Assembly (NCBI GenBank): GCA_049997815.1
Contig: JBEKVQ010000002.1
Span: 74,483 to 138,482 of the forward strand
DNA: 64,000 bases
Reading direction: 5' to 3'
Source of the DNA: Minisyncoccia bacterium
GTDB lineage: Bacteria > Patescibacteriota > Minisyncoccia > UBA6257 > GWB1-50-10
The notes beneath the pieces were generated by a model, which had not been told where the DNA came from, did no database searches, and was given only the letters and a program-made list of their open reading frames with translations. This document shows positions 1 through 64,000 of the stretch, one piece after another. The position numbers and the translations under genes were made by a program. Positions within the stretch are counted from its first letter, which is position 1. Every line of letters starts with the position of its first letter.

Positions 1-61
1 CGTAACGGCAGGACCCCTTTTTCGTTATAACTATTGACGCAGGAGAAACAGTCCTGTAGTT

Positions 62-70
62 TGTTACAAT
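62..70 (+). promoter_or_regulatory. Extended -10 promoter-like element TGtTACAAT upstream of the long leader of the surface-protein gene
   Basis: tgtTACAAT at 62-70; same TGn-TAnnnT pattern recurs at other promoters in the window. Confidence 0.3.
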
Positions 71-445
71 ATAAGTAGGTTTTGCTTAGAGTGAGGCTAG
101 GCAAGGTGTCTAGCCGTTAGCGTGAGAATGCTAATGGCTTTACGTTTTAGCGGAACAAGGGAGGAATCCCGCGTTCGGCTTTGCTGGTCTCGCTTCAAGC
201 GGGACTTTTACTTTTTAGATACTACCCCACCGTTTCCTTGAGCTTCCGCCGCTTACCTCACTTAGGCGGTGGTCGAAAAGCCGGGTTAAATGGTGTTCCG
301 AAACCCAAAAGGTCGGCGGCTTGAAACGAAAAATCGTTTCCAAGTCCGAAAAATCGAAAATATTAAGTCGAAAACAAAACAATTAGCCGATTCAATTAAA
401 TAAGCGATTATTTCTTTGTTTTGGTTATTTGTACTAATTACAGTA

Positions 446-3400
446 ATGAGTAAATTAAGTCGAAAAGTTGTGGCGGTAGGCCTCACACTCACCACGGCCG
501 TTTGGCTCGCTGGTGCAGTGCTTCCGGCTTCCGCCCAAACCTCTGCGGCTACGATTGCCCAGTTAATGGCGCAAATCCAGGCTTTGCAGAGTCAGTTACA
601 GGCCCTTCAGGGTTCTGCGAGCACCCAATCATCTTCCTATAGCTTCACCAGGGACCTCACCCTTGGCAGCAAAGGAGCGGATGTGACGGCGCTTCAGCAG
701 TTCCTCGTGAGCGGCGCCTATCTACAGATGCCCGCCGGAGTGGCTTATGGCTACTTTGGTTCTTTAACGCAGGCAGCTGTGGTGCGCTGGCAGGGAGCTG
801 CCGGCGTCTACCCCACGGCCGGTTACTTCGGTCCTAAGAGCCGCGCGGCCATCGCTTTGGCCGTCGGTACGGGTACTGGTACTGGCACTGGGGGCGTAGT
901 TGTTTCCGGTCCGTCATCGGTGGCTTTGTCGCCGATGAATGTGGCGAACACGAACGTTCCGATTAACGTCGACACCACGCATTTTGAAGTGGTGCCGGTT
1001 TTGACGGTCCGCTTCACGGCCGGTCCGGCTCCTCTCACGGTCACTGGATTTAACGTCCAGCGCTCCGGTTTGTCCTCGGACCAGGATCTTGCGAACGTCT
1101 ATCTATTGGACGGTTCCAAGATCGTGACCACTAACATCGGTATGAACAACGGCCTCGTTCAATTCTCGAACGCCGCCGGTCTCTTCACGGTGAATGCGGG
1201 CACGTATAAGGATATTACAGTGGCGGTCTCCATCTCGATCTCCGCTACCGCTTCCGGCCACACTTACCAATTCTCCGTTCCTTCCGCGGCTTCAATAACC
1301 ACGGCGGGCGCGACGACGGTAGGCGGCGTGTTCCCGATTATGAGCAACACCATGACTGCCGCCTCGGTTACTAACCTCGGCGGAGTAACGGTCACGAACG
1401 GCTCGGCGGGTATCACGGCGGGTACGGCTCTTTCCGTAAACGCTGGTCAGGCAAAGTTCAATGCCGGCGTGTTCACCCTTCAGGCGAACAACCAGGCGGT
1501 TTCCGTGAAGTCAATCACTTTGACGAACACGGCAAGCTTGGGACCCTCTGATCTCGCGAATGTCACCCTTTATAACGGTGCGACGCAGGTCGGCACGGCA
1601 CAGGCAATCGGCGGTGCGAACCAGGTTACCTTCGATCTAACGGCTAACCCCCTACAGCTCTCGGCCGGGCAGAGCGTCCAGCTCTTCCTCTACACCGACA
1701 TTGTGGGCGGCGTGAACCGTTACTTCCAGTTCTCGGTTCAGCACAACTACGACATCGTGGCGACGGATATGATGTACAACATCGGATTCTTGCCGGCGAT
1801 GAACACCGGGAACTTCCCGATGAACTTGTCCTACGTCAGCGTTCAGCAGGGTACGCTCACGCTTACCCGCGATTTTGCCTCTCCGGTGAACTATGTTCTC
1901 CCGGGCGGGACGAATCAGACCATCGCGAAGTTTGACTTTGTGGCGGGCGGTGAAGCGGTGAAGATCACCCAGTTGAATGCAGTCCTGAATACCACGGCTA
2001 ACGTCACTAACCTCAAGGTTATTGATGACCAGGGTACGCAGATCGGCACGACCCAGGCTACGGTTGCAACGACCACGTATTACACGAACCTGAACTACTT
2101 GATCCCTTCGGGAACCAAGAGGGTGGTTTCGATAATCCTGGATGTCGGCACCAACTTCAGCGGCACCTTAACGGGTACCTTGAACAACATTGCGGGTCAG
2201 GGTTACACCTCGCTCGCGACGGTTCCCTCGACGGGCACGTTATCTTCAACGGGTAACACGCTCTCGGTTTCGGGCAGCATCCTGAGCGCTGGTTTGAACA
2301 GCGCGATGGGTAACACGAATGTCGTGTCGGGTCAGGTTAACGCGAGGATCGGCTCTTTCACTTTGACGGCTGGTCCCAGCTCCGGAGTGAATGTCTCGAA
2401 CTTCCAGTTCACGACGGCGGCGGCCTCGTATGATCCGGCCTCTAAGTACCAGAACGTGCGCTTGATGTATGGCAACACGCAGGTCGGCAACACGCAGAAC
2501 GTGTTGACGAACGGCGGTACCATCACCTTCAGCGCGGCTCAGCCGATCTTAATTCCGGCCGGCGGCCAGGTAATTCTTGATGTCTATGGAGACGTAAAGA
2601 CGGGCGCCGGTAGCGGCACCTCCACTCCGGGCATTGTGACTTTGGCCACGAACGGCGTTTCGGCGACGGCGGTGGCGACCACGCAATCCGTTTCTACGGT
2701 CACGGGTACTCCAACGCCCGGCCAGACGGTATTCTTAGTGGCGGCGGGTACGCTCGCCTTCAATGCCGGCAGTATGCCGGGCACAACGGCAGGCGCTACT
2801 CAGATTGGAATGGGTGTAACGGGTGTGAAGCTCGCTTCTTATCAGCTAACCGGCTCACCGAGCGAAGCGATCACTCTCAACAACGTTTACCTCACGTCCA
2901 CGTCGTCACTCACGGGCGCCTTCACCAACTTCCGGTTGATGAACGGTGCTACGCAGCTTGGCAGCGCTTTGTCCCCGAGTCAGTCGAGTTCGCCCTATAC
3001 CGTAACGTGGGTAGGTTTGAACCTTCCGATATCTCAGGGCGGCACGCTTACCTTGGATGTGGTGGCGGATGCGAACACGTATTCGGCGCTTTCCCAGGGT
3101 TATACGACCAGCTCGAACACCACAACGACGGTGTCGATCTATCAGCTTGACTACCAGGGAACGGCGTCCAACCAGACGGCGAGTGTGACCGGCACAGCTG
3201 TGTATGGCAATACCTTCGTTGCTGTCCGCAATACTTTGACGGCGGCGCTCGCGAGCGTACCGTTGGCTTCATCCGTGAGCGATGCCGCTAGCGTTGCAGG
3301 ATTCGCCTTCACGGCGGGTAATGCGGCAGGTACGCAGGACCCGGCTTACTTGAAGAGCATTGCGATCACCCAGATATACTCTGGCTTGAACTCGAGCTCT

Positions 3401-3760
3401 ACGATTCCTGTTACCTACCACGTCCTTGTTAATGGTCAGCAAGTAGCGACGGCTACTAGCACGACTCCTTCGGGAGGTTCCGCGACGCTTACCCTTAGCC
3501 AAGGGCCGGCGACATCGGGAGGACCCGGTGGCACGGCTGGTCTCATCATCACCAAGGGCACTTCCCAGACTCTCACGATCACGGCAGATCTGAGCTCGTC
3601 TCTGTTCACCGAAGCGACCCAGGGCGTGAAAGGACCCTATCAGATCAAGATGACGAATTACACTTGGTCCGATGGTACGATGGCGTCCATCAACGCGGAT
3701 CCGAACAATATCACTGCGACGAACCCGTTGTATGGCTCATCCGCTGCTCTCCAGTTCTAG
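446..3760 (+). CDS. Large secreted surface (S-layer-like) protein with signal peptide, coiled-coil, PG_binding_1-like domain, (GT)n linker and long Thr/Ser/Asn/Gly/Val-rich repeated beta-rich domains
   Basis: ORF 416-3760 (TTG at 416; ATG at 446 gives MSKLSRKVVAVGLTLTTAVWLAGAVLPASA-QT, a classic Sec signal with AXA site); IAQLMAQIQALQSQLQALQG coiled coil; GSKGADVTALQQFL...GYFGSLTQAAVVRWQ peptidoglycan-binding-like motif; GTGTGTGTG linker; recurring N[VF]xL[YM]NGATQ[VL]G modules. Confidence 0.85.
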   Translation: MSKLSRKVVAVGLTLTTAVWLAGAVLPASAQTSAATIAQLMAQIQALQSQLQALQGSASTQSSSYSFTRDLTLGSKGADVTALQQFLVSGAYLQMPAGVAYGYFGSLTQAAVVRWQGAAGVYPTAGYFGPKSRAAIALAVGTGTGTGTGGVVVSGPSSVALSPMNVANTNVPINVDTTHFEVVPVLTVRFTAGPAPLTVTGFNVQRSGLSSDQDLANVYLLDGSKIVTTNIGMNNGLVQFSNAAGLFTVNAGTYKDITVAVSISISATASGHTYQFSVPSAASITTAGATTVGGVFPIMSNTMTAASVTNLGGVTVTNGSAGITAGTALSVNAGQAKFNAGVFTLQANNQAVSVKSITLTNTASLGPSDLANVTLYNGATQVGTAQAIGGANQVTFDLTANPLQLSAGQSVQLFLYTDIVGGVNRYFQFSVQHNYDIVATDMMYNIGFLPAMNTGNFPMNLSYVSVQQGTLTLTRDFASPVNYVLPGGTNQTIAKFDFVAGGEAVKITQLNAVLNTTANVTNLKVIDDQGTQIGTTQATVATTTYYTNLNYLIPSGTKRVVSIILDVGTNFSGTLTGTLNNIAGQGYTSLATVPSTGTLSSTGNTLSVSGSILSAGLNSAMGNTNVVSGQVNARIGSFTLTAGPSSGVNVSNFQFTTAAASYDPASKYQNVRLMYGNTQVGNTQNVLTNGGTITFSAAQPILIPAGGQVILDVYGDVKTGAGSGTSTPGIVTLATNGVSATAVATTQSVSTVTGTPTPGQTVFLVAAGTLAFNAGSMPGTTAGATQIGMGVTGVKLASYQLTGSPSEAITLNNVYLTSTSSLTGAFTNFRLMNGATQLGSALSPSQSSSPYTVTWVGLNLPISQGGTLTLDVVADANTYSALSQGYTTSSNTTTTVSIYQLDYQGTASNQTASVTGTAVYGNTFVAVRNTLTAALASVPLASSVSDAASVAGFAFTAGNAAGTQDPAYLKSIAITQIYSGLNSSSTIPVTYHVLVNGQQVATATSTTPSGGSATLTLSQGPATSGGPGGTAGLIITKGTSQTLTITADLSSSLFTEATQGVKGPYQIKMTNYTWSDGTMASINADPNNITATNPLYGSSAALQF
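868..894 (+). repeat. In-frame (ggtacN)n microsatellite encoding a GTGTGTGTG linker
   Basis: ggtacgggtactggtactggcactggg. Confidence 0.6.
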
Positions 3761-3799
3761 TTCTTCCGAATCGGTTTCCTGATAGCGCATAATCAGGCA

Positions 3800-3837
3800 C
3801 CCCGCCAGTCCATTGGACTGGCGGGGTTTGTCTTTAT
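3800..3837 (+). terminator. Rho-independent terminator after surface-protein gene
   Basis: ccccgccagtcc-att-ggactggcgggg followed by tttgtctttat. Confidence 0.8.
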
Positions 3838-3850
3838 AGAATTAAATCTA

Positions 3851-4105
3851 ATGTTCTATGTTTATGTTTTGAAAAATAAATTCCGGCAGATTTATATCGG
3901 ATACACAGGAGATTTAAGATGAAGATTCAAGGACCATAATTCTGGCAGGTCAAAATATACGAAATTACGCCTACCCTGGACTCTGGCGTATTACGAGGCA
4001 TTTTTATCATCGAAAGATGCTAGAATTAGAGAAAGGACCCTGAAAAGTTATGGAAGTACTCTGGGTCAATTGAAAATAAGAATCAAAAATAGCCTAAACG
4101 GGTAA
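3851..4105 (+). pseudogene. GIY-YIG nuclease family (YhbQ/COG2827-like) gene interrupted by an in-frame TGA at 3920-3922
   Basis: Translation MFYVYVLKNKFRQIYIGYTGDLR*RFKDHNSGRSKYTKLRLPWTLAYYEAFLSSKDARIRERTLKSYGSTLGQLKIRIKNSLNG aligns along its length with the intact 94-aa GIY-YIG protein at 42083-42367 (FYYVYVIRSKKDGIWYTGFTPDLRKRFKEHN...ELIYYEASKNKADARSRERYLKSGMGKRYLKNRLKR); TGA is a genuine stop elsewhere in the window. Confidence 0.7.
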
Positions 4106-4138
4106 AAAGTATCAATGTGTAGCATATCTGTATTAATC

Positions 4139-4147
4139 TGTTATAAT
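4139..4147 (+). promoter_or_regulatory. Extended -10 promoter (TGtTATAAT) for the Wzy_C gene, flanked by direct repeats gtattaatc
   Basis: ctgtTATAAT at 4139-4147; gtattaatc at 4130-4138 and 4150-4158. Confidence 0.5.
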
Positions 4148-4165
4148 CCGTATTAATCCGTGTCT

Positions 4166-5533
4166 ATGGACTATTTAAAGATCTCGAAGCTCTTCCTGAA
4201 AATTTCGGTACTTTGTGTGGCGATTGTGACCGTTTCCACGCTTTTCCCGTTCATCGTCGGAAAATATTCCTGGTTCCGGGCGAGCGTGGATATCGCCCTA
4301 GTCTTTTTCTGTTTGGGGCTCATATTCCAACGGAACCTGGAACCGATCTGGGATCAGTTCCGGCGAATGTTTCGTTCGCCGCTCGTTTGGATGGTAACCT
4401 TGTTCATCGCCGTATTTCTTTTAGCTTGTCTTTTCGGCGTCAATCCTCACTGGTCTTTCTGGTCCAATTTCGAACGGGGCGAGGGGGGATTCCAAATGGT
4501 CCACCTTTACGTATTTTTTTTCCTTCTGGTTCTTTTGTTCCGTGAAGAAAAGGACTGGCAGAGCATCATGAAGTGGTTTTTAACCGGTGGTTTTTTGATG
4601 GTTCTCTACGGCGTGGCCGCGGGTTTCAAATGGTCCGGATTTGTAGGACCGGCTTTCGGTGATTCCGGTTATCGTTTTCAGGGATCTATCGGCAACCCCG
4701 CTTACGTTGCGATTTTTGCCGTATTTATGGTGTTTTATTGCCTATACCTGCTTTTTAACCGCTATCGCCAAAATTTGAAATCCGCCGGGGCCATAACTCT
4801 CTTCGTCCTACTTGCGGTCTTTCTCGCGACGTTCTTCGCGGCCGCGACCCGCGGCACTTTTGTGGGATTGATCGCGGCCATCGTGGTGTTTCTCGGATAT
4901 TTCGCCTACAGCCACAAGGCCTGGCGCAAACGAGCCCTCTTGGCCGGCATAGTAATTATCACCTTTGTGGTTATTATGGGAATCTTTAAAGACACTAAAT
5001 TCGTTCAAAGCATTCCCGGTTCGCGGGTCTTCGATCTTTCCGTGACCGCTCAGACTTTCAGCGACCGGGTCAAAATTTGGAATATGGCCTGGAACGGCTT
5101 TCTCGCCCGGCCGGTCTTGGGTTGGGGACCGGAAAATTTCATCCAGGTCTTTTATCGGTATTTCACTCCGGACTTCTTCTCGCCGAGTGTGGGATTCGGT
5201 GCCTGGTTCGACAGGGCTCACAGCTTCATCTTTGATTATCTGGCGGAGACGGGCGCGCTCGGGTTCCTGAGTTTTGCCGGCATCTTCGTCGCTTTCTTTT
5301 GGAAATTCTTCCGCTCTCAATCCCAGGATGCCGAAACGTCTTTTAGCCGAAGACCTCTCCTAGAAAGGTCCCTGATATTTGCTCTCCCGGTGGCCTATCT
5401 TGTCCAGGGATTGGTTTTGTTCGATGTTTTACCAATTTATATGAACATATTTTTCTTTATGGCTTTCGCGGTCTATTTATTTCAATCGGATCAGTCCCCA
5501 AAGAAAAACTCGCCGCAGTTTAGGCAATCATGA
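4166..5533 (+). CDS. O-antigen ligase / Wzy_C family polytopic membrane protein (candidate O-oligosaccharyltransferase or ligase)
   Basis: About 10-12 TM helices; RFQGSIGNPAYVAIF (R-x2-G-x3-NP-x3-A loop motif of WaaL/PglL/WsaB) and AHSFIFDYLAETGALG (conserved His + E-x-G motif); alternative GTG start at 4160. Confidence 0.8.
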   Translation: MDYLKISKLFLKISVLCVAIVTVSTLFPFIVGKYSWFRASVDIALVFFCLGLIFQRNLEPIWDQFRRMFRSPLVWMVTLFIAVFLLACLFGVNPHWSFWSNFERGEGGFQMVHLYVFFFLLVLLFREEKDWQSIMKWFLTGGFLMVLYGVAAGFKWSGFVGPAFGDSGYRFQGSIGNPAYVAIFAVFMVFYCLYLLFNRYRQNLKSAGAITLFVLLAVFLATFFAAATRGTFVGLIAAIVVFLGYFAYSHKAWRKRALLAGIVIITFVVIMGIFKDTKFVQSIPGSRVFDLSVTAQTFSDRVKIWNMAWNGFLARPVLGWGPENFIQVFYRYFTPDFFSPSVGFGAWFDRAHSFIFDYLAETGALGFLSFAGIFVAFFWKFFRSQSQDAETSFSRRPLLERSLIFALPVAYLVQGLVLFDVLPIYMNIFFFMAFAVYLFQSDQSPKKNSPQFRQS

Positions 5534-6141
5534 GAAGCTCGCTCAAATATATCCTTGCCGGCGTCTTGATCATTGCGGCGGTCTTCGCCACTGTTCGCGG
5601 TTCATTGCAGCCGTTCACGAAAGCCCAGCTTTTCATAAAGGGGCTAAAAAATCTTTCGAGCGTAAAAACACTCGATGATTTCACCGCCCAATTCGACGCC
5701 GTTTTCAACTATCCGTCGCCTGTCGGCAATGAAGAAGTAGCCAAGTTTTTGTCGGATCAGGTAACGAGCATCGTTTCCCAGCAAAGCCAGCCAGAAGACG
5801 TTTCCCGCGTCCTGGTTTCGTACATGGAGTCGCATATATCTCAGAATGATCTCCTGAGCCTTTTCACCATTGCCCATTTTCATGCGATCCTTTGGCAGAG
5901 GTTCCATAGGACAGAGGATTATTCGCAGGCGGAGCAGGCTCTGAAGAGGGCGCTTTCGATTGGCCCCGAGGTTCCTCCGGTGCTCTACAGCCTGGCCAGT
6001 CTCTATGCATCAGGCGGCGACAGGGTTAAGTTCGTGCAAACAGCCCAAACCATTCTTTCGTACTGGCCGGATGACACTCAATTAAAGAGCACTCTTGCAA
6101 ACCTTGCTTCGCCGGTTCCCGCCACCTCAGCCACTAAATAG
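5530..6141 (+). CDS. Hypothetical N-terminally membrane-anchored protein, possibly TPR-like C-terminus
   Basis: ATGA overlap with upstream stop; MRSSLKYILAGVLIIAAVFATV anchor; no recognised catalytic motif. Confidence 0.55.
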   Translation: MRSSLKYILAGVLIIAAVFATVRGSLQPFTKAQLFIKGLKNLSSVKTLDDFTAQFDAVFNYPSPVGNEEVAKFLSDQVTSIVSQQSQPEDVSRVLVSYMESHISQNDLLSLFTIAHFHAILWQRFHRTEDYSQAEQALKRALSIGPEVPPVLYSLASLYASGGDRVKFVQTAQTILSYWPDDTQLKSTLANLASPVPATSATK

Positions 6142-6154
6142 CACCGAAAGTGCA

Positions 6155-7048
6155 ATGAGTGAATTCCGCAGGGAAAAACCAGAAAGTTTTGCGAGTCCGA
6201 CCCAGCTCCCCAGAACCTCGGCCGAAGCCGCTGAATGGCAAAAGAGCAACTCCGACTGGTGGGAAAAGAATCCGATGCGCTACGATTGGAAAAGTTCCAT
6301 CCCGCATGAGAAGTTCTCGCGGGAGTTTTTCAATGAGATTGACGATCGTTTTTTTTCGGCTGCCCGAGAATATCTGGATCCGCATTCGGCGATTCCTTTC
6401 GACGAATTTATCCACTTCGATTCCCTCAAGGATAAAAGGGTTCTCGAGATAGGCATCGGGAACGGAAGTCACGCCCAATTCCTGGCCCGTTATTCGAAGT
6501 CCTTCACGGGGATAGACATCACGGAGTACGCCGTAATGAGCACTAAGGCAAGGATGAAGGTTTTCGGTTTGAAGGGCGACATCGGGAAGATGGATGCCGA
6601 AAAGTTGGAGTTTGACGACGATAGCTTTGACTTCGTTTGGAGTTGGGGTGTCATTCACCACTCCTCCGATACCACGAAAATTTTGAGAGAGATTCATCGC
6701 GTGCTCCGTCCCGGCGGCAGAGCCGTTATTATGGTTTATCACCGCGGCTGGTGGAACTATTACGTCACGGGAGCATTGGAGGGCCTTGTCTCCGGTAATT
6801 TATTGAAGACGAAGTCGCTCGGCGAATCAGTTCAATTGCATACGGACGGCGCGCTCGCGAGGTACTATTCAAAACGGGACTGGATTAGGGTCACGAGGCC
6901 ACTCTTTGCCGAGGCCTCGGTTTGCGTGCGCGGCCCGAAATCGGATATCATTCCTCTCCCGGCCGGCAAGTTGAAAAATCTCGTCTCCTCTTTCTTGACC
7001 GGGAGATTCGAGATGGGAGGTTTTTTAGTCTCTGGCTTGGTCAAGTAA
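6155..7048 (+). CDS. Class I SAM-dependent methyltransferase
   Basis: VLEIGIGNGSHAQFLA (motif I), FDFVWSWGVIHHSSD, VLRPGGRAVIMVY; paralogue of 33679-34449; ATG 6155 preferred over 6095 because the upstream gene ends at 6141. Confidence 0.8.
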   Translation: MSEFRREKPESFASPTQLPRTSAEAAEWQKSNSDWWEKNPMRYDWKSSIPHEKFSREFFNEIDDRFFSAAREYLDPHSAIPFDEFIHFDSLKDKRVLEIGIGNGSHAQFLARYSKSFTGIDITEYAVMSTKARMKVFGLKGDIGKMDAEKLEFDDDSFDFVWSWGVIHHSSDTTKILREIHRVLRPGGRAVIMVYHRGWWNYYVTGALEGLVSGNLLKTKSLGESVQLHTDGALARYYSKRDWIRVTRPLFAEASVCVRGPKSDIIPLPAGKLKNLVSSFLTGRFEMGGFLVSGLVK

Positions 7049-7072
7049 TTTTCATGTATTTAGCTTTCTCAA

Positions 7073-8275
7073 ATGATGGATAAAAAAACCAAATTATTCA
7101 TTGCGACTCTGGATCCGGCAAAGCAGGGGGGCGTTCCCACCATGGCTAAGTTCGTTTATACCGAAGCAATACGGGATGGCCTTGAACCTTGGCCGATTTA
7201 CAACATAGTCCGGAGTTTCAGGCAGGAAAAAGAACCCGGAACCTTCTCTGGTGTTCTCAATGGATTTAAAGCCGAGGCGCATCAGGAGGTTCTTTACGGA
7301 TTGAATGGCATCGGGATTGACAGAGTACTTCCGGAGTTGGAGTTTTTTAATTATCTCCTGAATTTAAGGGTCTGGAAGAGAATCACAAATGAAGACGGCA
7401 TCTTTTTTGGGGCTTGCGGAGCTAATCTTTGCATGTTGCCATTTGCTTTGCTGAACAAAGATTTTTCTCTTTGGGTGGCAACCACGCTCTATGAGGACAA
7501 AATAGACAGGGTAAGGCGATCGTCCCTGTCCTGGAAGATAAGGGATATCCTTTCCTTGCCGATACTCCTGTGGATGGAAGGGTTCGTTTTCAGGAAAGCC
7601 AAGAGAATCTTGGCCCTCAGTACGTATACGAAAGACTGCATAATGAAAAAATATGGCGTGGACATATCCAAGATCGACGTAGCATTTTACCCGATCGACT
7701 CGAAGTCGTTTTATCCAATCCCTTATGGCAAGAGGAAAAATGACTATATCCTCTTTACCGGCCGCATAACCGATTTGAGAAAGAACGCGGCCATGCTGAT
7801 ATCCGCCTTCGCGAAGATACATGAAGAATTTCCGTGGGTAAAATTGAAATTTGCCGGGGAGATTCCAGGTGAGAAATTATTTCGTCTGGTGAGAGAATTG
7901 GGCGTTTCCGACCATGTAGAGTTCATTGATTTTGTGAGAGAGCGCGAGCTGCTGTCTCTTTACCAAAACGCCCTTCTTTTCGTAATCCCGTCACTTCAGG
8001 AGGGCTTGTGCATCTCCGGCTTGGAGGCCTTGGCTTGCGGCATTCCGGTTATCTCCACGAAATGCGGCGGGCCGGAGGATTTCGTCGTTGACGGCGTAAC
8101 CGGATATTTAGTGAACAACGATGACGAAGGCGATATGGTGGAAAAGATGCGCGCATTTTTAAATATGAAGGAAGAAGGACGGAAATCTCTGTCCATGGGT
8201 GCGGTGGAGCATATTAAGGAGAACAACTCGATCGAGAAAATTTGGCCGAAGTTCAGGGATTGTTTTATACTTTAA
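7073..8275 (+). CDS. Glycosyltransferase family 4 (GT-B, retaining)
   Basis: EGLCISGLEALACGIPVISTKCGGPEDFVVDGVTGYLV (E-x7-E region). Confidence 0.85.
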   Translation: MMDKKTKLFIATLDPAKQGGVPTMAKFVYTEAIRDGLEPWPIYNIVRSFRQEKEPGTFSGVLNGFKAEAHQEVLYGLNGIGIDRVLPELEFFNYLLNLRVWKRITNEDGIFFGACGANLCMLPFALLNKDFSLWVATTLYEDKIDRVRRSSLSWKIRDILSLPILLWMEGFVFRKAKRILALSTYTKDCIMKKYGVDISKIDVAFYPIDSKSFYPIPYGKRKNDYILFTGRITDLRKNAAMLISAFAKIHEEFPWVKLKFAGEIPGEKLFRLVRELGVSDHVEFIDFVRERELLSLYQNALLFVIPSLQEGLCISGLEALACGIPVISTKCGGPEDFVVDGVTGYLVNNDDEGDMVEKMRAFLNMKEEGRKSLSMGAVEHIKENNSIEKIWPKFRDCFIL

Positions 8276-8290
8276 GCAAGGTAAAAATCG

Positions 8291-9019
8291 ATGAATATGG
8301 AACAGAATCGAAGATTTTATGATAAATATGTTTCTACTCATACGGGAAATCTCTACGGGCCGCAGGACCTGAAGAAAATTGAGGGGCAATTCTTCGCGTG
8401 GCGCTCGTACTTTTCGGCGTTTTTGCCGAAGGACAGGAACGCAAAGATTTTGGATTTGGGGTGCGGGAACGGCGGTTTTGTCCACTGGCTGGACTCTCTT
8501 GGCTATAAAAACGTTTTTGGTTTGGATATTAGCAATGAACAGGTAAAAGCAGCCGAGATGCTCGGCATAAAAGGCGTAAGCCGGGGCGATATCTTTGATT
8601 TTCTTCCTTCGAGAAGGGGGGAGTTTGAGGTTATTTTTGCGCGGGACATTTTGGAACACATCCCCAGGGAAAAGACGTTGGATTTCGTCGAGCTCGTAGC
8701 CGCTTCGCTCCATTCGGGCGGTTCTTTCGTGGTTCAAACCGTGAATGCCGAGAACCTGCTCTGGGGCAGGTTGCGCCATGCGGATTTTACCCACGAACAG
8801 GCCTTTACGAAAGATTCGCTCCGCCAGGTCATGTCGGTCGCCGGCTTTAAAGATGTTCAAGTGTGCCCGCAACGGCCGATCGTGCATGGATTTATATCCC
8901 TGATGCGGTATATCTTATGGCGTTCGTTCGAACTGTTCATGCGAGGATATCTCCTTGTTGAGACCGGGTCTCATGACGGAATTTTCACCCAGAATGTTCT
9001 GGCGGTGGCAAAGAAATGA
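8291..9019 (+). CDS. Class I SAM-dependent methyltransferase
   Basis: ILDLGCGNGGFVHWLDSLGYKNVFGLDIS, VLEHIPRE. Confidence 0.8.
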   Translation: MNMEQNRRFYDKYVSTHTGNLYGPQDLKKIEGQFFAWRSYFSAFLPKDRNAKILDLGCGNGGFVHWLDSLGYKNVFGLDISNEQVKAAEMLGIKGVSRGDIFDFLPSRRGEFEVIFARDILEHIPREKTLDFVELVAASLHSGGSFVVQTVNAENLLWGRLRHADFTHEQAFTKDSLRQVMSVAGFKDVQVCPQRPIVHGFISLMRYILWRSFELFMRGYLLVETGSHDGIFTQNVLAVAKK

Positions 9020-10164
9020 GAGTTCATAAACTGGCTATCTTTGTCTCTCATCCGATTCAGTATCAGGCCCCGCTCTTCAGGGTAATCTCAGGGGATAAGA
9101 GGATAGAATCGGTCGTTTATTTCGCCGGCCGGGGAGCGACGGAAGAAGCGTATGATTCGGAATTCGGCAGAAAGATAAAATGGGATATTCCTCTTCTCGA
9201 TGGATACAAACACGTTTTCTTGGGTTCAAAGTTTGAATTGCCGAAAATTATTCTGGCTGGAAAGGGGAAAGCGGATGCTGTTTTAGTTTTTGGTTGGAAT
9301 TCTCTCGGGACGCTCCTGGTTTGTCTGGCGGCGATCCTTTCGGGGACGCCCATTTTAATGCGTTCGGAGAGCCCGTTAAATCAGGAGCTTTTGAAGACCG
9401 ACTTTTCTCAAAATGTGAAAAGGATGTTCTTACGGACGCTTTTTAAGTTCATCTCTGCCTTTTTGTATATCGGGGAAGAGAACAGGAAATTCTACAAATA
9501 TCTTGGCGTCCCGGATGCAAAGCTGTTCTTTGCTTCATACGCCGTTGATAATGCGAGATTCATCGGAGAAGCGGAAGTTTTATCGGTGCGCAAGAATGCC
9601 TTAAGGAAAGAAGAAGGCATTCCGGCAGGAGCGAGAGTGGTCCTGTTCGTCGGGAAGCTTATACTGAAAAAACGCCCGATGGATTTGCTTCGCGCGTATG
9701 CCGACCTGTCAATTGAAGACAAAGCGCTGATATTCGTAGGTGATGGAGCTCTTCGTTTGGAGTTGGAACGCTACGTGAAGGAAAAGGATTTAGGGAATGT
9801 GTTCTTTTTCGGCTTCAAGAATCAGACGGAAATAGGCAAATATTACGCGATGTCTGATGTCTTTGTGCTGCCGTCCGGAGCGGGAGAAACCTGGGGCTTG
9901 GTTGTGAATGAAGCTATGTGCTTTTCCCTCCCAATCATGGTATCGGACGTCGTTGGTTGCGGATTCGATCTGGTGAGGAGCGGTTTGAACGGTGGCATTT
10001 TTAAATTGGGGGATATCGGATCCATGACGTTATTATTGGAAGATATTTTGAAATCGGGACGGGCACATTCGATGGGCAAGAGCTCGCTCGATATTGTAAA
10101 AAAATACAGTTTCGTTCAGGATTTAGAGGGCTTGCTGTCGGCATTGGAATGGGTACAAAAATAA
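9016..10164 (+). CDS. Glycosyltransferase family 4
   Basis: ATGA overlap with upstream; GETWGLVVNEAMCFSLPIMVSDVVGCGFDLV. Confidence 0.85.
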   Translation: MRVHKLAIFVSHPIQYQAPLFRVISGDKRIESVVYFAGRGATEEAYDSEFGRKIKWDIPLLDGYKHVFLGSKFELPKIILAGKGKADAVLVFGWNSLGTLLVCLAAILSGTPILMRSESPLNQELLKTDFSQNVKRMFLRTLFKFISAFLYIGEENRKFYKYLGVPDAKLFFASYAVDNARFIGEAEVLSVRKNALRKEEGIPAGARVVLFVGKLILKKRPMDLLRAYADLSIEDKALIFVGDGALRLELERYVKEKDLGNVFFFGFKNQTEIGKYYAMSDVFVLPSGAGETWGLVVNEAMCFSLPIMVSDVVGCGFDLVRSGLNGGIFKLGDIGSMTLLLEDILKSGRAHSMGKSSLDIVKKYSFVQDLEGLLSALEWVQK

Positions 10165-11198
10165 AAATCTTAATAGTTGGCGAGGTTTCTCTCTGCGCAC
10201 CGACGCGCTTGGTTTATGACGATCTCCTCAAATTGGGGAATGAGCCGGAATTAATAGACACCCTCAAATTTTTCAAGGTTTCGCTTTTGAACAGGGTGGT
10301 GAATAAATTCCTAAAAACCCCGCATTACTTCGGTCCCGGCGTCAAAAAGCTCAACAGGTTCATCATTGAGCGCGCGTCCGCCGGAAAGTTCGAATACGTC
10401 CTCTTTTTCAAGCCATCGCTGATATATCCGAGGACGATTCTGGAGTTGAAAAAGAGCGCGAAGATATTGGGAATATACATGGACCACGTCGATTTCCTGA
10501 AGAGCGGAAGCGACCATTTTTATAAAACCTTACCCATGTTCGACCTGTATATGTCCACGATTCATTCCAACACCGAAGCGATGTACAAGTACGGCGCGAA
10601 ACGCTCTACATTTTTCCCGATGACCGCCGATTCAACCTTTCTTCATCCCGTGGAAGTTTCCCCCGAAAACATGAAGCGATTGGGAGCAGACGTGATTTTT
10701 ATCGGAAATTATGCCAATGAGAAGCGCGCCGATTATTTGGAAAGACTGTGTAAGGATGGATATGACGTTCGGATATACGGCTATGGCTGGCAAAATCTGC
10801 CGGCGGATTCCTGCTTACGGCGGAAGAAGAGAATATTCAAACCGGTTCTTTGTACAGACATGGCGGAAGCCTTTAGTGCAGCCAAGATAGGCATGGCTTT
10901 CATGCGCGAATGCAATGACGAAAAGATCGGCTGCCGCACCTATGAAATACCGCTTTGCGGCACGTTCATGCTCCACGAGAGAAATAAAGAGGTTGAGGAG
11001 TTTTTGATTCCGGATAAGGAAGCCGCCTTCTTCGATTCGTATGAAGAGATGAAAAGCAAGATAGATTTCTATCTGAAAAATCCGGAAATTAGGAAGAAGG
11101 TGGCGAAGGCCGGCTATGAGCGAATCTTGAACTGCGGAGAACTCATTTACGACCAGATGAGGAAGATGCCGGCGATGCTCAAGAAAGAGCTGGGTTAG
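10149..11198 (+). CDS. CgeB-like / DUF3880-type glycosyltransferase
   Basis: CRTYEIPLCGTFMLHERNKEVEEFLIPDKEAAFFDSYEEMKSKIDFYLKNPEIRKKVAKAGYERIL matches the CgeB-family C-terminal domain. Confidence 0.75.
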   Translation: MGTKIKILIVGEVSLCAPTRLVYDDLLKLGNEPELIDTLKFFKVSLLNRVVNKFLKTPHYFGPGVKKLNRFIIERASAGKFEYVLFFKPSLIYPRTILELKKSAKILGIYMDHVDFLKSGSDHFYKTLPMFDLYMSTIHSNTEAMYKYGAKRSTFFPMTADSTFLHPVEVSPENMKRLGADVIFIGNYANEKRADYLERLCKDGYDVRIYGYGWQNLPADSCLRRKKRIFKPVLCTDMAEAFSAAKIGMAFMRECNDEKIGCRTYEIPLCGTFMLHERNKEVEEFLIPDKEAAFFDSYEEMKSKIDFYLKNPEIRKKVAKAGYERILNCGELIYDQMRKMPAMLKKELG

Positions 11199-11234
11199 AT
11201 TGAAGTTTGGGGGAAGCTGCGATATCATTCCTAC

Positions 11235-12326
11235 ATGATTAAGAAGAAGTCCAAGAAGAGACCCCAGAAAAGAAAAACCGTACTGATAACCGGCGGGGCC
11301 GGTTTCATCGGCAGTGCCGTAGTCAGGTATCTGCATAATAAATACCCGAAATATCACTTCATTATTCTGGATGCCCTGACCTATGCCGGAGACATACGTA
11401 ACATTCCGGAATCCATCCGGCAAAGCAAGAATTTTGAGTTCCATTACGGGGATATACGCAATCAAAAACTAGTGGAACATCTGGTTTCCCGATCGGATGT
11501 GGTGCTCCATTTTGCCGCGGAAACGCACGTAGCGCGGTCAATTTTTGATGATATTAATTTCTTCGAAACGGATGTAATCGGGACGCAAAGATTGGCGAGT
11601 GCGGTTCTGAGAAACAAGAAAACGATAGATAGGTTCATCCATATTTCCACAAGCGAGGTCTACGGCACCGCCCTTTCGAGGAAGATGAGTGAGAAGCACC
11701 CCTTAAATCCCCAGAGTCCGTACGCTGCCGCCAAGGCCGGAGCCGACCGGCTGGTCTATTCCTACATGGCCACCTATAAGCTTCCCGCGGTTATCGTGCG
11801 TCCCTTCAATATGTTCGGTCCCAACCAGCATTTGGAGAAACTCATCCCTCGTTTTATCACGAGTTGCATCTTGAATGAGCCCCTCACCATCCATGGTAGC
11901 GGAACCAGCCGAAGAGATTTCACTTATGTGGATGATCTGGCCCGGGCGATAGATATGATCCTGCACGCCCCCGCGAAAAAGGTTGTCGGGCAGGTTTTTA
12001 ATGTTGGTTCGGGCCGTGATGTTTCGGTCGGAGAAATAGCTAATCTGATCATAAAGATGATGAATCGCCGCGATAAGAAGGATTCCTCGGTGCGCTACGG
12101 TTCTTCGCCGCTCAATATCGGTGACCGGCCGGGGCAGGTTTTCCGTCATACCGCGGATACGACGAAGATTTTGAAAGCTCTTTCCTGGAAACCGCGCATG
12201 GCCTTCAAAGAAGGTTTAGCTTTGACCATAGACTGGTATATAAAGAACGAGGGATGGTGGAGAGATAAACTGTGGATGCGTCACGTTCCGGTGGAGACCG
12301 AGAAGGGCAAGACGGAGATGCATTAG
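11235..12326 (+). CDS. NDP-hexose 4,6-dehydratase (RmlB/RfbB-like extended SDR)
   Basis: VLITGGAGFIGSAVVRYL, DALTYAGD, HFAAETHVARSI, YAAAKAGADRLV (YxxxK), KLIPRFI. Confidence 0.85.
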   Translation: MIKKKSKKRPQKRKTVLITGGAGFIGSAVVRYLHNKYPKYHFIILDALTYAGDIRNIPESIRQSKNFEFHYGDIRNQKLVEHLVSRSDVVLHFAAETHVARSIFDDINFFETDVIGTQRLASAVLRNKKTIDRFIHISTSEVYGTALSRKMSEKHPLNPQSPYAAAKAGADRLVYSYMATYKLPAVIVRPFNMFGPNQHLEKLIPRFITSCILNEPLTIHGSGTSRRDFTYVDDLARAIDMILHAPAKKVVGQVFNVGSGRDVSVGEIANLIIKMMNRRDKKDSSVRYGSSPLNIGDRPGQVFRHTADTTKILKALSWKPRMAFKEGLALTIDWYIKNEGWWRDKLWMRHVPVETEKGKTEMH

Positions 12327-13582
12327 GTTTTACCGTGAATCCCCCCATAAAAAATAAAAAATTTACTCCGGGTAAGGACTGGATTTGGTACGCTCCGAAT
12401 ACCAAGGATGCTTTCGGCGAAAACGAAACGCGGGCCGTCACTTTTTCCCTAAGGAGCGGCTGGCTGACCTTGGGTGATACCGCCAAAAAATTCGAGGATA
12501 AGGTAGCGGGAATCTTCGGTAAAAAATACGGGCTCTTTGTGAACTCCGGCTCTTCCGCCAATCTTTTGGCCCTCTGCGCTTTAAAATTTCCCAAGGGTTC
12601 CGAAATAATCACGCCGGCGTGCACCTTTAATACGACCGCGGCTCCGATAATCCAAACGGGTCTCGTTCCCGTATTCGTGGACGTGGACCTCGGAACCTAT
12701 CAGATGGATCCGGAAGAGATGAAAAGGGCCCTATCAAAGAGGACTGTGGCGGTCATGGCGCCGCACCTGATTGGTAATTTCATGGACCTGCCGGCCATCC
12801 GAAATTTTTGCGGGAAACACGGACTGATTTTTATTGAAGACAGTTGCGATACGATCGGCGGCAAATTTAACGGTAAGCCGTCGGGCAAGTGGAGCGATCT
12901 CACGACGACGAGTTTTTATGCTTCCCATCTGATAACGACCGGCGGGGCAGGCGGCATGCTCATGACCAACGATAAAAAACTGAGGGAAAGAGCCAGATTA
13001 TTCCGCGATTGGGGGAGAGGAATCTCGCGACATGATGAGGATATCCGTTCCCGGCTTGCCACTTTCAGGATTGACGGAAAGCCATACGACAGCGCCTTCG
13101 TTTTCGTGGAACTGGGATATAACTTCAAGCCCACTGAAATGCAGGCGGCGTTCGGATTGGAGCAGTTGAAGAGATTGGGTGGGTTTATGAATTTGCGCAG
13201 GAAAAATTTCAAGCGGCTTCGCGCGTTCTTCGAGGGTTTCGGGCAATATTTTATCCTGCCGCAAGAGCTGCCCCGAACGAAGGTCAATTGGCTGGCCTTT
13301 CCGCTCACGATAAAGAAAGGTGCCCCGTTTACGAGAAACGATTTGGTCAGATATCTGGAGCGCCATAAAATCCAGACGAGGCCGCTTTTTTCCGGGAACA
13401 TAACGAGGCAGCCGGCATATGCCAAAACAAAATACAGGAAGATCGGTAGTCTGAAGAACTCTCAATTCATAATGGGGCATTCCTTTCTTATCGGCCTGCA
13501 TCACGGGCTGACCGAAGAGATGCTGGAGTACGTCATGGAAGTGTTTTCCGGGTTTTTGGGGAGGATAGATTCGGGCTCTTAG
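12272..13582 (+). CDS. DegT/DnrJ/EryC1-fold PLP/PMP enzyme, RfbH/DdhC-like (NDP-4-keto-6-deoxyhexose 3-dehydrase-like)
   Basis: GWLTLGDTAKKFEDKVAGIFGKKYGLFVNSGSSANLLAL, GGAGGML; length about that of RfbH; start uncertain (ATG 12272 overlaps upstream gene by 55 nt; GTG at 12335 is an alternative). Confidence 0.75.
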   Translation: MDASRSGGDREGQDGDALGFTVNPPIKNKKFTPGKDWIWYAPNTKDAFGENETRAVTFSLRSGWLTLGDTAKKFEDKVAGIFGKKYGLFVNSGSSANLLALCALKFPKGSEIITPACTFNTTAAPIIQTGLVPVFVDVDLGTYQMDPEEMKRALSKRTVAVMAPHLIGNFMDLPAIRNFCGKHGLIFIEDSCDTIGGKFNGKPSGKWSDLTTTSFYASHLITTGGAGGMLMTNDKKLRERARLFRDWGRGISRHDEDIRSRLATFRIDGKPYDSAFVFVELGYNFKPTEMQAAFGLEQLKRLGGFMNLRRKNFKRLRAFFEGFGQYFILPQELPRTKVNWLAFPLTIKKGAPFTRNDLVRYLERHKIQTRPLFSGNITRQPAYAKTKYRKIGSLKNSQFIMGHSFLIGLHHGLTEEMLEYVMEVFSGFLGRIDSGS

Positions 13583-13584
13583 AT

Positions 13585-13610
13585 CTCCGCCTCCTAGGGC
13601 GGTTTTTTAT
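13585..13610 (+). terminator. Rho-independent terminator
   Basis: ccgcc-tccta-gggcgg + tttttt. Confidence 0.6.
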
Positions 13611-13715
13611 GCAGGCACTATATAATTGACAGATTACTGGTTATGTGCTATCCTTCAATCGTTGGTTACTTGACAGCTAAATAGATTTCTCACGAACTTA
13701 CGCCGGAGGTGCCCA

Positions 13716-14273
13716 GTGATAAACATAACTAGTGCGGATTGGACCGGATATGAGAAGAGTATCGCGATTGCGGTCCTGCAAAAGATCGCATACTGCCAGG
13801 ATAAGGGAAAGGGTCTACCGGTCGAGGTCTTCGAGCCGTTCTGTAGGAGTAAGAAGAACATCTCGACCGAGCTTGTGATTTTCAATGAGAAGGGAGAAAT
13901 TTACCTCGTGAAGCGACCGAGCTTGAATGAGAATCCGAGCGAACCATATCCGGAACAGTATCACAGTCCCGGCGCGACACACGACAAGAACGAGACACTG
14001 GAAAATACCCTTGAACGTCTTCGCCGAAGAGAGGGAGTTAATTTTTCCAGCGTTGAGGGGGTCTACCCTCCTCGTGATTCGCGGGACAAAGAACGGGGGA
14101 GATATCTACTCTGTATTTTCATCGCCGATGCAATCGGTGCTCAGACGAATGCCAAGGGACGTTTCTTCAAACAGGAAGATATCCCGTGGAGTGAGCTTGT
14201 AAGCGTCCATCGGGAGATTATCGTTCCCGCCGCGCTTGAGGCATTCAAGAAACGGAACACAAAGCCCCAATGA
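13716..14273 (+). CDS. Nudix-fold hydrolase with degenerate Nudix box, GDP-mannose mannosyl hydrolase (Gmm/WcaH)-like
   Basis: GTG start preceded by GGAGG SD; PGATHDKNETLENTLERLRRREGV resembles the Gmm box GGRVQKDETLEAAFERLTMAELGL (recalled from memory); paralogue of next gene. Confidence 0.6.
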   Translation: MINITSADWTGYEKSIAIAVLQKIAYCQDKGKGLPVEVFEPFCRSKKNISTELVIFNEKGEIYLVKRPSLNENPSEPYPEQYHSPGATHDKNETLENTLERLRRREGVNFSSVEGVYPPRDSRDKERGRYLLCIFIADAIGAQTNAKGRFFKQEDIPWSELVSVHREIIVPAALEAFKKRNTKPQ

Positions 14274-14299
14274 TGAGGGGCGACGCGTATAAAAAGAAG

Positions 14300-14335
14300 G
14301 GAGCAACCGCAATTGTTGCTCCTTTTTCATTTTTA
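14300..14335 (+). terminator. Rho-independent terminator
   Basis: ggagcaac-cgcaatt-gttgctcc + tttttcattttt. Confidence 0.8.
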
Positions 14336-14438
14336 TCCCAGCCGATAATGGATTGACAGTTCATCAGGAATATTTTATTCTCTAAACAGCCCTGAAACAG
14401 TAGAATATCAGCCACATTTAAGAGAAGGAGTGTGATGA

Positions 14439-14984
14439 ATGAAAACCCTGGGAAACTTCCTAGCCAGCTTGGTCGTCAAGATCTTAGTTTGGTTTCTCAA
14501 GTACCTTCCGTCTCTGGAGGAGAGGTTAACCGTTGCTTTATTGAGGAACTTACATTGGCCCCTCAAACAGTCCATATTCTCGGCCATCGTCAATAAAACC
14601 GTCTCCGTTCCGATTGAGCTCGCCGTGTTCGACGAACAGGGCCGGGTTTTGATGTTCTACCGCCGGGACGATGAGTACGACGGTTACCACATACCGGGAA
14701 CCGTTCTCCGGGACAATGAGGACGTTCCGGCGGCAATCCGACGGCTTCTGAAGAGTGAAGTGGTGGGGGGTAGGGTTACTCAGATTACTTCGCTCGGCTG
14801 GATAGAAATTCCAAAGGGAGATAATCCGACCCGTCACGAGATATCGCTTCTCCACTCGTGCGTGCTCGAAGGCCCGTATAACGGAAAAAGCGGGGAGTTC
14901 TTTTTCCCCGACAAACTTCCGTTCACTACTCTCGATCATCACCACACCTTGATCAAAGAAATAATGAAAAGGTCCGGAAGATAG
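14439..14984 (+). CDS. Nudix-fold hydrolase paralogue (Gmm-like, degenerate Nudix box)
   Basis: AAGGAG SD 8 nt upstream; IPGTVLRDNEDVPAAIRRLLKSEVVG; overall collinear similarity to 13716-14273. Confidence 0.6.
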   Translation: MKTLGNFLASLVVKILVWFLKYLPSLEERLTVALLRNLHWPLKQSIFSAIVNKTVSVPIELAVFDEQGRVLMFYRRDDEYDGYHIPGTVLRDNEDVPAAIRRLLKSEVVGGRVTQITSLGWIEIPKGDNPTRHEISLLHSCVLEGPYNGKSGEFFFPDKLPFTTLDHHHTLIKEIMKRSGR

Positions 14985-15007
14985 AGTTCCCATCCCGATT
15001 TCACAAA

Positions 15008-15045
15008 ACGCCGCGTGAGTTTCATTCACCGGCGTTTTTCCATTT
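15008..15045 (+). terminator. Rho-independent terminator
   Basis: aacgccg-(16 nt loop)-cggcgtt + tttccatttt. Confidence 0.55.
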
Positions 15046-15050
15046 TCACT

Positions 15051-15079
15051 TTGATTTCGGACCGCGAATTCCATATAAT
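15051..15079 (+). promoter_or_regulatory. Sigma70-like promoter TTGATT-17-TATAAT
   Basis: ttgatt 15051-56, tataat 15074-79, ATG at 15095. Confidence 0.5.
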
Positions 15080-15094
15080 ACATCTGTTCACTCA

Positions 15095-16036
15095 ATGAAA
15101 AAAATTCTCATCACCGGCGGCACGGGTTTCGTGGGCTCGAACTTCGTCTATAAATTCCTTAAATTGGGAGACGAGGTTCATCTTCTCGTGAGGCCGGAAG
15201 CGAAATTCTGGAGAATCGAGCCGGTAAAGAGCAGGGTTAAGCTGCACAACGTCGATATCACGAATGATAGCGATGTCGACAAATTCATTTCGGAGCTTAG
15301 GCCAGAGATCATTCTTCACTTCGCCACTTACGGCGCGTATCAATGGAAAGAGCAGGACGTAAAAACGACGATAGACACCAATCTCCTCGGCACCGTCAAT
15401 CTGGTGAACGCCTGTAGTAAAATCGGTTTCGAGTGTTTCATAAACACCGGGAGCACTTCCGAATACGGCGAAAAGAAAGCGCCTATGAAGGAGACCGACC
15501 TGCTCGAGCCGAATAATCTATACGGCACGACTAAGGCCGCCGCAACGCTATATTGCCAGTTTCTAGCAAAAAAATTGGACCTCCCGTTAGCCACGATGCG
15601 CCTCTTCTCGCCCTACGGATATTTCGAAGGCGAGGGTCGCTTGATGCCCGCGCTCGTGCGGGCCGCGCTCTACGGAGAAAAATTCGAAGCCCCATCCCCG
15701 TCGATCGTGAGGGACTTTATCTTCATTGAAGACGTGGTAAGCGCGTATTTGAAAGCTATAGGGAAAATCGGTAGCATTAAGGGGCAGATTTTAAACATCG
15801 CATCCGGCGAAGAACATTCCATCGGGGAAGCTGTGGAAATCGTGGAAAGAATTTCCGGCGCAAAGATCGAGGCGAATTACGGAAAAATTCCGCCGAGGCA
15901 GACGGAACCGAAAAGATGGGTGGCCGACATAACGAAAGCGAAGACGTTGCTTGATTGGAAACCCGAGAATTCTTTATTTGACGGCCTGTCAAAATTCATC
16001 GCGTGGGCAAAAAATAACGAAGTATTCATAAAATAA
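15095..16036 (+). CDS. NAD-dependent epimerase/dehydratase (extended SDR)
   Basis: MKKILITGGTGFVGSNFV, YGTTKAAATLYCQ (YxxxK). Confidence 0.85.
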   Translation: MKKILITGGTGFVGSNFVYKFLKLGDEVHLLVRPEAKFWRIEPVKSRVKLHNVDITNDSDVDKFISELRPEIILHFATYGAYQWKEQDVKTTIDTNLLGTVNLVNACSKIGFECFINTGSTSEYGEKKAPMKETDLLEPNNLYGTTKAAATLYCQFLAKKLDLPLATMRLFSPYGYFEGEGRLMPALVRAALYGEKFEAPSPSIVRDFIFIEDVVSAYLKAIGKIGSIKGQILNIASGEEHSIGEAVEIVERISGAKIEANYGKIPPRQTEPKRWVADITKAKTLLDWKPENSLFDGLSKFIAWAKNNEVFIK

Positions 16037-16857
16037 TGCAAAAGAAACAGATTCTGAATTTGGAAGAGAAAGCCAGGGAATTGCGGAGCCAGATCGTGAG
16101 AATGATCTACAGGGCCAGGGCTTCCCACATCGCCTCCGCCTACTCGGTTCTGGATATCGTGCTTTATTTGTACGGTTTTATTTTGCGCGTAGACCCCAAA
16201 AATCCCAAGAGTCCGGAGAGAGACCGGTTCATTCTGAGTAAGGGATGGGCGGCATCCGCTCTTTACGTTGTCCTGGCCGACAAGGGATTCTTTAAAATGA
16301 AGGAACTGGATTCTTATTGCACGGACGGAAGCAAGTTCATAGGTATTGCCACCATGAGCGGCGTCCCCGGCATAGAGACCACAACCGGCTCGATGGGTCA
16401 TGGTTTACCAGTGGGAGCCGGCATGGCGGTCGCCGGAAAGAAACTCAAGAGCAAGCGGAGGGTGTTCGCGGTCATAAGCGACGGCGAATTGGACGAGGGT
16501 TCTACTTGGGAAGCCATTCTTTTCGCCGGCCACAATCATTTGGATAATCTCGTCATCGTCGTGGACTATAATGGGCTGCAGTCGTTTGGCCGAACCAAAG
16601 ATATTCTGAATCTCGATCCCTTACCGGATAAGTTCAAAGCGTTCGGCTGGGCGGTAACGGAAACGAAGGGGCATGATTTTTCTTTCCTTGCAAGAGCGTT
16701 CGCCAAGCTCCCGCTCCAAAAAGGCAAGCCAACCGCGATAATCGCCCACACCGTAAAGGGCAAGGGCGTGTCTTTCATGGAGAACAAGAATGAATGGCAC
16801 TATAAATACCCCAACGAAGCGGATTTGGCGGCCGCTCTTAAGGAACTCTCAAACTAA
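16036..16857 (+). CDS. Transketolase N-terminal (ThDP-binding) subunit of a split transketolase
   Basis: HGLPVGAGMAVAGKKLKSKRRVFAVISDGELDEGSTWEA (GDG ThDP motif), DPKNPKSPERDRFILSKG. Confidence 0.85.
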   Translation: MQKKQILNLEEKARELRSQIVRMIYRARASHIASAYSVLDIVLYLYGFILRVDPKNPKSPERDRFILSKGWAASALYVVLADKGFFKMKELDSYCTDGSKFIGIATMSGVPGIETTTGSMGHGLPVGAGMAVAGKKLKSKRRVFAVISDGELDEGSTWEAILFAGHNHLDNLVIVVDYNGLQSFGRTKDILNLDPLPDKFKAFGWAVTETKGHDFSFLARAFAKLPLQKGKPTAIIAHTVKGKGVSFMENKNEWHYKYPNEADLAAALKELSN

Positions 16858-16858
16858 C

Positions 16859-17794
16859 ATGCGCGGAACTTTCGTAAAAACATTGATGGGGATGATGGAA
16901 AAAGACGAAAAGATAATCGTCGTTACCGCCGATATGGGGTACGGTACTTTCGAGGCATTGAGGGATAAATTCCCGGACCGGTTCATAAATACGGGCGTCT
17001 CGGAAGCCAATGCGGCCGGCGTTTCGGCTGGCTTGGCCCTCTCCGGCTATACCGTCTTCTTTTACGCGCAGGCGGCCTTCGTGACACTCCGATGTTTTGA
17101 GCAGGTCCGCCTGGATATTGCCTCCAACGATTTGGACGTAAAGCTGGTGGGCACTTCGGCGGGATTTACGCTTTGCCAATACGGCGTGAGCCACTTTGCG
17201 CTTGAGGATGTGGCGGCAATGCGTTCCCTGCCCAATATGACGGTAATGTGCCCGGGAGACATTTACGAAGCGGAGTGGGCGACGAAGGCATCGTGCTCAT
17301 TCAAAGGGCCGGCCTACATAAGAATAGGGCGCAGCAACAGCGGACCGGACGTGTTCATCCATCCGAAGAAACCCAGTTTAAAGATCGGGGAGCCGATCAT
17401 TATAAGGAAAGGGGACAAGGCGACCGTAGTTTCAACAGGGAGCATGCTCTTCTTAGCCAGAGAGGTTGAAAAGGAGCTCCATGCCAAAAAGATAAACGCA
17501 TCCCTGGTTTCTATGCCGACCGTAAAGCCGCTCAACGGCCCGAAGACCCTAAACTTATTCAAGAAGAATAAAGCCGTGTATGTGATGGAAGAACACAGTG
17601 TAATCGGTGGTTTGGGTTCGGCCATTTCCGAACTGGTCACAGATAGAGGACTGCCGTACAAGGTGGTCAGGCTGGGGACCGGAGACAAGTTTTTGCATGT
17701 CGCCGGCTCGCGAGATTATTTGCTCTCGCTCCACGGGCTTACGGCAAAGAAAATCGCCGCCCGTATAGCCCGGGACATAAAGGATAAAAAATAA
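16859..17794 (+). CDS. Transketolase C-terminal (pyrimidine-binding + C-terminal domain) subunit
   Basis: ATG immediately after upstream stop; ITADMGYGTFEALRDKFPDRFINTGVSEANAAGVSAGLALSG. Confidence 0.8.
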   Translation: MRGTFVKTLMGMMEKDEKIIVVTADMGYGTFEALRDKFPDRFINTGVSEANAAGVSAGLALSGYTVFFYAQAAFVTLRCFEQVRLDIASNDLDVKLVGTSAGFTLCQYGVSHFALEDVAAMRSLPNMTVMCPGDIYEAEWATKASCSFKGPAYIRIGRSNSGPDVFIHPKKPSLKIGEPIIIRKGDKATVVSTGSMLFLAREVEKELHAKKINASLVSMPTVKPLNGPKTLNLFKKNKAVYVMEEHSVIGGLGSAISELVTDRGLPYKVVRLGTGDKFLHVAGSRDYLLSLHGLTAKKIAARIARDIKDKK

Positions 17795-17795
17795 C

Positions 17796-18938
17796 ATGAG
17801 TGAAAATCCCTTGGTGAGTATTTGTATAACCTTTTTCGGCGCAGAAAAGTACATCCGCAGGGTTCTTTATAGTTGCCTGAATCAAACATACAGGAACATA
17901 GAAGTAGTGATAGTTGACGATGTAAGCATTGACGGGAGCGAGGAGATAATAAAGGAATATGCCAAACGGGACCCCCGGATAAAATACTTTAGGAATACCG
18001 AAAGAGAGCGTTTCATGCTGGGCCTTGCAAAGGCGTTTAAGCTTGCGAAAGGGGATTTTGTTATGTTCATCGGAGCAGACGATTGGTTGTCGAGGGATTA
18101 CATAGAGAACGGGGTGCGAAGTTTCAAGGAGCACCCCGACGCTGCCGGCATAGTCCCCAGAATGATAGGTTTGTTCGAGGTGGACAGCAATAAATTCAAA
18201 TTCCGCAACGAAATATTCGGAAATTTTTCCCCTCCCAAAATCTATTCTGCCGAATGGTTCGCAAAGCGCGCGTATAAAGGGATAGATGCGAACGTAGGCG
18301 CACTGGCATTAACGAGAAAAGAAGATGCGGTGAGCGCGGCGGATTATTTTATTGAGAATTACTACAATAATCCCTCCGATTCCATCCCCGAAGAATTAAA
18401 AAAATCATTTCTCAGGGGGTTCAGCAGCGACGCGATGTCGTTTTTGGAGATTCTAACCAGATATAAAAGTTTCGTTTTCGACAGTTCGTTGAATCATTTT
18501 CACACAACAGGAGGACAAACCCAGCATTTTGAGGGTATTGAGGGAAGGGAATCGCTATCCGAGATTTTCAAACAGGCTCATTATTATACGATCATATTCA
18601 AATATATTTATGAACCGAGATGGACGAGGTTTTACCGGAAAATGAAGATCTTTCTGGCGTCGGAAGCGCTATCGTCGGTATTTATTTATTTTTTGAGATC
18701 CGGCCTTCGCCCGTATTTCTTGAATATCAGGGGGGGTAGGGAAGCGATTCACGAGGTTTTCAAAGATTTTTCGATCTTTGAAACCGTGACGGTGATTTTA
18801 TATTCGATTTCGTTGGTTATATATCGCTGTTTTAAATTTATCGGGAAGCTGTTTACGGAAGAGAGTGTGTATAAAAAAGAATCCCGCATATTCACGCGGG
18901 AGAACTTTCTGAATTCGGAGGGTCGTTTCGCGGAATGA
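17796..18938 (+). CDS. Glycosyltransferase family 2 (N-terminal GT-A domain) with C-terminal domain of unknown function
   Basis: VSICITFFGAEKYIRRVLYSCLNQTYRNIEVVIVDDVSIDGS. Confidence 0.8.
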   Translation: MSENPLVSICITFFGAEKYIRRVLYSCLNQTYRNIEVVIVDDVSIDGSEEIIKEYAKRDPRIKYFRNTERERFMLGLAKAFKLAKGDFVMFIGADDWLSRDYIENGVRSFKEHPDAAGIVPRMIGLFEVDSNKFKFRNEIFGNFSPPKIYSAEWFAKRAYKGIDANVGALALTRKEDAVSAADYFIENYYNNPSDSIPEELKKSFLRGFSSDAMSFLEILTRYKSFVFDSSLNHFHTTGGQTQHFEGIEGRESLSEIFKQAHYYTIIFKYIYEPRWTRFYRKMKIFLASEALSSVFIYFLRSGLRPYFLNIRGGREAIHEVFKDFSIFETVTVILYSISLVIYRCFKFIGKLFTEESVYKKESRIFTRENFLNSEGRFAE

Positions 18939-18953
18939 CCCTGGCCACTTGGA

Positions 18954-18983
18954 TTGACAGAGATAGACCTTAAATGGTATATT
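18954..18983 (+). promoter_or_regulatory. Promoter TTGACA-18-TGgTATATT for FkbM methyltransferase / RmlC-like operon
   Basis: ttgaca 18954-59; tgg tatatt 18975-83. Confidence 0.55.
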
Positions 18984-19034
18984 TGCGACAGTCATTTAAC
19001 CACGAAGTCAGAAAAACAATAGAGGAAACAAAAA

Positions 19035-20081
19035 ATGGCAACCATTACACACATCATAAATCCAAACCCTCGGCTTACGAAACATCTGGTTTCGAAGAAC
19101 GAATTCGCGGAAGAGCTGTTGACCGTCGTCGACGGGGGTGCAAAGGGTGGATTTGAAGAGTGTTGGAACTGGTATTCCGGACAGATACGGCTCCTCGGTT
19201 TTGAACCGAATGTCGCCGAGTATAAGAAACTAAAAAAGGAGATTGTGAAGGCCGGGCAGCGATATTTCCCGACGGCTCTCTCCGATAAAAAAGGGCGCCG
19301 TGCTCTCAGGATCTATGAACTTGCGGCGGCGACCTCTTTTTTGAGGCCGAATTTCCGATTTCTTAAGCGACTGCCTAGCTCGGAGAGCTTTACACTCAAA
19401 AAGAGAATCTCCGTACCCACCGATAATCTCGATTCGATCGTGCGCTCGATAGGACTCAATGCCGTGGATTTCATAAAGCTCGATACGCAGGGAACGGAAC
19501 TCGAGATCCTGCGGGGAGCGAAAAGAATACTGCGTTCCGCACTCGGAGTGACCGTAGAGTGTGCGTTTAATCCGTTTTATGAAAAAGAAACGACGTTTAC
19601 GGATATCGACCGATTTCTGAAACCGTTGGGTTTCTCGCTCTTCAATTTGCCTACGTTCCGTTATGCGCGGACCGAGCTCTCGGTATATCAGGGGACGAGA
19701 ATTCATCAGAATACCAATCCCCATGGCCAGGTTTGCTGGTGCGAGGCGCTCTACTTCCGAGATGCGGCGGATGAAATTCTTCATGGGAAAGGCACTAAAT
19801 GGAAACGTCCCCGGATTTTGAAACTTGCGAGCCTAATGGAGCTTTTCAGCTTCCAGGATTGTGCGATGGAATTACTTCGCGTCGCTTCTGAGGCAGGACG
19901 ACTCAAGGGCGATGATTTGAAGCAAATGTTCGAATTTTTGGTTCCCGATGTCGATGGGGAAGAATACCCGTACGCCGCGTACGTTGAATATATGAGAGCA
20001 ACGCATGAACTCGATTTCCAGAAACGGACGGAGTTCGCGAAACTAAAACGCTCATCGAAAGGAAGGAGAAATCAATCATGA
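19035..20081 (+). CDS. FkbM-family methyltransferase
   Basis: VVDGGAKGGFEE, IKLDTQGTELEILRGAK (FkbM motifs); GAGGA SD. Confidence 0.75.
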   Translation: MATITHIINPNPRLTKHLVSKNEFAEELLTVVDGGAKGGFEECWNWYSGQIRLLGFEPNVAEYKKLKKEIVKAGQRYFPTALSDKKGRRALRIYELAAATSFLRPNFRFLKRLPSSESFTLKKRISVPTDNLDSIVRSIGLNAVDFIKLDTQGTELEILRGAKRILRSALGVTVECAFNPFYEKETTFTDIDRFLKPLGFSLFNLPTFRYARTELSVYQGTRIHQNTNPHGQVCWCEALYFRDAADEILHGKGTKWKRPRILKLASLMELFSFQDCAMELLRVASEAGRLKGDDLKQMFEFLVPDVDGEEYPYAAYVEYMRATHELDFQKRTEFAKLKRSSKGRRNQS

Positions 20082-20584
20082 GATTCGAGAAAACCAAATT
20101 GGACGGAGTCCTGCTTATCACGCCGGACATCAATGATACCGATTTCCGCGGCCCCTACGTCGAGCCCTACAATAAGAAAGAGTTCGCCGAAAATGGGATA
20201 AATATAGATTTTGTCGTGGACGACTTTTCGATGTCATTCCGGGGAGTATTGCGCGGCCTTCATGGGGATCAGGAAACGTATAAGCTTGTCTCCTGCCGCA
20301 TCGGGCAGCTCTATCTCGTGGTTCTGAATTATGACGAAAATTCGCCGCAGTTCGGTCAGTGGCAGAGTTTCTCCTTAAGCGACACGAATCATCAGCAGGT
20401 GCTTATCCCCCCGAAGTTCGCTAACGGCCACCTGGCGCTTTCCGAACGGGTAATGTTCTCCTACAAACAGTCGGAGTATTATCATCCGGAACGGCAGTTC
20501 TCGGTCAGATTCGATGACTCACGGTTCAACATCTGGTGGCCCATTAAGAACCCCATTCGTTCGCTAAGGGATGAGGGAAAGTAG
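20078..20584 (+). CDS. RmlC-like cupin sugar-nucleotide 3,5-epimerase (dTDP-4-dehydrorhamnose 3,5-epimerase family)
   Basis: ATGA overlap; GVLRGLHGD, QQVLIPPKFANGH, strong SD GGAAGGAG. Confidence 0.8.
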   Translation: MRFEKTKLDGVLLITPDINDTDFRGPYVEPYNKKEFAENGINIDFVVDDFSMSFRGVLRGLHGDQETYKLVSCRIGQLYLVVLNYDENSPQFGQWQSFSLSDTNHQQVLIPPKFANGHLALSERVMFSYKQSEYYHPERQFSVRFDDSRFNIWWPIKNPIRSLRDEGK

Positions 20585-20607
20585 TACGTTCGATCATCAT
20601 CGTGAAA

Positions 20608-20645
20608 GCCCGGAGCTATTGTGTCCGGGCTTTTTCATTTTTATC
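20608..20645 (+). terminator. Rho-independent terminator
   Basis: gcccgga-gctattgtg-tccgggc + tttttcattttt. Confidence 0.8.
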
Positions 20646-20665
20646 GGTGGGTAGCAAGCCGTTCC

Positions 20666-20695
20666 TTGACAGTCCATGTGGATTTTTGTTACTGT
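20666..20695 (+). promoter_or_regulatory. Promoter TTGACA-18-TGtTACTGT
   Basis: ttgaca 20666-71; tg t tactgt 20687-95; strong SD GAAGGAGGAAGG before ATG 20759. Confidence 0.45.
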
Positions 20696-20758
20696 TTCCT
20701 CAGTTTCATTACCAATAAGACACACTAAAACAGAAAGAAAGAAGGAGGAAGGACAGCT

Positions 20759-22567
20759 ATGGAAAACCTAACTGCTGGACGGCCGACGATTGCCGAACTG
20801 GTCGAAAAATCGAAACACATCCGCAACCTTATTCTTAATATGTGCGAGAAGGCGGGAACGGGTCACGTGAATTCGTCCTATTCCTGCATCGAGCTTATGG
20901 TTGCGCTCTATCACGGGGGAATCCTCGAATTCGATCCGAAGAACCCGAAGTGGAACGATCGCGACCGGTTCATTCTGAGTAAAGGACAAGCCAGTCCGGG
21001 ACTGTATGTGGTCCTTGCTGATTTGGGATTCTTCCCGTTGGAGGAACTCGACCATTTTAATCGTGCCGAAGGAATTTTCGGCGTGCATCTCCAAAACACC
21101 GTTCCGGGAGTCGAGATAACCTCCGGTTCATTGGGACACGGTTTCGGGGTAGCGCAGGGAATCGCCCTTGCCGAGAAAATGGACGGGAAACACCACCTTG
21201 TCGTGACACTCCTCGGAGACGGAGAGTGCTACGAAGGGTCCGTGTGGGAAACGGCGATGCTTGCGAGTCATCATCGGCTCAATAATCTGGTCGCCATCGT
21301 CGACCGGAACTACATGTGCGCCATTGATTTTACGGAAGACGTTAATCAGCTTGAACCGCTCGATAAGAAGTGGGAATCGTTTGGATGGAGAGTCGTCCGC
21401 ATTAACGGCCATTCCTTTGAACAGATTTTTGCGGCTTTCGACGGGATTCGTTCTCGGCGTTCGACGCAACCCCTGCTCATCATCGCGGATACCGTGAAAG
21501 GCAAAGGTGTGGGGTTCATGAGTGATTCTCCGTTCTGGCATTCGCAGGCTCCTAAGGGAAAGTTCTTTACCATTGCCCAGCAGGAGCTGAACGAGAATGT
21601 CCGGCCCCAGCGGCAGGTGGAGCATGAGATCGTCAAAAGACCCTCGATGCGGGATGCGTTCTGGAACAAGATTTACGACCTCGCGGTTCTCGACCGAAAT
21701 TTAATCCTCGTCTCGGCGGATCAAAATTCGCCGACCCTCGACGATGATTTCCGGAAGAAGATCCCCCAGCAGTTCCTGAACGTGGGGATCGCCGAGCAGA
21801 ACATGGTTCTCGTTGCTGCCGGACTTGCCATAGGGGGCAAGAAGGCGTTCGCGCATGCTATTGCTCCATTCATCACGCTTCGGTGTTATGAGCATATCAA
21901 AATGCAGCTTTCGGCGATGAAGATACCAGTGACGCTTGTGGGAGTGGGGGCTGGATTCAGTTATCCCGACTCTGGACCCACGCACCACACACTTGAAGAT
22001 CTCTCCATTATGCGGACCCTGCCCAATATGCTGGTTCATAATATCTCGGATGACGTGATGGCTGCGGCTTTCGCTCTAATCGCCTATCGCGAACAGCGTC
22101 CACGCTATATACGTCTGGACCGGGAGGCGTGCCCCAATATTCACCAGGCGGACGCCGATTTTTCGAGTGGTGTAGCACTTCTTCGGGATGGCGACGGTCC
22201 ATGCATCGTTGCTACCGGTAATATGGTTCATCGGGCGCTTGCAGTCGCCGAGAATCTCAGTCAAACGATTCCGGGGATCAGGGTTGTAGAGATATATACC
22301 TTCCCCGTGAATCTCGGCGCGTTCGCTGAAGCGATTGGTCCATCGAAACGGGTAGTGACCCTGGAAGAACACTTCCTACCTGGAGGATTGGGGAGTGCAG
22401 TCACTGAGGCGCTCGCGGATTCCGGTATTTGTGTGCCGGTCAAACGGATTGGTGTGGATCCATCGAAGGGATACTGCTACCGATACGGCGGCCGCGGAAA
22501 CATCCAGTTGCAGTATGGGTTGGACGAAGAGAGCATTATCGGCAAGGTCTCGCTGTTCTTGCAGTAG
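20759..22567 (+). CDS. Fused (N+C) transketolase-family enzyme, paralogue of the split pair at 16036-17794
   Basis: DPKNPKWNDRDRFILSKGQASPGLYVVLADLGFF nearly identical in pattern to the split N subunit; GDGECYEGSVWE ThDP motif; 602 aa. Confidence 0.85.
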   Translation: MENLTAGRPTIAELVEKSKHIRNLILNMCEKAGTGHVNSSYSCIELMVALYHGGILEFDPKNPKWNDRDRFILSKGQASPGLYVVLADLGFFPLEELDHFNRAEGIFGVHLQNTVPGVEITSGSLGHGFGVAQGIALAEKMDGKHHLVVTLLGDGECYEGSVWETAMLASHHRLNNLVAIVDRNYMCAIDFTEDVNQLEPLDKKWESFGWRVVRINGHSFEQIFAAFDGIRSRRSTQPLLIIADTVKGKGVGFMSDSPFWHSQAPKGKFFTIAQQELNENVRPQRQVEHEIVKRPSMRDAFWNKIYDLAVLDRNLILVSADQNSPTLDDDFRKKIPQQFLNVGIAEQNMVLVAAGLAIGGKKAFAHAIAPFITLRCYEHIKMQLSAMKIPVTLVGVGAGFSYPDSGPTHHTLEDLSIMRTLPNMLVHNISDDVMAAAFALIAYREQRPRYIRLDREACPNIHQADADFSSGVALLRDGDGPCIVATGNMVHRALAVAENLSQTIPGIRVVEIYTFPVNLGAFAEAIGPSKRVVTLEEHFLPGGLGSAVTEALADSGICVPVKRIGVDPSKGYCYRYGGRGNIQLQYGLDEESIIGKVSLFLQ

Positions 22568-22590
22568 GCAAAGAGCGGGAGACCATCTTG

Positions 22591-22628
22591 GGCCTCACTT
22601 GGAAACAAGTGAGGCCTTTTTATTTTCA
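22591..22628 (+). terminator. Rho-independent terminator
   Basis: ggcctcacttg-gaaa-caagtgaggcc + ttttttattttc. Confidence 0.85.
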
Positions 22629-22658
22629 TTATTGAAACCGAAATTCTCAGGAATGTAC

Positions 22659-22688
22659 TTGACACAATACCGTAAAATTTAGTATTAT
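22659..22688 (+). promoter_or_regulatory. Promoter TTGACA-18-TATTAT
   Basis: ttgaca 22659-64; tattat 22683-88; GGAGA SD; ATG 22738. Confidence 0.55.
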
Positions 22689-22737
22689 TCTTTCAGTTTA
22701 ATTACCAATTTCACGTGCTTATGTAGGAGAATTGAGA

Positions 22738-23688
22738 ATGAAAACCGAAAGCGTTTTGACCACAGGTGATTTTGCCAGTTTAGTCGGCACAGATATCATA
22801 GATCTTAAAAAATATCTCCAAGGCCGGACATTGGACGGCAATTTTTTATACAGAGAACGCACCGGTACCGAGCGCGATGAAGCGATTCTCTTCGTACTCA
22901 AAAAGATCGGATCCGGCGAACTTCTGGTCGCGAGAGAACAGATGAATAAAGATTACTGGACGAATTATTGGGGGGATATTCTTAAGGATTTCCTCGCAAA
23001 CGGGTGTGATGTGACAAGGCTCACTCCTCAGTACATGCGCCGATATCCTTTCTTTCGGCTCTGCCGGAACTACGTCGATTCCGAAGATGCAACATTCACG
23101 ACACGGTGGTTTGATGTTCTGAAGACCTGTTTGTTCAGTCAATATTTGCGGGAGGCCGATTCGGTTTACGAATTCGGTTGCGGACCGGGGCACAATCTGG
23201 TGCTCCTCGCGAAGCTGTTTCCTGAGAAGAATCTTCTCGGATTCGACTGGGTGCAGCCGTCGGCGGATATTTTGACGGCCATGGCGAACGAACACCATTA
23301 CCGCCTCACGGGAGGAGTTTTCGATATTTACTCGCCTGACGAGAGTATCGCGTTTCCACCCTTAAGTGCCGTGATGACAATCCATGCTTTGGAGCAGATC
23401 GGACCGAACTTCGAGCCGTTCCTGGATTTCCTCCTCAGAAAGTCACCCGCGCTGTGCCTTCACATCGAGCCCATTTACGAGCTCTACGATCCGGACAACC
23501 TGATTGATTGGCTCGCCATGGAGTTTCACCGGAAACGGAAGTATCTTGATGGTTTCCTGACCCGTCTCAAGGAACTCGATGAGAGAGGTGTTATCGAACT
23601 CATAAAGGTGCAACGAGTGCCCTTCGGAAGCACATTTCACGATCCTTACTCGTACATCGTGTGGCGGCCGTTGCGAAAAAAGATCTGA
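22738..23688 (+). CDS. Putative class I SAM-dependent methyltransferase
   Basis: VYEFGCGPGHNLVLLAKLFPEKNLLGFDWV (motif I-like); TTG at 22732 is an alternative start. Confidence 0.65.
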   Translation: MKTESVLTTGDFASLVGTDIIDLKKYLQGRTLDGNFLYRERTGTERDEAILFVLKKIGSGELLVAREQMNKDYWTNYWGDILKDFLANGCDVTRLTPQYMRRYPFFRLCRNYVDSEDATFTTRWFDVLKTCLFSQYLREADSVYEFGCGPGHNLVLLAKLFPEKNLLGFDWVQPSADILTAMANEHHYRLTGGVFDIYSPDESIAFPPLSAVMTIHALEQIGPNFEPFLDFLLRKSPALCLHIEPIYELYDPDNLIDWLAMEFHRKRKYLDGFLTRLKELDERGVIELIKVQRVPFGSTFHDPYSYIVWRPLRKKI

Positions 23689-23725
23689 AATCCGTCGCCT
23701 TTCACAAAACACGTTTCAAAATAAT

Positions 23726-23763
23726 CCCTCCTCTGCCCAATAGCGGAGGGGGATTTTTATTTC
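23726..23763 (+). terminator. Rho-independent terminator (+ strand)
   Basis: ccctcc-(13 nt)-ggaggg + atttttattt. Confidence 0.55.
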
Positions 23764-23775
23764 ACGGATATAAAA

Positions 23776-23800
23776 ATACACCACTGTGTCAGTGGTGTAT
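23776..23800 (-). terminator. Perfect 11-bp hairpin terminator for the minus-strand radical SAM gene
   Basis: atacaccactg-tgt-cagtggtgtat; U-run on minus strand (ttttatatccg). Confidence 0.7.
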
Positions 23801-23825
23801 TGAATTTAAATGGGATTGCAGTGAA

Positions 23826-25340
23826 TTATTTAGCCAGGTGATTTCTTTTCAGGCTAATTGCTGATTCCTCCTTAATCTTGTCTACGGTTGGTTCGCCGAA
23901 TTTTCTGCGGATCATTTCAAGATGAGCAGGGTTAGTGAAGCAGGTTTTCCACGCCCAATCTCTGAACTGGAGAACCTGCTGGCCGGTTAAATATCGGGTC
24001 GGCAAGGGCAGGGTATTTTCGGAATGTTGCGAGTAGCCATCCCAACTTTTTGGAAGCGGCCATCCCTCCTTCACGGCTAGATTGTAGAGCTGTGAACCGG
24101 GATAGGCCATTGCCGAATAAAAATTGGAATATTCGCAATTCAATTCCATCGCCTGAGAGAGCGTTTGTTGCATCGAGTCGTAATCGTCCTCAGGGAGTCC
24201 GAAGATGTAATTAGCAGCGACGTAAATTCCGCCGTCTCTGACTTGTTTTATCACGGAAAAAACATCGCTGTCCTTGAATTCCCCTTTCCTTGCATCATTA
24301 CGCACTCGTTCGCTTGCCGCCTCGATTCCGAAGCAAAGCCAACGGAAGCCGGCCCTTCTTAACTTTTCGATAATTTCGTCTCCGGAGATCGTGTCAACGC
24401 GGGTATAGGCCCAGATATTCAGGTCATATCCCCGTTCGATAATCAAATCGCAGATGCCGTTCACGTGTTTCATGTTCAATACAAACATTTCATCCGCAAA
24501 CTTGATGTTCTTTATTCCGAACTTCTCGACGAGAAAACCTATCTGGTCCACAACGAGCTTTGGGTTCCAAAACCGGTAACTGTTTACTTCGGATTTGATT
24601 CCCATCGCGCCTTCCCCGCTTTTGAAAGGAGCTTGAATACAGCAGAAAGAACAGTGATACGGACAACCCAGGGTCGTGTATATTGAGGCATAAGGTTGCC
24701 GTATCAAATCTCCGTAAGAATGCCATAGGTTCGTCCTGTAGAGGTTCATCGGTAAAAGATCCCAGGCGATCCCATTCATTTCTTCGTTGAGATTTTTTAC
24801 GAGAGGAGCCGGTGAGGTCGTTACCAATTCATCGTCTGATTTGTATATCAGGCCCCTGACTTTCCGGTAATCAGTTTCCCTTACCTTTATCGCTTCAGTC
24901 AGGTCGAGTAAGGTGTAGGGTCCTTCCCCCGTGCAAACAAAGTCAACGCACTCCTCGTTCAACGTTTTTTCCGGAAGAGCGGCCACATGTCCTCCGATCA
25001 TGATGATCTTCAGATTCGGATCGGCTTCTTTGATCGCCCTTGCAATCCTGCCGGCCGAAGGCATTACCTGCGTTGATGCGGAAGGATTATGGCCATAGCA
25101 GACTATTGCAACGAGTTCGGGATTGATATCGGCAACTCGACTTGCAACTTCTTTCGGATCAAGACGTTCGACATATGCATCGATGATGGAGGAAGAAATA
25201 TTTTTCTTTCTCAAGAAGGTTGCTAAAAGTCCTGCCCAAATCGGATTTTCGCAGGCACTTTGTCGGTTTCCCAATTCTTGATAGATTTCAACGTTGTCTC
25301 CCGGAGCTATCATTACCACATCTAATCCCTTGGTCTTCAT
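23826..25340 (-). CDS. Cobalamin (B12)-binding radical SAM enzyme (class B radical SAM, probable methyltransferase)
   Basis: N-terminal B12-binding-like region (VVMIAPGDN...PELVAIVCYGHNPSAS); CPYHCSFC CxxxCxxC cluster. Confidence 0.8.
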   Translation of the reverse strand: MKTKGLDVVMIAPGDNVEIYQELGNRQSACENPIWAGLLATFLRKKNISSSIIDAYVERLDPKEVASRVADINPELVAIVCYGHNPSASTQVMPSAGRIARAIKEADPNLKIIMIGGHVAALPEKTLNEECVDFVCTGEGPYTLLDLTEAIKVRETDYRKVRGLIYKSDDELVTTSPAPLVKNLNEEMNGIAWDLLPMNLYRTNLWHSYGDLIRQPYASIYTTLGCPYHCSFCCIQAPFKSGEGAMGIKSEVNSYRFWNPKLVVDQIGFLVEKFGIKNIKFADEMFVLNMKHVNGICDLIIERGYDLNIWAYTRVDTISGDEIIEKLRRAGFRWLCFGIEAASERVRNDARKGEFKDSDVFSVIKQVRDGGIYVAANYIFGLPEDDYDSMQQTLSQAMELNCEYSNFYSAMAYPGSQLYNLAVKEGWPLPKSWDGYSQHSENTLPLPTRYLTGQQVLQFRDWAWKTCFTNPAHLEMIRRKFGEPTVDKIKEESAISLKRNHLAK

Positions 25341-25470
25341 GACGTCGTCCCCTTATTTGGTTTTTGGTTTCAAGAATCTAGTTCGAGCATAACTATTTTT
25401 TGGGGATTTGGCAAGCCCCTGAGGGTTTCGGCTCTATTCCGAACAAATCGTTCATCACCATTGGGAGGGG

Positions 25471-25498
25471 TTGCACACTTAGGGCGAGAGGGTGTAAT
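25471..25498 (+). promoter_or_regulatory. Putative promoter TTGCAC-16-TGTAAT
   Basis: ttgcac 25471-76; tgtaat 25493-98. Confidence 0.35.
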
Positions 25499-25533
25499 TT
25501 TAATAACATCGTTACAGGAAATATTGTTTCAAA

Positions 25534-26472
25534 ATGGCAAAAATATTAGTTACAGGTGGCGCGGGGTATATCGGTTCCGTTCTCGTTCCGGAGCTTTTGC
25601 GGGCGGAACATGAAGTTACGGTTATCGATAATTTTCTCTATGGTCAAACCCCGTTTTTGGAAGTATGCCACATTAAACATTTCACGATTGTGAGGGGAGA
25701 TGCTCGTGATAGAGAACTGATTGCGAAGCATATTGTCGGGAAAGATTATATTATTCCGCTCGCGTGCCTCGTAGGAGCGCCGGTTTGCGACCGGGACCCT
25801 ATTACCGCGAGGACCACGAATGTGGGGGCCGTGGAACTAATCTTGAAATTAAGGAAGCCCGGGCAAAGGATTATCTTCCCGAATACGAACAGTGGATACG
25901 GAACAGGCCGAGGCGACACGACGTTTTGCACGGAAGAGACCCCGCTTAACCCGATATCCCTGTATGGCCGGCTTAAGGTGGAGGCGGAGCGCAAGATCCT
26001 CGAAGCGGGAGAGGCGATAACGTTCCGTTTGGCAACCGTCTGTGGCATGAGCCCGCGTATGCGTTTGGATCTTCTCGTTAATGACTTCGTATACCGCGCC
26101 GTGAACGACCGATTCATCGTTCTTTTTGAAGCCCACTTCAAGCGGAACTTCATCCATGTGCGGGATGTCGCTCGCGCATTTGTGCATGCGATAGACAACT
26201 TCGAGGCCATGAAAAATAATGCCTACAATGTGGGTCTGTCGGACGCGAATCTGAGCAAGTGGGAACTCTGTGAAGAGATAAAAAAGCACGTTCCCGACTT
26301 CGTGTGCATTTCCTCCGGGGTGGGTAAAGATGTTGATCAAAGAAACTACATCGTCAGCAATGCAAAAATAGAACTGACTGGATTCAAGCCCATCACCCCT
26401 CTCGCGGACGCCATACCCGAACTCATCAAGGGGTTCACGATCGTCAAGAGGAATATGTACGGAAACGTCTAG
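25534..26472 (+). CDS. NAD-dependent epimerase/dehydratase (extended SDR)
   Basis: MAKILVTGGAGYIGSVLV; YGRLKVEAE. Confidence 0.8.
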   Translation: MAKILVTGGAGYIGSVLVPELLRAEHEVTVIDNFLYGQTPFLEVCHIKHFTIVRGDARDRELIAKHIVGKDYIIPLACLVGAPVCDRDPITARTTNVGAVELILKLRKPGQRIIFPNTNSGYGTGRGDTTFCTEETPLNPISLYGRLKVEAERKILEAGEAITFRLATVCGMSPRMRLDLLVNDFVYRAVNDRFIVLFEAHFKRNFIHVRDVARAFVHAIDNFEAMKNNAYNVGLSDANLSKWELCEEIKKHVPDFVCISSGVGKDVDQRNYIVSNAKIELTGFKPITPLADAIPELIKGFTIVKRNMYGNV

Positions 26473-26601
26473 AGTCCTTGTAGCATTGAAGAGGAGATTA
26501 CGGGCCAGTATGATATTGCCAGTCTATACGTACCATAGGTAGAAAGTAACCTTAGGGGATCGTTAGGGTATTTTCGCGGCATTAAAGTTGAAACTGCTCA
26601 T

Positions 26602-28071
26602 ATGATAGAAAACCTAAAAAACCTTTTCTTTGATCAGAAAAGCCAAAAGAAGACCGTTTTAAAGAATTTTCTGTGGTTGGGAACCAGTCAGGTTGGAGGC
26701 CGACTCATTAGAGGCATAATCACGATTTATTCTGCGCGCGCCTTGGGAACTGCTGGCTACGGCGTATTTTCCTATGCGATGGGACTTGCCGCTTTCTTTA
26801 TTTTTTTCAAGAACATCGGCGTGGACTCCATCCTAACTAGGGAAGTAGCACACCGGCCGTCGGAAAGAGATAGATTATTTGCGACCTCATTCTGGCTGGA
26901 GGTTGGTTTGCTCGTGATTACCGCGCTCCTCCTCCTTTTTGTGGCTCCGCTTTTTAGTCACATTCCCGAAGCTCTCGCCTTGATTCCGGCAGTGACCCTA
27001 ATGATCGTGGCGGATGATATGAAAGATCTTTTTATCGCTTTCTTCCGAGGAATAGAAAAAATGGAATGGGAAGCCGTGGTCACCGTTGCCTCCAATGTCG
27101 CCGTAGTTGTATTCGGTTTTGGCGCTCTCTTAATCTCGCCGACGCCGCTCTACCTTGCCTTGGCTTATGCTGCCGCCTCCGTTTTCGGGGTTCTTTTGGC
27201 CGGCGGCATAATTTTCGTCCGTCATGTTCGGGGGTTTTTCAAGAGTTTTGATAGCGGTTTGATTGCGCCCATTTTAATATCGGCCTGGCCGATCGCCATA
27301 GGGGGGCTGGCTGGCTTGTTCTTCTTTAATGTGGATATTATCATGCTGGGCTTTTGGCGAACCACCGATGATGTCGGTATCTATGCGGCCGTTCAAAAGA
27401 TTGTGGGTATTCTTTCGGTGATTCCGACCCTGATTATAACCAGCACCTTCCCGGTTTTTTCTAGGCTGGCCCATCAGAATGATTCGGTGCGAATGCGCCA
27501 GGCCATGGAAAGCGTAATTCGCATTCTTTTCCTGTTCTCGGTACCTCTTGTCTTGGGTGGCATTGTATTGGGTGCCCCCCTCCTGAACTTCATTTTCGGA
27601 AACGCTTACGGTTCGGGGGCAAGCGCCATGTCTATACTTTTGATTTCCATAATCGCCTCTTTCCCAACCGGCCTATTCTCTTATTTCATATTTGCCTATG
27701 ATAAGCAGCGCAAGATGGTTTTATATCCGATTATCGCCGCGCTGATCAACATTGGCCTGAATTTATTTTTGGTTCCTCGTTTTGGCATGATCGGCGCCTC
27801 GGTGGCAACCCTTACAACAAGCGTGATTTACTTTTTCTTGCTCTTCCAGCTTTGCTTGAAGATTGAACCGTTCTCATTATGGAGGGGATTCTCAAAGATT
27901 CTGGGTGTAGCGATACTCATGGCAATTTTTGCCTGGGTAATTCAATTGTCGGGCGTGCCAGTGCTCGCGAATATCGCTCTTTCCGCTGGGCTATACCTGT
28001 TCATTCTTAAGGTCCTAAAAGAAGAATCCCTGGAGGAGATTCTTTCTATGGTTCGTTCGACGCGGAGTTAG
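26602..28071 (+). CDS. Wzx-like oligosaccharide flippase (MOP/polysaccharide biosynthesis protein family)
   Basis: About 12-14 TM helices; paralogue of 42408-43880 (KKTVLKNFLWLG...IYSARALGTAGYGVFSYAMGLAAFF). Confidence 0.75.
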   Translation: MIENLKNLFFDQKSQKKTVLKNFLWLGTSQVGGRLIRGIITIYSARALGTAGYGVFSYAMGLAAFFIFFKNIGVDSILTREVAHRPSERDRLFATSFWLEVGLLVITALLLLFVAPLFSHIPEALALIPAVTLMIVADDMKDLFIAFFRGIEKMEWEAVVTVASNVAVVVFGFGALLISPTPLYLALAYAAASVFGVLLAGGIIFVRHVRGFFKSFDSGLIAPILISAWPIAIGGLAGLFFFNVDIIMLGFWRTTDDVGIYAAVQKIVGILSVIPTLIITSTFPVFSRLAHQNDSVRMRQAMESVIRILFLFSVPLVLGGIVLGAPLLNFIFGNAYGSGASAMSILLISIIASFPTGLFSYFIFAYDKQRKMVLYPIIAALINIGLNLFLVPRFGMIGASVATLTTSVIYFFLLFQLCLKIEPFSLWRGFSKILGVAILMAIFAWVIQLSGVPVLANIALSAGLYLFILKVLKEESLEEILSMVRSTRS

Positions 28072-30011
28072 CATTGTTTGGCGATATTTTCCAAGAGCTC
28101 CATCGTCGGCAGGACGTCCTCGGCCGTGACCGGAACCCTCTCGGTTTCGTCTTTAAGCGAAGAGATGAAGCCGTTGTAAATTTGGCGGTGCGAAAAGTTG
28201 CCGTCCTTCCTGATTTTTTTGTCTATAACGTATTGGACCATGGTCTTCACCGAATTTCTGAGGTCACTTAACGGACTGGGTGCTCCCGATTTTATTCGGA
28301 AGCTTTCCGGATAAAATCCGGCAAAATAGGTTTTGTTTTCCGACCGCGCTTCAATGAAAGTCTCGGAATGTGGCGGGAACATCTTAAGGTCAAGAATAAT
28401 ATCATTTCCATTTTTCGTTGCAACGGTGCCCTCCAAATTAACGAGAATCCCACTCGAATCATGCTCGGTTTTTAGCCGTTCTGCCTTTTTGAAATCTCCA
28501 GCTAGTTCCACCCCCAAATCGATGAAGTGGTAAGCCATATCGTAGAGAAGCGCGTTCTTCATCTTTTCGCGCCAACCGCCGGCGCTTTTGATGACGGGGC
28601 CGCTCCAGAATCTGACTCTAACCAAGTTTATTTTCGCGCCGTCTTTTCTCATGGCCGATTTCATCGCGAGTATGTTCCTTCGGAATCGGTAATTGTTAAT
28701 GACGCATATTTTGGCGTTGCTCCCATCGGCCATCTTCGCAATTTCTCTGGATTCAAGGAGATTTAGCGCAAGAGGTTTCTCTATCATCAGATTGATCCCC
28801 GCACCGCTGAGTTCTCGGGCGATGTCGAGGTGGGTGGCGGGTGGAGTAGAGACGGCGACGAAATCTAATTTCCGGTTTTTAAATTCGCTTATCGCTCGAA
28901 CCGCTTCGGCTTTCGGAAAGAAATCATCCCTTATCTGCTTTGCGGACTTCTCGTCTATATCGTAGATCGCTTCCACTTTTATTCTCAGATTCCCGATAAT
29001 GACCGGCAGATGAAGCGTCCTCATGGCAAAACCGCAGCCAATTATGCCGATTCGGACCGGGCCGTAGTGAAAATCAACCATTTGTTTCATCGCTTCCCTG
29101 AAAGGTACAACGGCCTTCCAGCCAAGTTCCGATTTTAGATTTTCCGCAGAGTAGTAAATGTCTTTTTGGGCCCGGGCGAGGAGGTAACCGTATCGGCCTA
29201 AAATAGGGTTCAGCACGAAGAATGATTTTGGTACAAATAACATTCTTTTCCCGTCGGGAGCAAATTCGTTGAAATATTCGACTATTTCCCGAGTGGTCGG
29301 CTGTTCGTCCGAGACCACGTTATAAGTTCCGCTCTCCTTCCCGCTACCCTTAATGGCGGCCTTAACCGCTCCATGAAGGTCGTCAATGTGGATGTAGGGG
29401 AGGCGTTTGTCGCCCATTCCGAGATTTATGCCCACGCTGCCCCTTATGATGCCGCAGCCCATAAGCGGCATTTTCATGTTTGGAGCGTAGACGAGGCCGG
29501 CCCGGAGAATCGTGACCGGCAATTCAGAAGAATCAATTTTTGAGGCGATGGATTGTTCGCCCAATGCTTTGGTTTTCGCGTACCAACCCCGCAGATCCAT
29601 GTGGGGCTCGAAGGGGGTATCCTCGGTTACAACGGAATTCGCCGCCTGGTTCAGGTCGTAGATGCTTACGGAACTCATATAGACCAATCGCTCTTTTTTG
29701 TTTTTCTCGCAAAGTTTGAAAATGAGTTCCGAACCCTTCACGGTCGTGTTGTAGTAATCGTCGTAAGTACCACCGGTGCCGGCGGCGAGATGGACGATGA
29801 TATCGGATTCTTTTACGAAGTTCTCCAGGTTTTTCTCGTCGTTGATGTCACCCTCGAAGATTCTCAGTTTTTCGCCGTATCGTTTCGCTAGAAAATCTAT
29901 CTTCGCTGCATTTCTTACGTAAGCGTTCACGAAGTATCCATCGTCGATGAATTTTTTGACGAAGTGCTTGCCTACGAATCCGCTTGCACCCGTGATGCCT
30001 ATTTTCTTCAT
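28068..30011 (-). CDS. Bifunctional fusion: N-terminal NAD-dependent epimerase/dehydratase (SDR) + C-terminal Gfo/Idh/MocA oxidoreductase
   Basis: MKKIGITGASGFVGKHFV...YAKTK; then IGIIGCGFAMRTLHLPVI...MIEKPLALN. Confidence 0.8.
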   Translation of the reverse strand: MKKIGITGASGFVGKHFVKKFIDDGYFVNAYVRNAAKIDFLAKRYGEKLRIFEGDINDEKNLENFVKESDIIVHLAAGTGGTYDDYYNTTVKGSELIFKLCEKNKKERLVYMSSVSIYDLNQAANSVVTEDTPFEPHMDLRGWYAKTKALGEQSIASKIDSSELPVTILRAGLVYAPNMKMPLMGCGIIRGSVGINLGMGDKRLPYIHIDDLHGAVKAAIKGSGKESGTYNVVSDEQPTTREIVEYFNEFAPDGKRMLFVPKSFFVLNPILGRYGYLLARAQKDIYYSAENLKSELGWKAVVPFREAMKQMVDFHYGPVRIGIIGCGFAMRTLHLPVIIGNLRIKVEAIYDIDEKSAKQIRDDFFPKAEAVRAISEFKNRKLDFVAVSTPPATHLDIARELSGAGINLMIEKPLALNLLESREIAKMADGSNAKICVINNYRFRRNILAMKSAMRKDGAKINLVRVRFWSGPVIKSAGGWREKMKNALLYDMAYHFIDLGVELAGDFKKAERLKTEHDSSGILVNLEGTVATKNGNDIILDLKMFPPHSETFIEARSENKTYFAGFYPESFRIKSGAPSPLSDLRNSVKTMVQYVIDKKIRKDGNFSHRQIYNGFISSLKDETERVPVTAEDVLPTMELLENIAKQC

Positions 30012-30084
30012 ACGCCCTCAATCCTATCCTAAAAAAAACGGGGAATCAATGAAGTTCTTGTAGATATTCAGTCGGTGTGAGAGA

Positions 30085-31284
30085 ATGACTTCTGTGAAGA
30101 TACTGCACATAAATCTGGTTTATTTGCCGGCCTTCCGTTACGGCGGGCCCATTAGAAGCGTCCATAATTTGAATAAGTGGCTCGTAAAAAGGGGAGCCGA
30201 CGTGACGGTTTATACGACGAATATCGACGGGCCGGTAGAGTTGGATGTTCCGACCGGCGTGCCGGTTTCGATAGATGGCGTCAGAGTTTTTTACTTTCCG
30301 GTACATTTTTTCAGGCATTGGTTCTATTCTTCGGATTTCAGGAAAGCGCTCGCGATGACCGCGAAAGATTTTGATATCATCCACATCACTTCGGTCTTCA
30401 CGGCCGCCTCGACGCTCGGGGCGCACTATGCGAAGAAGCGGGACATTCCCTACGTCATCTCACCCAAAGGAAGCCTGATGAAGACTCCCCTAGGAAGCGG
30501 TTCGCTGAAGAAAAAGTTGTATTTATCCCTGATCGAAAGAAAGAACCTTGAAGAAGCCGATGCCATCCACTTCACCGTTCCGGTTGAAAAGGAGGAATAT
30601 TTGAGGCAAGGGTTGTCATTTAAAGACAGTTTCGTCATTCCGAATGGCCTGGACCCGGATGAATTCAAAGAGGAAATCCCTCCGGGTTTTTTCCGCAAAA
30701 AGTTCGGCATCTCGGCCGATAAGAAGATCGTTCTCTTTCTTGGGCGCTTGAATTGGATAAAGGGACTGGATACGCTTTTGCCGAGCTTCAAAAGAGTAGC
30801 TGACAGGATTCCCGCGGCCATTCTGGTTCTTGCTGGCGGTGATGACAAAAAATACAAGAAAACAGTCGAAGACATGGTCGAGAAACACAAACTTGGCGAC
30901 AAAGTCGTTTTTACTGGTATGATTATAGACGGGGATAAGCAAGCCGCCTTGAGGGATAGCGACGTTTTCGTCATGCCCTCCTATTCGGAGAGCTTCGGAA
31001 TGTCGGCGCTTGAGGCGATGTACTCCCGCTTGCCGGTCGTCGTGACTGAGGGAGTAAGTTTGGCTCCGGTAGTAGAAAAGTATTCCGCTGGCCTTGTCGT
31101 CACCAAAAATGAGGATAAGCTAAGTGAAGCGGTCATTAATATCCTGTCCAACCCCGATTCGGCGAAAGCGATGGGAGAGCGCGGACGCAAAATAGCGGAA
31201 AGTAATTTCCTTATGCCCGTGATCGCCGAAAATTTCCTGGCTGCCTACGGAAGAGTCATAGAAACTCACAGGGGCAAAAATTAA
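30085..31284 (+). CDS. Glycosyltransferase family 4
   Basis: ESFGMSALEAMYSRLPVVVTEGVSLAPVV. Confidence 0.85.
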   Translation: MTSVKILHINLVYLPAFRYGGPIRSVHNLNKWLVKRGADVTVYTTNIDGPVELDVPTGVPVSIDGVRVFYFPVHFFRHWFYSSDFRKALAMTAKDFDIIHITSVFTAASTLGAHYAKKRDIPYVISPKGSLMKTPLGSGSLKKKLYLSLIERKNLEEADAIHFTVPVEKEEYLRQGLSFKDSFVIPNGLDPDEFKEEIPPGFFRKKFGISADKKIVLFLGRLNWIKGLDTLLPSFKRVADRIPAAILVLAGGDDKKYKKTVEDMVEKHKLGDKVVFTGMIIDGDKQAALRDSDVFVMPSYSESFGMSALEAMYSRLPVVVTEGVSLAPVVEKYSAGLVVTKNEDKLSEAVINILSNPDSAKAMGERGRKIAESNFLMPVIAENFLAAYGRVIETHRGKN

Positions 31285-31294
31285 AAAACAAACC

Positions 31295-32155
31295 ATGTCT
31301 TATTCCGAAACCAAGCAAAAAATAAAGCGTTCCGTCTATCAAAGCAGCTTGAGGTCTCTCATGAGGCGATTGGGTTTGATCCGGTTATTTTTCGCGATTC
31401 CGAACCAGTTTTCGAACTTGGAGCACCGGATCGCCTTTTCTCTTCACAAGAATTGTCTCGCCGGCATTGAAATTTCCGGTTACAGAGCGATATTTACCGC
31501 TCCGACCTTCATTGAATTCAGAAGGACTGTCGCGATGGGGAGTGAGAAGAAAGTCATAGAGCCATTTTTGGATAAAATAAAAGAGGGAGACACGGTTTTC
31601 GATATCGGCGCGAGCGTTGGCCTTTACACGGTTTTTATCGCGAAGAAGGTTGGAGGCGATGGACGAGTAGTCTCCTTCGAGCCGGAACGCCAGTCAAGGG
31701 AAAGATTAATGGGGAATATCCGCTTGAATTCCCTTGGGAACGTCCGGGTCGTAAGCGATGCTCTTGGACGGGATGAATCGAGGCAGTTTCTGAGGCCCGA
31801 CAAGAATTTCGCCTCAGGCGCCAACATTATTTTTGATGCTAAGGAAAATCCCGGAGCAGCTGGCGGCGAAGAGGTATCCGTATTTTCCGGAGATACGCTC
31901 ATAAAAAAAGGAGTGCTTCCGGTCCCGAACGCCATTAAGATAGATGTGGAGGGGATGGAAGATGACGTTCTTACGGGCCTCAAAGAGACGATCCGGAGGC
32001 CGGAGTGCCGTACAGTTCTCTGTGAAATCCATTTTTCCAATCTTGAAAAGAGAGGCAGGCCCGAAGCGCCGAAGCGCATTGAAGGGATGCTCAAAGATTC
32101 GGGATTCAACCAATTGTTCTGGCTCGACCGTTCCCACATCTTGGCCGTTAAATAG
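31295..32155 (+). CDS. FkbM-family methyltransferase
   Basis: VFDIGASVGLYTVFIAKKVGGDGRVVSFEP; IKIDVEGMEDDVLTGL. Confidence 0.75.
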   Translation: MSYSETKQKIKRSVYQSSLRSLMRRLGLIRLFFAIPNQFSNLEHRIAFSLHKNCLAGIEISGYRAIFTAPTFIEFRRTVAMGSEKKVIEPFLDKIKEGDTVFDIGASVGLYTVFIAKKVGGDGRVVSFEPERQSRERLMGNIRLNSLGNVRVVSDALGRDESRQFLRPDKNFASGANIIFDAKENPGAAGGEEVSVFSGDTLIKKGVLPVPNAIKIDVEGMEDDVLTGLKETIRRPECRTVLCEIHFSNLEKRGRPEAPKRIEGMLKDSGFNQLFWLDRSHILAVK

Positions 32156-32164
32156 AAGAAAACA

Positions 32165-33004
32165 ATGAAATCACCCGTAAGCGTTATTATCCTCACTCTT
32201 AATGAGGAGATAAACATTGAGAAATGTCTCAAGAGCGTTGCCGGCTGGGCTGGCGAGATCATCATTGTCGATTGCCACAGTACCGACCGCACGCTTGAGA
32301 TCGCCAAACGCTATGGTGCCAAGATCTTTGAGCATGATTTCAAAAACCAAGCCGTTCAGTTCAATTGGGCATTGGATAACGTGCCCATAAAGAACGATTG
32401 GATATTGAGATTGGACTCCGACGAATACGTCTTACCAGAACTGGCTGAAGAAATCCAAGAAAGAACTGGGAACGCATCTGCGGAGACAAGCGGATTTTAC
32501 ATTAAGCGCCGGGTTTATTTTATGGGAAGATGGATAAAGCATGGCGGTTATTATCCGACCTGGTTTCTGCGCCTTTGGCGCAAGGGCAATGCGAGATATG
32601 AAGACCGTGAAGTCGATGAGCACGTCGTTTTGAGCTCAGGCAGGGCCGATTTTCTGAAGAACGACTTTGTCGATGAAAACCGCAAGAATTTAGAATGGTG
32701 GATAGGGAGAACGAACAACTATACCACACGGGAAGTTGTCGCGAGAGGAAAAGAGGCGGAAGAATCGCTTTTGCTCCCTGGCCGGTTCTTCGGCACCCAG
32801 TCCGAACGCAAGCGCTGGTTAAGGACGAATGTTTATTATCGTTTGCCGCTGTTTACGCGGGCGTTCATCTACTTTTTTTACCGATATTTCTTCCGGCTCG
32901 GATTTTTGGACGGTAAAGAGGGATTGGTATTCCATTTCCTTCAGGGCTGTTGGAATCAATTCCTGGTTGATGCGAAGATATACGAACAAACGAAAAATAA
33001 TTAA
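32165..33004 (+). CDS. Glycosyltransferase family 2
   Basis: VSVIILTLNEEINIEKCLKSV...IIIVDCHSTDRT; RLDSDE (DxD). Confidence 0.8.
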   Translation: MKSPVSVIILTLNEEINIEKCLKSVAGWAGEIIIVDCHSTDRTLEIAKRYGAKIFEHDFKNQAVQFNWALDNVPIKNDWILRLDSDEYVLPELAEEIQERTGNASAETSGFYIKRRVYFMGRWIKHGGYYPTWFLRLWRKGNARYEDREVDEHVVLSSGRADFLKNDFVDENRKNLEWWIGRTNNYTTREVVARGKEAEESLLLPGRFFGTQSERKRWLRTNVYYRLPLFTRAFIYFFYRYFFRLGFLDGKEGLVFHFLQGCWNQFLVDAKIYEQTKNN

Positions 33005-33007
33005 GAT

Positions 33008-33667
33008 ATGGATAAAAAATCGGAGAAACTTCATTTGGGTTGCGGCCTGATCACCCCTTCAAGCTGGATTAATGTGGATGGTTCGTGGAATGCCCTGTTG
33101 GCAAAGCACCCACTGGTCAAAAAAATATTAATGGCCCTTCATCTTGCGCCGGCCCGCCTATTCGATATTCCCTGGAGCGCTGAAGTCGTGTTCCATGACG
33201 TTCGCCGCCCTCTGCCCTTTGAAGACGATTCCATGGAAGCGGTTTATGCTTCTCATTTATTGGAGCATGTTTATCTGGAGGAGGCGAAGAAGCTTCTCGG
33301 GGAGTGTTTTCGAGTATTGAAACCGGGCGGCGTATTGAGGATCATGGTGCCGGATTTGAGAGGAATCGTTTCACAATACAATCTTCGCCAGCCCACCAAT
33401 GAATCAAAGGCCGATAGAATGATAAAAAGTCTGGATTTTTGCGATACCGTACCGCCGAGCGGAAACATTTTTTATAGGTTGTATTCTTATCTAAAAGATT
33501 TGCACGCTCATAGATGGATGTACGATAGCGATTCTCTAATTTTTTATTTGAGGGGGGCGGGGTTCAACGATGTTATGGAGATGCCTCTTCATGGTTCAAA
33601 GATACAGAACATCGAAGAGGTGGAGTTGAATGAGGGGCTCTGTGTGGAGGGCGTAAAAGCGGGCTGA
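33008..33667 (+). CDS. Class I SAM-dependent methyltransferase
   Basis: VLKPGGVLRIMVPD. Confidence 0.7.
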   Translation: MDKKSEKLHLGCGLITPSSWINVDGSWNALLAKHPLVKKILMALHLAPARLFDIPWSAEVVFHDVRRPLPFEDDSMEAVYASHLLEHVYLEEAKKLLGECFRVLKPGGVLRIMVPDLRGIVSQYNLRQPTNESKADRMIKSLDFCDTVPPSGNIFYRLYSYLKDLHAHRWMYDSDSLIFYLRGAGFNDVMEMPLHGSKIQNIEEVELNEGLCVEGVKAG

Positions 33668-33678
33668 GGGTTTCTAAA

Positions 33679-34449
33679 ATGGATAATAAGGAGTCGGTAA
33701 AAAGGTTTTGGAATAAAAAACCGTGCGGAACGTTCGGGGTTCTTGAAAACAAACCAAATCTTGGATATTTCGAATCCATCAGAAAGCGGCGTTATACCCT
33801 CGAACCGTTCATAAAAGTAATAGTGCCTTTTGCTGAACTTCGGAATAAGAAAGTTCTTGAAATCGGGTGCGGCGTGGGGACCGACGGGGTTGAATTCATC
33901 CGTTCCGGAGCGGATTATGTCGGCGTTGATGCCTCCGATATTTCGGTTGGCCTTGCGAAGAGAAACGTCGCCCTCCTTGGCTTTGATTCCGAGAGAGTGA
34001 GTTTAGCGGATGCGGAACGGTTGCCGTTCCCGGATAATGAATTTGATTTCATATATTCCTGGGGCGTGCTTCACCATACTCCCGATATGGAGAAAGCCGT
34101 GAGCGAGGTTCGGAGAGTTCTGAAACCGGGCGGGAATTTCTGCATAATGCTCTATAATCGTTTTTCCTTAGTTGGTTTTCAGCTCTACATTCTCTACGGC
34201 TTGCTTCATCTGAATCCATTCGTGTCTTTCGAGAGGCTCTTCTCGGAGCATCACGAGAGCCCGGGTACTAAGGCCCTTACCGATGCGGAGGCCTTGAAAC
34301 TCTTCGGGGATTTTAAGAATGTTTCCGTTAAAAATATCGTTACCCCTTACGATTTAAGAATTACGAGAAATATTCACTGGCCTCTATGGTTCGGGAAAGC
34401 GATTCCGCAGAGCTTGGGATTTTTCAAAGTGATTCAAGGGAACAGATAA
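33679..34449 (+). CDS. Class I SAM-dependent methyltransferase (paralogue of 6155-7048)
   Basis: VLEIGCGVGTDGV; FDFIYSWGVLHHTPD; VLKPGGNFCIMLY. Confidence 0.8.
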   Translation: MDNKESVKRFWNKKPCGTFGVLENKPNLGYFESIRKRRYTLEPFIKVIVPFAELRNKKVLEIGCGVGTDGVEFIRSGADYVGVDASDISVGLAKRNVALLGFDSERVSLADAERLPFPDNEFDFIYSWGVLHHTPDMEKAVSEVRRVLKPGGNFCIMLYNRFSLVGFQLYILYGLLHLNPFVSFERLFSEHHESPGTKALTDAEALKLFGDFKNVSVKNIVTPYDLRITRNIHWPLWFGKAIPQSLGFFKVIQGNR

Positions 34450-34509
34450 CCGGTCTGCGTTTCGGCCGATTTACATGGCGGATGGAGCCTTCTATAATGA
34501 AATTTATAA

Positions 34510-36660
34510 ATGAAACAGGTATTCCAAAATCCGAAATCGGGCAAGACACGGGTGGAAGAAATCATTCCGCCTATTTTGCGTTCCGGCGGAGTCCTGGTTA
34601 AAAACCGCTATTCGGTCATCAGTGCCGGAACCGAGCGGGGTATTATAGAACTCTCAAAGAAGAGCTTGCTCCAAAAAGCGAAAGAGCGGCCGGATTACGT
34701 CCGAAAATTCTTCATACTCGTGAAGACCAAGGGATTCAAGTGGGCATGGGGCGTAGCTCAAGCGAAGCTAGAAAAAGACATTGCTTTGGGTTATTCCAGT
34801 GCCGGGGAGGTGATCGCCGCGGGGCGCGAAGTTGAGGAATTTCGCGCGGGCGACCGGGTAGCCTGCGCCGGCCAGGATTACGCTTCGCACGCCGAGGTAA
34901 TCGCGGTGCCAAAGAACCTTTGCGTGAAGATACCGGCGAATGTTTCCGAGAAGGATGCCGCTTTTACGACGATCGCTTCGATCGCCATGCAGGGTATCCG
35001 TCGCGCCAACCTCGCACCGGGCGAAAAGGTAGCCGTTGTCGGTCTCGGCCTGCTCGGACAATTGGCGGTGAGGATGCTCCGTGCTTACGGCCATCCGGTC
35101 ATCGGCTTTGACGTGAATCCCGCGCAGCTCTCTTTTGCGAAGGAGAACGGCATGGATGAGGGGGCCTTAACGGATGATAAGGATATAGACGGTAAGGTTT
35201 CCAAATTTACGTTCGGTAGAGGGGTGGACGCCGTCCTAATCTATGCGAGCGCGAAGACCGACGAGCCGTTGAAATTGGCCGTCAAGATTTCCCGCGACCG
35301 GGGGCGCATCGTACAGATAGGAAACATCCAAGCGGATATTCCCTGGCGCGACTTCCATCCGAAGGAACTTTCGTATTTCTCGTCCCGTTCCTACGGCCCG
35401 GGCCGTTATGACAAAAATTATGAGGAAAGAGGAATGGACTATCCGATTGGCTATGTCCGCTGGACGGAAAGAAGGAACATGGAAGAATTCTTGCGCCTCT
35501 TGTCCGACGGGAAAATCTCGGTGGAAAATCTCGTTACGAAAACCTTTCCCATAAGTGAGGCTGAAAAGGCCTACGAACTCGTTTTCAATCCGAAAGGCCC
35601 GGTGCGCGGAGTGGTTTTGGAATACCCCGAAGCGGCGAAATTCGAACGGAAGATGACATTTAAACCGTTACTGTCGCAGGCAAGCAGTTCGCCTACGGAA
35701 GTGAAGATTGGGATAATCGGAGCGGGATCGTTCATGAAATCGGAAATTCTCCCGCATTTGAAAAAAACCGTTGGAGCGAAAGTGAGGGCCATTGCCCACT
35801 CGAAGGGATTGGATGCGAACGCCATCGCCAAGGAATGGGGCGCGGAGTACGTGACGAACGATTATCACGATATCTTGAATGACAAGGACATCAATCTGGT
35901 CATTTGTGCTTTGCGCCACGCCGACCACGCGAAGGTCGCAAAGGAGGCGCTTGAGGCGGGAAAGAACGTTCATATGGAAAAGCCGCTCGCTTTGGACGAA
36001 ACCGAGCTGAACGAAGTGATGGAAGTGGCGAAACGTTCCAAGGGAAGGTTGTTCGTTGGCTTCAATCGCAGATTTTCCGGCCACTTCGCGGAAGCGAAGA
36101 AGGCGTTCGAAAATTGCCCCACTCCGCTTCAGGTGGTCTATCGGGTGAATGTGCCCCTTACGGAGGAGCACTGGTCCCAAGATCAGAAGGAGGGCGGCCG
36201 CCTCATCGGCGAGGGGTGCCACTTTGCGAACGCGCTCCAATTTCTTATCGGGAGCCGGCCGGTCAGGGTGACGGCATCATCGATACCGGTGGGCGGAGTA
36301 GTTAAACACGAAGAAAATTTCTCGTTCTCGGTTGAGTTCGAGAACGGCTCGCTGGGAACGGTGGTTTACTCCGGGTTGGGTAATTTCCGCCTGCCTAAGG
36401 AATACGTGGAGATTTACGCCGGAGGCAACATCTTCGTCATAGACAATTTCAAGGACGGGAGATTCATCACTTCCGTGAAAACCAAAAAATTCAACTTCTC
36501 GAGACAGAATAAGGGATATCTGGAAGAATTGCAGGGAGAGATAGATGCGATAAGAAACGGTAAGCCGTCGCCTATATCCCTTGAGGAGATCTATCTTTCC
36601 CATCTCGCCATTTTCAAAGTTGCCGAGGCGCTCAAGACCGGCGGGCATGCAGGGATTTAA
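34510..36660 (+). CDS. Bi-domain oxidoreductase: N-terminal MDR/zinc-type alcohol dehydrogenase-like + C-terminal Gfo/Idh/MocA
   Basis: GDRVACAGQDYASHAEV, VAVVGLGLLGQLAVRML; KIGIIGAGSFMKSEILPHL, VHMEKPLALDETE. Confidence 0.8.
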   Translation: MKQVFQNPKSGKTRVEEIIPPILRSGGVLVKNRYSVISAGTERGIIELSKKSLLQKAKERPDYVRKFFILVKTKGFKWAWGVAQAKLEKDIALGYSSAGEVIAAGREVEEFRAGDRVACAGQDYASHAEVIAVPKNLCVKIPANVSEKDAAFTTIASIAMQGIRRANLAPGEKVAVVGLGLLGQLAVRMLRAYGHPVIGFDVNPAQLSFAKENGMDEGALTDDKDIDGKVSKFTFGRGVDAVLIYASAKTDEPLKLAVKISRDRGRIVQIGNIQADIPWRDFHPKELSYFSSRSYGPGRYDKNYEERGMDYPIGYVRWTERRNMEEFLRLLSDGKISVENLVTKTFPISEAEKAYELVFNPKGPVRGVVLEYPEAAKFERKMTFKPLLSQASSSPTEVKIGIIGAGSFMKSEILPHLKKTVGAKVRAIAHSKGLDANAIAKEWGAEYVTNDYHDILNDKDINLVICALRHADHAKVAKEALEAGKNVHMEKPLALDETELNEVMEVAKRSKGRLFVGFNRRFSGHFAEAKKAFENCPTPLQVVYRVNVPLTEEHWSQDQKEGGRLIGEGCHFANALQFLIGSRPVRVTASSIPVGGVVKHEENFSFSVEFENGSLGTVVYSGLGNFRLPKEYVEIYAGGNIFVIDNFKDGRFITSVKTKKFNFSRQNKGYLEELQGEIDAIRNGKPSPISLEEIYLSHLAIFKVAEALKTGGHAGI

Positions 36661-37621
36661 TTATTTCCGGCGGATTTTCAAGGTTTATCTCACCCCGGAT
36701 AAGGGGTACCTTTCTTTTTGGCATGAACATCCGGCGGTAAGCGAAAACATTGATTCCGAAAATCCGGCGGGGCCGTATTACATGACCTTCCTAGACAAGG
36801 CGAAGTACGCGGGCCCGAGAGACGAGGACGGAGTCATTCTCTTCGATTATTACTTTGACATCGGCCGCCAATATAATCCGCTGGCCGTCGCGCAGTACGG
36901 CCTCGGCCACTATAATCTTTATTTGGATAATGGGGCTCCCGAGCATCTGGGAGTAGCGATAACTCAGGCGGACTGGCTCGTGAAGAATCTGGAAGAAAAC
37001 AATGAGGGGTTGCCGGTCTGGAGACACAAATTTCCCTGGCACTATAAACAAGGCCTGGCGGCGGGCTGGTATTCCGCCCACTCTCAAGGGACGGGCATCT
37101 CGCTTTTGGGAAGAATGTATAAAACTACAGGTGATGAGAAATATCTCCGCGCCGCCCGCGAAGCGTTCCGCTCGATGAATATCGCCATTGCAAACGGCGG
37201 AGTGAAATTTACGGATGGGGAGGGGAATATCTGGCTTGAAGAATATATCATCGACCCGCCGACGCACATCTTAAACGGTTTCCTTTGGGCGTTGTGGGGT
37301 GTTTGGGATTACTGGCTTCTCACGAAAGACGAGGCGGCCTTCGAATTATGGAACGGTTGTATCGCAACCCTCAAAAAGAATCTGCCGCGTTACGATGCCG
37401 GCTTCTGGTCGCTCTACGACCTTTCCCGGCAGGCGCTTAAAATGATTGCGAGTCCCTTTTACCATTCACTTCATATTGTCCAGCTCGAGGCGACTTACCG
37501 GATGAGCCAGGAAGAAACATTTCGGAGTTATTCCGAAAAGTTCGCCGGCTATGCGAGTAATCACCTCTATCGGATCATGGCTCTTTTCTACAAAGCGGTT
37601 TTTAAGATATTCTATTTCTAA
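36647..37621 (+). CDS. D-glucuronyl C5-epimerase-like (alpha/alpha barrel) family protein
   Basis: GWYSAHSQGTGISLLGRMY resembles the GLCE C-terminal-domain motif; start taken at ATG 36647 (14-nt overlap) rather than 36581. Confidence 0.55.
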   Translation: MQGFNYFRRIFKVYLTPDKGYLSFWHEHPAVSENIDSENPAGPYYMTFLDKAKYAGPRDEDGVILFDYYFDIGRQYNPLAVAQYGLGHYNLYLDNGAPEHLGVAITQADWLVKNLEENNEGLPVWRHKFPWHYKQGLAAGWYSAHSQGTGISLLGRMYKTTGDEKYLRAAREAFRSMNIAIANGGVKFTDGEGNIWLEEYIIDPPTHILNGFLWALWGVWDYWLLTKDEAAFELWNGCIATLKKNLPRYDAGFWSLYDLSRQALKMIASPFYHSLHIVQLEATYRMSQEETFRSYSEKFAGYASNHLYRIMALFYKAVFKIFYF

Positions 37622-37625
37622 TAAG

Positions 37626-38864
37626 ATGCGCATTTTGATTTTCGAACAGCGTTATACGAATCCCCGGGAGGCCGGTATCGGGCGGTTTTTTTATTTTGGC
37701 GACGCCTGGTCCCGAATGGGGAATGAAGTAACGGTCATTGCCGGCATGGTGAGTTATGTCGCCGGAAAGGCGCACGGGCGCCTCAAATGGAGATTGTTTG
37801 CGGAAGAGAACGAGAATGACCGTTTTCGGGTGATCCGGGTGAATGATTCCACCATCGGCTACCGCTCTTTCGTCGGCCGGCTCTGGTCCTATTTTTCCTA
37901 TTTCTTTCTGGCATTTTTTGCCGGGTTATCTTCCTTGAAGCCCGATGTGATTTTGGCTTCCTCGCCCCCGATATTCATCGGCCTTCTCGGTTACCTGGTC
38001 GCGCTTACTAAGGGAGTGCCGTTCGTCTTTGAGATTCGGGATATTTGGCCCGACGAGGCAGTAGAACTCGGATTTTTGAAAAATAAACTGCTTATCAATC
38101 TGAGCCGGGGCCTGGAAATGTTTCTCTACCGGCATTCCTCCCATATTGTCGTAAATTCGCCCGGCATCGGGGACTATCTGGTGGATAAGAAAGCCGTGCC
38201 CGGCGCAAGGATTTCTTCCGTGCTTAATCCGGTTGATATCGGACTTTTCCGGAACCTGGACGGAAGGAACGGGACCCGCAAGAAACTGGGCTGGGAAGAT
38301 AAAACGGTTTTTATCTACGGTGGGGCCTTGAGCGCCGTTTACGACTTCGATCTTCTTCTGGATGCGGCGAAAGAAATGAACGACCCGACGGTTCTCTTCG
38401 CGATTGTAGGCGATGGGCGCCAGCGGGCGAAGATGAAAGAAAGAGCGGAGCGGGAGAAGATAAAAAACGTTTTTTTCATGGATGCCGTACCGAAAGCGGA
38501 GCTGCCGGCGCTGATCCAGGCATCGGATATCGGAGTCGCCGTCTTGAAAGACATGGGACTTTTGAAATATATCTACGCCACCAAGCTTTTTGATTATATG
38601 GCGGGCGGTTTGCCGATAGTGCTTGCGATGGACGGCGTGAGCCGCGCGCTCGTCTCGGAAGAGGCGAAGAGCGGGCTCACCGTTCCGCCGGGCGATAAAG
38701 AATCCTTGAAGGAAGCGCTTAAGAAATTGGCCGGCAATAAAAAGCTGCGCGATAATTTCGGGCGAGCCGGGAAGGATTTTGCGGCGAAAAATCTCGACCC
38801 CCAAAAGCTGGCCGAGGACTATCTTGAGGTTTTAAGAAAACCAGCGGTCGTACCAGAGCGATAA
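37626..38864 (+). CDS. Glycosyltransferase family 4, WcaI/WbuB-like
   Basis: MRILIFEQRYTNPREAGIGRFFYFGDAWSRMGNEVTVI; start 5 nt after upstream stop. Confidence 0.75.
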   Translation: MRILIFEQRYTNPREAGIGRFFYFGDAWSRMGNEVTVIAGMVSYVAGKAHGRLKWRLFAEENENDRFRVIRVNDSTIGYRSFVGRLWSYFSYFFLAFFAGLSSLKPDVILASSPPIFIGLLGYLVALTKGVPFVFEIRDIWPDEAVELGFLKNKLLINLSRGLEMFLYRHSSHIVVNSPGIGDYLVDKKAVPGARISSVLNPVDIGLFRNLDGRNGTRKKLGWEDKTVFIYGGALSAVYDFDLLLDAAKEMNDPTVLFAIVGDGRQRAKMKERAEREKIKNVFFMDAVPKAELPALIQASDIGVAVLKDMGLLKYIYATKLFDYMAGGLPIVLAMDGVSRALVSEEAKSGLTVPPGDKESLKEALKKLAGNKKLRDNFGRAGKDFAAKNLDPQKLAEDYLEVLRKPAVVPER

Positions 38865-40757
38865 CGAAACCAGGTTCCAGAGACGGAAAATATGGCCGTT
38901 GTCTTCATGGCGGTCAGTGGCTACGAAGCTGTTTACGTAATCGTAGTCCAGAAGCCCCCTCTCTTTGAGTCCTGACCGGCCGATTCGGCCGAGGATCTCG
39001 CGGCCGATTGGGAAATCCATCCTTAGCCACTCGTTCATCGGCGTGGAGAAGCCCTGTTTCGGTCGCCGGATTATCTCCGCCGGTAAAGTTCCCTCCATCG
39101 CTTTCTTCAAAACGTATTTCGGCTCGTTATCCTTGAATTTGATGCTGGTGGGAATCGAGAGCGTAAGTTCGACGAGGCGGCGGTCGAGAAAAGGAACGCG
39201 GCCCTCGACCGAATGCGCCATCGTCATCCGGTCCGCCCGCGCGAGGAGTAATTCCGGTAAGCGGTGTTTAATCTCCAAATAGGTCATCTTTGTGAGAAAA
39301 TCGGCGCCGGGAGTCACAGAAGCCACATCCGCATAATGTTTTTTGACTGGTTCGTATCCTACGGAGAGAGGAACTCGGCTTTTAAACTGGGGTGTGAGCA
39401 TCCTTTCTTTCTGATGGTCGGAAAAGGCGACCGCGAGCCCCCAAAACGGTTCTTGTCCGGCCGAGAGCCGTCTCAGGTATTCTTTTTGGAAATCCAGTTT
39501 ATGGGACGGGGCCAAATTCGATAATCCGTAGATTCCTTTTCTCATCCATTCGGGTAATCTCCGGAGATGCCGCCACCAGCGTTCGTAAAGCTTATTGGCC
39601 AGAAGATAGGTGCTGTAGCCGGCGAAGATTTCGTCCGAGCCCTCGCCGATCTGGACGACAATGACGCCATTCTTGCGCGTGAGCTCGGAGAGATAATACA
39701 TCGGGAAGCAAATATAGTCGCCATTCAGGTCATCGGCATGGTATGGGTATTTTTCAAGGAATTTAAGGAGGTCGTTCTCGTCCACCGCCACCTCGTGGCT
39801 TTTGGCGCCGAGGAATTCGGCCATTTTCCGGGAGTAGGTGAATTCATTGTATTTTTCGTGATGGGAGCCGGCGGAGAATGTTTCCACCGGATGGCCGAGC
39901 GCCTCGGTCATTAAAGCGGCATTGGTCGAAGAATCGATGCCGCCCGAGAGGAAACAGCCGAAGGGAACGTCCGAAATCATCTGGCTCTTTATGGAATCCT
40001 TGAGGATATCCTTAACTTTCTCCAGGTAATCGCTTTCGGTAAGCGGATTTGCCCCATAGCGGAGCGATGATTCCGTGAGAGGATTCCAAAATTCCTTTAT
40101 TTCGATCTGCCCTTTCCGCACTGTGAGACAGTGGGCGGCCGGCAGCTTTTTTATATCCTCGAACATCGTAAGGGGAGCGGGTACCGAGGAATAGGTCAGG
40201 TATTGGGAGAAAGCCGTTTCATTCAGTTCTTTTCTGAAAGCCGGGTGAGCGAGGATGGCCTTAAGTTCGGAGCCGAAATAAAAGGTGCCGTTCTGGACCG
40301 CATAATAGAAAGGTTTTATACCCAAGTGGTCCCGGGCCGCAAAAAAGAGTTTTTTGTTCTCGTCCCAGATGACGAAGGCGAACATCCCATTCAATTTTTT
40401 CGCTATTTCTTCGCCCCATTCCTCATAGCCGTGGAGAATAACCTCCGTATCTCCGTGCGTCTTCATCTTGTGCCCCTTCTTTATCAGTTCTTCCCGGAGC
40501 GGTTTGAAGTTGTAGATTTCGCCGTTATAGGTTATCCAGACCGTACCGTCTTCGTTCCCCATCGGGCACGCCGCTTCCTTTGAGAGATCGATAATGGCCA
40601 AGCGTCTTTGGGATAGGCCGATTTTCTTGTCGGGCGAAACGTAGTTCGCGCCGCCGTCCGGCCCGCGATGGACGAGCGTATCGCGCATTCCGCTAAGTTC
40701 CCGATCGCTCACCGTTCCGGAATTATTGAATTTATAAACGCCGCTGATCCCGCACAT
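38832..40757 (-). CDS. Asparagine synthase (glutamine-hydrolysing) family amidotransferase (AsnB/WbpS-like)
   Basis: MCGISGVY (N-terminal Cys nucleophile), SGGIDSS PP-loop. Confidence 0.85.
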   Translation of the reverse strand: MCGISGVYKFNNSGTVSDRELSGMRDTLVHRGPDGGANYVSPDKKIGLSQRRLAIIDLSKEAACPMGNEDGTVWITYNGEIYNFKPLREELIKKGHKMKTHGDTEVILHGYEEWGEEIAKKLNGMFAFVIWDENKKLFFAARDHLGIKPFYYAVQNGTFYFGSELKAILAHPAFRKELNETAFSQYLTYSSVPAPLTMFEDIKKLPAAHCLTVRKGQIEIKEFWNPLTESSLRYGANPLTESDYLEKVKDILKDSIKSQMISDVPFGCFLSGGIDSSTNAALMTEALGHPVETFSAGSHHEKYNEFTYSRKMAEFLGAKSHEVAVDENDLLKFLEKYPYHADDLNGDYICFPMYYLSELTRKNGVIVVQIGEGSDEIFAGYSTYLLANKLYERWWRHLRRLPEWMRKGIYGLSNLAPSHKLDFQKEYLRRLSAGQEPFWGLAVAFSDHQKERMLTPQFKSRVPLSVGYEPVKKHYADVASVTPGADFLTKMTYLEIKHRLPELLLARADRMTMAHSVEGRVPFLDRRLVELTLSIPTSIKFKDNEPKYVLKKAMEGTLPAEIIRRPKQGFSTPMNEWLRMDFPIGREILGRIGRSGLKERGLLDYDYVNSFVATDRHEDNGHIFRLWNLVSLSLWYDRWFS

Positions 40758-40760
40758 GGT

Positions 40761-42086
40761 TTAGAAATGAGAAACGAAGACGTATTTTACGGTCTTGAAG
40801 ATAATAATGAAATCGAGGAAGATCGAACGATTCTTCACGTAATAGATGTCGTAGCACAGTTTTTCGTAGGCTTCTTCCAAAGAGGCACTGGGTTTGTAGT
40901 TTATCTGCGCCCAGCCGGAGAGCCCCGGTTTGATGATGTGGCGGATTTCGTAATAGGGGAATTTACTGAAAGTTTCCGCCAGTTCCACCCGCTCGGGCCT
41001 GGGGCCGGTGAACGAGATATCGCCCTTCGCGATATTCCAGAGCTGGGGGATCTCGTCAAAATGGGTGAACCGGAGAGCTCTACCAAAGGCCGTTATCCTT
41101 GGGTCTTTCTCTTCAGTCCATGCCGGCGTACCGTCCTTACCGCCTCTCCATGTATTCATGGTGCGAAATTTGAAAAGATTAAAGGTTCGGTTATTTTTTC
41201 CCATTCGTTCTTGCTTGAAGATGGCCGGTCCCCTCGAGGTGACTTTTATGAGGAATGCGAAAACCAGACCGAAAGGCAGGAAAATGATTCCCAATATAAT
41301 GGAGAGCACGACGTCCGTTAGCCGCTTGAAAGCATCGTAAAACGGCCGGTGGGTTGAGATTTTCTCTATGAACCAATTTTCTTCGAGGTCTTTCAACGGC
41401 ACTTTCTCGAAAAGAATTTCGTAAAAGTCCCAGGCATTCACCAAGTTCACTTCAGTGGGGAGAAGCTGAAACACGGTTCTGAGGGTAGAAAAATCCTTGG
41501 CAATGTTGGGTTGGATGATGACTGTGTTTATTTTCTTGTCTTTTATCATCTTAGCCAAAGATGCAACGTCATTCTCCTTCAGGCTCCCGATTTTTTCGGC
41601 GATTTGGTATCCGGCGTGGGGATTCTTCTGGATGTACGACTCGATGTCGTTTAAGAGGGGAGCATCGCCGAGGATCATTATTTTGGTGGCGCCGGCGGTG
41701 AAAATATTCAGTACTAGTATTCTCCAGGCCCAGTTCACCAGGAGGAAGACGGCGCAAAGAATGAGAAGGTTGATTTTTGGCGTCAGTTCGAAAAGCTGCC
41801 CAAAGAGATAGAAGGCGGTAATGGAGACAATGCCGCTTAATACAACCGCTCCCGCAGTGCGTTTAAAGATAATGAACTTGTTTTGGAGTTCGCTGTATTG
41901 GTAGAAATTGGAGAGATAGAAAATTATCACCCAGGCGATGAAAATCAGGGAAAAAGGATAGAGATGACTTCGGAAATAGAAATTGAACTCTCCCACGGGA
42001 TAACGGATTAAGAGGGTTACCGCCAGGGAAAGGTATAGGGCGACGATATCGCCCAAAAGGAGAATAAACTTTTTCAGGCCTTTCAT
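40761..42086 (-). CDS. Polyprenyl-phosphate sugar-1-phosphate transferase (WbaP/EpsL-like bacterial sugar transferase), initiating enzyme
   Basis: N-terminal TM bundle + C-terminal KRLTDVVLSIILGIIFLPFGLVFAFLIKVTSRGPAIFKQERMGKNNRTFNLFKFRTM. Confidence 0.85.
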   Translation of the reverse strand: MKGLKKFILLLGDIVALYLSLAVTLLIRYPVGEFNFYFRSHLYPFSLIFIAWVIIFYLSNFYQYSELQNKFIIFKRTAGAVVLSGIVSITAFYLFGQLFELTPKINLLILCAVFLLVNWAWRILVLNIFTAGATKIMILGDAPLLNDIESYIQKNPHAGYQIAEKIGSLKENDVASLAKMIKDKKINTVIIQPNIAKDFSTLRTVFQLLPTEVNLVNAWDFYEILFEKVPLKDLEENWFIEKISTHRPFYDAFKRLTDVVLSIILGIIFLPFGLVFAFLIKVTSRGPAIFKQERMGKNNRTFNLFKFRTMNTWRGGKDGTPAWTEEKDPRITAFGRALRFTHFDEIPQLWNIAKGDISFTGPRPERVELAETFSKFPYYEIRHIIKPGLSGWAQINYKPSASLEEAYEKLCYDIYYVKNRSIFLDFIIIFKTVKYVFVSHF

Positions 42087-42367
42087 CCCGTTAGAGGCAG
42101 GAAGCGCTTTAGTCTGTTTTTCAGATAACGCTTACCCATACCTGATTTTAGGTATCTTTCTCTCGACCTAGCATCCGCCTTGTTTTTTGAGGCTTCATAG
42201 TAAATAAGTTCAAATGGACCTCGGTTCTTGGTCCACCCAGTTACGTTGCTATTATGTTCCTTAAAGCGCTTCCGTAAATCAGGGGTAAATCCTGTATACC
42301 AGATACCATCCTTTTTACTTCGTATAACATAGACATAATAGAATTGGTTGCCTCTAACGGGATTCAT
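42083..42367 (-). CDS. GIY-YIG nuclease family protein (YhbQ/COG2827-like), intact
   Basis: YYVYVIRSKKDGIWYTGFTPDLRKRFKEHN; stop overlaps PGT start (ATGA). Confidence 0.8.
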   Translation of the reverse strand: MNPVRGNQFYYVYVIRSKKDGIWYTGFTPDLRKRFKEHNSNVTGWTKNRGPFELIYYEASKNKADARSRERYLKSGMGKRYLKNRLKRFLPLTG

Positions 42368-42407
42368 TCAGTTAGATTATGCTAGTACGCTTTGGGGTTT
42401 GCAAGGT

Positions 42408-43880
42408 TTAACCTAATATCGATCTCCGAACGCCAAGGTGCCCGAGGATGGGTTCTTTGGTCGCATAAAGTACGCCGGCGAAGATGAGTCCGGACACTAA
42501 CACGTTTAGTACGATGTTCAGTCCCAAAAGAAGGAGAGAAAAAGTGGCTGCTCCCATGAGTACGGTAGCCAGAATCGTTCTTGAAAGGTGGGGCCATATG
42601 GAAAATGGCTGAATTTTCTTCAGATAAGTCCAGTTGATTATATTCACCAATATTTGCGCGATAATGGTGGCGACGGCCGAACCGGCGATGCCGTAGATCG
42701 GAATGAAGATCAGGTCCAATCCAGTGTTGGCGAGTGCCCCAACGCTGGTTGAGAGGATGAATATCTTCTGTTTGTCGTAGGCGAATATGAGATTGCCGAT
42801 GACCGTGCCGGGGAAGACGAGAAGGGTGGTAATAAGAAGGAGCTGGAATGTCAGCGTGGCATCCAAGTACTCCGGCCCGAATATCAGGCCGACGAGCGGC
42901 TGGCCGGCGATGATGCCGCCGATCGTAATGGGCAGAGCAACCGCGATCACGGCCGTTATGGAGGTCTCTATCACCTTCTTCGCCGCTTCGTGCCGGTTCT
43001 CGTGGACGAGTCTGCTGAAAATTGGGAAGACGCTCGCCGCGAATAAACTTGGGAAGAGGTAAAGAAGCTGCACCGGCCTTTGGGCCGCCGCGTAGAGGCC
43101 AATCTCTCCAGCGCTCCGGAAGATTCCGATTATGACCGTGTCTATGTTTATCATGAACCCTCCGAGGAGCCCGATTATGGCAAACGGCCAGGCCTTGGTA
43201 ATGATCGGTTTCACGAGTTTCCTGTCGAAGTTGGTTAGGATTCCCTTGAACTGTTTTCTTAGGATGAAGAAGACCAGACAGAACCCAATGATGGTTCCGG
43301 CTGTGTAGGCCTCGGCCAACTCTTTGGGATGGGGAGCTACGAGCAGGGATATTATGCCCAGGGCAGTAATGAAGACGTCGGTCGCGATGCCCAACCCCGC
43401 TTCCCACTCCATCTTGTTTCGGGCTCTTGTAATCGAAAAGCCGAAGGTGCGAAGGTTATCGAAGATGAGGAGCAAGACAACGAAGGGAAGGAGAGGTCCT
43501 ATGTCGACCGCCCTGGAGACGAGGGGATAGATGGCGATCATCAGGATGGTCGCTAAGGCCGTGAAGACGAGTTTCAGGAAAAAGGTGGTGGAGAGATATG
43601 CCGAGACCTTGTCCGGATTCTTGATAGTTTCGCGGGTAAGCAAGGGAGAAAGGCCAATATCGGTGAGTATTCCGAAAAAGGCGGCCAAACTAAGGGCGTA
43701 GGAAACGATGCCGTAGCCCTCAGTTCCCAGAACGCGGGCGGCATAGATGATAAGGACCGCCCGGATGAGGCGGCTAACCGTAGTGCCGGCCGTGAGCCAA
43801 AACGTGTTCTTCAGTACCGTCTGTTTGAGCGAAGTGTTCTCGAAGAGGAGGGACTTGATTTTCCCCAGATTGACTTTCAT
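42408..43880 (-). CDS. Wzx-like oligosaccharide flippase, second paralogue
   Basis: Start set at MKVNLGKIKSLLFENTSLKQTVLKN by alignment with 26602 paralogue (ORF extends to 44066). Confidence 0.7.
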   Translation of the reverse strand: MKVNLGKIKSLLFENTSLKQTVLKNTFWLTAGTTVSRLIRAVLIIYAARVLGTEGYGIVSYALSLAAFFGILTDIGLSPLLTRETIKNPDKVSAYLSTTFFLKLVFTALATILMIAIYPLVSRAVDIGPLLPFVVLLLIFDNLRTFGFSITRARNKMEWEAGLGIATDVFITALGIISLLVAPHPKELAEAYTAGTIIGFCLVFFILRKQFKGILTNFDRKLVKPIITKAWPFAIIGLLGGFMINIDTVIIGIFRSAGEIGLYAAAQRPVQLLYLFPSLFAASVFPIFSRLVHENRHEAAKKVIETSITAVIAVALPITIGGIIAGQPLVGLIFGPEYLDATLTFQLLLITTLLVFPGTVIGNLIFAYDKQKIFILSTSVGALANTGLDLIFIPIYGIAGSAVATIIAQILVNIINWTYLKKIQPFSIWPHLSRTILATVLMGAATFSLLLLGLNIVLNVLVSGLIFAGVLYATKEPILGHLGVRRSILG

Positions 43881-43898
43881 TTTGGTTACGGTTAAAAT
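43870..43898 (+). promoter_or_regulatory. Promoter TTGACT-17-TAAAAT for DsbA-like gene, overlapping the divergent flippase start
   Basis: ttgact 43870-75; taaaat 43893-98. Confidence 0.45.
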
Positions 43899-43913
43899 TC
43901 TATCACAAATATT

Positions 43914-44630
43914 ATGGAACCTGAAAAACAAAAACGCGATTATCTTTTGCCGGCCAGCATCCTGATCGCCGGTCTTATGGTGACAGTAGCCCTGGTTTAC
44001 AATGCCGGGAAGAAGACCGAGAATCAGGCGGCAAACCTGGCCGACTCTGCTGCGGCGAGCGCCCAACTTCCATCGCCCGCCAACATGAAACCAATTTCAG
44101 AGGCCGATCACATCTTGGGTGATCCTAACGCGCCGTTGAAGATAGTTGAGTTCTCCGACTTGGAATGCCCGTTCTGCAAGGTATTTCATGCCACATTGCA
44201 CCAAGTGATGCAAACTTATGCCGGTAAGATAGCTTGGATTTATCGCCAGTTCCCGATCCCGCAGCTCCATCCGAAGGCACCGCACGAGGCCCAGGCGGCC
44301 GAGTGCGCGGCGAAGCTGGGCGGGAACGACAAGTTCTGGGCTTTTATAGATAACGTTTTTGAGATTACGCCGTCCAATAACGGTTTGGATCCGGCGGAGC
44401 TTCCAAAGATTGCCAGCAATATCGGTTTGGATGTGGCTCAGTTCAATTCCTGCCTCGCAAGCACCTATGGTCAGGATAAGATTCAGAATGACACGGCGGA
44501 TGCGGGAAATTCCGGCGCGCAGGGTACCCCCTACGCTGTTGTGGTCAACAGTTCCGGAAAGAAGTTCGTGATTAACGGGGCCTTGCCTTTTGACCAGGTT
44601 AGTGCTATCATCAACACGGCTTTAAAATAA
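43914..44630 (+). CDS. DsbA-family thiol:disulfide oxidoreductase (thioredoxin fold), membrane-anchored
   Basis: ECPFCKVFH CxxC motif; N-terminal TM segment. Confidence 0.8.
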   Translation: MEPEKQKRDYLLPASILIAGLMVTVALVYNAGKKTENQAANLADSAAASAQLPSPANMKPISEADHILGDPNAPLKIVEFSDLECPFCKVFHATLHQVMQTYAGKIAWIYRQFPIPQLHPKAPHEAQAAECAAKLGGNDKFWAFIDNVFEITPSNNGLDPAELPKIASNIGLDVAQFNSCLASTYGQDKIQNDTADAGNSGAQGTPYAVVVNSSGKKFVINGALPFDQVSAIINTALK

Positions 44631-44740
44631 AACTCTCGGATTTCCGGGAAAGAAGCCAAACGAGCTAGTGAGCGTCAAAGTGTTTTTAAACCATTTTGCT
44701 GAATTCTTAGCCCGAAAAAGGTCGTTAAGTTTTCAGTACA

Positions 44741-44923
44741 ATGGATTTCGATAATAATCGCGGTGGTCAGGGTTTCCAGAGGCAGATGTACAAGGGTAAT
44801 TGGCAGTGCGCCAAGTGTGGCGCTCCGATAACGGAACTGCCCTTCCAACCCGACGAGAATCGCCTGGACAAGCTCTTGTGCCGCAATTGCCATCTCGAGA
44901 GAGTTCGCTCTTTCAGGAGATAG
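44741..44923 (+). CDS. Small zinc-ribbon protein (CxxC-x20-CxxC)
   Basis: WQCAKCGAPITELPFQPDENRLDKLLCRNC; followed by terminator. Confidence 0.5.
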   Translation: MDFDNNRGGQGFQRQMYKGNWQCAKCGAPITELPFQPDENRLDKLLCRNCHLERVRSFRR

Positions 44924-44931
44924 CAGTAAAG

Positions 44932-44960
44932 GCCCCGCTTCTATAAGCGGGGCTTTTGGT
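44932..44960 (+). terminator. Rho-independent terminator
   Basis: gccccgctt-ctata-agcggggc + ttttgg. Confidence 0.75.
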
Positions 44961-44965
44961 ATAAT
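44957..44965 (+). promoter_or_regulatory. Extended -10 promoter TGgTATAAT, near-leaderless for 44972 ORF
   Basis: tg g tataat; ATG 6 nt downstream. Confidence 0.45.
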
Positions 44966-44971
44966 AAGAGC

Positions 44972-45136
44972 ATGAAATGGAACTACTGGACCCTGCTGGT
45001 TATAGGCCTTTGGCTCGTTATCTCGCCGTGGATTCTGGGGTTTTCGTCTTTCAATCTGCCCGCTTGGAACAGCATCCTGATGGGAGTGCTCGTCATCATC
45101 TTCTCTATCTGGAGTTTTTCCGGGCCGCAGCAATAA
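44972..45136 (+). CDS. SPW-repeat small membrane protein (54 aa), not in the supplied ORF track
   Basis: MKWNYWTLLVIGLWLVISPWILGFSSFNLPAWNSILMGVLVIIFSIWSFSGPQQ, two TM helices with SPW motif. Confidence 0.5.
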   Translation: MKWNYWTLLVIGLWLVISPWILGFSSFNLPAWNSILMGVLVIIFSIWSFSGPQQ

Positions 45137-45184
45137 CTTGGATTTCAAGCGGCTATCTCGGTGGGAGATCCAAAATTTGCAATC

Positions 45185-45418
45185 ATGTCTATCATAGTTT
45201 ATACCACTCCTTCCTGCGTCTACTGCAAAATGCTCAAGAAGTATTTTGCTGATAACAAGGTTCGTTACGAGGAGAAAGATGTTGCGAGCAATCTTGAAGC
45301 GCGCGAGGAGATGATGCATAAATCACATCAAATGGGAGTACCGGTCGTAGATATTGACGGCGAGATTTTCGTCGGCTTCAACCGCTCGGAAATAGCGAGC
45401 CGGCTTGGCATAAAATGA
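45185..45418 (+). CDS. Glutaredoxin-like protein (NrdH/YruB-like, CxxC)
   Basis: IIVYTTPSCVYCKMLKKYF; ORF extends to GTG at 45161. Confidence 0.7.
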   Translation: MSIIVYTTPSCVYCKMLKKYFADNKVRYEEKDVASNLEAREEMMHKSHQMGVPVVDIDGEIFVGFNRSEIASRLGIK

Positions 45419-45473
45419 ACATCTTCCACGGAATCAGGCCCAAAGGCCGTTAATAATCGTTCGCAAGTCCGCC

Positions 45474-45605
45474 ATGTATAAATGCCCAAATTGCGGTTTT
45501 GTGTCCGAGGAGCCGGGGGAATGCCCGATGTGCCACACCCAGATGATCGAAGAGGAAGAAGAGGAAAACGGAAACGGTTCCGGTGGGGAGAAAATCGAGG
45601 AGTAA
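45474..45605 (+). CDS. Zinc-ribbon miniprotein (43 aa) with acidic tail, not in supplied ORF track
   Basis: MYKCPNCGFVSEEPGECPMCHTQMIEEEEEENGNGSGGEKIEE. Confidence 0.45.
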   Translation: MYKCPNCGFVSEEPGECPMCHTQMIEEEEEENGNGSGGEKIEE

Positions 45606-45658
45606 TTTCCCGCTCTCGTTATTTGCCTCAGGAGCGCCGCTAATTTAGAATGTAGGAC

Positions 45659-46579
45659 ATGAATATCTATGATTTGACGATTGTGGGCGGCGGACCGGCT
45701 GGCGTTGCGGCCGGGATTTATGCAGCCAGGAAGAAGCTCAAAACGGTTCTCGTAACCGATACCTTCGGCGGCCAGTCGCTCGTTTCGGATGACATTGGGA
45801 ATTGGATAGGGGAAGAGCACATCTCCGGTTTTGATCTGGCTGGGAAGTTGGAAAAACATCTCAAGGCTCATGAGGGGATCGAAGTCATTGAGGGGGATTT
45901 GGTCTCGAAGATAACGCCTTCCGGCCAGCTTTTCTCGATTGAGACGAAGAACGGAAAGTCGTTCAATACCAAGACCGTTTTGGTTACCGCCGGCAGTCGG
46001 CGGAAGAAATTGGAGGTGCCGGGCGAAAAAGAATTCGAAGGTAAGGGAGTCGCCTACTGCAGCACTTGCGATGCGCCGGTCTTCGGCGGTAAAGAGGTGG
46101 CGGTCGTGGGCGGCGGGAATGCCGGCCTTGAGGCCGTTACAGACCTTCTTCCCTACGCCTCGAAGATTTATTTGATACACCGGAACGTCGCCCTGAAGGG
46201 CGATCCGGTCACGCAGGAAAAAATAAAGAGTGACCCGAAGGTGAAGATTATTTTTAATGCGGAGACCCAAATGATTTTGGGAGAAAAAACAGTCACGGGA
46301 TTGAAATACAGGGACAAGATTACGGGCGAGATTAAGGAGCTTGCGGTTCAGGGCGTATTCGTGGAGATAGGTATTATCCCGAACGGGGATTTGGTGAGGG
46401 ATTTGGTATCGTTGAACTTCCGCGGCGAGATTGTCACGGACCCGAAGACCCAGGCCACTTCCCGGGTGGGCATTTGGGCAGCGGGGGACGCGACCGACGG
46501 TTTATACCGCCAGAATAACATCTCCGCCGGGGATGCGATAAAAGCCCTCCTCAACATCTACGATTATCTGAAAAAATAA
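45659..46579 (+). CDS. trxB: Thioredoxin-disulfide reductase
   Basis: LTIVGGGPAGVAAGIYAARK (FAD), CSTCDAPVF (redox CxxC), VAVVGGGNAGLEA (NADPH). Confidence 0.85.
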   Translation: MNIYDLTIVGGGPAGVAAGIYAARKKLKTVLVTDTFGGQSLVSDDIGNWIGEEHISGFDLAGKLEKHLKAHEGIEVIEGDLVSKITPSGQLFSIETKNGKSFNTKTVLVTAGSRRKKLEVPGEKEFEGKGVAYCSTCDAPVFGGKEVAVVGGGNAGLEAVTDLLPYASKIYLIHRNVALKGDPVTQEKIKSDPKVKIIFNAETQMILGEKTVTGLKYRDKITGEIKELAVQGVFVEIGIIPNGDLVRDLVSLNFRGEIVTDPKTQATSRVGIWAAGDATDGLYRQNNISAGDAIKALLNIYDYLKK

Positions 46580-46602
46580 ATCCTTAATTACCATCATTTG
46601 CT

Positions 46603-46608
46603 ATAATT
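46603..46608 (+). promoter_or_regulatory. -10 box TATAAT 7 nt before ATG 46615 (leaderless-type start)
   Basis: ctataattagcgtaATG. Confidence 0.4.
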
Positions 46609-46614
46609 AGCGTA

Positions 46615-47142
46615 ATGACCGACAAGCAGAGGAATATTGTTATTATCTTCGGAGTACTGGTTTTAATCGGGATTGTTCTGGGGGTTGTCTTCAGCGGAGG
46701 CCAATCTATGATTGGACCCGGTTTGGGTGGTTCGCCGGCTGGCGGGACCGCCTCAACGTCCAAACCGATCGGGTACGTTCCAACTACCCCGCAGGGAGCG
46801 ACACTCACGACCCCCCAAAACGATGCTCCTGCAAGTCCCAATATACAATCGGGCACTATGGCGCGTTTCTTTGATTTGCGCGTGAGTGCGAGCGGATTCA
46901 ATCCGTCTACGCTTACTGTCAATAAAGGAGACACAATCCACCTTAATCTTATGCCGACGGACGGGAATTATGATTTTGAGATTCCCTATCTGCCGTTCTA
47001 TACTTCCGCGGTGAGCATGGGGCAGTCGAGGACGTTGGTATTCGATACTGCGACTCCGGGTACTTTTGAGTTCCGGTGCCGGGATTTTTGCCCCCGAAGT
47101 GGGGCCATAAAGGGCTCACTTATCGTTCTTCCTAGGAAATAA
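46615..47142 (+). CDS. Membrane-anchored cupredoxin-like domain protein (copper ligands not evident)
   Basis: N-terminal TM; FNPSTLTVNKGDTIHLNL...GTFEFRCRDFC...GSLIV beta-sandwich pattern. Confidence 0.5.
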   Translation: MTDKQRNIVIIFGVLVLIGIVLGVVFSGGQSMIGPGLGGSPAGGTASTSKPIGYVPTTPQGATLTTPQNDAPASPNIQSGTMARFFDLRVSASGFNPSTLTVNKGDTIHLNLMPTDGNYDFEIPYLPFYTSAVSMGQSRTLVFDTATPGTFEFRCRDFCPRSGAIKGSLIVLPRK

Positions 47143-47147
47143 TAAGC

Positions 47148-48671
47148 ATGAAGGACAAAAGAATCATTTTTTTATTACCGCTCCTGGCCGTCGACCTTTT
47201 ATTGTTTAACGTTACTCTCGCCTTCACTGGTCCGGGAACCCTGCAACCCGGTTCGGGCGGCGGACTTCTTTTCAGTTCCAGTACGTACATTGGCATCGGG
47301 ACGACGAATCCCGCCGTAACCCTGCATGTCGTAGGAGGAGTTGGAGGAATAAACATCGCTCGTTTTTCTCGTACCAATGGCGCTACCACTGATTCTTTCT
47401 TTTCTGGGTCCGGCGGTTCTTCTTTTGTGGGTTTCACCGATAATGCCAGCGTATCTTGGAGTTTAGGTAGTGATAATGGTGATAGTAGTAAGTTCAAAAT
47501 ATCAAAAAGCATCGATCTTGGTTCTAATTATTATCTAACCATTGATGATGCAAATGGGAACGTCGGCATCGCGACCACCTCTCCCACCTATCCGCTCACG
47601 GTGAATGGGAGCGTGTACTCGACAGGGAATTTTATCGGGGGTCTTTCAGGAACGCTCACTGCCGGGAATATTACCGGTCCCACGGCATTCGGTGCGACCT
47701 TCCAGACTGCTCCTCCCGTCGGATATGTATACGCCTTCCCGCAGGCGCTCGCAGTGGGAACGACGACGGTCGCCGGTTTGCAGACGAATATGTTGTTCGC
47801 GGCCGGTAACGTCGGTATCGGAACGACGGCACCGGTAACAAAATTGGATGTTTCTGGAGCTATAACTGCAAGAGGTGCTAATCCGGGCGGAATCGGCGCG
47901 AATGCTACGGTACTGGATTTTAGCGGAGGAACCGCTCGGTGGTTTAGTTATGGACCAGATGCTTCTACGAACGGCATATTTCAACTTTATTCTCAGAGAA
48001 GCGATGGAACAAATAATATAATTCCAGTCACAATTTTAGGAAATGGCAACGTCGGCATCGGGACGACGGGGCCGGGAGGTATGTTGCATGTAAGAGGTAA
48101 CGGTGTCGCCCAGCCGATGGTAATTGTTGAGGATTATTCTGCTGCCAGCAATCCTGCTATCCAAATAAAGAACGACACGACAAATTGGTTTTTGGAAACG
48201 GTTGGGGCACGAAGCAATAATTTTGAAATTTCGCACGGTGGCGGTGCGGCATCAAATTCATTTCTGGCAATTCAAACGAACGGCAACGTCGGCATCGCAA
48301 CCACCACGCCTAAATATCCACTCTCGGTCAATGGCTCTTATTATTCGGTTGAGCTTGATAAGGGAAACTCCGGTGCTGCTATAACGATTGACTGGAGTGC
48401 AGGCAACACCCAGCACGTAATTTTGACGTCTGGTCCAGGGACTCCCGTAGCTCTCACGTTCACGAATCCCCAGCCGGGTGCCCGCTATACGCTTATTCTG
48501 AAACAAGACGGCACTGGCGGAAGAACCGTGACCTGGCCCGCGACCTTCAGAACTGGTTCGGCCGGACCCATCACTCTCTCGACAGCGCCCAACGCGACTG
48601 ACTACGTGGGTCTTCAGTACAACGGCGTGGACGGAAAATACGATAACGTCGCCTTCAACGCGGGATTCTAA
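47148..48671 (+). CDS. Secreted repeat protein with five about 80-aa tandem repeats carrying GNVGIGTT(x)P motifs
   Basis: Signal peptide MKDKRIIFLLPLLAVDLLLFNVTLAFTG; repeats YIGIGTTNP / GNVGIATTSPTYPLTVNGS / GNVGIGTTAPVTKLDVSGA / GNVGIGTTGPGGMLHVRGN / GNVGIATTTPKYPLSVNGS. Confidence 0.8.
   Translation: MKDKRIIFLLPLLAVDLLLFNVTLAFTGPGTLQPGSGGGLLFSSSTYIGIGTTNPAVTLHVVGGVGGINIARFSRTNGATTDSFFSGSGGSSFVGFTDNASVSWSLGSDNGDSSKFKISKSIDLGSNYYLTIDDANGNVGIATTSPTYPLTVNGSVYSTGNFIGGLSGTLTAGNITGPTAFGATFQTAPPVGYVYAFPQALAVGTTTVAGLQTNMLFAAGNVGIGTTAPVTKLDVSGAITARGANPGGIGANATVLDFSGGTARWFSYGPDASTNGIFQLYSQRSDGTNNIIPVTILGNGNVGIGTTGPGGMLHVRGNGVAQPMVIVEDYSAASNPAIQIKNDTTNWFLETVGARSNNFEISHGGGAASNSFLAIQTNGNVGIATTTPKYPLSVNGSYYSVELDKGNSGAAITIDWSAGNTQHVILTSGPGTPVALTFTNPQPGARYTLILKQDGTGGRTVTWPATFRTGSAGPITLSTAPNATDYVGLQYNGVDGKYDNVAFNAGF
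47285..48520 (+). repeat. About 240-nt (80 aa) in-frame tandem repeats x5 within the secreted protein gene
   Basis: ggNaacgtcggNatcg recurs at 47557, 47805, 48045, 48282 (plus a variant at about 47290). Confidence 0.7.
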
Positions 48672-51600
48672 CGAAATTACTTTTCAGGTCTCGTCGGATG
48701 CGGCGGAGGTTTTTGGCAATCAGCCGCCCGACAGCGTTCGGGCTGAATTTTTTTATAATGTCGCTTTGAGCGACCATCCCTTTGCGCGCCGCTATCTCGC
48801 GGTTCTCGTATATCAATCGCATTCGCCTCGCCGCTTCGTGTTCGTCCGGCTCCGCCCATTCGTTTCCCTGCCGGTAGATGCCGTAATCCCGCTTCAGGGG
48901 AACCAGTTTGTAGTTTATGGGGAAGCTGTTCATCTCATTCATGAAATCCGCGTTCCCGGACCAGTTGGTGGCGATGACCGGCTTCCGGAGAGCCATCGCT
49001 TCGGCGAGCGGCAGGCCGAACCCTTCCGAGCGGTGAAGAGAAACGTAGCAGTCGCAGACGTTCAATAAACTCGCGATCTCTTCGCGGGCCAGATAGCGGG
49101 GGATAAGGTGGATATTGTGTCCTTTCGCGGCGTCCTCGAGAAGCCGAAAATTTTTCGGTTCGACCTTGGGATTGGAACACTTTATAACAAGATGAACGAG
49201 CTCTTCCGAAGAGAACGCTTCCTTGAAGGCGCGGATGGCCGCGAGCGGATTTTTTCTCTCAAAGATGCTGAAGAAATCGAACATAGAGAGGAAGAGGATA
49301 TGTCCTTCGGGCAGTTCGAAGTGCGCGCGGGGGAAAGGATGTCGTCCCACCTCAATGGCGTGGGGGATGACGGTAACGGGGATGTCAGGCCTTAGGCGCT
49401 TTACGGCATCTGCCACGAAAGAACTCGGCACCCAAACTTCGTTTACGCGGTCAAGGAGCTTGCCCCATTCGGGCGGCATCTCCGGAAGTTCCCAGGCCCA
49501 ATAGGCGATATTGTATTTGCCGGCGAATCTCTCTTCCCCGAAGTTTTCGAGTTCTATCCCGAACATGTCCCCGTAGATGGCGATGAGATTTACCCGATAG
49601 GGATTGGTCTTGGCGAATCTTTTGGAAAATTGATTCTCGTTCCGCCGGTGGGGAACGCGGGGACTATTGAGGAGGGCGGAGGGAATGCCGGCCTGGTCCA
49701 CGGCGCGGATAAGGGTCCGAGCGGCTTCGCCGACGCCGCTTTCGGAGTCCAGAAACCCGAAGATATTCACTCCACTTCTGGCGTCTCGCCTGGAATATCT
49801 TTCGGATAAGCGATTGCCGGGGGAATCGGCAATTCGGATTTTGTCCAAGCTTTCCTGGTTTTCTTCGCGAGTCTCCCCGGTTTTTCTTAACTTCTCTCTC
49901 TGCTGTTCCGCCGAAAAACTTTCCACATCGATTTTCCCGGCTCGGCGGTTGTAGAGTAGGTGCATTCTGGTGGTGAGATATTTCACAGGACCGTACTCCA
50001 GATACATCTTCGAATATAGTTTTACGAAGAATGTCGGTTTGCCGCGGACGAGTTTTTTGGGATTGATGCGTCCCAGAACCGCATTTTGAATATGTGAACC
50101 CTCGCGTCGGAGCGTTTCCATTACCTCGGCCGGAAACGGTTTCCCCGTTTGTGTCTCGATCGCGCGGAGATAGAAGAAAAGTTGGGAGAGGGCGTTGCTC
50201 CGTCTTCCCTCATCGATAACCTCCCGCCAGTTCGGTTCGTTCTCCTTTAGGAAGCTTGCGGCGGCGGTTATCCTTCGGCCACACTTTTTGAATTGCTTCG
50301 GAAAGTGGTAATAAGAAAGTTCAAGGCATAAAAGGCAAGCATCGGTCACGAGCGCACCGGGACCGTTTTGAAGAGCCATGTCCGAGATTGATGAGAGCGA
50401 GAACGGTAGATTCGAGAGGCGTTCGGAGAGGGACAATCTGTCGCCCTGCCTCATCATATTCACGGGCGGCAGGATGACGCGGTGTTTGAAGAGATTAAAG
50501 ACGGGCAGAACCATCCTGTGTTTTGCGAAGTTATAGACGGGCAGAACCATCCTGTGCTTTACCCAGTTAAGGGGAGGAATGAATATCGGCAGGATGATCT
50601 TGTGTTTCAGAAAATTGTATGGGGGTAGTACCACCCTGTGTTTCACGAAATTGAACGGGGGGAGAAATAACGGCAGCACCACCCTGTGTTTCATATAGTT
50701 GAAGGCCGGAAGGATAATCTTGTGTTTCGCATATTCCAGAGATGGAGGAAGACGGTGGTACTTTTGCATCGGCCGCTTGGTGGCGCGCCGGGGTTCCGCG
50801 GGAACGGTGAACCTGTTTTTTTGTTTTTCTATCCAGGCCCTTACCGGGGTGGTGTCCTGAGCAGCAAGCTCCAAAATGAATTGGTCGGTTCTCTTCCGGC
50901 TTCGCTGTATCTTCCGTCGTTCCTTGAGGGTGTTTGGCAAATGCAGGATATTCCATCCCAGAGCCAAAAACGGGATTGAAACGTATGTGAGTTTCTTTCC
51001 CAAAGGGATCTGATATTTGCTGGTCTGGAAATATCCGACAATGGCGAACCAATAGCCGATGAGTACGTACGAAATTTGCCTGGGGAGTTCGGGCGCCCCG
51101 TAGTTCTTGATGGCCGATCGCAGGGCGTTTTTCTTGCAGAGATAAAGTTTTTTGTATTGGGCTCCCCGATAACTCGCGCTGTGTTTGTGATAAATGACGG
51201 CGTCTTTTTCGAAGAATATGTCGTAGCCCATGAGGTTGGCGCGCCAGCTCCAGTCCAGGTCCTCGAAATAAGCGTTGAATTTCTCGTCGAGAAATCCGAC
51301 CTTCCGGAGCGCGTCGGCGCTTATAAGCGACGCTCCCCAGCACGCCCCCAATACCTTAGAGCTCCTTTTCTTGCCGAACTGCCTCTGAAGGCCGAAGTTA
51401 GCGTCGTAACCGTCGCCGTTCCAGTCTATCGTTCCGCCTTGGCTGTTTATTATCTCCGGATGATTGTAAAAGAGCATATTGGAGGTTACCGCGGCGATGT
51501 TTGGGGCGCTCTTCGCTCTCCGGACGAGTGCGGCAAGCCAAGCGCTCTCGGCTCTCGTATCATTGTTCATGACGGCGATGAAACCGGGATGGTACTTCTG

Positions 51601-51840
51601 GAGGGAATAGCGCAGTCCCGCATTCACCGTGCGGGCGAAGCCCCGATTTCGGGGAAGAATGAGAATGTCCACTTCCGGAAAATTCGCGCGGAGATATTCC
51701 TCGGTGTCATCGGTCGAAGCATCGTCGGCGACGACGGTCTTAAAGTTTTGGTACGATTGTCCGCGCAGGGAACGTAAGCATTCATCGAGAAGCTGTCTGC
51801 CGTTGTAGGAGGGGATGACGATTATCGTTTCGTAGGCCAT
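48655..51840 (-). CDS. Multi-domain glycosyltransferase: N-terminal GT2 + central 12-aa tandem-repeat module + C-terminal GT4
   Basis: IVIPSYNGRQLLDECLRSLRGQSYQNFKTVVADDASTDDT (GT2); PAFNYMKHRVVL/PPFNFVKHRVVL/PPYNFLKHKIIL/PPLNWVKHRMVL/PVYNFAKHRMVL/PVFNLFKHRVIL repeats; RSEGFGLPLAEAMALRKPVIATNWSGNADF (GT4). Start set at ATG 51840 (MAYETIIVIPSYNG), 8 nt after upstream stop; ORF extends to 51936. Confidence 0.8.
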   Translation of the reverse strand: MAYETIIVIPSYNGRQLLDECLRSLRGQSYQNFKTVVADDASTDDTEEYLRANFPEVDILILPRNRGFARTVNAGLRYSLQKYHPGFIAVMNNDTRAESAWLAALVRRAKSAPNIAAVTSNMLFYNHPEIINSQGGTIDWNGDGYDANFGLQRQFGKKRSSKVLGACWGASLISADALRKVGFLDEKFNAYFEDLDWSWRANLMGYDIFFEKDAVIYHKHSASYRGAQYKKLYLCKKNALRSAIKNYGAPELPRQISYVLIGYWFAIVGYFQTSKYQIPLGKKLTYVSIPFLALGWNILHLPNTLKERRKIQRSRKRTDQFILELAAQDTTPVRAWIEKQKNRFTVPAEPRRATKRPMQKYHRLPPSLEYAKHKIILPAFNYMKHRVVLPLFLPPFNFVKHRVVLPPYNFLKHKIILPIFIPPLNWVKHRMVLPVYNFAKHRMVLPVFNLFKHRVILPPVNMMRQGDRLSLSERLSNLPFSLSSISDMALQNGPGALVTDACLLCLELSYYHFPKQFKKCGRRITAAASFLKENEPNWREVIDEGRRSNALSQLFFYLRAIETQTGKPFPAEVMETLRREGSHIQNAVLGRINPKKLVRGKPTFFVKLYSKMYLEYGPVKYLTTRMHLLYNRRAGKIDVESFSAEQQREKLRKTGETREENQESLDKIRIADSPGNRLSERYSRRDARSGVNIFGFLDSESGVGEAARTLIRAVDQAGIPSALLNSPRVPHRRNENQFSKRFAKTNPYRVNLIAIYGDMFGIELENFGEERFAGKYNIAYWAWELPEMPPEWGKLLDRVNEVWVPSSFVADAVKRLRPDIPVTVIPHAIEVGRHPFPRAHFELPEGHILFLSMFDFFSIFERKNPLAAIRAFKEAFSSEELVHLVIKCSNPKVEPKNFRLLEDAAKGHNIHLIPRYLAREEIASLLNVCDCYVSLHRSEGFGLPLAEAMALRKPVIATNWSGNADFMNEMNSFPINYKLVPLKRDYGIYRQGNEWAEPDEHEAARRMRLIYENREIAARKGMVAQSDIIKKFSPNAVGRLIAKNLRRIRRDLKSNFVRIPR
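50462..50757 (-). repeat. 36-nt (12-aa) tandem repeat x about 8, with two 12-nt insertions, coding the KH[RK]hhLP..N.. module
   Basis: gacgggcagaaccatcctgtg... repeated on + strand; protein repeats listed above. Confidence 0.8.
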
Positions 51841-51848
51841 CTTGTCGC

Positions 51849-52568
51849 TTAAAGTCCCCCGTATTGGTCTAGAACGTCCTTCGTCTTTCCGAAAGCTTTC
51901 AATTCGCCTTTGTCGAGGAGAAGCGTGCGCTCGCAATGTTCGGCAACGGCAGTCAGGTCGTGGCTAGCGAAGATTATGGTTTTTCCCCTTCGCTTGTAAT
52001 CCTCGAATACGGAGAAGCATTGCGGTTTGAAATCCTTGTCACCCACGGCGAAGATTTCGTCCAGAAGAAGCACGTCAGGGTCGGTTTGCACCATCGTAGC
52101 GAAAGCGAGGCGTGCTATCATGCCCGATGAAAAATTCTTAACCTTCATATCCCTGAACTTTCCGACGCCAGCGAAGTCGAATATCCGGTCCAGCTTGTCT
52201 TTTATCTCTTTCCGCGGCATGCCCAAAATGGCGCCGTAGAGGTAAAGATTTTCTTGGGCGGTAAGTTCATGATGGAAACCGACGCTCAAACTTAGAAGAG
52301 GCGCTACCGTGCCCTCGATTTGAAATTCACCTTCGGTGGGCGGCACTATCCCCCCCAGAATCTTAAGAAGAGTGGTCTTTCCGCTTCCGTTCTTGCCGAC
52401 CAGCCCCACCATTTCGCCCTTGTCTATTGAGAAATTCACGTTTTTTAGGGCATAAAAGTTCTCGTAGGTTACCTGGTCCTTTATGTAGCCCAAGACGAGC
52501 TCGAAAAGCGTCGTCGTTTTCTCGTGGGGAATCCTGTATAACTTTGCGATGCCTTTAGCTTTAATCAT
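51849..52568 (-). CDS. ABC transporter ATP-binding protein, Wzt/TagH-like polysaccharide exporter
   Basis: GLVGKNGSGKTTLLKIL (Walker A), LLLDEIFAVGD (Walker B). Confidence 0.85.
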   Translation of the reverse strand: MIKAKGIAKLYRIPHEKTTTLFELVLGYIKDQVTYENFYALKNVNFSIDKGEMVGLVGKNGSGKTTLLKILGGIVPPTEGEFQIEGTVAPLLSLSVGFHHELTAQENLYLYGAILGMPRKEIKDKLDRIFDFAGVGKFRDMKVKNFSSGMIARLAFATMVQTDPDVLLLDEIFAVGDKDFKPQCFSVFEDYKRRGKTIIFASHDLTAVAEHCERTLLLDKGELKAFGKTKDVLDQYGGL

Positions 52569-52571
52569 GGT

Positions 52572-53342
52572 TCATAGTTCGTCGATGAATGTGCGCCCGT
52601 ATTTTCTGAATACCAGCCATCCGCCAGCAAAGACAACGGCCGTTATCGCGATGGTGATGAGAAGTTGTTTCGCCTCCGGGAAGAAGTTGTAAAGGACGGC
52701 GTTTCTGGCATCGATGATTATGCGCGCCACCGGATTCAAAAGATACCACCGGCTGTACGGCTCCGGCACCAAGGTGTACTGGTAAACGATGGGCGTAGCC
52801 CAGAAAAGCATCTGGAGAAATATGTCCCAGATGTGTCCGAAATCCTTGAAGCGCATATGGAGCGGAACGATAAGAAACGAGACGCCGGCGGTTAGAATGA
52901 TGAGTGACGGAACTAAAAGAAGGAGCGTGAGCGCGCTCCAGGTCAGGTGAAGGCCGAGGGCGAAGAAGAAAATGAAAAAGATGGCGAGCGTAATAAGAAA
53001 CGTCCAGAGCGAATGGACGATGACGCTCGTGACGACCACGAAGGGCGGCAGGTTCGTTTTTTGAAGGAGATGAGCCTTTGTAACCACGCCGACCGTGCTG
53101 TCCTTCGTGGTATCGGCGAAGAAGTTCCAGAAGATGATGCCTAAGAGCAGATAAACCTCGTAATTTTGGATGCCTACCTTGAGGAAGTAGAAGAAGACGA
53201 CATAAAGTATGGCGAGCATCATGAACGGTTTCAGGAAGCTCCAGAGGAGCCCGAGCACCGAACCGTAGTATTTCAGCTTGAAGTCCAGGCGGGACAGCTC
53301 GTAGATGACGTTGAGGTAGTGGCTTAGTTTTTTCTTTTTCAT
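52572..53342 (-). CDS. ABC-2 type transporter permease, Wzm/TagG-like
   Basis: 6 TM; start chosen at MKKKKLSHY (ORF extends to 53372). Confidence 0.8.
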   Translation of the reverse strand: MKKKKLSHYLNVIYELSRLDFKLKYYGSVLGLLWSFLKPFMMLAILYVVFFYFLKVGIQNYEVYLLLGIIFWNFFADTTKDSTVGVVTKAHLLQKTNLPPFVVVTSVIVHSLWTFLITLAIFFIFFFALGLHLTWSALTLLLLVPSLIILTAGVSFLIVPLHMRFKDFGHIWDIFLQMLFWATPIVYQYTLVPEPYSRWYLLNPVARIIIDARNAVLYNFFPEAKQLLITIAITAVVFAGGWLVFRKYGRTFIDEL

Positions 53343-53394
53343 GGTAGACTCAGGCTTGCGGGTCAAACCCATTCGTCATTATAGTTATTATATT

Positions 53395-54396
53395 ATGCGC
53401 ATTCTGACACACCCTGTACATACCGCTTGGGAGTACGAGTTCGCTAAAACCGGGCACGAAATATTCACGGTGGCGCCCGACGATTTCAAGAAGCTAGCTC
53501 CCGATTGGTGGGGCGTTTGCCGGGGAACATTGACGGGTGGACCGGTGTGGGACACGAAGAATCGACCGTTGCCGGATAACGTGAGAGTGATATCTTTGGA
53601 TGCCGCTCTTCGCATGCATTTTGATGTTTGCATCGTCCATGCCTTGCCTTGGCTTGAAGAATTACGGAACGTATCTTGTCCGATTATCTACAAAGCTCAC
53701 GTGATTCCTCCTGCCGACTTTCTGCCTAAATGGGCCGAGAAAGTCATATCTGCATTAACTTTTGGCAATGAGGTAACGATGAATAAAATCGTTACCAAGC
53801 GCCCGATTTTTAGGAATGTCATTCGCGTCCCCATTGACTCCAGTATATTTGACGGTTATGTCGGCGGTACAGAAAGATGCCTTGCGATTGCAAATCTCGT
53901 TCGGGGCCGACCGGATAAAAGATTTGATCGTCTGGACAAGATCGCTTCAGTGGCGCCGGTTGACCTCCTCGGTGGCGGGAACAACGGGGTCTCCTACGCC
54001 ATAGGAGAAGCGCGGTCATTTGACGAGCTTTTGTCGTTCTATAGAAATTACGCCGTATTTCTGGAGGCCGGTGATTATGTCAGTATGTCCTGCCGGGAAG
54101 CGATGATGGTGGGCATGCCGGTGGTGTTATTTCTTCATGAAAATCGTAAGCAGAAGCTTTTTAGAAACGATGAAAATTGCATTATTGCGGAAACGGAAGA
54201 GGAAGCCGCGGAGGCGATTAAATCGCTTTTAGGTGACCCAGCGAGGAGAAAGAGGATCGGCGCGAACGCCCGTTCGTCCGTTTTGGACCTTTTTGACGTC
54301 AATACATTCCGCCGTCAGTGGAACGATTTATTGCGGAAAGTGGTTCGAGAACATAAGATTCTTTCTTTGTCCGATAAAAAGGGGTCAAAATTTTAA
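53395..54396 (+). CDS. Glycosyltransferase family 4-like
   Basis: SCREAMMVGMPVVLFLHEN; start at MRILTHP (ORF extends to 53341, which would collide with the divergent permease). Confidence 0.65.
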   Translation: MRILTHPVHTAWEYEFAKTGHEIFTVAPDDFKKLAPDWWGVCRGTLTGGPVWDTKNRPLPDNVRVISLDAALRMHFDVCIVHALPWLEELRNVSCPIIYKAHVIPPADFLPKWAEKVISALTFGNEVTMNKIVTKRPIFRNVIRVPIDSSIFDGYVGGTERCLAIANLVRGRPDKRFDRLDKIASVAPVDLLGGGNNGVSYAIGEARSFDELLSFYRNYAVFLEAGDYVSMSCREAMMVGMPVVLFLHENRKQKLFRNDENCIIAETEEEAAEAIKSLLGDPARRKRIGANARSSVLDLFDVNTFRRQWNDLLRKVVREHKILSLSDKKGSKF

Positions 54397-54404
54397 AGAT
54401 AAAA

Positions 54405-55136
54405 ATGGTTTCGAAAATAATTCTTATCGGTCTCTTCATTACGTTCGGCCTCTACATTGCGCTTCAAGCCGTTAGTCCGAATTTGATCAACTCCGGCAGC
54501 CCTGGGGTTTCATCGTCAACTCCGGCAAAACTCAATGTGGCCAGTAGTACCGACGGAAGTAGCATTGATGGTCAGCCGTTGAAACCGACCTGGGATGCGA
54601 AGACATTTGATTGCGATTCACCGCCTAAAGCGGCCGGTGTTGCCGACCCACGGGAGATGGTTGCTCTCTCTTGCCCCGTTGGAGTAACGGGAGACGGCGT
54701 CGCTCTCCCGGAAGTCAGGGATGCGCTCTGTAAAGCTGGCGAAGCGGCCGCGCGCGAAGGATATGTGATCCGCGTGGCCTCAAGTTTCCGTTCATATGAG
54801 TCACAAGTTGCGCTGTGGTGCGGAAAGGAGGGGGACTGTTTTTCAAAATATCCGGATGTCAATGAACGCAGGGGGTACTGCGCGGTTCCCGGCTATTCCA
54901 GTCACGGATTGGGCCGAGCGATCGACGTAGTGCTTATGAAGGACGGCAGAGCGCTCTATAACATTGATTACGGAGAACAGTGTTCGATGGATAAAACCGT
55001 TATTGGGAAGATTGCTCAGCTCATGTACAGCGGGGGGTTTGTCCGCTATGAAGGTGAAATTTGGCACTTTGAAGTTGGGACTAATCTTGCTGCCCGCGGG
55101 AGGTACACAAGCTATCCGGCAAAATGCGGTAAGTAG
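54405..55136 (+). CDS. M15-family peptidase, VanY-like D-Ala-D-Ala carboxypeptidase, membrane-anchored
   Basis: YSSHGLGRAIDVVL (SxHxxGxAxD), EIWHFE. Confidence 0.75.
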   Translation: MVSKIILIGLFITFGLYIALQAVSPNLINSGSPGVSSSTPAKLNVASSTDGSSIDGQPLKPTWDAKTFDCDSPPKAAGVADPREMVALSCPVGVTGDGVALPEVRDALCKAGEAAAREGYVIRVASSFRSYESQVALWCGKEGDCFSKYPDVNERRGYCAVPGYSSHGLGRAIDVVLMKDGRALYNIDYGEQCSMDKTVIGKIAQLMYSGGFVRYEGEIWHFEVGTNLAARGRYTSYPAKCGK

Positions 55137-55258
55137 GGATTCCGGAGCGGGAAAATATCTCAGCGAGATTTTTAGCGTTCGTGTGAATTGTAGCGCGCCG
55201 CTAAATTGCCTTTCCCGCTACACGTTCATATAATGGTATGAATAGAAAACGCTAAAAG

Positions 55259-56005
55259 ATGAGAACGCTCGCAATTATAGCTCTTCGGGATGAAGAACGT
55301 TACGCGCCCGGTTATTTCGATCATCTTAGGAGGTTTGTGGATGGGTTTGCTGTTGTGGATGACGGTTCGCTGGATAAAACCCCGCTCATTATACGGCAGG
55401 AGCCGAAATTGAAGTTTAGTTTCAGACGGGATGTTCGCGAGCCCGACCATTTTTTTGAGGTTGATAACAGGGAAATACTAATGAATGCCGCTAAGGACTT
55501 GAATGCGGAGTGGGTGCTTTGTTGCGATACCGATGAGCGTTATGAAACACCTTTTTTGGAAAAAATAAATTCCGTTCAGGACGAAGCCGACAAGATTGGC
55601 AAACCAGTCGTGGGATTTCGCGTACTTAGTTTGCGTGAGAGCCTGAAAACCTACTATGCGGTCGAACAAAGCAGAATATTGACGAAATTCCTAATGTTTA
55701 GAGTTCCAAATGAGATTTCGTACGCGGATCGTCCAAGGCGCGCACTGCATACTCCATGGTTGCCGGCCGGGTTGCGAGATCAACATCTCCTATGGTCGAC
55801 CGAATACCGAGTGTATCACTTTTGCTCGCTCCGCGCCGAGGATAGGCGAAGGCGATACGAGAAGTTCAAGCGTATCGACCCCGACAATAAATGGCAGCCC
55901 ATTGGTTACGATCACCTGATTCAGGAAGATGGAGTGAGGCTGAAAGAAATAGAGCCGGGCCGGGAGTTTGATCTCCATTCGGTGCCGCCCGACCTGCTTA
56001 CTTGA
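55259..56005 (+). CDS. Glycosyltransferase family 2-like protein
   Basis: LAIIALRDEERYAPGYFDHLRRFVDGFAVVDDGSLDKT; CCDTDERY (DxD). Confidence 0.45.
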   Translation: MRTLAIIALRDEERYAPGYFDHLRRFVDGFAVVDDGSLDKTPLIIRQEPKLKFSFRRDVREPDHFFEVDNREILMNAAKDLNAEWVLCCDTDERYETPFLEKINSVQDEADKIGKPVVGFRVLSLRESLKTYYAVEQSRILTKFLMFRVPNEISYADRPRRALHTPWLPAGLRDQHLLWSTEYRVYHFCSLRAEDRRRRYEKFKRIDPDNKWQPIGYDHLIQEDGVRLKEIEPGREFDLHSVPPDLLT

Positions 56006-57080
56006 TGACGGGAAAGTTTATCGTTTCCTCCAGATACTTTTCCAGTTCCTCGGCCGCCAGCTTGTTTCCGGCGATATTCCAATGGATGTCGTTGGGTTTA
56101 TAGAGCTTGAGCCCCCGGTCGTGGGCTTCCTGGAACGGTTTATAAAGGTCCAGGAACGGTACATTATTTTCCCGGAACCATTCAGCGAGCGCAGTGTTAG
56201 GATATGAGAAGTCGTACTCCCCGCTGTATTTGTCGTCGTTTACATTGGCTTTTTGGATTTCCTCTCGAAGCGCCGGGTCTATCTGCATTTGCTCCGGTAT
56301 GACGACGAAAGCGATTTTAGCGCCGTTCTTTTCGCTCAATGTCTTCAGTGCACCAAGTTGGGCCATAACTTTCCCTCGGATATCTTCAAAAACGGGGTAG
56401 GTTTTTCTGGCGCCGGCCAGTATGAATACGTAGGATTCTCCTTCCTCTACTTTTATGAATGCATTCTGATTGAAAGCTGGTCGGTTGTCGTCATAAACAT
56501 CGGCACTGAAGTCAGTTCCCTGGTAAAGGGAAGGACGGATGAAAAAGACATAGCGCAGAAGAGAGGCGACGTAGGAATATTCTTCCGGCTTATCTTCTTT
56601 ATTTGTGGTGAGGGTAGTGAAGTCATTGCCCATGAAGAAGGAAACCAAAACGAGGTCGGGGTTCAATTGAAGCCCCTCATTCGCCAGGACCGATACGTAA
56701 TCCTGCGGGCCGGTCTGGGGTATTCCCATGTTCAGCACCTCAACGTTGTAGCCCTTATCCTGGAGTTGTTTCTCCACAAGCTTCAGATAATTGTTCTCGC
56801 GGGGCACTACTCCGAAGGCAAAGGAGTCGCCCAGGGCAACGATACGGAATACACCCTTTTTCTTTGGCTGGAATTCCGCGTCGTTGAATCCCCGCGAGTT
56901 CAGCTTGGAGCCGTAAAGCTCGGAAAAGGGTTTTCCCCGGAAGCGGTTGTAGGATTGGTCGTAGAAGATGAAGGAAGGCGAGTATGAATTATAGACCCGA
57001 AGCAAAACCTCGGAGAGACCAAGACCGATGGCTATCATAAGCACCGCGCCGAGAAATCTCGTCAGGTATTTTCGTTCCAT
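55998..57080 (-). CDS. SGNH/GDSL-family hydrolase or acyltransferase, membrane-anchored
   Basis: FRIVALGDSFAFG (GDS block), NDIHWN (catalytic His block). Confidence 0.65.
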   Translation of the reverse strand: MERKYLTRFLGAVLMIAIGLGLSEVLLRVYNSYSPSFIFYDQSYNRFRGKPFSELYGSKLNSRGFNDAEFQPKKKGVFRIVALGDSFAFGVVPRENNYLKLVEKQLQDKGYNVEVLNMGIPQTGPQDYVSVLANEGLQLNPDLVLVSFFMGNDFTTLTTNKEDKPEEYSYVASLLRYVFFIRPSLYQGTDFSADVYDDNRPAFNQNAFIKVEEGESYVFILAGARKTYPVFEDIRGKVMAQLGALKTLSEKNGAKIAFVVIPEQMQIDPALREEIQKANVNDDKYSGEYDFSYPNTALAEWFRENNVPFLDLYKPFQEAHDRGLKLYKPNDIHWNIAGNKLAAEELEKYLEETINFPVIK

Positions 57081-57081
57081 A

Positions 57082-58200
57082 TCAACTGAATATTATACCT
57101 TCCATTTGTCTGGCGCTCTCGTCCCAATCGTGCGTTCTCGCCCACGCTCGGCATGCTCTTTCCTTTTCGCTGAGCTTTTTAATACTGAGCCACTCGGTGA
57201 TTGCCGCCGCGAAGCGGGAAGTGTCGTAACAATCGACTAGGAGACCGGTTTCTCCGTTCTTTACGGATTCCTTAAGTCCCGGAACGTCGTTTGCGATAAT
57301 GAAGGTCCCGGTCGCATTCGCTTCCAGGACGGTAATGCTATACCCCTCTATTCTTGACGGAGCCACGAAAAGCCAGGCTGTCTTTAGAAGCTCCCGCTTT
57401 TGCTCTTCCGATACGAAGCCCGGAAACGATATTTCCCTGGGCGAATATTCACGGCGGTAGCATTTTAAAATGCTCCGAGTGCGGTTACTCCCGAACGAGA
57501 ATTCTCGCCCCGCTATGACATATTGAACATCTCCGATTGCGCGTTTTACGAGCGGGTAGGTTTTCAAAAGAAGGTCGGTGCCTTTTCTTCCCTCAAGGCG
57601 TCCCAGAAAAAGGACCGTCGGCCGGCGGGCGTACTCTTTATTTATGTTTAGAAGATTTTTATCAATTCCGTTCAGGACCTTATAGACGTTGGAAAATCCG
57701 TTGCCCAGTAACTCCTCGCGCATCCATTCGCTCACCACCACCACGGTTTCTTTTTTATAGAGCACACGGAAGAACGCCTCTGCAATGACTGAAATTAGGG
57801 CGAAAAACGGCCTTTGGGAAGAAAAAGCATGTACCCCGTTGAAGTTATGGATCATCACCGCCTTATTTTGTTTTGGATAGAAGAGGGGTGTGAAAAGGGG
57901 TATGACGCTCACGTCTTCAAAGAGAACGTCTGGCTTGAGCGTTTGCAGGTATCCTTTGAGCACAAGTGGCAGAAGCAGATGGATTCGGATGACGTTTTCC
58001 GAACGGGGACTTCCGATTCGGATGATATTGATGTTCCGATAAATTTCCTCTCTTTGCGCTCCCGGAAACATCGCCGCGAGAAGAAAAACCCGATTGTGCG
58101 CACCGATGCGCGAGAATATTTCGGCGAGGTTTTTTTCGGCGCCACCCGCCTTCGGGTGGAGGGGACAGAATTTATTTATGATGAGTATCGTTTTTGCCAT
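57082..58200 (-). CDS. Glycosyltransferase family 4
   Basis: EGYSITVLEANATGTFIIANDVPGLKESVKNGETGLLV. Confidence 0.85.
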   Translation of the reverse strand: MAKTILIINKFCPLHPKAGGAEKNLAEIFSRIGAHNRVFLLAAMFPGAQREEIYRNINIIRIGSPRSENVIRIHLLLPLVLKGYLQTLKPDVLFEDVSVIPLFTPLFYPKQNKAVMIHNFNGVHAFSSQRPFFALISVIAEAFFRVLYKKETVVVVSEWMREELLGNGFSNVYKVLNGIDKNLLNINKEYARRPTVLFLGRLEGRKGTDLLLKTYPLVKRAIGDVQYVIAGREFSFGSNRTRSILKCYRREYSPREISFPGFVSEEQKRELLKTAWLFVAPSRIEGYSITVLEANATGTFIIANDVPGLKESVKNGETGLLVDCYDTSRFAAAITEWLSIKKLSEKERACRAWARTHDWDESARQMEGIIFS

Positions 58201-58247
58201 TCTTGTCCGATATCCAAATTATCGCATTTTTAAGATACAATGTGCAT

Positions 58248-59492
58248 GTGGATGAGGTTTACGGTAAACTGAAAAAATTATCGCTCGGCCTAGGCCGAAT
58301 TATTTTGGGAATTGTCGCGGTGCTTCTTATCGGAGAGGTCGTCTCAATATTGCTTTTTACCGTAAAGGATGGGAAATTCATTCCCGCGAAGGAAAGATTC
58401 CTTTCTCGGGCTGACGCTTACGTTCAGGAACTCAATGGCTTGACCAACGATAATTGCACTGCCGACGAGATGTACGCGCCCCATCCTTATCTCGGATATG
58501 TTTTGAAAACCATTGGCCGTTGCAGTGTTCCCACCGCGAACAGTAGCGGTCTTTTCGGAGATAATCCGCCGCTTGAAAAATCCAAGGATAAGTTCACCGT
58601 TCTTTTGAGCGGCGGCTCCGTCGCGACCGAGTTCGGACAAATGAGTCCGGGCGGGCCGAAGTATCTGGAAGAAGCCCTGAATGCCAAGTACATTAGTCCC
58701 AACGGCAAGCCGTTTTTGGTCTTGAATGGGGCTATCGGGGGATGGAAAGAACCGGACCAATTCATATTGTTTTCTCTTTATGCGAACGTCCTTGATGCCG
58801 TGGTTACTTTGGATGGCTACAATGAATCCGGAGTGATAATGGTAGACCATCGGTTCGAATTTCCGCCGCCGTATTACTTCTCGGCCAATCCTCAGGGTTT
58901 AGCGGGGGGCGGATATGCTCCGGCCCTTGTGAGCTGGATAGCCGACAGCATATACTCGGCACTCTTAAAGAACGGCCTGACCTCCAATTCCCATTTGGCG
59001 TATCTTTTGGGTACTACGGCGGAACATGTCGCGAAATACTACGGTGCCGGAAACCCGGGGGGCGAAAACCTAGTCGATTCGGTAATGAAGTTGCCCTCGG
59101 ATTGGAGTCCCGACAAGCGCTTCGATTGGCAGATGAACCAATATAAGAGCTATATTAGAATGATGAATTACATCGCGGAACGCATGGGCATAAAGACCGC
59201 GAATTTCATCCAGCCGATGCCCCTTATCGACAAGCCGCTTACCGAGGAAGAAAAGTTGAATAGCGACGAGAATGAGAATCAGCTCTTAAAACAAAATTAC
59301 GCGAGGATGACGGATGATCTCATGAGCTTGCGCAATGAGAATATGCCGATTTTCAGCTTGCTTGATATATTCGCGAATGATAAGGAAACCATTTATCGGG
59401 ACCATATCCATCTGAACGATGAAGGTTACCGGATTATGGCCGATGTGATGGCGAAGGATATCGGTGAGGTTTGGGGGTTGAAAACGAAATAA
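58248..59492 (+). CDS. SGNH-like hydrolase/acyltransferase family protein, membrane-anchored
   Basis: RDHIHLNDEGYRIMADVM (DxxH block); start set at GTG 58248 because ATG 58194 would overlap the divergent GT4 start. Confidence 0.5.
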   Translation: MDEVYGKLKKLSLGLGRIILGIVAVLLIGEVVSILLFTVKDGKFIPAKERFLSRADAYVQELNGLTNDNCTADEMYAPHPYLGYVLKTIGRCSVPTANSSGLFGDNPPLEKSKDKFTVLLSGGSVATEFGQMSPGGPKYLEEALNAKYISPNGKPFLVLNGAIGGWKEPDQFILFSLYANVLDAVVTLDGYNESGVIMVDHRFEFPPPYYFSANPQGLAGGGYAPALVSWIADSIYSALLKNGLTSNSHLAYLLGTTAEHVAKYYGAGNPGGENLVDSVMKLPSDWSPDKRFDWQMNQYKSYIRMMNYIAERMGIKTANFIQPMPLIDKPLTEEEKLNSDENENQLLKQNYARMTDDLMSLRNENMPIFSLLDIFANDKETIYRDHIHLNDEGYRIMADVMAKDIGEVWGLKTK

Positions 59493-59503
59493 CATAGAAA
59501 TTC

Positions 59504-59689
59504 ATGTTCAAGGATTTTTTCAAAAGTACTTCAACATATACGAGAACCATTGCCAATCTCTTCCGTTTCCTTTGGAACAAGCGGCTTTGGTTCCTTATTC
59601 CTCTTGTCATCGTACTCGTGATATTCGGGCTTTTCATATTTTTGGGTCAGACCACGCCTCTCGGTCCTTTTATCTACACTATTTTTTAG
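59504..59689 (+). CDS. Small membrane protein (DUF5989-like) preceding carbamoyltransferase
   Basis: 61 aa, WFLIPLVIVLVIFGLFIFLG; conserved position upstream of carbamoyltransferases. Confidence 0.55.
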   Translation: MFKDFFKSTSTYTRTIANLFRFLWNKRLWFLIPLVIVLVIFGLFIFLGQTTPLGPFIYTIF

Positions 59690-59899
59690 ATGCTAGGCCG
59701 CCTCTCAAGGGGATTGAAGAAATTCGGCGATTTCATCTCCACCTTTATCTTGGTGATTTTTTATTTCACGCTCTTCGCCGTCTTCGCCGTTTGCGTAAGG
59801 TTATTCTCGGATTTTTTGGGAAAGAGGCCCAAGAGTTCGAATTTCATCGGAGTTCGGTCCCGCTTCGAGGATTTGGAAAGTTTCAGACATGAGGGATAA
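59690..59899 (+). CDS. SxtJ-like small membrane protein
   Basis: 69 aa, FISTFILVIFYFTLFAVFAVCV; ATG abuts upstream stop. Confidence 0.5.
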   Translation: MLGRLSRGLKKFGDFISTFILVIFYFTLFAVFAVCVRLFSDFLGKRPKSSNFIGVRSRFEDLESFRHEG

Positions 59900-61688
59900 A
59901 AGCGTGAAAATTCTGGGGCTTTCGTTCTTCTACCATGATGCGGCGGCGGCGCTCTTGATTGATGGCGTGCCGGTGGCGATGGCGGAGGAAGAAAGATTTT
60001 CGAGAAAGAAACATGATTCCGGATATCCCGAGAAAGCGATTGATTTCGTCTTGTCCCGGGCGGGCGTTTCCCCCGAAGAACTGGATTACGTGGTCTTCTA
60101 CGAAAAACCCTTCGTAAAACTTGAACGGGTTTTAAAGACGCTTATCGCCACCTGGCCCTGGACGCCCATCGTTTTTGCCCAGTCCGTGAAGAGCTGGTTC
60201 ATCGATAAGTTGTGGATAAGGAACATTATCGCGCGCGGACTGAAAATCGAATCAGGGAAGATTCTTTTCTCCGATCATCATCTTTCCCATGCCGCTTCGG
60301 CATTTTTCTCTTCCCCCTATGAAGAGGCGGCGATTTTGACGATTGATGGAGTAGGCGAGTGGGCCACGATGTCTCTGGGCGTTGGCCGGGGCAATAAGAT
60401 AGATATCCTCAAAGAAATAAACTTCCCCCATTCGCTCGGCCTCCTTTATTCCGCATTCACGGCATTTCTGGGGTTTGAGGTTAACGAAGGCGAATATAAG
60501 GTGATGGGAATGGCTCCTTACGGGAAGCCCCGGTACGCCGACGAAGTGCGTAAAACGGTGAATGTTCATCCGGACGGTTCATTCGAATTGAATTTGGATT
60601 ACTTCGATTTCTATCGCTCGGAGAAGCGCTCTTTCTCCGACAAGTTCGTAAAGCTTTTCGGAAAGCCCCGCGACCCCAAATCGAAGTTCTTCACGCGGGA
60701 GTCCGGCTGGCTTACGTACTTTGGGGAGAGGCCGGATAATTGGGAAGCGCTGGCCGAAGAACAGGAACGCTATGCCGATATCGCCGCCTCCGTTCAGAAG
60801 GTGACTGAAGATATTATTATCGGCCTTTCGGATACAGCTTGCCGGGAGACCGGATTGGACAAGCTTTGCTACGCCGGCGGCGTTGCTCTAAATTCGGTGG
60901 CGAATTGGAAGATCGTTCAAAATACTTCTTTCAAAGAAATTTTTATCCAGCCGGCGGGCGGAGATGCCGGCGGGGCGCTGGGCGCAGCTCTCTATGTTCA
61001 CTATGCGCTTCTCCATACTGGAGAAAAAAGGAATTTCATGTTGAACCATGCTTTCTATGGCGCCGAGTACGGGGAAAATGAGATAAGAGGTTTCTTAGAT
61101 AAAAAAGGTGTCGCTTATTCCCATTTCGACAAGGAAGAAGAATTGCTCACGCACGCCGTCTCCGCCTTGACGCGAGGGAAGGTGATGGGTTGGTTTCAGG
61201 GAAGATTTGAGTGGGGTCCCCGAGCGCTGGGTGCGCGCTCAATTTTAGCCGACCCGCGCAATGCCGAGATGAAGAATATTGTGAACGTGAAGATAAAATT
61301 CCGCGAACCTTACCGTCCTTTTGCACCCTCGGTCTTGGCGGAAGATGCCGAAGATCTATTTGAATTCCCCGATGCTCTGCACCACTTACCCGGACGGTTC
61401 ATGCTTTATGTGGTTCCAGTTAAAAAAGACCGCCGGAAAGAAGTTCCGGCCATTACTCACGTTGACGGAACCGCCCGGCCTCAACTGGTCTTTAAAGAGA
61501 CGAGCGAGCGGTACTATCGATTGATTAAAAAGTTCAAGGAAGTTACCGGCGTCCCGATGGTCCTTAACACCTCTTTTAATCTGAAAGGGGAGCCGATCGT
61601 GAATACTCCCGAAGATGCCTTGGCGACATTTGAAAGAAGCGGGCTGGATGTCCTGGTTCTGGGGAACTTCGTGGTTACGAAGAATTGA
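59889..61688 (+). CDS. Carbamoyltransferase (NodU/CmcH family)
   Basis: KILGLSFFYHDAAAALLIDGVPVAMAEEERFSRKKHDSGYP; 599 aa. Confidence 0.85.
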   Translation: MRDKSVKILGLSFFYHDAAAALLIDGVPVAMAEEERFSRKKHDSGYPEKAIDFVLSRAGVSPEELDYVVFYEKPFVKLERVLKTLIATWPWTPIVFAQSVKSWFIDKLWIRNIIARGLKIESGKILFSDHHLSHAASAFFSSPYEEAAILTIDGVGEWATMSLGVGRGNKIDILKEINFPHSLGLLYSAFTAFLGFEVNEGEYKVMGMAPYGKPRYADEVRKTVNVHPDGSFELNLDYFDFYRSEKRSFSDKFVKLFGKPRDPKSKFFTRESGWLTYFGERPDNWEALAEEQERYADIAASVQKVTEDIIIGLSDTACRETGLDKLCYAGGVALNSVANWKIVQNTSFKEIFIQPAGGDAGGALGAALYVHYALLHTGEKRNFMLNHAFYGAEYGENEIRGFLDKKGVAYSHFDKEEELLTHAVSALTRGKVMGWFQGRFEWGPRALGARSILADPRNAEMKNIVNVKIKFREPYRPFAPSVLAEDAEDLFEFPDALHHLPGRFMLYVVPVKKDRRKEVPAITHVDGTARPQLVFKETSERYYRLIKKFKEVTGVPMVLNTSFNLKGEPIVNTPEDALATFERSGLDVLVLGNFVVTKN

Positions 61689-61696
61689 TACCCCGG

Positions 61697-62761
61697 TTAT
61701 TTTATGGATAGCGTTGAGAGAACGATGGAGTTCGAGATGGTCTCTAGGCCGATGATGGTTGAAACGAGCATCGGGTCGAAAAGGGAGGAGTCCGCTCCGG
61801 CTATCTTCATTATTACGGGTACGCCGATTAGGAGAGACCCCAGTGTAAGGGCGGACGAGAGGCGGAATCGGGCGTAAAACTTTCTCAAGGATTCGTTGGT
61901 CTCATTAAATCGCGTCATCAGATAGGTTTTTGCGAAAAGCCCAAGGAAGAGTATCTGAACCCCGAAAATGGGGAGAAGGATTCTGACCGTGGCGGTCGCA
62001 AAGATGGGACTGATCCCTTCGCCGGTTGCGAGTCCGAAGATTCCCAAAAGCAGGAGAATGCCACCCACGGCCAAATAGGCCGATATCGGCGTCTGGATGA
62101 GTATGTACTTGACGTGGGAGAAGCCGTCCCGGTAGGGCCTTAACTTAGAGGCGCCTTTTCTCCTGAAATAATTGATGGGCATCTCTTTAATTACAAGATT
62201 CCTTTTCTTCGCTTTTATGAGCATTTCCGTCGCGAATTCCATCCCGGCGGTTTTAAGTTCAAGCTCGTCGAAGGTTTTCCGGCGGAGGACCCGGAAGCCG
62301 GATTGGCTGTCGGACATTTTGATTCCGAAGAATAAAAGAAGTAAGGCATTGATTATCGGAGTACCGATGAAGCGGTGCGAGAAGGGCATTGCTCCTTTCT
62401 CGATATTCCCCATCTTCCGGCTTCCAATGACAATGTCGGCATCGTGAAGCGCGCGGACAAGATTCGGAATTTCGGCGAAGCGGTATGTCCCATCCCCGTC
62501 TGCGTACGCCAGAATTTCGCCGTGCGAATTCTCGACGCCTTCCCGGATAGCCACCCCGTAGCCCTCCTGGTCGTGTTTCGCGACCGCCGCCCCCATGTCC
62601 TCGGCAATGCGGCGGGAACCGTCTTTTGAAGAATCCGAAACGATTATTTCACCGTCAATGTTTTCTTTCGCCAGCACTTCCTTGATCTCTCGGATGCATT
62701 CCCCGATGGCTTCCTTTTCGTCCCGGCACGGCACGATGACGGAGATTTTTATGCCTTTCAT
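61697..62761 (-). CDS. Polyprenol-phosphate glycosyltransferase, GT2 (DPM1/ArnC-like) with C-terminal TM helices
   Basis: ISVIVPCRDEKEAI; AYADGDGTY (DxD); C-terminal hydrophobic segments. Confidence 0.8.
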   Translation of the reverse strand: MKGIKISVIVPCRDEKEAIGECIREIKEVLAKENIDGEIIVSDSSKDGSRRIAEDMGAAVAKHDQEGYGVAIREGVENSHGEILAYADGDGTYRFAEIPNLVRALHDADIVIGSRKMGNIEKGAMPFSHRFIGTPIINALLLLFFGIKMSDSQSGFRVLRRKTFDELELKTAGMEFATEMLIKAKKRNLVIKEMPINYFRRKGASKLRPYRDGFSHVKYILIQTPISAYLAVGGILLLLGIFGLATGEGISPIFATATVRILLPIFGVQILFLGLFAKTYLMTRFNETNESLRKFYARFRLSSALTLGSLLIGVPVIMKIAGADSSLFDPMLVSTIIGLETISNSIVLSTLSIK

Positions 62762-62772
62762 CCGTATTAGCT

Positions 62773-62778
62773 TATAAT
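62773..62778 (+). promoter_or_regulatory. -10 box TATAAT 12 nt upstream of ATG 62791
   Basis: cttataatagaaatatcctcATG. Confidence 0.4.
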
Positions 62779-62790
62779 AGAAATATCCTC

Positions 62791-64000
62791 ATGTCGATTT
62801 TGATTGCTTCCCCGCTCATTTTTCTTTTGCCCGGCTATGCGATTACTCTCGCGATGCCATGGGTGCGTCGCGCAATTGCGCGGCTGGGATACGCTTTGGT
62901 AACGAGTGTTGCTCTTGGGGTGGTTGTAAGCTCCGGAGCGGCGTATGCAAAATTTCCATTGGGAGCTTCGCTTTTTGCATCGCTCGTCGCCGTAACCCTT
63001 CTTTTCGGATTGGCGTTCAGGCGGCGGATTACGCAGGTAGCGGAGGAGTGGCGGGACATGGCGAGGGCAGAATGGCTCTTCCTCGGATTCGCGCTTCTTA
63101 TTGCCGTAGCCGCGGCCGTTTTCATCGCCGTTCCTCATTTTAATTATCCATGGCCGAGCCACGGGGATGAATGGTGGTCGGTTGGCACCGTTCAGAACCT
63201 TTTGAGCGGTAAATCTATCAATACCCACCCTTATCTCCCCATAGATTTTCCGGATTATAAGCCGGGTTTTTACAGCTACATTGCTTCCGTCCTTAATCTT
63301 GTGGGCGCTGATCCGGTGAGTTCCTGGGCTTTTTTGCCGGCGCTCAATGTTTTTCTGGTTTCATTCGTGGCCTCGCTCTTTCTCTTCGGACAAACGAAGA
63401 GATCTTTTGCGGGTTTGCTCCTGCCGGTTTTTTTGGTCGCTCTGCGGTCGGATATCAACATTCTGGGTTGGTGGTTTTTCGTTCCCTCAATGTTCGCGTT
63501 CTTTTTTATCCTGCCTCTACTCTTCGGTATGCGCGATTGGCTCCGCTCGTCTTCCGGTCTCGGTTGGGCGGCTTTGGCGCTTGGCGCTCTTTTTCTCGTT
63601 TACCTTCCCTTTGGCGTTCTCGCCGTTTTCGCGTTGGCATTGTCCGCCGTCTTTATCTTGGATAAGCGTCGCCGTATTTTTATGCTGGTTGTTATTTTAT
63701 TTCTTATTGCTGCGGGAGTCGTCATGGGGATGGCGTTAAGCCCCTACCAGGTTTATTGGCAGATAGCGAACTTCCATTTTTCTTCTCCGCTCGCGGAAAA
63801 ATTTGTTTCGTCGTTCTTCGTGCCGGCCGGAGCGACAGTGCCGGATCCTCGCCATGCATTCTTGGGTTTTCTCGGCCTGCCCATCCTCGTACTGGCGGTG
63901 ATTGGGGCGTGGTGCGTGCGGAAAGAGAAGTGGATGTATGGCGTGCTTACGGCATTCGCCATGGGCGCACTCAATCTGGTTTTGCTTTGGATAACCGATG
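62791..64000 (+). CDS. Large polytopic membrane protein, 3'-truncated by window end; candidate GT-C-type glycosyltransferase partner of the DPM1-like enzyme
   Basis: Uninterrupted + strand frame from ATG 62791 to window end (not in ORF track because open-ended); >10 hydrophobic helices; supplied antisense ORFs here look random. Confidence 0.6.
   Translation, partial: MSILIASPLIFLLPGYAITLAMPWVRRAIARLGYALVTSVALGVVVSSGAAYAKFPLGASLFASLVAVTLLFGLAFRRRITQVAEEWRDMARAEWLFLGFALLIAVAAAVFIAVPHFNYPWPSHGDEWWSVGTVQNLLSGKSINTHPYLPIDFPDYKPGFYSYIASVLNLVGADPVSSWAFLPALNVFLVSFVASLFLFGQTKRSFAGLLLPVFLVALRSDINILGWWFFVPSMFAFFFILPLLFGMRDWLRSSSGLGWAALALGALFLVYLPFGVLAVFALALSAVFILDKRRRIFMLVVILFLIAAGVVMGMALSPYQVYWQIANFHFSSPLAEKFVSSFFVPAGATVPDPRHAFLGFLGLPILVLAVIGAWCVRKEKWMYGVLTAFAMGALNLVLLWITD

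Follow-up and report, generated by a model that had tools for sequence, protein, structure and literature searches.

Known systems and the present locus

YerE is an established ThDP-dependent enzyme that branches CDP-4-keto-3,6-dideoxyglucose; for split transketolases (TKs), a part in branching keto sugars has been proposed in miharamycin and amipurimycin biosynthesis (PMC12247030). E1 and SpnQ carry a four-cysteine [2Fe-2S] site, whereas ColD has none (PMC8987622). With regard to TK donors, DXPS has Phe at the position of His100, and the TK substitutions H100F/L increase the use of pyruvate as donor (PMC7661550), while the H102L variant binds an alkyl chain better (PMC11997939).

The cassette described here comes from an uncultivated, ultra-small bacterium of the Minisyncoccia (Patescibacteria/CPR) and is set in a cell-surface glycan gene cluster. 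The window is the whole 64,000-nucleotide stretch of DNA that was analysed. We read the region as coding for the sugar-nucleotide steps of a pathway to a surface glycan, and the interpretation towards which we lean is that its likeliest product would be a C-branched 3,6-dideoxyhexose, made with a ColD-like dehydrase, a TK-fold analogue of YerE and a pyruvate-type donor. The first part of the locus comprises the following genes:

10149..11198, + strand: glycosyltransferase (Glyco_trans_1_2; Pfam PF13524, E 5.5e-25)
11235..12326, + strand: RmlB-like NDP-glucose 4,6-dehydratase (TIGR01181, 322 bits, under the cut-off of 365)
12335..13582, + strand: E1/RfbH-like PMP-dependent NDP-4-keto-6-deoxyhexose 3-dehydrase, Fe-S-free type (NF011936, 397.5 bits)
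13716..14273, + strand: NUDIX-fold protein 1, resembling GDP-mannose mannosyl hydrolase (Gmm); its Nudix box is degenerate (NF011963, E 3.3e-5)
14439..14984, + strand: NUDIX-fold protein 2, Gmm-like (Pfam NUDIX, E 1e-6)
15095..16036, + strand: extended SDR (Pfam Epimerase, E 2.8e-49; S-Y-K triad intact)
16036..16857, + strand: split TK-like protein, N subunit (TK-N), ThDP diphosphate-binding domain, Trp/Ile donor-pocket type (PF00456, E 7.5e-41)
16859..17794, + strand: split TK-like protein, C subunit (TK-C), pyrimidine-binding and C-terminal domains (PF02779, PF02780)
17796..18938, + strand: GT2 glycosyltransferase, directly 3' of the split TK (PF00535, E 6.3e-32)
19035..20081, + strand: FkbM-family methyltransferase, overlapping the start of the RmlC-like gene (PF05050, E 8.3e-17; TIGR01444)

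On the same strand these are followed by an RmlC-like gene and a fused TK. Every gene named in the first-pass annotation was recovered at or near the positions given there, with strong family matches, and dehydratase, dehydrase, SDR and TK form a single tightly packed array. In the most closely related cassettes, too, a Glyco_trans_1_2 gene stands before that for the dehydratase, with homologues in this position in L004, L007, L008, L012 and the P0011 locus. L012 and L085 likewise have a GT2 gene after their TK pair. Among the ORFs of at least 150 aa in the 64 kb window and the main + strand ORFs of at least 100 aa in its first 32 kb, there is neither a nucleotidyltransferase nor an E3-like reductase. 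The first-pass annotation was thus right about the nucleotidyltransferase as far as the scanned ORFs go, and related cassettes have one adjacent.

Dehydratase and 3-dehydrase

The best PDB matches of the RmlB-like protein are dTDP-glucose 4,6-dehydratases (6BI4, 242 bits), and homologues with 62-83% identity lie directly 5' of the dehydrase in related loci. The enzyme of this window is of the dTDP type, whereas many related cassettes have a CDP-type dehydratase.

The dehydrase shares 39% identity with Yersinia E1 (PDB 3BCX, E 1.5e-87) and contains the SGSSANL motif. Its likeliest start is the GTG at 12335 (415 aa), 8 nt past the dehydratase stop, rather than the earlier ORF call at 12272, because this agrees with homologue lengths and with the 415-aa NCBI call. 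The first-pass annotation had called this protein a dehydrase and not an aminotransferase and had proposed a Lys/His check, which bears it out: the PLP-lysine position is occupied by the diagnostic His, as SFYASH219LITT aligns with SFYPAH220HITM of E1. The three downstream cysteines of the E1 [2Fe-2S] motif are missing, and the E1 segment DCYCAPGCDNTCKK corresponds to the cysteine-free GISRHDEDIRS. The combination of His at the E1 His220 position with no Fe-S-loop cysteine was found in all 84 relatives checked and again in a 17-sequence alignment. In this respect the protein is like ColD and unlike E1 and SpnQ. Since E3 passes its electrons on through the Fe-S cysteines, which this clade does not have, the dehydrase should act in a ColD-like, E3-independent manner. 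No E3-like gene occurs in eight annotated related contexts. The first-pass annotation had regarded the pathway as incomplete for want of E3, which is probably wrong given this loss of cysteines (PMC8987622). Alternatively, an Fe-S-free E1-like dehydrase could use an unrecognised reductant in place of ColD chemistry.

Split transketolase and its neighbours

In the PDB, the split TK is best matched by another split TK, from Carboxydothermus hydrogenoformans, with 43% identity between TK-N and ChTK-N (PDB 6YAK) and 37% between TK-C and ChTK-C (PDB 6YAJ). TK-C begins at the ATG at 16859, 1 nt past the TK-N stop (earlier ORF call, 16790). The two subunits score 257 and 167 bits, against an NCBIfam TK equivalog cut-off of 488. 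TK-N keeps EcTK His26 and His261, and His66 and His100 are replaced by Trp71 and Ile104. This donor pocket is typical of its large family: in 117 of the 120 nearest TK-N homologues, His66 is replaced by Trp and His100 by a residue other than His, which is Ile in 95. TK-C retains the cofactor-activating Glu and EcTK His473, Arg358 and Arg520, with Ser in place of His461 and Tyr in place of Asp469. The latter two, which are the sugar-phosphate and aldose acceptor residues, are missing from every syntenic TK, whereas His26, His261, His473, the activating Glu and the Asp/Asn that binds ThDP are present in each. The donor may differ among TK lineages, since more distant syntenic split TKs retain both donor histidines, His66 and His100.

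The extended SDR gene shares 1 nt with the start of TK-N, and almost every TK locus has a homologue immediately 5' of its TK-N gene. Its best PDB matches, at about 110 bits, are UDP-GlcA 4-epimerase, GalE and CDP-tyvelose 2-epimerase. A YerF-like role as reductase of the branch carbonyl is proposed for it; because it is nearest to NAD-dependent epimerases, it could also be an epimerase, act before the TK, or yield an ordinary 3,6-dideoxyhexose.

Between the dehydrase and the SDR lie the two NUDIX-like ORFs, which are absent from the first-pass annotation. The best PDB match of the family profile of NUDIX protein 1 is Gmm (1RYA/2I8T, E 7e-10). Homologues of NUDIX protein 2 (33-57% identity) adjoin RfbH-like genes in eight loci (L005, L008, L012, L015, L035, L054, L067 and L078). 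The likely role of these Gmm-like proteins is to hydrolyse NDP-sugars or keep their pools in check.

Recurrence of the cassette

The arrangement of genes is not due to chance, as the same cassette is repeated in many independent genomes and metagenomes. Around RfbH, 80 loci were scanned for neighbours within 10 kb: 13 have a split TK, about 21 have a YerE-like enzyme, and only one has both. A TK-centred scan of metagenome loci, blind to RfbH, covered 40 Trp-type TK loci of at least 6 kb, with markers sought within 8 kb. A His-type DegT dehydrase was present in 25 of these, a 4,6-dehydratase in 15 and a G1P cytidylyltransferase (G1P-CT) in 14; at least one of the three markers occurred in 29, and none in the remaining 11, partly as a result of short contigs. 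A marine Trp/Gly TK group without marker genes still lies among NDP-sugar SDRs, GT2 and FkbM genes. The usual order is G1P-CT, CDP-type 4,6-dehydratase, SDR, TK-N, TK-C and RfbH-like gene, and the SDR/TK-N/TK-C block is kept inside NDP-sugar operons on dozens of unrelated contigs. ThDP-dependent C-branching of a 4-keto-3,6-dideoxy intermediate, as suggested in the first-pass annotation, is the reading that best fits these data, in which relatives of the dehydrase are accompanied by a YerE-like enzyme or a split TK.

A second transketolase module

Downstream, the RmlC-like gene is the first of a second TK module:

20078..20584, + strand: RmlC-like NDP-4-keto-6-deoxyhexose 3,5- (or mono-) epimerase (PF00908, E 5.2e-44)
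20759..22567, + strand: fused three-domain TK-like protein of a rare clade (NF004559, 424 bits, under the cut-off of 488)
22732..23688, + strand: 318-aa protein with weak SAM-methyltransferase-like matches (Pfam methyltransferase matches sub-threshold only)
23826..25340, - strand: B12-binding radical SAM enzyme, class B, methyltransferase-like (PF02310, PF04055)
25534..26472, + strand: second extended SDR (SDR2) of the RmlC/fused-TK module (PF01370, E 5.1e-30)

The RmlC-like protein scores 136.9 bits with TIGR01221 (under the cut-off of 155.75), matches 1EP0-type RmlC from the PDB at 127 bits and keeps the catalytic His/Lys/Tyr. The fused TK has the signature H26, Q66, H100, H261, G461, S469 and H473 in EcTK numbering, and hence a Gln/His donor pocket, with Gln at His66 and His100 kept. 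It has a single close homologue (83%), the next full-length ones being at most 43% identical; below about 38% identity, canonical TK signatures predominate. A split counterpart takes its position in L012 and L088, where homologues of the 318-aa protein (32% and 33%, respectively) also stand beside the TK, so that this protein travels with the second module. The best NCBIfam matches of the B12-radical SAM enzyme, HpnJ and BchE, reach about 150 bits, far under their cut-offs; its gene also occurs in the P0011 locus, L088 and L089 and co-occurs with TK modules. SDR2 homologues (62-71% identity) adjoin RmlC in L007, L009 and L088. The second module probably makes a second sugar, differently branched or methylated, from the same 4-keto intermediate.

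Alternative readings

The acceptor might be another one: a C3-keto isomer, a 4-keto-6-deoxyhexose that has not been 3-deoxygenated, an RmlC-epimerised intermediate, or an aldehyde, the last giving a chain-extended, higher-carbon sugar. This is unlikely, although it draws on L085, L111 and L123, where a 4,6-dehydratase and a nucleotidyltransferase occur with no His-type dehydrase within 8 kb, on the RmlC-like gene, rather than a dehydrase, preceding the fused TK, and on the likeness of the neighbouring SDR to epimerases and oxidoreductases able to reposition a carbonyl. It sits poorly with the frequency of His-type dehydrases in the unbiased TK-centred set, the tight packing of the array in this window and the YerE precedent, which concerns the C4 ketone of a 3,6-dideoxy sugar. 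The first-pass annotation had the TK add a glycolaldehyde unit to the 4-keto-3,6-dideoxy intermediate; with a ketose phosphate or hydroxypyruvate as its source, this would give a hydroxyacetyl group, to be reduced to a 1,2-dihydroxyethyl branch. Exactly such a role has been proposed for the split TKs of miharamycin and amipurimycin biosynthesis (PMC12247030); His100 is retained in the fused TK, and glycolyl transfer is conceivable in the distant syntenic split TKs with both histidines. In the split TK itself, and in nearly all of its closest homologues, the histidines that bind the C1 hydroxyl are replaced, a non-polar residue at position 100 being the DXPS state and the engineered, pyruvate-favouring state, and even in the fused TK Gln replaces His66. 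Glycolaldehyde donation is disfavoured for the split TK on these grounds and, as a reading of the locus, appears rather improbable.

Very improbable is an ordinary pathway, in which dehydratase, dehydrase and SDR would form a plain, paratose- or abequose-like 3,6-dideoxyhexose and RmlC would lead to a 6-deoxy-L-hexose, the TKs being housekeeping enzymes of the pentose-phosphate route or of precursor supply. PGAP labels the proteins plainly as 'transketolase', many archaea and thermophiles normally have a split TK as their housekeeping enzyme (PMC7661550), and compact CPR genomes can place unrelated genes side by side. Against this, both TKs lack EcTK His461 and Asp469 as well as one or both donor histidines, their scores all fall well below the equivalog cut-off, and the SDR/TK-N/TK-C block recurs in unrelated NDP-sugar operons. 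A housekeeping pentose-phosphate identity, which the first-pass annotation had named as evidence against its own proposal, is contradicted by the lost acceptor residues, the sub-cut-off scores and the NDP-sugar operon context.

Proposed pathway

The branched-sugar reading draws on sequence and synteny, from which we infer acceptor, donor and branch position alike. NDP-glucose, made elsewhere in the genome, would be converted to NDP-4-keto-6-deoxyglucose by the RmlB-like enzyme, whose family is clear and whose nucleotide is presumed. The E1-like PMP enzyme, with its catalytic His and no [2Fe-2S] site, would then take off the 3-OH; its product is predicted to be released by ene-amine hydrolysis and PMP to be regenerated by transamination, as in ColD, without E3. 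Judging from synteny and the remodelled acceptor site, the acceptor of the split TK would be NDP-4-keto-3,6-dideoxyhexose, attacked at its C4 ketone, and the product a tertiary alcohol with a two-carbon acyl branch. The split TK would then stand in for YerE, which acts on the C4 ketone of a 3,6-dideoxy sugar, as a functional analogue built on the TK fold. With Trp and Ile standing in place of the two histidines that bind the donor hydroxyl, the split TK is expected to transfer not glycolaldehyde but a hydroxyethyl/acetyl unit, drawn from pyruvate or a different alkyl 2-oxo acid, a prediction made by comparison with DXPS and with engineered TKs. The branch is probably acetyl/1-hydroxyethyl rather than dihydroxyethyl. 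Finally, the translationally coupled SDR may reduce the branch carbonyl in a YerF-like manner, leading to a yersiniose-like 4-C-(1-hydroxyethyl) sugar.

Attachment of a two-carbon branch to an NDP-deoxysugar by a TK-like enzyme had previously only been proposed, in a few Streptomyces antibiotic pathways. The present cassette pairs an Fe-S-free 3-deoxygenating enzyme with remodelled TK-like enzymes that most likely branch a nucleotide-activated deoxysugar.

Gene content of the cluster

In ORF and family searches, nearly the whole window proved to be a surface-glycan island. It encodes a Wzy_C-family protein, two Wzx-like flippases, an ABC-2 transporter and a priming sugar transferase, together with more than 10 glycosyltransferases, at least eight methyltransferases and one carbamoyltransferase. 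At over 55 kb (4160-63228), the island is very large in view of the small genome presumed for this CPR bacterium. Database proteins identical to ones encoded here come from a Minisyncoccia (Patescibacteria/CPR) MAG. Amid the glycan genes, the interval 43914-47142 carries a DsbA-like thioredoxin-fold protein, a cupredoxin-like protein and a thioredoxin-reductase-like flavoprotein, the last being of TrxB type and not an E3/AscD-type reductase. The first-pass annotation had proposed a deoxy- or branched-chain sugar pathway for 11235-22567, and every gene that it named is present with a strong family match. The main features are as follows.

416-3760: 1114-aa ORF upstream of the island, with PG_binding_1 as its sole recognisable domain
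11235-12326: RmlB-like 4,6-dehydratase; TIGR01181, 322 bits; best PDB matches are dTDP-glucose 4,6-dehydratases
12272-13582 as first read, start corrected to GTG 12335: RfbH/E1-like dehydrase; NF011936, 397.5 bits; PDB 3BCX, E 1.5e-87
13716-14273 and 14439-14984: two tandem NUDIX-fold ORFs, missing from the first-pass list
15095-16036: extended SDR
16036-16857 and 16790-17794 (start of the second corrected to 16859): split transketolase (TK), subunits TK-N and TK-C; best PDB match is the Carboxydothermus hydrogenoformans split TK
20078-20584: RmlC-like epimerase, catalytic residues intact
20759-22567: fused three-domain TK
28068-30011, minus strand: unusual SDR+GFO fusion
34510-36660: unusual Zn-ADH+GFO fusion
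36581-37621: glucuronyl C5-epimerase-like gene
38832-40757, minus strand: AsnB-like amidotransferase
48655-51936, minus strand: unusual 1093-aa GT2+GT4 fusion protein
59889-61688: carbamoyltransferase

The dehydrase start at GTG 12335 (415 aa) lies 8 nt past the dehydratase stop and matches both the lengths of homologues and the NCBI call. TK-C begins at ATG 16859, one base past the TK-N stop, and the SDR and TK-N genes overlap by one base. The TIGR01181 score of the RmlB-like enzyme (322 bits) falls below the 365.1-bit cut-off, yet this is its best family by far (gmd, 86 bits). The RmlC-like protein is likewise below the cut-off of its family (TIGR01221, 136.9 versus 155.75 bits), and its His, Lys and Tyr align with those of the 1EP0-type RmlC. 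As the earlier annotation had noted, a nucleotidyltransferase is missing from the scanned ORFs of the 64 kb window.

The two NUDIX proteins are only 21% identical to each other and have degenerate Nudix boxes, in which the first Glu of the box is replaced by Asn and the RE pair by ER or RR. A protein of the type of the second ORF lies beside the same kind of dehydrase in at least eight other loci. Control of the NDP-sugar pool and clean-up of reactive keto intermediates are both possible roles for the pair. EvaA has a Nudix fold (PMC8987622), and a split EvaA-type NDP-hexose 2,3-dehydratase was considered for the tandem ORFs; it was rejected, as there is no Hexose_dehydrat Pfam match and the family profile best fits GDP-mannose mannosyl hydrolase.

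A histidine-type dehydrase without the iron-sulfur site

The dehydrase has the DegT/DnrJ/EryC1 fold, an aminotransferase-like fold of type I (PF01041, E 1.2e-90), and its match to PDB 3BCX spans residues 29-430. Its segment SFYASH219 aligns with SFYPAH220 of Yersinia E1, and with the Lys of the H220K mutant 3BB8; the His is invariant at this position in both sets of relatives compared (17/17 and 84/84). The first-pass annotation had taken the choice between Lys and His here as the way to tell a true aminotransferase from a 3-dehydrase. Because His219 occupies the E1 His220 position, its assignment of the gene as a dehydrase is confirmed and an aminotransferase is ruled out. Five neighbouring DegT proteins that carry Lys are ordinary aminotransferases. 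With 397.5 bits, the dehydrase remains below the trusted cut-off of the NF011936 equivalog (423 bits), and its clade is nearer to E1 (39% identity over the full length, 298 bits) than to ColD (194 bits). The clade is overwhelmingly patescibacterial, and it also includes DPANN archaea and a few MAGs labelled as Gamma- or Betaproteobacteria or Gemmatimonadetes.

In E1 and SpnQ, a [2Fe-2S] cluster held by four Cys takes electrons from E3 or ferredoxin, while ColD works without a cluster: hydrolysis frees its product, and glutamate restores the PMP (PMC8987622). The dehydrase does not match the E1 motif C-X57-C-X1-C-X7-C: only the Cys193 equivalent is kept and three Cys are missing, the Cys-rich loop of E1 (DCYCAPGCDNTC / DCYCAPGCDNTCKK) being replaced by a Cys-free segment. 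By an alignment-based count, all 84 RfbH-like proteins taken from the fetched loci have the His and the Cys193 equivalent and none has a loop Cys. Neither the scanned window ORFs nor the annotated related loci yielded an E3-type reductase (Fer2/FAD_binding_6/NAD_binding_1).

The enzyme thus shares with E1 (RfbH/DdhC/AscC) the DegT fold, an SGSSANL-type motif and a catalytic His in place of the PLP lysine, but three of the four cluster cysteines are missing and no E3 gene lies nearby. It resembles ColD in being Fe-S-free, with a catalytic His and no adjacent E3, whereas its upstream enzyme is RmlB-like and not a GDP-mannose 4,6-dehydratase supplying GDP-4-keto-6-deoxymannose. Judged from these residues, the mechanism of the clade should resemble that of ColD despite the E1-like sequence. 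A ColD-like mechanism would remove the objection raised by the missing E3; the earlier view that the pathway is incomplete for lack of this reductase is probably wrong, as a clade without the loop cysteines is not expected to need one.

Remodelled active sites of the transketolases

An alignment of the window TKs with 14 syntenic homologues, the C. hydrogenoformans split TK and human TK shows the PP, Pyr and C-terminal domains (PF00456, PF02779, PF02780) and conservation of the ThDP/Mg-binding Asp and Asn (Asp149 and Asn179, invariant), the cofactor-activating Glu (in VSEAN/AEQN) and the equivalents of E. coli-numbered (EcTK) His26, His261 and His473. Because these residues are conserved, the window enzymes and their syntenic homologues have the look of functional ThDP enzymes. 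On the other hand, every syntenic TK lacks the residues that bind the phosphate and C2-OH of an aldose-phosphate acceptor: EcTK His461 is replaced by Ser or Gly, and Asp469 by Tyr, Leu, Phe or Ser. At His461, Asp469 and Ser385, the split TK carries Ser, Tyr and Gly; the fused TK carries Gly and Ser at the first two of these. Arg358 and Arg520 are kept or changed to Lys; it may be speculated that their equivalents bind the NDP diphosphate.

The first-pass annotation had named housekeeping pentose-phosphate activity as the reading that would overturn its proposal. Such a role was rejected on the lost acceptor residues, the scores and the synteny with NDP-sugar genes. All proteins fall below the 488-bit cut-off of the NCBIfam TK equivalog NF004559 (N subunit 257, C subunit 167, fused TK 424 bits). 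The N subunit matches Transketolase_N (141 bits) and not E1_dh, and for the C subunit DXS models score equal to TK models.

The donor site of the split TK is also altered, with Trp71 at EcTK His66 and Ile104 at EcTK His100. Among the 120 closest database homologues of TK-N (55-100% identity), 117 combine Trp with a non-His residue, which is Ile in 95. The donor site of the C. hydrogenoformans enzyme comprises H66, H100, G114 and H473; H100 is Phe in DXPS, and H100F/L increases pyruvate use by Geobacillus TK (PMC7661550). A non-polar substitution, H102L, improves binding of alkyl chains (PMC11997939). Since the H100 position is non-polar in DXPS and in the H100F/L enzymes, the pocket is, by analogy, a natural equivalent of the engineered pyruvate-donor pocket. 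The Trp/Ile pair argues against hydroxyacetyl transfer, so the glycolaldehyde donor and dihydroxyethyl branch suggested in the first-pass annotation are disfavoured for the split TK. Pyruvate as its donor is less certain than the branching role itself, because more distant syntenic split TKs keep both histidines (His66 and His100).

The small clade of the fused TK is marked by an H-Q-H-H signature in the N-terminal part, where Gln stands at His66 and His at His100, and by Gly and Ser/Met in place of His461 and Asp469. As His100 is retained, the donor of the fused TK could differ from that of the split TK. A single relative is close to the fused TK (83% identity); full-length homologues beyond it reach at most 43%, and below about 38% canonical TK signatures dominate. 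A 429-aa database protein (P0350), 53% identical to the N half of the fused TK, joins a cytidylyltransferase-like domain (PF01467) to Transketolase_N, a further hint that this TK lineage acts on nucleotide-activated substrates.

Conserved coupling to 3,6-dideoxysugar genes

Two surveys approached the genomic context from opposite ends. In the dehydrase-centred survey, 80 loci, one per GTDB species, were retrieved with the dehydrase alignment. Within 10 kb, a split TK occurs in 13 of these and an acetolactate synthase (ALS)-type, YerE-like ThDP enzyme in about 21; a single locus has both. The gene order of the closest subclade is that of the window: GT, 4,6-dehydratase, dehydrase, (NUDIX), SDR, TK-N, TK-C.

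A true YerE-like gene is found in a related locus of the Patescibacteria MAG H43-bin076 (L004, 13971-15779). The array to which it belongs is laid out as follows.

L004/L005, 12083-19968, downstream of a 79%-identical dehydrase: first a DmpF-like acetaldehyde dehydrogenase, a DmpG-like aldolase and the 602-aa YerE-like ThDP enzyme; then an ATP-grasp_2/Citrate_bind protein, a CoA-ligase, a citrate-synthase-like protein, an SDR and a NUDIX protein

This array looks like a built-in supply of a longer hydroxy-2-oxo-acid donor for an erwiniose- or caryophyllose-like branch, its DmpF/DmpG, CoA-ligase and citrate-synthase-like genes recalling the hydroxy-oxo-acid donors of ErwE.

The TK-centred survey was blind to the dehydrase and covered 40 loci of at least 6 kb with a Trp-type TK. 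A His-type DegT gene lies within 8 kb in 25 of them, a 4,6-dehydratase is present in 15 and a glucose-1-phosphate (G1P) cytidylyltransferase in 14; at least one of the three markers occurs in 29. The modal cassette, consisting of G1P cytidylyltransferase, CDP-type 4,6-dehydratase, SDR, TK-N, TK-C and an RfbH-like gene, is the classical 3,6-dideoxyhexose operon with an inserted TK. The SDR gene is almost always directly 5' of TK-N. In a marine Trp/Gly subgroup, the three markers are absent by BLAST and the neighbours are NDP-sugar SDRs, GT2, FkbM and a GFO oxidoreductase. Across the family, split TKs are set in cell-surface glycan loci of CPR bacteria, DPANN archaea and some proteobacterial MAGs, where they are coupled to a 3-dehydrase. 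The branched-sugar idea is thereby upheld, with the TK cassette tied to a 4,6-dehydratase and a His-type dehydrase in glycan loci.

Some cassettes hold two split-TK pairs. The pairs are adjacent in L085 (7224-10748) and L117, and an SDR gene separates them in L123. Those of L085 follow a G1P cytidylyltransferase, a 4,6-dehydratase and an SDR, an arrangement that parallels the two TK enzymes of the window.

A second module and phage-like contigs

The fused TK belongs to a second module, which extends past the coordinates of the first-pass annotation.

20078-20584: RmlC-like epimerase
20759-22567: fused TK, followed by a gene for a 318-aa protein
23826-25340, minus strand: B12-radical SAM protein
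25534-26472: SDR2

The module is conserved: one related contig, L088, encodes homologues of SDR2 (62%) and the RmlC-like protein (60%), a DegT protein and a split TK 54% identical to the fused TK, as well as an RfbH-like gene, an SDR and homologues of the 318-aa protein (33%) and the B12-radical SAM protein (39%). In another related locus, L012, a split counterpart of the fused TK occupies the same position. A second sugar, branched and/or C-methylated, is the probable product of the module.

The proteins most closely related to the fused TK are encoded on L088 (Logan SRR22387775 contig) and L089 (ENA ERZ27247776 contig), contigs of phage-like appearance that bear an intein plus LAGLIDADG, an RMF-like protein and stretches of very small ORFs. 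They also carry GHMP kinase, NTP_transferase, SDR, RmlC-like, DegT and B12-radical SAM genes. It is possible that these contigs represent a virus-borne branched-sugar pathway. A scan of viral contigs with the split TK returned only nine weak loci (best identity 49%).

Proposed pathway

The analysis shows the folds, catalytic residues, residue substitutions and conserved synteny; in the route that follows, the nucleotide, the acceptor, the donor, the site of branching and the part played by the SDR are inferred. The RmlB-like enzyme would convert NDP-glucose to the 4-keto-6-deoxy sugar, from which the Fe-S-free dehydrase would form the 4-keto-3,6-dideoxy sugar independently of E3. On the split TK, a ThDP-bound hydroxyethyl carbanion, probably derived from pyruvate, would then add to the C4 ketone, giving a 4-C-acetyl tertiary alcohol. 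Reduction of the branch by the SDR (15095-16036) would yield a yersiniose-like sugar with a 4-C-(1-hydroxyethyl) branch; its transfer may fall to the adjacent GT2. An earlier place for the SDR is conceivable: it may act before the TK, because its nearest structures are epimerases (UDP-GlcA 4-epimerase, GalE and CDP-tyvelose 2-epimerase).

That the TK is the branching enzyme is, on balance, the assignment we favour, by a modest degree. The broader reading is offered more tentatively, at slightly under even confidence: the split TKs with a Trp/Ile pocket may form a large natural family of ketone-accepting, 2-oxo-acid-using carboligases of TK fold, making tertiary-alcohol (C-branched) 3,6-dideoxy sugars in CPR and DPANN envelopes together with an E1-like line of 3-dehydrases that has given up the Fe-S cluster and E3.

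Relation to known branching enzymes

The predicted route follows the logic of YerE/YerF of Yersinia pseudotuberculosis (yersiniose A) and of the YerE-like lyases ErwE, MMAR_2332 and MygE. An NDP-glucose passes through a 4,6-dehydratase and a PMP-dependent 3-dehydrase, a ThDP enzyme adds an acyl unit at the C4 ketone, and the branch is reduced. The surface-polysaccharide niche and the genomic coupling to 4,6-dehydratase and 3-dehydrase are also shared. The scaffold differs, however. YerE belongs to the decarboxylase superfamily (ALS/POX-like, TPP_enzyme_N/M/C), whereas these domains are absent from the window, whose enzymes have the TK fold, the split one in two subunits. In Yersinia, the sugars are CDP-linked and the Fe-S enzyme E1 works with E3, while the window has a dTDP-type dehydratase and a dehydrase without the Fe-S site.

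Branching of nucleotide sugars by ThDP enzymes is known for the YerE type and for the E1 alpha/beta type; in actinomycetes, the latter transfer the acetyl unit of pyruvate to an NDP-keto sugar (aldgarose, kibdelomycin, avilamycin and others; PMC12247030). The E1 alpha/beta enzymes, of alpha-keto acid dehydrogenase type, share with the split TK the two-subunit ThDP architecture, with a PP-domain subunit and a Pyr/TK_C-domain subunit, and catalyse the chemistry predicted here. They differ in that the N subunit of the window is a Transketolase_N protein whose closest solved structure is a genuine split TK, and in taxa and cluster types. DXPS, the pyruvate user of the TK superfamily, has the same non-polar His100 position, but it is a single chain with glyceraldehyde-3-phosphate as acceptor and retains His66 (PMC7661550), whereas the window enzyme is split, has Trp there and lies in an NDP-sugar modification context rather than one of isoprenoid synthesis.

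For TKs, keto-sugar branching is so far a proposal, made for the miharamycin and amipurimycin pathways, and none is characterised according to a 2025 review (PMC12247030); 13 further candidates, relayed there from Krug et al. 2024, are all split TKs from Streptomycetes. The miharamycin and amipurimycin enzymes likewise combine a split TK in a sugar-modification cluster with an adjacent oxidoreductase and a presumed keto-sugar acceptor. As described in that source, all come from Streptomycetes and secondary-metabolite clusters and are presumed to transfer a hydroxyacetyl unit. By comparison with these descriptions, the window family is set apart by its cell-surface glycan loci, the 3-dehydrase coupling and the Trp/Ile pocket. 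In the literature searched, which lay outside subscription journals, no TK genes were described in O-antigen-type or Patescibacteria sugar clusters.

Significance

The chemistry and pathway logic are known from YerE-like systems, here on a TK scaffold instead of that of the decarboxylase superfamily. What is new is an enzyme lineage with a distinctive natural remodelling of the active site, its taxonomic and biological setting, and its Fe-S-free E1-like partner. At least 117 natural TK-like sequences combine a remodelled active site with a clear pathway context, which makes the question of a keto-sugar acceptor for TK directly testable. In the split-TK family, nature offers a parallel to the pyruvate-using TKs that engineers have sought as a route to chiral tertiary alcohols. 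The Fe-S-free clade suggests that 3-deoxygenation does not in general rely on the textbook E1/E3 pair. If the proposal is true, TK would be a third ThDP scaffold independently recruited for sugar branching, operating in primary cell-surface glycans beyond Streptomyces antibiotics. The finding also suggests that ultra-small episymbiotic bacteria, a group with very little-known cell-surface chemistry, bear elaborate and heavily modified surface glycans.

Follow-up and report, generated by a model that had tools for sequence, protein, structure and literature searches.

The plus strand of the window, that is, the whole 64-kb stretch of DNA analysed here, carries two transketolase (TK)-like systems separated by 3 kb: a split gene pair (16036-16857 and 16859-17794) and, encoding a protein of 602 aa, a fused gene (20759-22567). 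On balance both are probably dedicated sugar-tailoring ThDP carboligases with a TK fold, each served by its own nucleotide-sugar module, and not pentose-phosphate transketolases. Their products would most likely be branched or extended deoxysugars for a surface glycan and not intermediates of central metabolism. This reading starts from the observed homology, residue changes, clade structure and conserved gene neighbourhoods, and the function is assigned for both clades from synteny and residue patterns.

The positions given for these genes in the initial annotation were confirmed by the ORFs and by Pfam TK-domain matches. The first gene of the pair encodes a 273-aa N subunit with the ThDP-binding PP domain (Transketolase_N, 7.5e-41), which belongs to the 'W' subtype of clade A, and the second a 311-aa C subunit with the Pyr and C-terminal domains (Transket_pyr and Transketolase_C). 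The ATG of the latter lies 1 nt past the stop codon of the former, and an alternative, longer ORF for the C subunit starts at 16790 and overlaps the N-subunit gene. In the fused protein, a member of clade B, all three TK domains were matched and the N/C junction falls at about residues 278-297. The N-subunit gene shares a TAATG stop/start overlap with the SDR gene upstream, and the ATG of a family-2 glycosyltransferase (GT2) gene (17796) is found one base past the stop codon of the C-subunit gene (17794), which places the split pair within a tightly packed operon, as had been claimed. Ahead of the fused gene stand a GGAGG, some 8-12 nt 5' of its ATG (approximately 20744-20748), and a TTGACA at 20666, and a strong intrinsic terminator follows it (22590-22627, with a stem-loop at 22590-22617 of 12-bp stem and 7 GC pairs, and a T-run). 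These signals had been described correctly, but the -10 proposed with them (TACTGT, weak extended) matches at 3 of 6 positions and is absent from the list of the promoter scanner. The second of the terminators said to flank this gene can be read as a terminator-like GCCCGGA...TCCGGGC hairpin with a T-run (about 20606-20640), the first element of an upstream region extending to 20700; its loop of 9 nt is beyond the criteria of the terminator scanner, which did not list it. The window thus contains two paralogous systems that differ in gene architecture and transcription unit, as the initial annotation had it. Its suggestion that they were acquired from different sources finds no compositional support, since GC3 (0.61-0.65) and codon preference (correlation of 0.89-0.90 with the pooled locus) of the TK-like genes are the same as in the flanking genes.

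The four motif strings reported as near-identical (DPKNPK, RDRFILSKG, LYVVLAD and GFF) are indeed common to both systems, but the genes as a whole are not: identity is 42% in the N part (E 2e-69) and 32% in the C part (E 4e-44), so that they are distant paralogues. In a neighbour-joining tree of concatenated N and C parts (100 bootstraps), distance-based, unrooted and with canonical TKs drawn from matches to the fused query, clade A (84 sequences) and clade B (25 sequences) were each recovered with 100% bootstrap and stood jointly apart from 92 canonical TKs with 82%. The nearest relatives lie in other organisms, at 87% identity for the split N subunit and, for the fused gene, at 83% (a fused homologue) or 63%/58% (a split one). 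The exact fused protein is recorded on four contigs from four sources and an independent data set supplied the 83% homologue; the fusion is therefore no assembly artefact. Since none of 80 metagenomic and none of 27 viral loci of clade B showed a fused architecture, the fused gene of the window is a rare, derived fusion in an otherwise split clade, and the fusion suspected earlier is real. Clade A is split in all of 80 species genomes. A Levybacteria locus (L014) carries two split TK pairs in tandem.

The ThDP-binding residues are kept in both systems. The split N subunit retains H31, D149 and N179 (ThDP motif SDG...N) and H255 and carries W71 and I104 in place of human H77 and H110, the Trp being present in 118 of its 120 closest homologues. 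The split C subunit retains R2, E49, H112 and R158, with S100 for human H416 and Y108 for D424. The fused protein keeps H36, H110, D154, N184, H261, R298, E346, H409 and R455 and has Q77, G397 and S405 at the positions of H77, H416 and D424. The acceptor-site His and Asp (H416 and D424) are consequently gone from both systems, whereas human TK and the biochemically characterised split TK of Carboxydothermus hydrogenoformans read H, H, H and D at the four positions 77, 110, 416 and 424 (human numbering). Of 90 short TKs of the canonical kind, 86 have all four N-domain His and 76 the H416/D424 pair. The two phosphate-binding Arg of human TK (R318 and R474) are conserved in both systems. With these substrate residues lost, and with scores under the NCBIfam transketolase cut-offs (e.g. 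423.9 vs 488), the earlier label of transketolase systems finds no support in its metabolic sense. Among solved structures canonical TKs are the best matches, with E 2.4e-66 and 8.9e-53 for the two split subunits, while the fused protein reaches 1.5e-72 with human TK. The predicted fold of the fused protein gives a TM of 0.77 to human TK and about 0.47 for the DXS arrangement, so the domain arrangement is predicted to be of the TK type and not of the DXS type; the mean pLDDT of the AlphaFold model is 69.6, with low confidence in the active-site loops, and the model was used for the domain arrangement. E1_dh scored 36.9 bits on the fused protein vs 126.6 for Transketolase_N and had no match on the split N subunit.

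The locus is devoted to glycan biosynthesis throughout, encoding Wzy, two Wzx-type flippases, a priming phosphoglycosyltransferase, an ABC-2 exporter, many glycosyltransferases and methyltransferases and, as further decoration genes, a carbamoyltransferase and an SGNH/AlgX-like acyltransferase. Around two canonical TKs examined as controls no such glycan genes were found, their neighbours being unrelated. What we regard as module A (10149-18938, all plus strand) comprises a Glyco_trans_1_2-type glycosyltransferase (10149-11198), which also stands upstream of the clade-A genes in the closest loci, a dTDP-glucose 4,6-dehydratase-like NDP-hexose 4,6-dehydratase (11235-12326; 322 bits vs a cut-off of 365) and an RfbH/E1-like PMP-dependent 3-dehydrase (12272-13582, exact start codon uncertain; RfbH 397.5 bits, cut-off 423) whose SFYASH motif has His where aminotransferases carry Lys. 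They are followed by a NUDIX-fold gene (14439-14984) with a counterpart in the same place in the P0144 locus, an SDR epimerase/reductase (15095-16036) directly 5' of the N subunit in a YerF-like position, the split pair and the GT2 (17796-18938); 13716-14273 may be a second, degenerate NUDIX-fold gene. This order recurs in the closest clade-A relatives. Clade A is spread over many phyla, with the TK pair just 3' of the 4,6-dehydratase, a His-type RfbH/E1 3-dehydrase (SFYASH or SFYPAHH) and an SDR. The usual order in the 80 species genomes is NTP-transferase, 4,6-dehydratase, RfbH-like, SDR, TK-N and TK-C, and it is present in Duganella, Rugamonas, Massilia, Edaphobacter, an Enterovibrio plasmid and Patescibacteria. 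As lower bounds, at least 54% of these genomes have the RfbH-like neighbour and at least 61% an SDR upstream of TK-N; a B12-binding radical SAM (B12-rSAM) neighbour was found in 0%.

From such patterns we infer the substrates, donors and products of both systems. In module A the 4,6-dehydratase would act on an NDP-hexose and the His-type dehydrase would remove the 3-hydroxyl, yielding an NDP-4-keto-3,6-dideoxyhexose. The ThDP of the split heteromer would be charged with a two-carbon unit or a short acyl group, whose addition to the C4 ketone would give a C-branched tertiary alcohol; the adjacent SDR may then reduce the sugar and the GT2 transfer it. W71 and I104 replace the two His that hold the C1-hydroxyl of the donor, which points to a donor lacking this hydroxyl, for example pyruvate. 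This applies only to the subclade of the window, as H77 and H110 are kept in 66 of 84 clade-A members, including most of those outside Patescibacteria.

Module B (20078-26472), as we delimit it by putative role, consists of an RmlC-like cupin of the 3,5-epimerase family (20078-20584), the fused gene, a 318-aa class-I methyltransferase-like protein (22732-23688, motif EFGCGPG) for which no Pfam or NCBIfam match was found, a B12-rSAM enzyme (23826-25340, minus strand; best NCBIfam models HpnJ and BchE, both under cut-off) and a second SDR (25534-26472), all but the B12-rSAM gene on the plus strand. Homologues of the methyltransferase-like gene lie directly 3' of clade-B TK genes in several loci (L100, L107, L120, L177 and L197). 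Clade B is common on viral contigs, and its signature partner, the B12-rSAM gene, was found within 10 kb, mostly adjacent, in 20 of 27 viral and 22 of 29 long metagenomic loci. RmlC-like, SDR, DegT, GHMP kinase (30-55%) and NTP-transferase (about 34%) genes also recur, as do GmhA and GmhB together in 7 of 25 long loci. In one clade-B relative TK-N is fused to a cytidylyltransferase-like domain, and pairs of E1_dh and Transket_pyr genes adjoin clade-B TK genes in loci L007 and L107. The fused enzyme may catalyse a related C-C coupling on a deoxy-sugar intermediate unlike that of module A, with the B12-rSAM enzyme, cupin, methyltransferase-like protein and SDR as partners. Two clades with their own conserved neighbour sets fit the different sugar substrates proposed in the initial annotation. 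The kept phosphate-binding Arg could mean that the substrate is still a sugar phosphate, or could equally bind the diphosphate of an NDP-sugar; likewise the GmhA/GmhB, GHMP kinase and NTP-transferase genes of clade B would be just as compatible with a step ahead of nucleotide activation, e.g. heptulose phosphate synthesis. It also speaks against the carboligase reading that a nucleotidyltransferase, an E3-type reductase, a GHMP kinase, GmhA and GmhB were all looked for in the 64-kb window and not found.

A genuine pentose-phosphate TK, either housekeeping or a local source of sedoheptulose-7-phosphate or other sugar phosphates, could stand in a glycan locus by chance, and the fused gene could be a dedicated heptulose-7-phosphate supplier for an NDP-heptose pathway. 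The three TK domains, ThDP motif, cofactor-activating Glu and both phosphate-binding Arg agree with this, as do the four His still found in the fused protein (H36, H110, H261 and H409) and the activation genes often found in clade B, which with GmhA and GmhB in 7 of 25 long loci form the heptose-activation route from sedoheptulose-7-phosphate; moreover CPR genomes are small and one TK might serve both roles. We nevertheless consider it unlikely for either protein, because the acceptor-site pair in both and two donor-site His in the split N subunit are lost where human, C. hydrogenoformans and most sampled canonical TKs keep them, and every NCBIfam transketolase cut-off is missed. Furthermore clade A sits inside ddh-like operons of free-living Proteobacteria and Acidobacteriota, clade B adjoins B12-rSAM and not GmhA, no GmhA, GmhB, GHMP kinase or NTP-transferase was found in the window, and the control TKs have unrelated neighbours.

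Even less probable is an action on a small molecule instead of the sugar skeleton, for example to make a C2 or C3 acyl or hydroxyalkyl substituent that is attached to the glycan afterwards, or to cleave a ketose. The decoration genes lead one to expect decorated glycans and acceptor-site changes alone do not identify an NDP-sugar; yet neither clade has a conserved acyl carrier, CoA-ligase or acyltransferase gene as a neighbour, and the tight linkage of clade A across phyla to the genes making a reactive 4-keto sugar points to its ketone as the acceptor, as with YerE. A recent duplication within the locus, with later fission or fusion, leaving redundant isozymes with the same job and different regulation, is hardly credible. 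Proximity, common strand, codon usage and GC3, the shared motif strings and the tandem pairs of L014 would suit it, but the phylogeny already contradicts it: the low identity, the far closer genes in other organisms, the two fully supported clades, the differing active-site swaps and the differing partners (RfbH-type 3-dehydrase and no B12-rSAM for clade A vs about 75% B12-rSAM for clade B) exclude a simple tandem duplication.

The carboligase reading can be set against several known systems. NDP-6-deoxyheptose pathways such as those of Campylobacter capsules use GmhA, an HddA-type GHMP kinase, GmhB, an HddC-type transferase, a 4,6-dehydratase, an RmlC-like epimerase and an SDR reductase, and to our knowledge no heptose pathway has a dedicated TK-like or B12-rSAM enzyme. 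This gene set is present in full beside the TK-like and B12-rSAM genes in a subset of clade-B loci, whereas module B of the window has the cupin and SDR and none of the activation genes. Human TKT (6rjb, 3mos) and the C. hydrogenoformans split TK (6yak/6yaj), the best solved-structure matches, have domains, ThDP motif and activating Glu in common with the window proteins, but these lack H416 and D424 together with H77 and H110 (split) or H77 (fused), fall in separate clades from canonical TKs and have glycan instead of central-metabolism neighbours.

In yersiniose A biosynthesis YerE of Yersinia pseudotuberculosis transfers activated acetaldehyde from pyruvate to CDP-4-keto-3,6-dideoxyglucose (PMC9306805, PMC12247030). 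The loci of YerE/YerF and of the YerE-like ErwE and JanthE share with clade A the succession of NDP-glucose formation, 4,6-dehydration, E1-type 3-deoxygenation and then ThDP enzyme plus reductase in a surface-glycan setting, a TK-fold enzyme taking the place of YerE in clade A. YerE belongs to the decarboxylase (acetolactate-synthase-like) superfamily, with which the overlap is a single weak TPP_enzyme_C match (22.7 bits), whereas the window enzymes have the three-domain TK fold, one of them split in two; the likeness is one of analogy and not of family homology. The PDH-E1-like alpha-KADH2 enzymes of aldgarose, kibdelomycin (KbDH-alpha/beta) and avilamycin are also two-subunit ThDP enzymes, by which NDP-keto sugars receive a C2 acyl branch (PMC12247030), but they are of another ThDP superfamily and described only from actinobacterial secondary metabolism. 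Split-gene TKs are also proposed, though never shown, to branch keto sugars with a hydroxyacetyl unit in miharamycin and amipurimycin biosynthesis in Streptomyces (PMC12247030); like the split pair they combine a TK fold with split N/C genes in a sugar-tailoring cluster. These, uncharacterised in vitro, and 13 further predicted TK sequences in the same review all lie in secondary-metabolite clusters of Streptomycetes, whereas clades A and B occupy surface-glycan loci of Patescibacteria, Woesearchaeota, Acidobacteriota, Proteobacteria, Bacteroidota and viral contigs.

The locus holds two transketolase-like (TK-like) systems. One is encoded by two adjacent genes, for an N subunit (16036-16857 (+), 273 aa, Pfam Transketolase_N) and a C subunit (16859-17794 (+), 311 aa, Transket_pyr and Transketolase_C), and the other by a single gene (20759-22567 (+)) whose 602-aa product carries Transketolase_N, Transket_pyr and Transketolase_C. 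For translation, the split pair is closely packed with an SDR gene before it and a GT2 gene behind it. The SDR stop overlaps the TK-N start (TAATG), the TK-C ATG lies 1 base past the TK-N stop and the GT2 ATG comes one base after the TK-C stop, which bears out the tightly overlapped operon described in the initial annotation. The fused gene, unlike the packed split pair, is a stand-alone unit. The signals of its own that had been proposed for it are largely present, namely a hairpin with a T-run upstream (approximately 20606-20640), a TTGACA at 20666, a GGAGG Shine-Dalgarno sequence ahead of the ATG and a strong 3' terminator (22590-22617), although the proposed -10 is weak. Perfect TTGACA boxes lie in intergenic gaps of the window at 13626, 14353, 18954, 20666 and 22659, often right behind terminator-like hairpins, and promoter-like sites show no excess in the window (18 versus 17.3 expected from shuffled sequence). 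The fusion is genuine, since an identical protein is on record from 4 sources and a fused homologue with 83% identity comes from a separate data set. The NCBI protein records in the source MAG are MGC9603060/61/65, from a contig of 395,735 bp.

The split pair and the fused protein do share the motif strings that had been pointed out. These had been called near-identical, whereas the overall identity is only 42% for the N part and 32% for the C part. The closest relative of the split N subunit belongs to another organism (87% identity), and the fused gene, besides its 83% fused relative, is 63% and 58% identical to split N and C genes, respectively, with further fused homologues at only about 43%. 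A neighbour-joining tree of the concatenated N and C sequences (201 taxa, 100 bootstraps; distance-based and unrooted) placed the split pair in a clade of 84 sequences (clade A) and the fused gene in a clade of 25 sequences (clade B), each with 100% bootstrap. Clades A and B together are separated with 82% bootstrap from 92 canonical TKs, including those of human and Carboxydothermus hydrogenoformans, a canonical sample that is skewed toward matches to the fused query. The two systems are deeply diverged TK-fold paralogues. This pairwise and phylogenetic comparison of the three ORFs rules out a simple tandem or local duplication, and a recent duplication as the origin of the split pair and the fused gene is extremely improbable given the same identities and separate clades. 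The GC3 and codon usage of all three TK-like genes are those of their neighbours, so there is no compositional sign of recent import, and the suggestion of acquisition from different sources found no backing. A foreign origin judged by composition was accordingly rejected, an old transfer being neither supported nor excluded by composition.

The active-site residues were mapped onto human TK (6rjb numbering, used below) and onto the biochemically characterised split TK of C. hydrogenoformans (6yak/6yaj). In yeast, E. coli and human TK, H77 and H110 touch the C1-hydroxyl of the dihydroxyethyl-ThDP that stems from the donor. The substrate phosphate is bound by H416, and the C2-hydroxyl of the acceptor aldose is recognised by D424; these two residues correspond to H461 and D469 of the E. 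coli enzyme. Positions 77/110/416/424 are H/H/H/D in the human and C. hydrogenoformans enzymes, and canonical short TKs have all four N-domain histidines in 86/90 sequences and the H416/D424 pair in 76/90. The ThDP motif D155/N185 is kept in the split pair (D149/N179) and in the fused protein (D154/N184), as are the activating glutamate E366 (E49 and E346, respectively), H37 (H31 and H36), H258 (H255 and H261), R318 (R2 and R298) and R474 (R158 and R455). Human Q428, which is His in yeast and E. coli, is His in both systems (H112 and H409). H77 is replaced by W71 in the split pair and by Q77 in the fused protein, H110 by I104 in the split pair only (H110 in the fused protein), H416 by S100 and G397, and D424 by Y108 and S405. 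The equivalent of human S345 was not used because the alignments disagree (split G27 or Y28; fused P or S324). Both systems thus have the three-domain TK architecture (PP, Pyr and C-terminal, by Pfam) and the (G/S)DG...N ThDP/Mg motif with the activating Glu, and both have an incomplete N-domain His set (H37, H77, H110, H258) and lack the acceptor/phosphate-site His and Asp. Judged from these residues, the canonical TK active site is absent from both systems and the cofactor chemistry is predicted to be intact.

The fused protein does not reach the NCBIfam transketolase equivalog cut-off (best NF004559, 423.9 bits versus 488), and the two halves of the split system, at 257 and 165 bits on these models, are also below cut-off. 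DXS scores are low (TIGR00204, cut-off 466, gives 162.7-170.5 bits). An AlphaFold model of the fused protein gave TM values of 0.77 to human TK and approximately 0.47 to DXS in Foldseek, which indicates a TK domain arrangement; the model is moderate (pLDDT 69.6, active-site loops of low confidence) and served for the TK-versus-DXS arrangement only. The TPP_enzyme_N/M/C architecture of YerE-like enzymes is not present, the split N subunit having a marginal TPP_enzyme_C match (22.7 bits) and the strong matches being to TK domains. As for PDH-E1-like (alpha-KADH2) proteins, the split N subunit has no E1_dh match, and in the fused protein E1_dh scores 36.9 bits versus 126.6 for Transketolase_N. 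The window proteins therefore fall outside the canonical TK, DXS, YerE-type and PDH-E1-type families.

Surface-glycan biosynthesis fills nearly all of the 64-kb window, which encodes at least 10 glycosyltransferases and many methyltransferases besides a Wzy-like polymerase, two Wzx-type flippases and an ABC-2 exporter. A priming phosphoglycosyltransferase, a carbamoyltransferase, an AsnB-type amidotransferase and a glucuronyl C5-epimerase-like protein are encoded as well. The segments 36581-37621, 38832-42086 (-) and 59889-61688 account for the D-glucuronyl C5-epimerase-like protein, an XrtA/PEP-CTERM-type amidotransferase, an EpsB_2-like priming transferase and the carbamoyltransferase, the amidotransferase and EpsB_2-like matches both being below the cut-offs of the XrtA/PEP-CTERM-specific models. 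Such a repertoire is unusually elaborate for a genome that its NCBI record names as Minisyncoccia (CPR). Within this locus each TK-like system has its own conserved sugar-nucleotide neighbourhood.

Upstream of the split pair lie genes for an NDP-hexose 4,6-dehydratase (11235-12326), an RfbH/E1-like protein (12272-13582) and the SDR (15095-16036). The RfbH/E1-like protein bears the motif SFYASH, in which His replaces the PLP lysine of aminotransferases, and it can therefore be assigned as a 3-dehydrase. Between this gene and the SDR gene are two adjoining genes for small proteins (13716-14273 and 14439-14984), one of them NUDIX and the other without a family match and resembling a degenerate Nudix fold. 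NUDIX genes are also present at the corresponding position in the locus of protein P0144 and near the TK-like genes of Azospirillum B510. The three loci closest to the split pair have the gene order of the window: Glyco_trans_1_2, 4,6-dehydratase, RfbH-like, (NUDIX), SDR, TK-N, TK-C and GT2 or methyltransferase. Clade A was scanned with one genome per species, giving 201 relatives, and gene context was taken from the best 80 of these, in all of which the TK-like genes are split. The typical order in these 80 loci is NTP-transferase, 4,6-dehydratase, RfbH-like, SDR, TK-N and TK-C. Cultured Duganella, Rugamonas, Massilia, Pseudoduganella and Edaphobacter have it, as do an Enterovibrio plasmid and many MAGs, from Patescibacteria, Acidobacteriota, Bacteroidota, Verrucomicrobiota and one Woesearchaeon. 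In the same 80 loci RfbH-like genes (with SFYASH or the classical SFYPAHH) accompany at least 54%, SDR at least 61%, 4,6-dehydratase at least 49% and NTP-transferase at least 48%, frequencies that are lower bounds because contigs were short and queries were single sequences. With such queries no B12-binding radical SAM (B12-rSAM) gene was found near the clade-A genes of these best 80 of 201 relatives (0%).

The W71/I104 signature was rejected as a mark of all clade A, as the genome survey found it in only 13 of 84 sequences, which form a Patescibacteria/Woesearchaeota-rich subclade with 100% bootstrap. Clade-A N subunits outside this subclade for the most part retain both H77 and H110, and H416 and D424 are missing from all clade-A C subunits. 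A Levybacteria MAG contig (contig_44256; locus L014, the same as L006) carries tandem clade-A split pairs at approximately 8194-11700, behind an NTP-transferase and two SDR genes, with the residue pattern HH/GY in one pair and WC/NL in the other. Loci L009, L110, L133 and L138 likewise hold two TK-like systems, so the doubling in the window is not unique.

The fused gene is surrounded by genes for an RmlC-like cupin (20078-20584), a methyltransferase-like 318-aa protein (22732-23688), a B12-rSAM enzyme (23826-25340 (-)) and a second SDR (25534-26472). The top NCBIfam matches of the B12-rSAM enzyme, HpnJ (150 bits) and BchE (147 bits), are both far below cut-off; these two are enzymes linked with skeleton rearrangement or cyclisation, as opposed to P- or C-methylases or simple methylases. 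A B12-rSAM gene lies within 10 kb of the clade-B TK gene in 20 of 27 viral and 22 of 29 long metagenomic loci and is mostly adjacent. RmlC-like, SDR, DegT, GHMP-kinase and NTP-transferase genes also recur, and the 318-aa methyltransferase-like gene comes after the clade-B TK gene in several loci. The neighbours of control canonical TKs (n=2) are unrelated. Clade-B genes are unfused in 80 metagenomic loci (68 split, 12 partial) and in 27 viral loci, where they are split, so the window gene is a rare, derived fusion. Its junction lies at about residues 278-297, and the known fused forms are this gene, its 83% relative and a small group of proteins (P0003-P0009).

In 7 of 25 long clade-B loci both GmhA and GmhB are present and the NDP-heptose activation set is complete. 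GmhA- and GmhB-like genes (motifs GNGGSAADAQH and DRDGT...CxCRKP), GHMP kinase and NTP-transferase stand beside the clade-B TK and B12-rSAM genes in metagenomic loci L118, L128, L133, L138, L139, L172 and L177, which places part of clade B in NDP-heptose pathways. In protein P0110 (locus L001, 5152-6441, right after the B12-rSAM gene) a cytidylyltransferase-like domain (PF01467) is fused to the N subunit, which ties nucleotide activation physically to the TK-like enzyme. PDH-E1 alpha/beta-like pairs, the alpha-KADH2 type already known for sugar branching, adjoin clade-B genes in two further loci (L007, 14268-16263 and 18302-19827; L107, 8928-9995), so that some loci have two ThDP enzyme classes. 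Clade-B genes also occur on contigs classed as viral (IMG/VR loci L090-L116, 14-369 kb, and also L002 and L008), beside B12-rSAM, RmlC-like, SDR, GHMP-kinase and cytidylyltransferase-like genes, and some of these contexts look like those of phages, containing an intein and many small ORFs. Plasmid and phage collections, searched with both proteins, yielded for the most part generic TKs that were split or short (34-48% identity), the sole informative match being in a cultured bacterium, Azospirillum sp. B510. Its plasmid pAB510f (NC_013860.1; locus L117) encodes at 53398-55193 a split relative with 45% identity to the fused gene. The genes around it encode two redox enzymes (an NAD(P)-dependent oxidoreductase and an aldo/keto reductase), a kinase, a NUDIX hydrolase, an epimerase/dehydratase-family protein, a large glycosyltransferase and a TylF-type methyltransferase, and no B12-rSAM gene is among them.

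We consider it somewhat probable, on residues and gene context, that both systems are ThDP carboligases acting on sugars. In yersiniose A biosynthesis, YerE joins pyruvate to CDP-4-keto-3,6-dideoxyglucose, and the branch is reduced by YerF (PMC9306805, PMC12247030). The genes around the split pair follow the yersiniose A logic with a TK-fold enzyme at the place of YerE, from which we infer a YerE-like pathway. It would make an NDP-4-keto-3,6-dideoxyhexose, and the split enzyme would then transfer a C2 or short acyl unit, bound to ThDP, onto the ketone at C4, so that the sugar becomes branched in the manner of YerE. The hydrophobic W71 and I104 suggest a non-hydroxylated donor such as pyruvate, for the window's subclade only, to which the limited distribution of this signature narrows the donor inference. 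The fused enzyme may perform a related coupling on another deoxy-sugar intermediate, jointly with the B12-rSAM enzyme. More tentatively, TK-fold enzymes could be a third, widespread and unrecognised class forming sugar C-C bonds in surface-glycan pathways, with clade A replacing YerE in 3,6-dideoxyhexose pathways, clade B and B12-rSAM as a unit building a new sugar that is branched or has an extended chain and may derive from heptose, and the window organism using both in one locus. Members of the two clades come from CPR bacteria, DPANN archaea, Acidobacteriota, Proteobacteria and Bacteroidota, as well as from large viral genomes.

A housekeeping TK was rejected on residues, score cut-offs, phylogeny and synteny. 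The original proposal of two paralogous systems with different substrates is in part sustained by the two clades and their distinct conserved neighbourhoods, and finds no support where transketolase is taken in the metabolic sense, given the changed substrate residues, the missed NCBIfam cut-offs, the separate clades and the glycan neighbours. That either system is a genuine or precursor-supplying TK is unlikely. The main rival, chiefly for clade B, is that the enzyme may act before nucleotide activation, for example in heptulose phosphate formation; the GmhA/GmhB genes of some clade-B loci favour such a role, and against it GHMP kinase, NTP-transferase, GmhA and GmhB were searched for in the 64-kb window and none was found. 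A small-molecule substituent role for the TK-like enzymes is less probable still.

Annotation pipelines call these genes transketolase and thereby overstate pentose-phosphate capacity. The consequences are greatest for reduced CPR genomes and viral contigs, whose metabolic reconstructions use such calls. A simple residue signature parts them from true TKs: the equivalents of H416 and D424 are lost and, in two subclades, H77 is replaced by W or Q. Moreover, the pairing of clade B with B12-rSAM hints that large viruses may encode unusual-sugar synthesis. ThDP enzymes that attack ketones to give chiral tertiary alcohols are in demand for biocatalysis, and the family offers hundreds of candidates, including those of the tractable cultured hosts Duganella, Massilia, Edaphobacter and Azospirillum B510, the last a convenient experimental system. 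As an obvious substrate-generating operon is present in cultured hosts, the proposed chemistry is directly testable.

Literature searches that paired TK with O-antigen, LPS, capsule or radical SAM returned no functional study, and none of TK-like genes in surface-glycan loci. The sole mention was of two TK subunits in a recombination region of Campylobacter fetus, among radical-SAM, methyltransferase and GT genes (PMC5013579). ThDP-dependent sugar branching is established for YerE-type and PDH-E1-type enzymes and only proposed for the TK type, in the miharamycin and amipurimycin clusters; 13 more TK-type sequences are predicted, all from Streptomycetes and none characterised, and no enzymology of C-C coupling to a keto sugar has been reported for any TK-type enzyme (PMC12247030). 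The clade-A glycan loci resemble the YerE system in having NDP-4-keto-3,6-dideoxyhexose genes and a reductase, but YerE belongs to the decarboxylase superfamily, whereas the window enzymes have TK domains. With the split TKs of the miharamycin/amipurimycin type, a family defined by prediction only (PMC12247030), the window shares TK-fold N and C genes in a sugar-tailoring cluster with a keto-sugar enzyme adjoining, a resemblance to the predicted TK-type branching enzymes that is one of gene context alone.

Follow-up and report, generated by a model that had tools for sequence, protein, structure and literature searches.

Among the most difficult C-H functionalisations in biology are reactions of class B radical SAM enzymes, of which only a few dozen have a known reaction. 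Most of the characterised members are methylases; Fom3 and GenK methylate hydroxymethyl carbons, in the case of Fom3 on a nucleotide-linked substrate. AprD4 acts on a sugar, together with the NAD(P)-dependent partner AprD3, in the C3′ deoxygenation of apramycin and needs no cobalamin. HpnJ and BchE are both linked to the formation of a five-membered carbocycle. The substrate of HpnJ is a sugar moiety, and the enzyme is proposed to convert GlcN into a cyclitol by ring contraction (PMC9092360).

Two described sugar pathways are relevant for the locus presented here. In yersiniose biosynthesis, 3-dehydration by an E1/ColD-type enzyme is followed by ThDP-dependent C2 branching by YerE and by reduction through YerF. 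The modification of capsular GDP-heptose in Campylobacter jejuni involves the C4-dehydrogenase Cj1427, a C3-dehydratase, C3/C5-epimerases and C4-reductases. We know of no ThDP or radical SAM enzyme in the heptose clusters of C. jejuni. Neither of them is part of the pathway as described, and a PLP-dependent 3-dehydratase was found to act on the product of Cj1427 in vitro (PMC10680097).

The gene of interest is located on the minus strand at 23826..25340 of a window of 64,000 nucleotides, which denotes the whole stretch of DNA that was analysed, from a genome labelled as a CPR (Minisyncoccia) MAG. It starts with ATG, carries a Shine-Dalgarno-like motif (AAGGGG) about 8 nt upstream of the start and encodes a protein of 504 aa. 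Two Pfam domains exceed their cut-offs, a B12-binding domain (PF02310, residues 32-146, 56.8 bits against 32.1) and a Radical_SAM domain (PF04055, residues 220-395, 49.7 bits against 29.5). The cluster motif C226-PYH-C230-SF-C233 (CPYHCSFC) is of the CxxxCxxC type, and its three cysteines are invariant among 20 aligned family members. The top Foldseek matches of the AlphaFold model (pLDDT 79.9) are all class B enzymes, namely AprD4, TsrM, MgmA, CysS, OxsB and TokK, with E-values between 1e-17 and 1e-12. Since the TM-scores to these structures are all similar (0.53-0.61), the fold comparison has no power to separate methylases from non-methylases. The N-terminal domain is strongly conserved across the family, and profile alignments extend through it for OxsB (36-393), TsrM (37-406), CysS (72-237) and TokK (96-235), whereas the alignment with AprD4 is confined to the core (190-428). 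By sequence and model, the gene product is a genuine class B radical SAM enzyme, in which a Rossmann domain of the cobalamin-binding type at the N-terminus precedes a [4Fe-4S]/SAM core. This agrees with an earlier note on this DNA, which had paired a B12-binding domain with a CxxxCxxC radical SAM core and had suggested classification by both domain models. As the precedent of AprD4 demonstrates, the class B fold alone does not imply that the protein uses cobalamin.

The comparison with curated families (NCBIfam/TIGRFAM-type models) revealed no model whose cut-off is reached by the protein. The best score was obtained with HpnJ (TIGR03471, 150.4 bits against a cut-off of 577.6, E 7e-44), followed by BchE (TIGR02026, 147.5 bits against 481.35, E 5e-43). 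The methylase models gave 89 bits against 600 for PhpK, 83 against 360 for the MgmA type, 64 against 650 for HpnR, 62 against 700 for KedN5 and 37 against 500 for the TsrM type, and no GenK- or Fom3-specific model was among the model matches. The earlier note had placed the enzyme in the GenK/Fom3 family; this assignment was not upheld, because no curated model was reached and the non-methylases HpnJ and BchE outscore all of these methylases. GenK and Fom3 have the class B architecture in common with the protein, but not the conserved ThDP/heptose context of its family. HpnJ and BchE likewise share the architecture; their genes on plasmids encode proteins with about 24-27% identity to it, and the scores are far under the cut-offs. 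Genes for hopanoid or (bacterio)chlorophyll biosynthesis were not found in the 64-kb window, where the context is glycan biosynthesis only. The B12-independent and RNA-modifying models scored lower (TIGR01212 19 bits, HemN-type 26 bits), and MiaB and RimO matched the fold at 1e-9 to 1e-7 as against 1e-17 for class B structures. With these weaker scores and a class B fold, the protein groups neither with tRNA/rRNA-modifying nor with B12-independent families.

The protein is a member of a very large family of orthologues, none of them characterised. At least 7937 clusters, among 8000 scored, match at E≤1e-10, more than 7,800 sequence clusters match one family member at E≤1e-100, and relatives are present in at least 588 species genomes of many phyla. 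Carriers of the family that are tractable as hosts include Magnetospirillum magneticum AMB-1 as well as Azospirillum argentinense Az39. A search of the full-text literature found neither a characterised member nor an account of the gene module. The best 80 relatives, which also stem from many phyla, show 52-60% identity. Gene context statistics were derived from 46 well-flanked loci, and further locus counts refer to 80 related loci.

The tightest partner is a ThDP-dependent C2-transfer enzyme, encoded within 10 kb of the radical SAM gene in 45 of the 46 well-flanked loci. A heptose-type kinase is found in 42 and a Cj1427-like SDR in 38 of them, with orthologues of this SDR in 53 of the 80 loci. 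The ThDP enzyme at this position comes from one of three unrelated families, with E1 alpha/beta in 49 loci, split transketolase in 17 loci and an ALS/YerE-type enzyme (TPP_enzyme_N/M/C) in M. magneticum AMB-1 and in two Chloroflexi clusters (L021, L036). Of the 80 loci, 57 contain a DegT-like neighbour, in which the replacement of Lys by His in 57 of 60 members identifies the dehydratase type (ColD/E1-type 3-dehydratase). The [Fe-S] motif of E1 (CxCxxC...C) was also considered for this partner; it occurs in only two of the 60 members and is absent from the 3-dehydrase of the window, which indicates that these enzymes are ColD-like in cofactor use. An SDR with the 4,6-dehydratase signature is encoded in only 11 of 80 loci. 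LhgO-like genes, found in nine of the 46 loci as well as in the pDMC1 cluster of S. magneticus, fit L-2-hydroxyglutarate as by-product of a dehydrogenase of the Cj1427 type, whose ping-pong mechanism generates this compound (PMC10680097). The canonical clusters include an HddA-like kinase, an HddC-like nucleotidyltransferase, sometimes GmhA and GmhB, an Fcl- or RmlC-type epimerase/reductase and a NUDIX hydrolase. On one Azospirillum plasmid, the module is found but the radical SAM gene is missing from it. The conserved gene context ties the family to nucleotide-sugar tailoring, of which it is a fixed component and no stray insertion.

In the window studied here, the partners that constitute the module, i.e. 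the ThDP enzyme, the Cj1427-like SDR and the 3-dehydratase, are all located in the cluster of the radical SAM gene. The divergent neighbour is the Cj1427-like SDR, the conserved partner (25534..26472, plus strand, 312 aa, Ser...YxxxK). The Asp-Glu pair found in 4,6-dehydratases is missing from it, and it is 55.7% identical to PDB 6vo6, which we take to be Cj1427. A fused transketolase/DXS-like ThDP enzyme of 602 aa (20759..22567, plus strand) is the closest counterpart in the window of the split transketolase pair that accompanies the family elsewhere (44% and 41% identity). A second transketolase-like ThDP enzyme (16036..17794, plus strand) is encoded in two parts, the N-terminal subunit at 16036-16857 and the pyrimidine/C-terminal subunit at 16790-17794. 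The PMP/PLP-dependent sugar 3-dehydrase of the E1/RfbH/ColD type (12272..13582, plus strand; RfbH 397 bits against a cut-off of 423) has His at the position of the Schiff-base Lys (SFYASH) and matches PDB 3bcx at 1.5e-87. Further plus-strand genes encode an NDP-hexose 4,6-dehydratase-like SDR (11235..12326; TIGR01181 322 bits against 365), an RmlC-type 3,5-epimerase of the cupin fold (20078..20584), which is also related to GDP-4-keto-heptose 3,5-epimerases, and a NUDIX hydrolase (14439..14984), a gene type that recurs in the conserved module of other genomes. A tblastn search with canonical sequences detected no heptose kinase, nucleotidyltransferase, GmhA or GmhB in the 64-kb window; lacking heptose activation genes, the window leaves the substrate in this organism less certain. 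The convergent neighbour (22732..23688, plus strand, 318 aa, TTG start) resembles class I methyltransferases weakly (EFGCGPGHN, below threshold), and was rejected as a functional partner, with a homologue in none of the 80 related loci.

We propose, with a probability of roughly 0.85, that the protein is the radical tailoring enzyme of a pathway to a ThDP-branched deoxy-(hepto)se. The starting sugar would be an NDP-heptose, which in the canonical clusters is GDP-heptose. After oxidation at C4 and deoxygenation at C3, the ThDP enzyme would add a pyruvate-derived two-carbon branch at C4, similar to YerE in yersiniose synthesis. Reductive cleavage of SAM by the radical SAM enzyme would yield the 5′-deoxyadenosyl radical, which would abstract hydrogen at an unactivated carbon of the sugar, most plausibly in the exocyclic C7 hydroxymethyl group or in the C2 branch. 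The module follows the same logic of 3-dehydration, ThDP-dependent C2 transfer and reduction as the yersiniose pathway, and AMB-1 and the two Chloroflexi clusters employ a ThDP enzyme of YerE's family. It differs in starting from a heptose, in using a C4-dehydrogenase in place of the 4,6-dehydratase, in a ThDP enzyme that is usually of the E1 alpha/beta or transketolase type, and in the additional class B enzyme, which the yersiniose pathway does not have. With the GDP-heptose modification of C. jejuni, the canonical clusters share HddA-, HddC-, GmhA- and GmhB-like genes.

For the chemical outcome of the radical step we tentatively, and by a narrow margin, prefer methyl transfer. The substrate radical would receive a methyl group from methylcobalamin, as in the GenK/Fom3 type, leading to a chain- or branch-extended deoxy sugar. 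This preference is drawn by analogy from the predominance of methylases among characterised class B enzymes and from the precedent of Fom3 and GenK. A C-methyl branch on a sugar, as suggested in the earlier note, is a possible outcome, and at least one other reaction is about as likely. Several observations count against this reading. No methylase family is approached, the best PDB match is the non-methylating dehydratase AprD4, and a C7 methylase alone leaves the near-obligate linkage to the ThDP enzyme unexplained. Further points against it are the absence of heptose activation and cobalamin-related genes from the window of a CPR genome, and the Azospirillum module that lacks the radical SAM gene.

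A possible alternative, which we rank closely behind methyl transfer, is that the enzyme closes a C-C bond by radical chemistry to form a carbocycle of the caryose type, in which case the family would be the missing carbocycle-forming enzyme. The neighbouring genes would provide a nucleotide-linked 3-deoxy-4-C-acetyl-heptose, from which the radical SAM enzyme would abstract a hydrogen at C7. The C7 radical would add to the branch carbonyl C8 to give a cyclopentane (C4-C5-C6-C7-C8) fused to the pyranose. The resulting 4,8-cyclo-3,9-dideoxy-nonose would resemble the caryose in the LPS of Burkholderia caryophylli. On the caryose structure that we assumed for this mapping, each conserved gene matches one feature. 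Heptose activation would supply C1-C7, the Cj1427-like C4-dehydrogenase in place of a 4,6-dehydratase would keep O6 and O7, the ColD-type dehydratase would create the 3-deoxy position, and the ThDP enzyme with pyruvate would deliver C8-C9 including the 9-deoxy methyl group. Ring closure would require a heptose, since only a four-membered ring could form from a hexose, and it would account for the ThDP enzyme as the tightest partner. It also agrees with the nearest curated families, HpnJ and BchE, both of which form five-membered carbocycles, ring E of chlorophyll in the case of BchE. However, BchE-like clades also include the methylases BchQ and BchR, only one species is known to contain caryose, and the Fcl-like reductase of many clusters would have no obvious role after cyclisation. 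The exact step is furthermore without biochemical precedent, HpnJ itself being uncharacterised in vitro, and the origin of caryose, a name we adopt from the same source, is described as unknown (PMC9092360). A protein search with the Azospirillum orthologue returned no Burkholderia among the best 120 matches, a result that is uninformative on the caryose species.

That the protein is an AprD4-like radical 1,2-diol dehydratase appears improbable. Such an enzyme would act, for instance, on a heptose 6,7-diol by ketyl-radical chemistry and without cobalamin; the resulting carbonyl would be reduced by the Cj1427-like or an Fcl-like SDR, as by AprD3, or the aldehyde or ketone would alternatively serve as acceptor for the ThDP enzyme. 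AprD4 (6fd2) is indeed the best PDB match of the protein by single sequence (2e-11), profile (1.3e-18) and fold (1e-17), the family is paired with conserved SDRs as AprD4 is with AprD3, and canonical clusters mostly lack a 4,6-dehydratase, so that another route of deoxygenation could be useful. However, the AprD4 model (NF033070) scores 61 bits where its cut-off is 500, and covers residues 211-427 only. The N-terminal domain of AprD4 does not align to the protein, whose conserved N-terminal domain matches true cobalamin binders, and the partner SDR, 56% identical to a C4-dehydrogenase, is unlike a reductase of the AprD3 kind.

The arrangement of the gene had given rise to the idea of an insertion. 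All Pfam-supported genes in 4160-28071 (23.9 kb) are on the plus strand with the radical SAM gene as the exception, so that the earlier description of a single minus-strand gene in a plus-strand block of 23 kb holds for this region; the block stops at gene 28068-30011, which is again on the minus strand. A perfect hairpin terminator of its own, also described before, is confirmed at 23775..23801 (minus strand), where a 12-bp stem with a 3-nt loop and a U-rich tail resembles an intrinsic terminator; downstream of the stem (minus strand, 23801..23775) the sequence reads UUUUUAUAU. The 71-nt stretch folds with -17 kcal/mol (z = -4.56), and none of 200 shuffled sequences folds as well. A terminator-like hairpin is also found for the convergent gene 22732-23688 (23727..23752, plus strand), and with one terminator each the two genes end back to back. 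The 193 bp between the radical SAM and SDR genes (25341..25533) presumably form a bidirectional promoter region; on the minus strand they contain a weak sigma-70-like match at 25414-25386. GC content (0.470) and GC3 (0.525) of the gene are within the range of the window, its codon usage is ordinary (JS 0.035; window median 0.045), and a search for transposase, integrase or other mobile-element genes and flanking repeats near the gene found none. An orientation opposite to the partner genes was also observed in related CPR and Azospirillum loci. The proposed insertion as a module was therefore discarded, given the ordinary composition, the lack of flanking mobile-element genes and the conserved partners in the same cluster. 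More generally, a recent foreign module or a housekeeping enzyme of tRNA/rRNA modification or cofactor biosynthesis that stands in the glycan cluster by chance is very improbable and largely refuted, as the opposite strand and the separate terminator which favour it are outweighed by this inconspicuous composition, by a linkage to sugar genes that is conserved in many phyla, and by RNA-modification models below 20 bits with much weaker fold matches to MiaB and RimO.

With regard to the cofactor, no cobalamin uptake or salvage gene was found among the about 50 annotated ORFs of the 64-kb window, and neither a cobalamin riboswitch nor any other Rfam family was detected in it. To our knowledge, CPR bacteria are generally unable to make cobalamin. 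The presence of the gene in a CPR genome implies either cobamide scavenging or a cobalamin-independent use of the fold.

The enzyme probably takes part in the tailoring of an unusual branched sugar. Its family is among the larger orphan groups known to us, and its gene context, which is unusually informative and rigid, turns the enzyme into part of a testable pathway with defined substrates. These can be prepared with enzymes whose action on Campylobacter heptoses has been characterised. Each of the two outcomes, a C-methylated branched heptose or a carbocyclic nonose, would represent a new nucleotide-sugar pathway. Ring closure, if true, would explain how caryose is made, and carbocyclic higher sugars would be widespread surface decorations beyond one plant pathogen, occurring in Nitrospira, Planctomycetes, Cyanobacteria, Verrucomicrobia, Magnetospirillum, Azospirillum and even CPR bacteria.

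The gene under study, at 23826-25340 on the minus strand, starts with ATG behind a ribosome-binding-like AAGGGG and encodes a protein of 504 aa. Pfam detects in it, each well over the gathering score, a B12-binding domain (residues 32-146, 56.8 bits) and a Radical_SAM domain (residues 220-395, 49.7 bits). Across 20 aligned family members, no variation occurs at the three cysteines of the cluster motif C226-x3-C230-x2-C233, spelled CPYHCSFC, nor at many positions in the N-terminal domain, e.g. G116-G117-H118 and G138-E139-G140. For an AlphaFold model made from this alignment (pLDDT 79.9, pTM 0.83), the top PDB fold matches are class B enzymes only (AprD4, TsrM, MgmA, CysS, OxsB and TokK, E 1e-17 to 1e-12), while MiaB and RimO match more weakly, at 1e-9 or worse. 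The stop codon is followed by a hairpin with a perfect 12-bp stem and a 3-nt loop (23801-23775, minus strand) and then by UUUUUAUAU, and this stretch folds with z = -4.56 versus shuffles; the convergent plus-strand gene has a separate terminator-like element at 23727-23752. Among Pfam-supported genes, ours is the sole one on the minus strand between 4160 and 28071, and the minus strand resumes with the gene at 28068-30011. The domain pairing, the own terminator and the solitary orientation described in the earlier note are thus confirmed.

The closer affiliation is another matter. No curated NCBIfam model was reached by the protein: the best were HpnJ (150 bits, cut-off 578) and BchE (147 bits, cut-off 481), followed by the ladderane-associated protein (91), PhpK (89), ApyD (88) and the MgmA type (83), with HpnR (64), KedN5 (62) and AprD4 (61) lowest among those listed. 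The top PDB sequence match is AprD4 (2e-11 with the single sequence, 1.3e-18 with a family profile) in an alignment confined to the radical SAM core; profile alignments to OxsB, TsrM, CysS and TokK extend through the B12-type domain. Identity to any named protein is about 25%. Since no cut-off is reached and profile alignments span the B12 domain, we assign the protein to an orphan clade of class B enzymes; of the family proposed before (GenK, Fom3) the class stands and the specific placement is not supported, the best models being HpnJ and BchE. The clade is large, with 7937 of 8000 scored database clusters at E<=1e-10 to our protein, many of them 57-67% identical; measured against an Azospirillum member, 7849 clusters reach E<=1e-100. 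When one genome per species was scanned, relatives turned up in at least 588 genomes. The best 80 of these, 52-60% identical, are spread over Cyanobacteria, Nitrospirota, Planctomycetota (including Kuenenia), Verrucomicrobiota, Acidobacteriota, Binatia, Desulfobacterota, Myxococcota, Chloroflexota, Omnitrophota, Elusimicrobiota, Poribacteria, Methylomirabilis, Spirochaetales and CPR (Liptonbacteria). An identical protein is on record as MGC9603067.1, 'cobalamin-dependent protein [Minisyncoccia bacterium]', on a 395-kb contig. One family member, P0028, has 878 aa and contains a LAGLIDADG_3 domain (PF14528), which suggests a radical SAM enzyme interrupted by an intein.

The earlier interpretation gains support only in part, and the suggestion that the gene was inserted as a module did not hold up. 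Its GC content (0.470) and GC3 (0.525) are ordinary, in codon usage it diverges from the rest of the window's genes by 0.035, less than the median of 0.045, and there are no transposase or integrase genes near it. In the closest relative (67% identity) the gene is convergent with a short-chain dehydrogenase (SDR) and a split transketolase, and in a Liptonbacteria genome and Azospirillum Az39 it is divergent from the transketolase pair. As the opposite-strand position beside its partners recurs in relatives, this placement does not point to recent insertion. The convergent ORF at 22732-23688 on the plus strand (318 aa, TTG start, own strong terminator) has a class-I methyltransferase-like glycine motif, EFGCGPGHN, and no Pfam or NCBIfam match over threshold; it has no homologue in 80 related loci and is therefore a local addition.

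These 80 loci, taken with 10 kb on either side, were compared by tblastn with the window proteins and by de novo ORF clustering; the counts that follow refer to the 46 with adequate flanks unless all 80 are named. A pair of ThDP enzymes lies within 10 kb of the radical SAM gene in 45 of the 46, a GHMP kinase closest to HddA within the same distance in 42, and an orthologue of the window SDR (median 55% identity to it) in 38. HddC-like nucleotidyltransferases and Fcl-like epimerases/reductases occur in 27 loci each, and an LhgO-like flavoprotein in 9. A DegT-family neighbour forms a cluster shared by 57 of all 80 loci; His replaces the catalytic Lys in 57 of its 60 members, which marks them as ColD/E1-type 3-dehydratases and not aminotransferases. 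In the usual arrangement, exemplified by the cultured cyanobacterium Floridaenema, the genes run SDR, HddC-like, GmhB, GmhA, NUDIX, HddA-like, Fcl-like, E1 alpha, E1 beta, ColD-like and radical SAM gene. Azospirillum plasmids carry the same set, as does pDMC1 of Solidesulfovibrio magneticus, where it terminates in lhgO and a carrier-dependent glycosyltransferase. Plasmid p5 of Azospirillum argentinense Az39 encodes, directly beside the transketolase pair and opposite the family member, a second 'cobalamin-dependent protein' of 581 aa (L094, 7123-8868) and a class I methyltransferase.

The ThDP pair is of the E1 alpha/beta type in 49 of the 80 loci and a split transketolase in 17, and in Magnetospirillum magneticum AMB-1 and two Chloroflexi loci a third, unrelated type resembling ALS/YerE (TPP_enzyme_N/M/C) is found, in AMB-1 adjoining the radical SAM gene. 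That three families replace each other non-orthologously at one position argues that ThDP-mediated C2 transfer from a 2-keto acid is what matters, and likewise that the job of the radical SAM enzyme is coupled to this step. A D-2-hydroxyacid dehydrogenase (cluster c24) directly follows the split transketolase pair in L031, L026, L017 and L061; it would fit hydroxypyruvate as C2 donor in these loci and may supply it. In Azospirillum lipoferum 4B the partner genes share an island with the radical SAM gene at a distance of 20 kb, and MTA phosphorylase and MtnA adjoin the SDR, E1 alpha/beta and DegT genes (L097 on plasmid p6, 13931-16196), where they could dispose of 5'-deoxyadenosine or MTA from the radical SAM step. 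A plasmid of Azospirillum thermophilum has E1 alpha/beta, DegT, SDR, kinase and NUDIX genes and no match to the radical SAM gene; tailoring by the radical SAM enzyme may therefore come late and be optional.

In the window, the SDR adjoins our gene divergently (25534-26472, plus strand). It is 55.7% identical over 309 residues (E 2.5e-112) to PDB 6vo6/6vo8, titled only 'putative sugar-nucleotide epimerase/dehydratase'; we take 6vo6 to be Cj1427. Cj1427 is a ping-pong enzyme in which alpha-ketoglutarate re-oxidises the bound NADH, giving L-2-hydroxyglutarate, and its product is converted in vitro by a PLP-dependent C3-dehydratase to GDP-3-deoxy-4-keto-heptose (PMC10680097). LhgO is an L-2-hydroxyglutarate oxidase, and the recurrence of an LhgO-like gene in the module lends independent support to a Cj1427-type activity of the SDR. 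The window SDR has Ser...YxxxK and lacks the Asp-Glu pair of 4,6-dehydratases, and an SDR with the 4,6-dehydratase signature occurs in only 11 of 80 loci. In the canonical pathway, therefore, the 4-keto group arises while O6 is retained, and the C6 and C7 hydroxyls of the heptose are kept.

The window itself is almost wholly a glycan-biosynthesis island of about 58 kb (about 4 kb to 62 kb) with a Wzy-like protein, two Wzx-type flippases, an initiating sugar transferase, an ABC-2 exporter, numerous GT1, GT2 and GT4 enzymes, at least seven methyltransferase-like genes, a carbamoyltransferase, an AsnB-like amidotransferase and a glucuronyl C5-epimerase-like protein. Two transketolase/DXS-like ThDP enzymes, one fused (20759-22567) and one split in two subunits (16036-17794), both on the plus strand, suggest two C2-transfer steps or differing donors or acceptors. 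The E1/RfbH/ColD-type 3-dehydrase (12272-13582, plus strand; RfbH 397 bits, cut-off 423; PDB 3bcx, 1.5e-87) has His for the Schiff-base Lys, but the iron-sulfur motif CxC...C that true E1 enzymes carry is missing from it, and no gene for an E3-type reductase was seen in the window. A NUDIX hydrolase is encoded at 14439-14984 (plus strand). The kinase, nucleotidyltransferase, GmhA/GmhB and Fcl-like genes of canonical clusters are absent from the window, and the island holds no sugar nucleotidyltransferase at all; in their place stand an NDP-hexose 4,6-dehydratase-like SDR gene (11235-12326) and an RmlC-type epimerase (20078-20584), both on the plus strand. The substrate here may therefore differ from the canonical GDP-heptose, or the missing genes may lie elsewhere on the 395-kb contig. 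Two unusual fusions, of an SDR epimerase/dehydratase (28068-30011, minus strand, 647 aa) and of a Zn-ADH (34510-36660, plus strand, 716 aa), each with a GFO_IDH_MocA oxidoreductase, are probably sugar redox enzymes. The window's outlier in composition is the gene at 416-3760 (plus strand), with GC 0.572, GC3 0.687 and a codon-usage divergence of 0.14 (median 0.045); its 1114-aa protein has only a weak peptidoglycan-binding match.

Judged by homology, the pathway would activate a heptose as GDP-heptose, oxidise it at C4, deoxygenate C3 and optionally epimerise C5, whereupon the ThDP enzyme would attach a C2 acyl group at the 4-keto carbon, as YerE does in yersiniose synthesis. For the radical SAM step we tentatively favour a cobalamin-dependent C-methylation (probability about 0.4). 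This is the commonest class B chemistry, and GenK and Fom3 are precedents for methylating hydroxymethyl carbons and nucleotide-linked substrates. The protein has no sequence feature specific to methylases, and methylation at C7 would not explain the tight linkage to the ThDP enzymes. A radical C-C ring closure, a hypothesis on paper, is almost as probable: C7 would lose a hydrogen and add to the branch carbonyl, and the product would be a cyclopentane (C4-C5-C6-C7-C8) fused to the pyranose, a 4,8-cyclo-3,9-dideoxy-nonose, which is the skeleton of caryose. According to a 2022 review, the origin of caryose is unknown, and HpnJ, Cds and PtmC are radical SAM enzymes postulated to build five-membered carbocycles from hexoses (PMC9092360). 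In favour of ring closure, the nearest families, HpnJ (postulated) and BchE, make such rings, a heptose is required for the ring size, and the retention of O6 and O7 is accounted for, with the 3-deoxy position supplied by the 3-dehydratase and the 9-deoxy position by a pyruvate-derived methyl. An AprD4-like diol dehydration has a single point in its favour, the top rank of AprD4 among PDB matches, but the cobalamin-type domain is well conserved, and we consider it very improbable.

The 64-kb window contains no cobalamin transport or salvage genes and no Rfam families, riboswitches included; the depositors label the genome as a CPR (Minisyncoccia) MAG, and if this is correct, cobalamin would need to be scavenged. 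GtrB/DPM1-like GT2 enzymes and large GT-C/YfhO/PMT-like membrane glycosyltransferases (L090, 21531-23057; L005, 2194-4611; L093, 7326-9713; clusters c13 and c18) often flank the module in related loci, which suggests that its sugar is transferred to polyprenyl phosphate as carrier and becomes a decoration added outside the cytoplasm. The gene studied here is thus an uncharacterised member of a known enzyme class inside a conserved nucleotide-sugar module that apparently has so far been undescribed.
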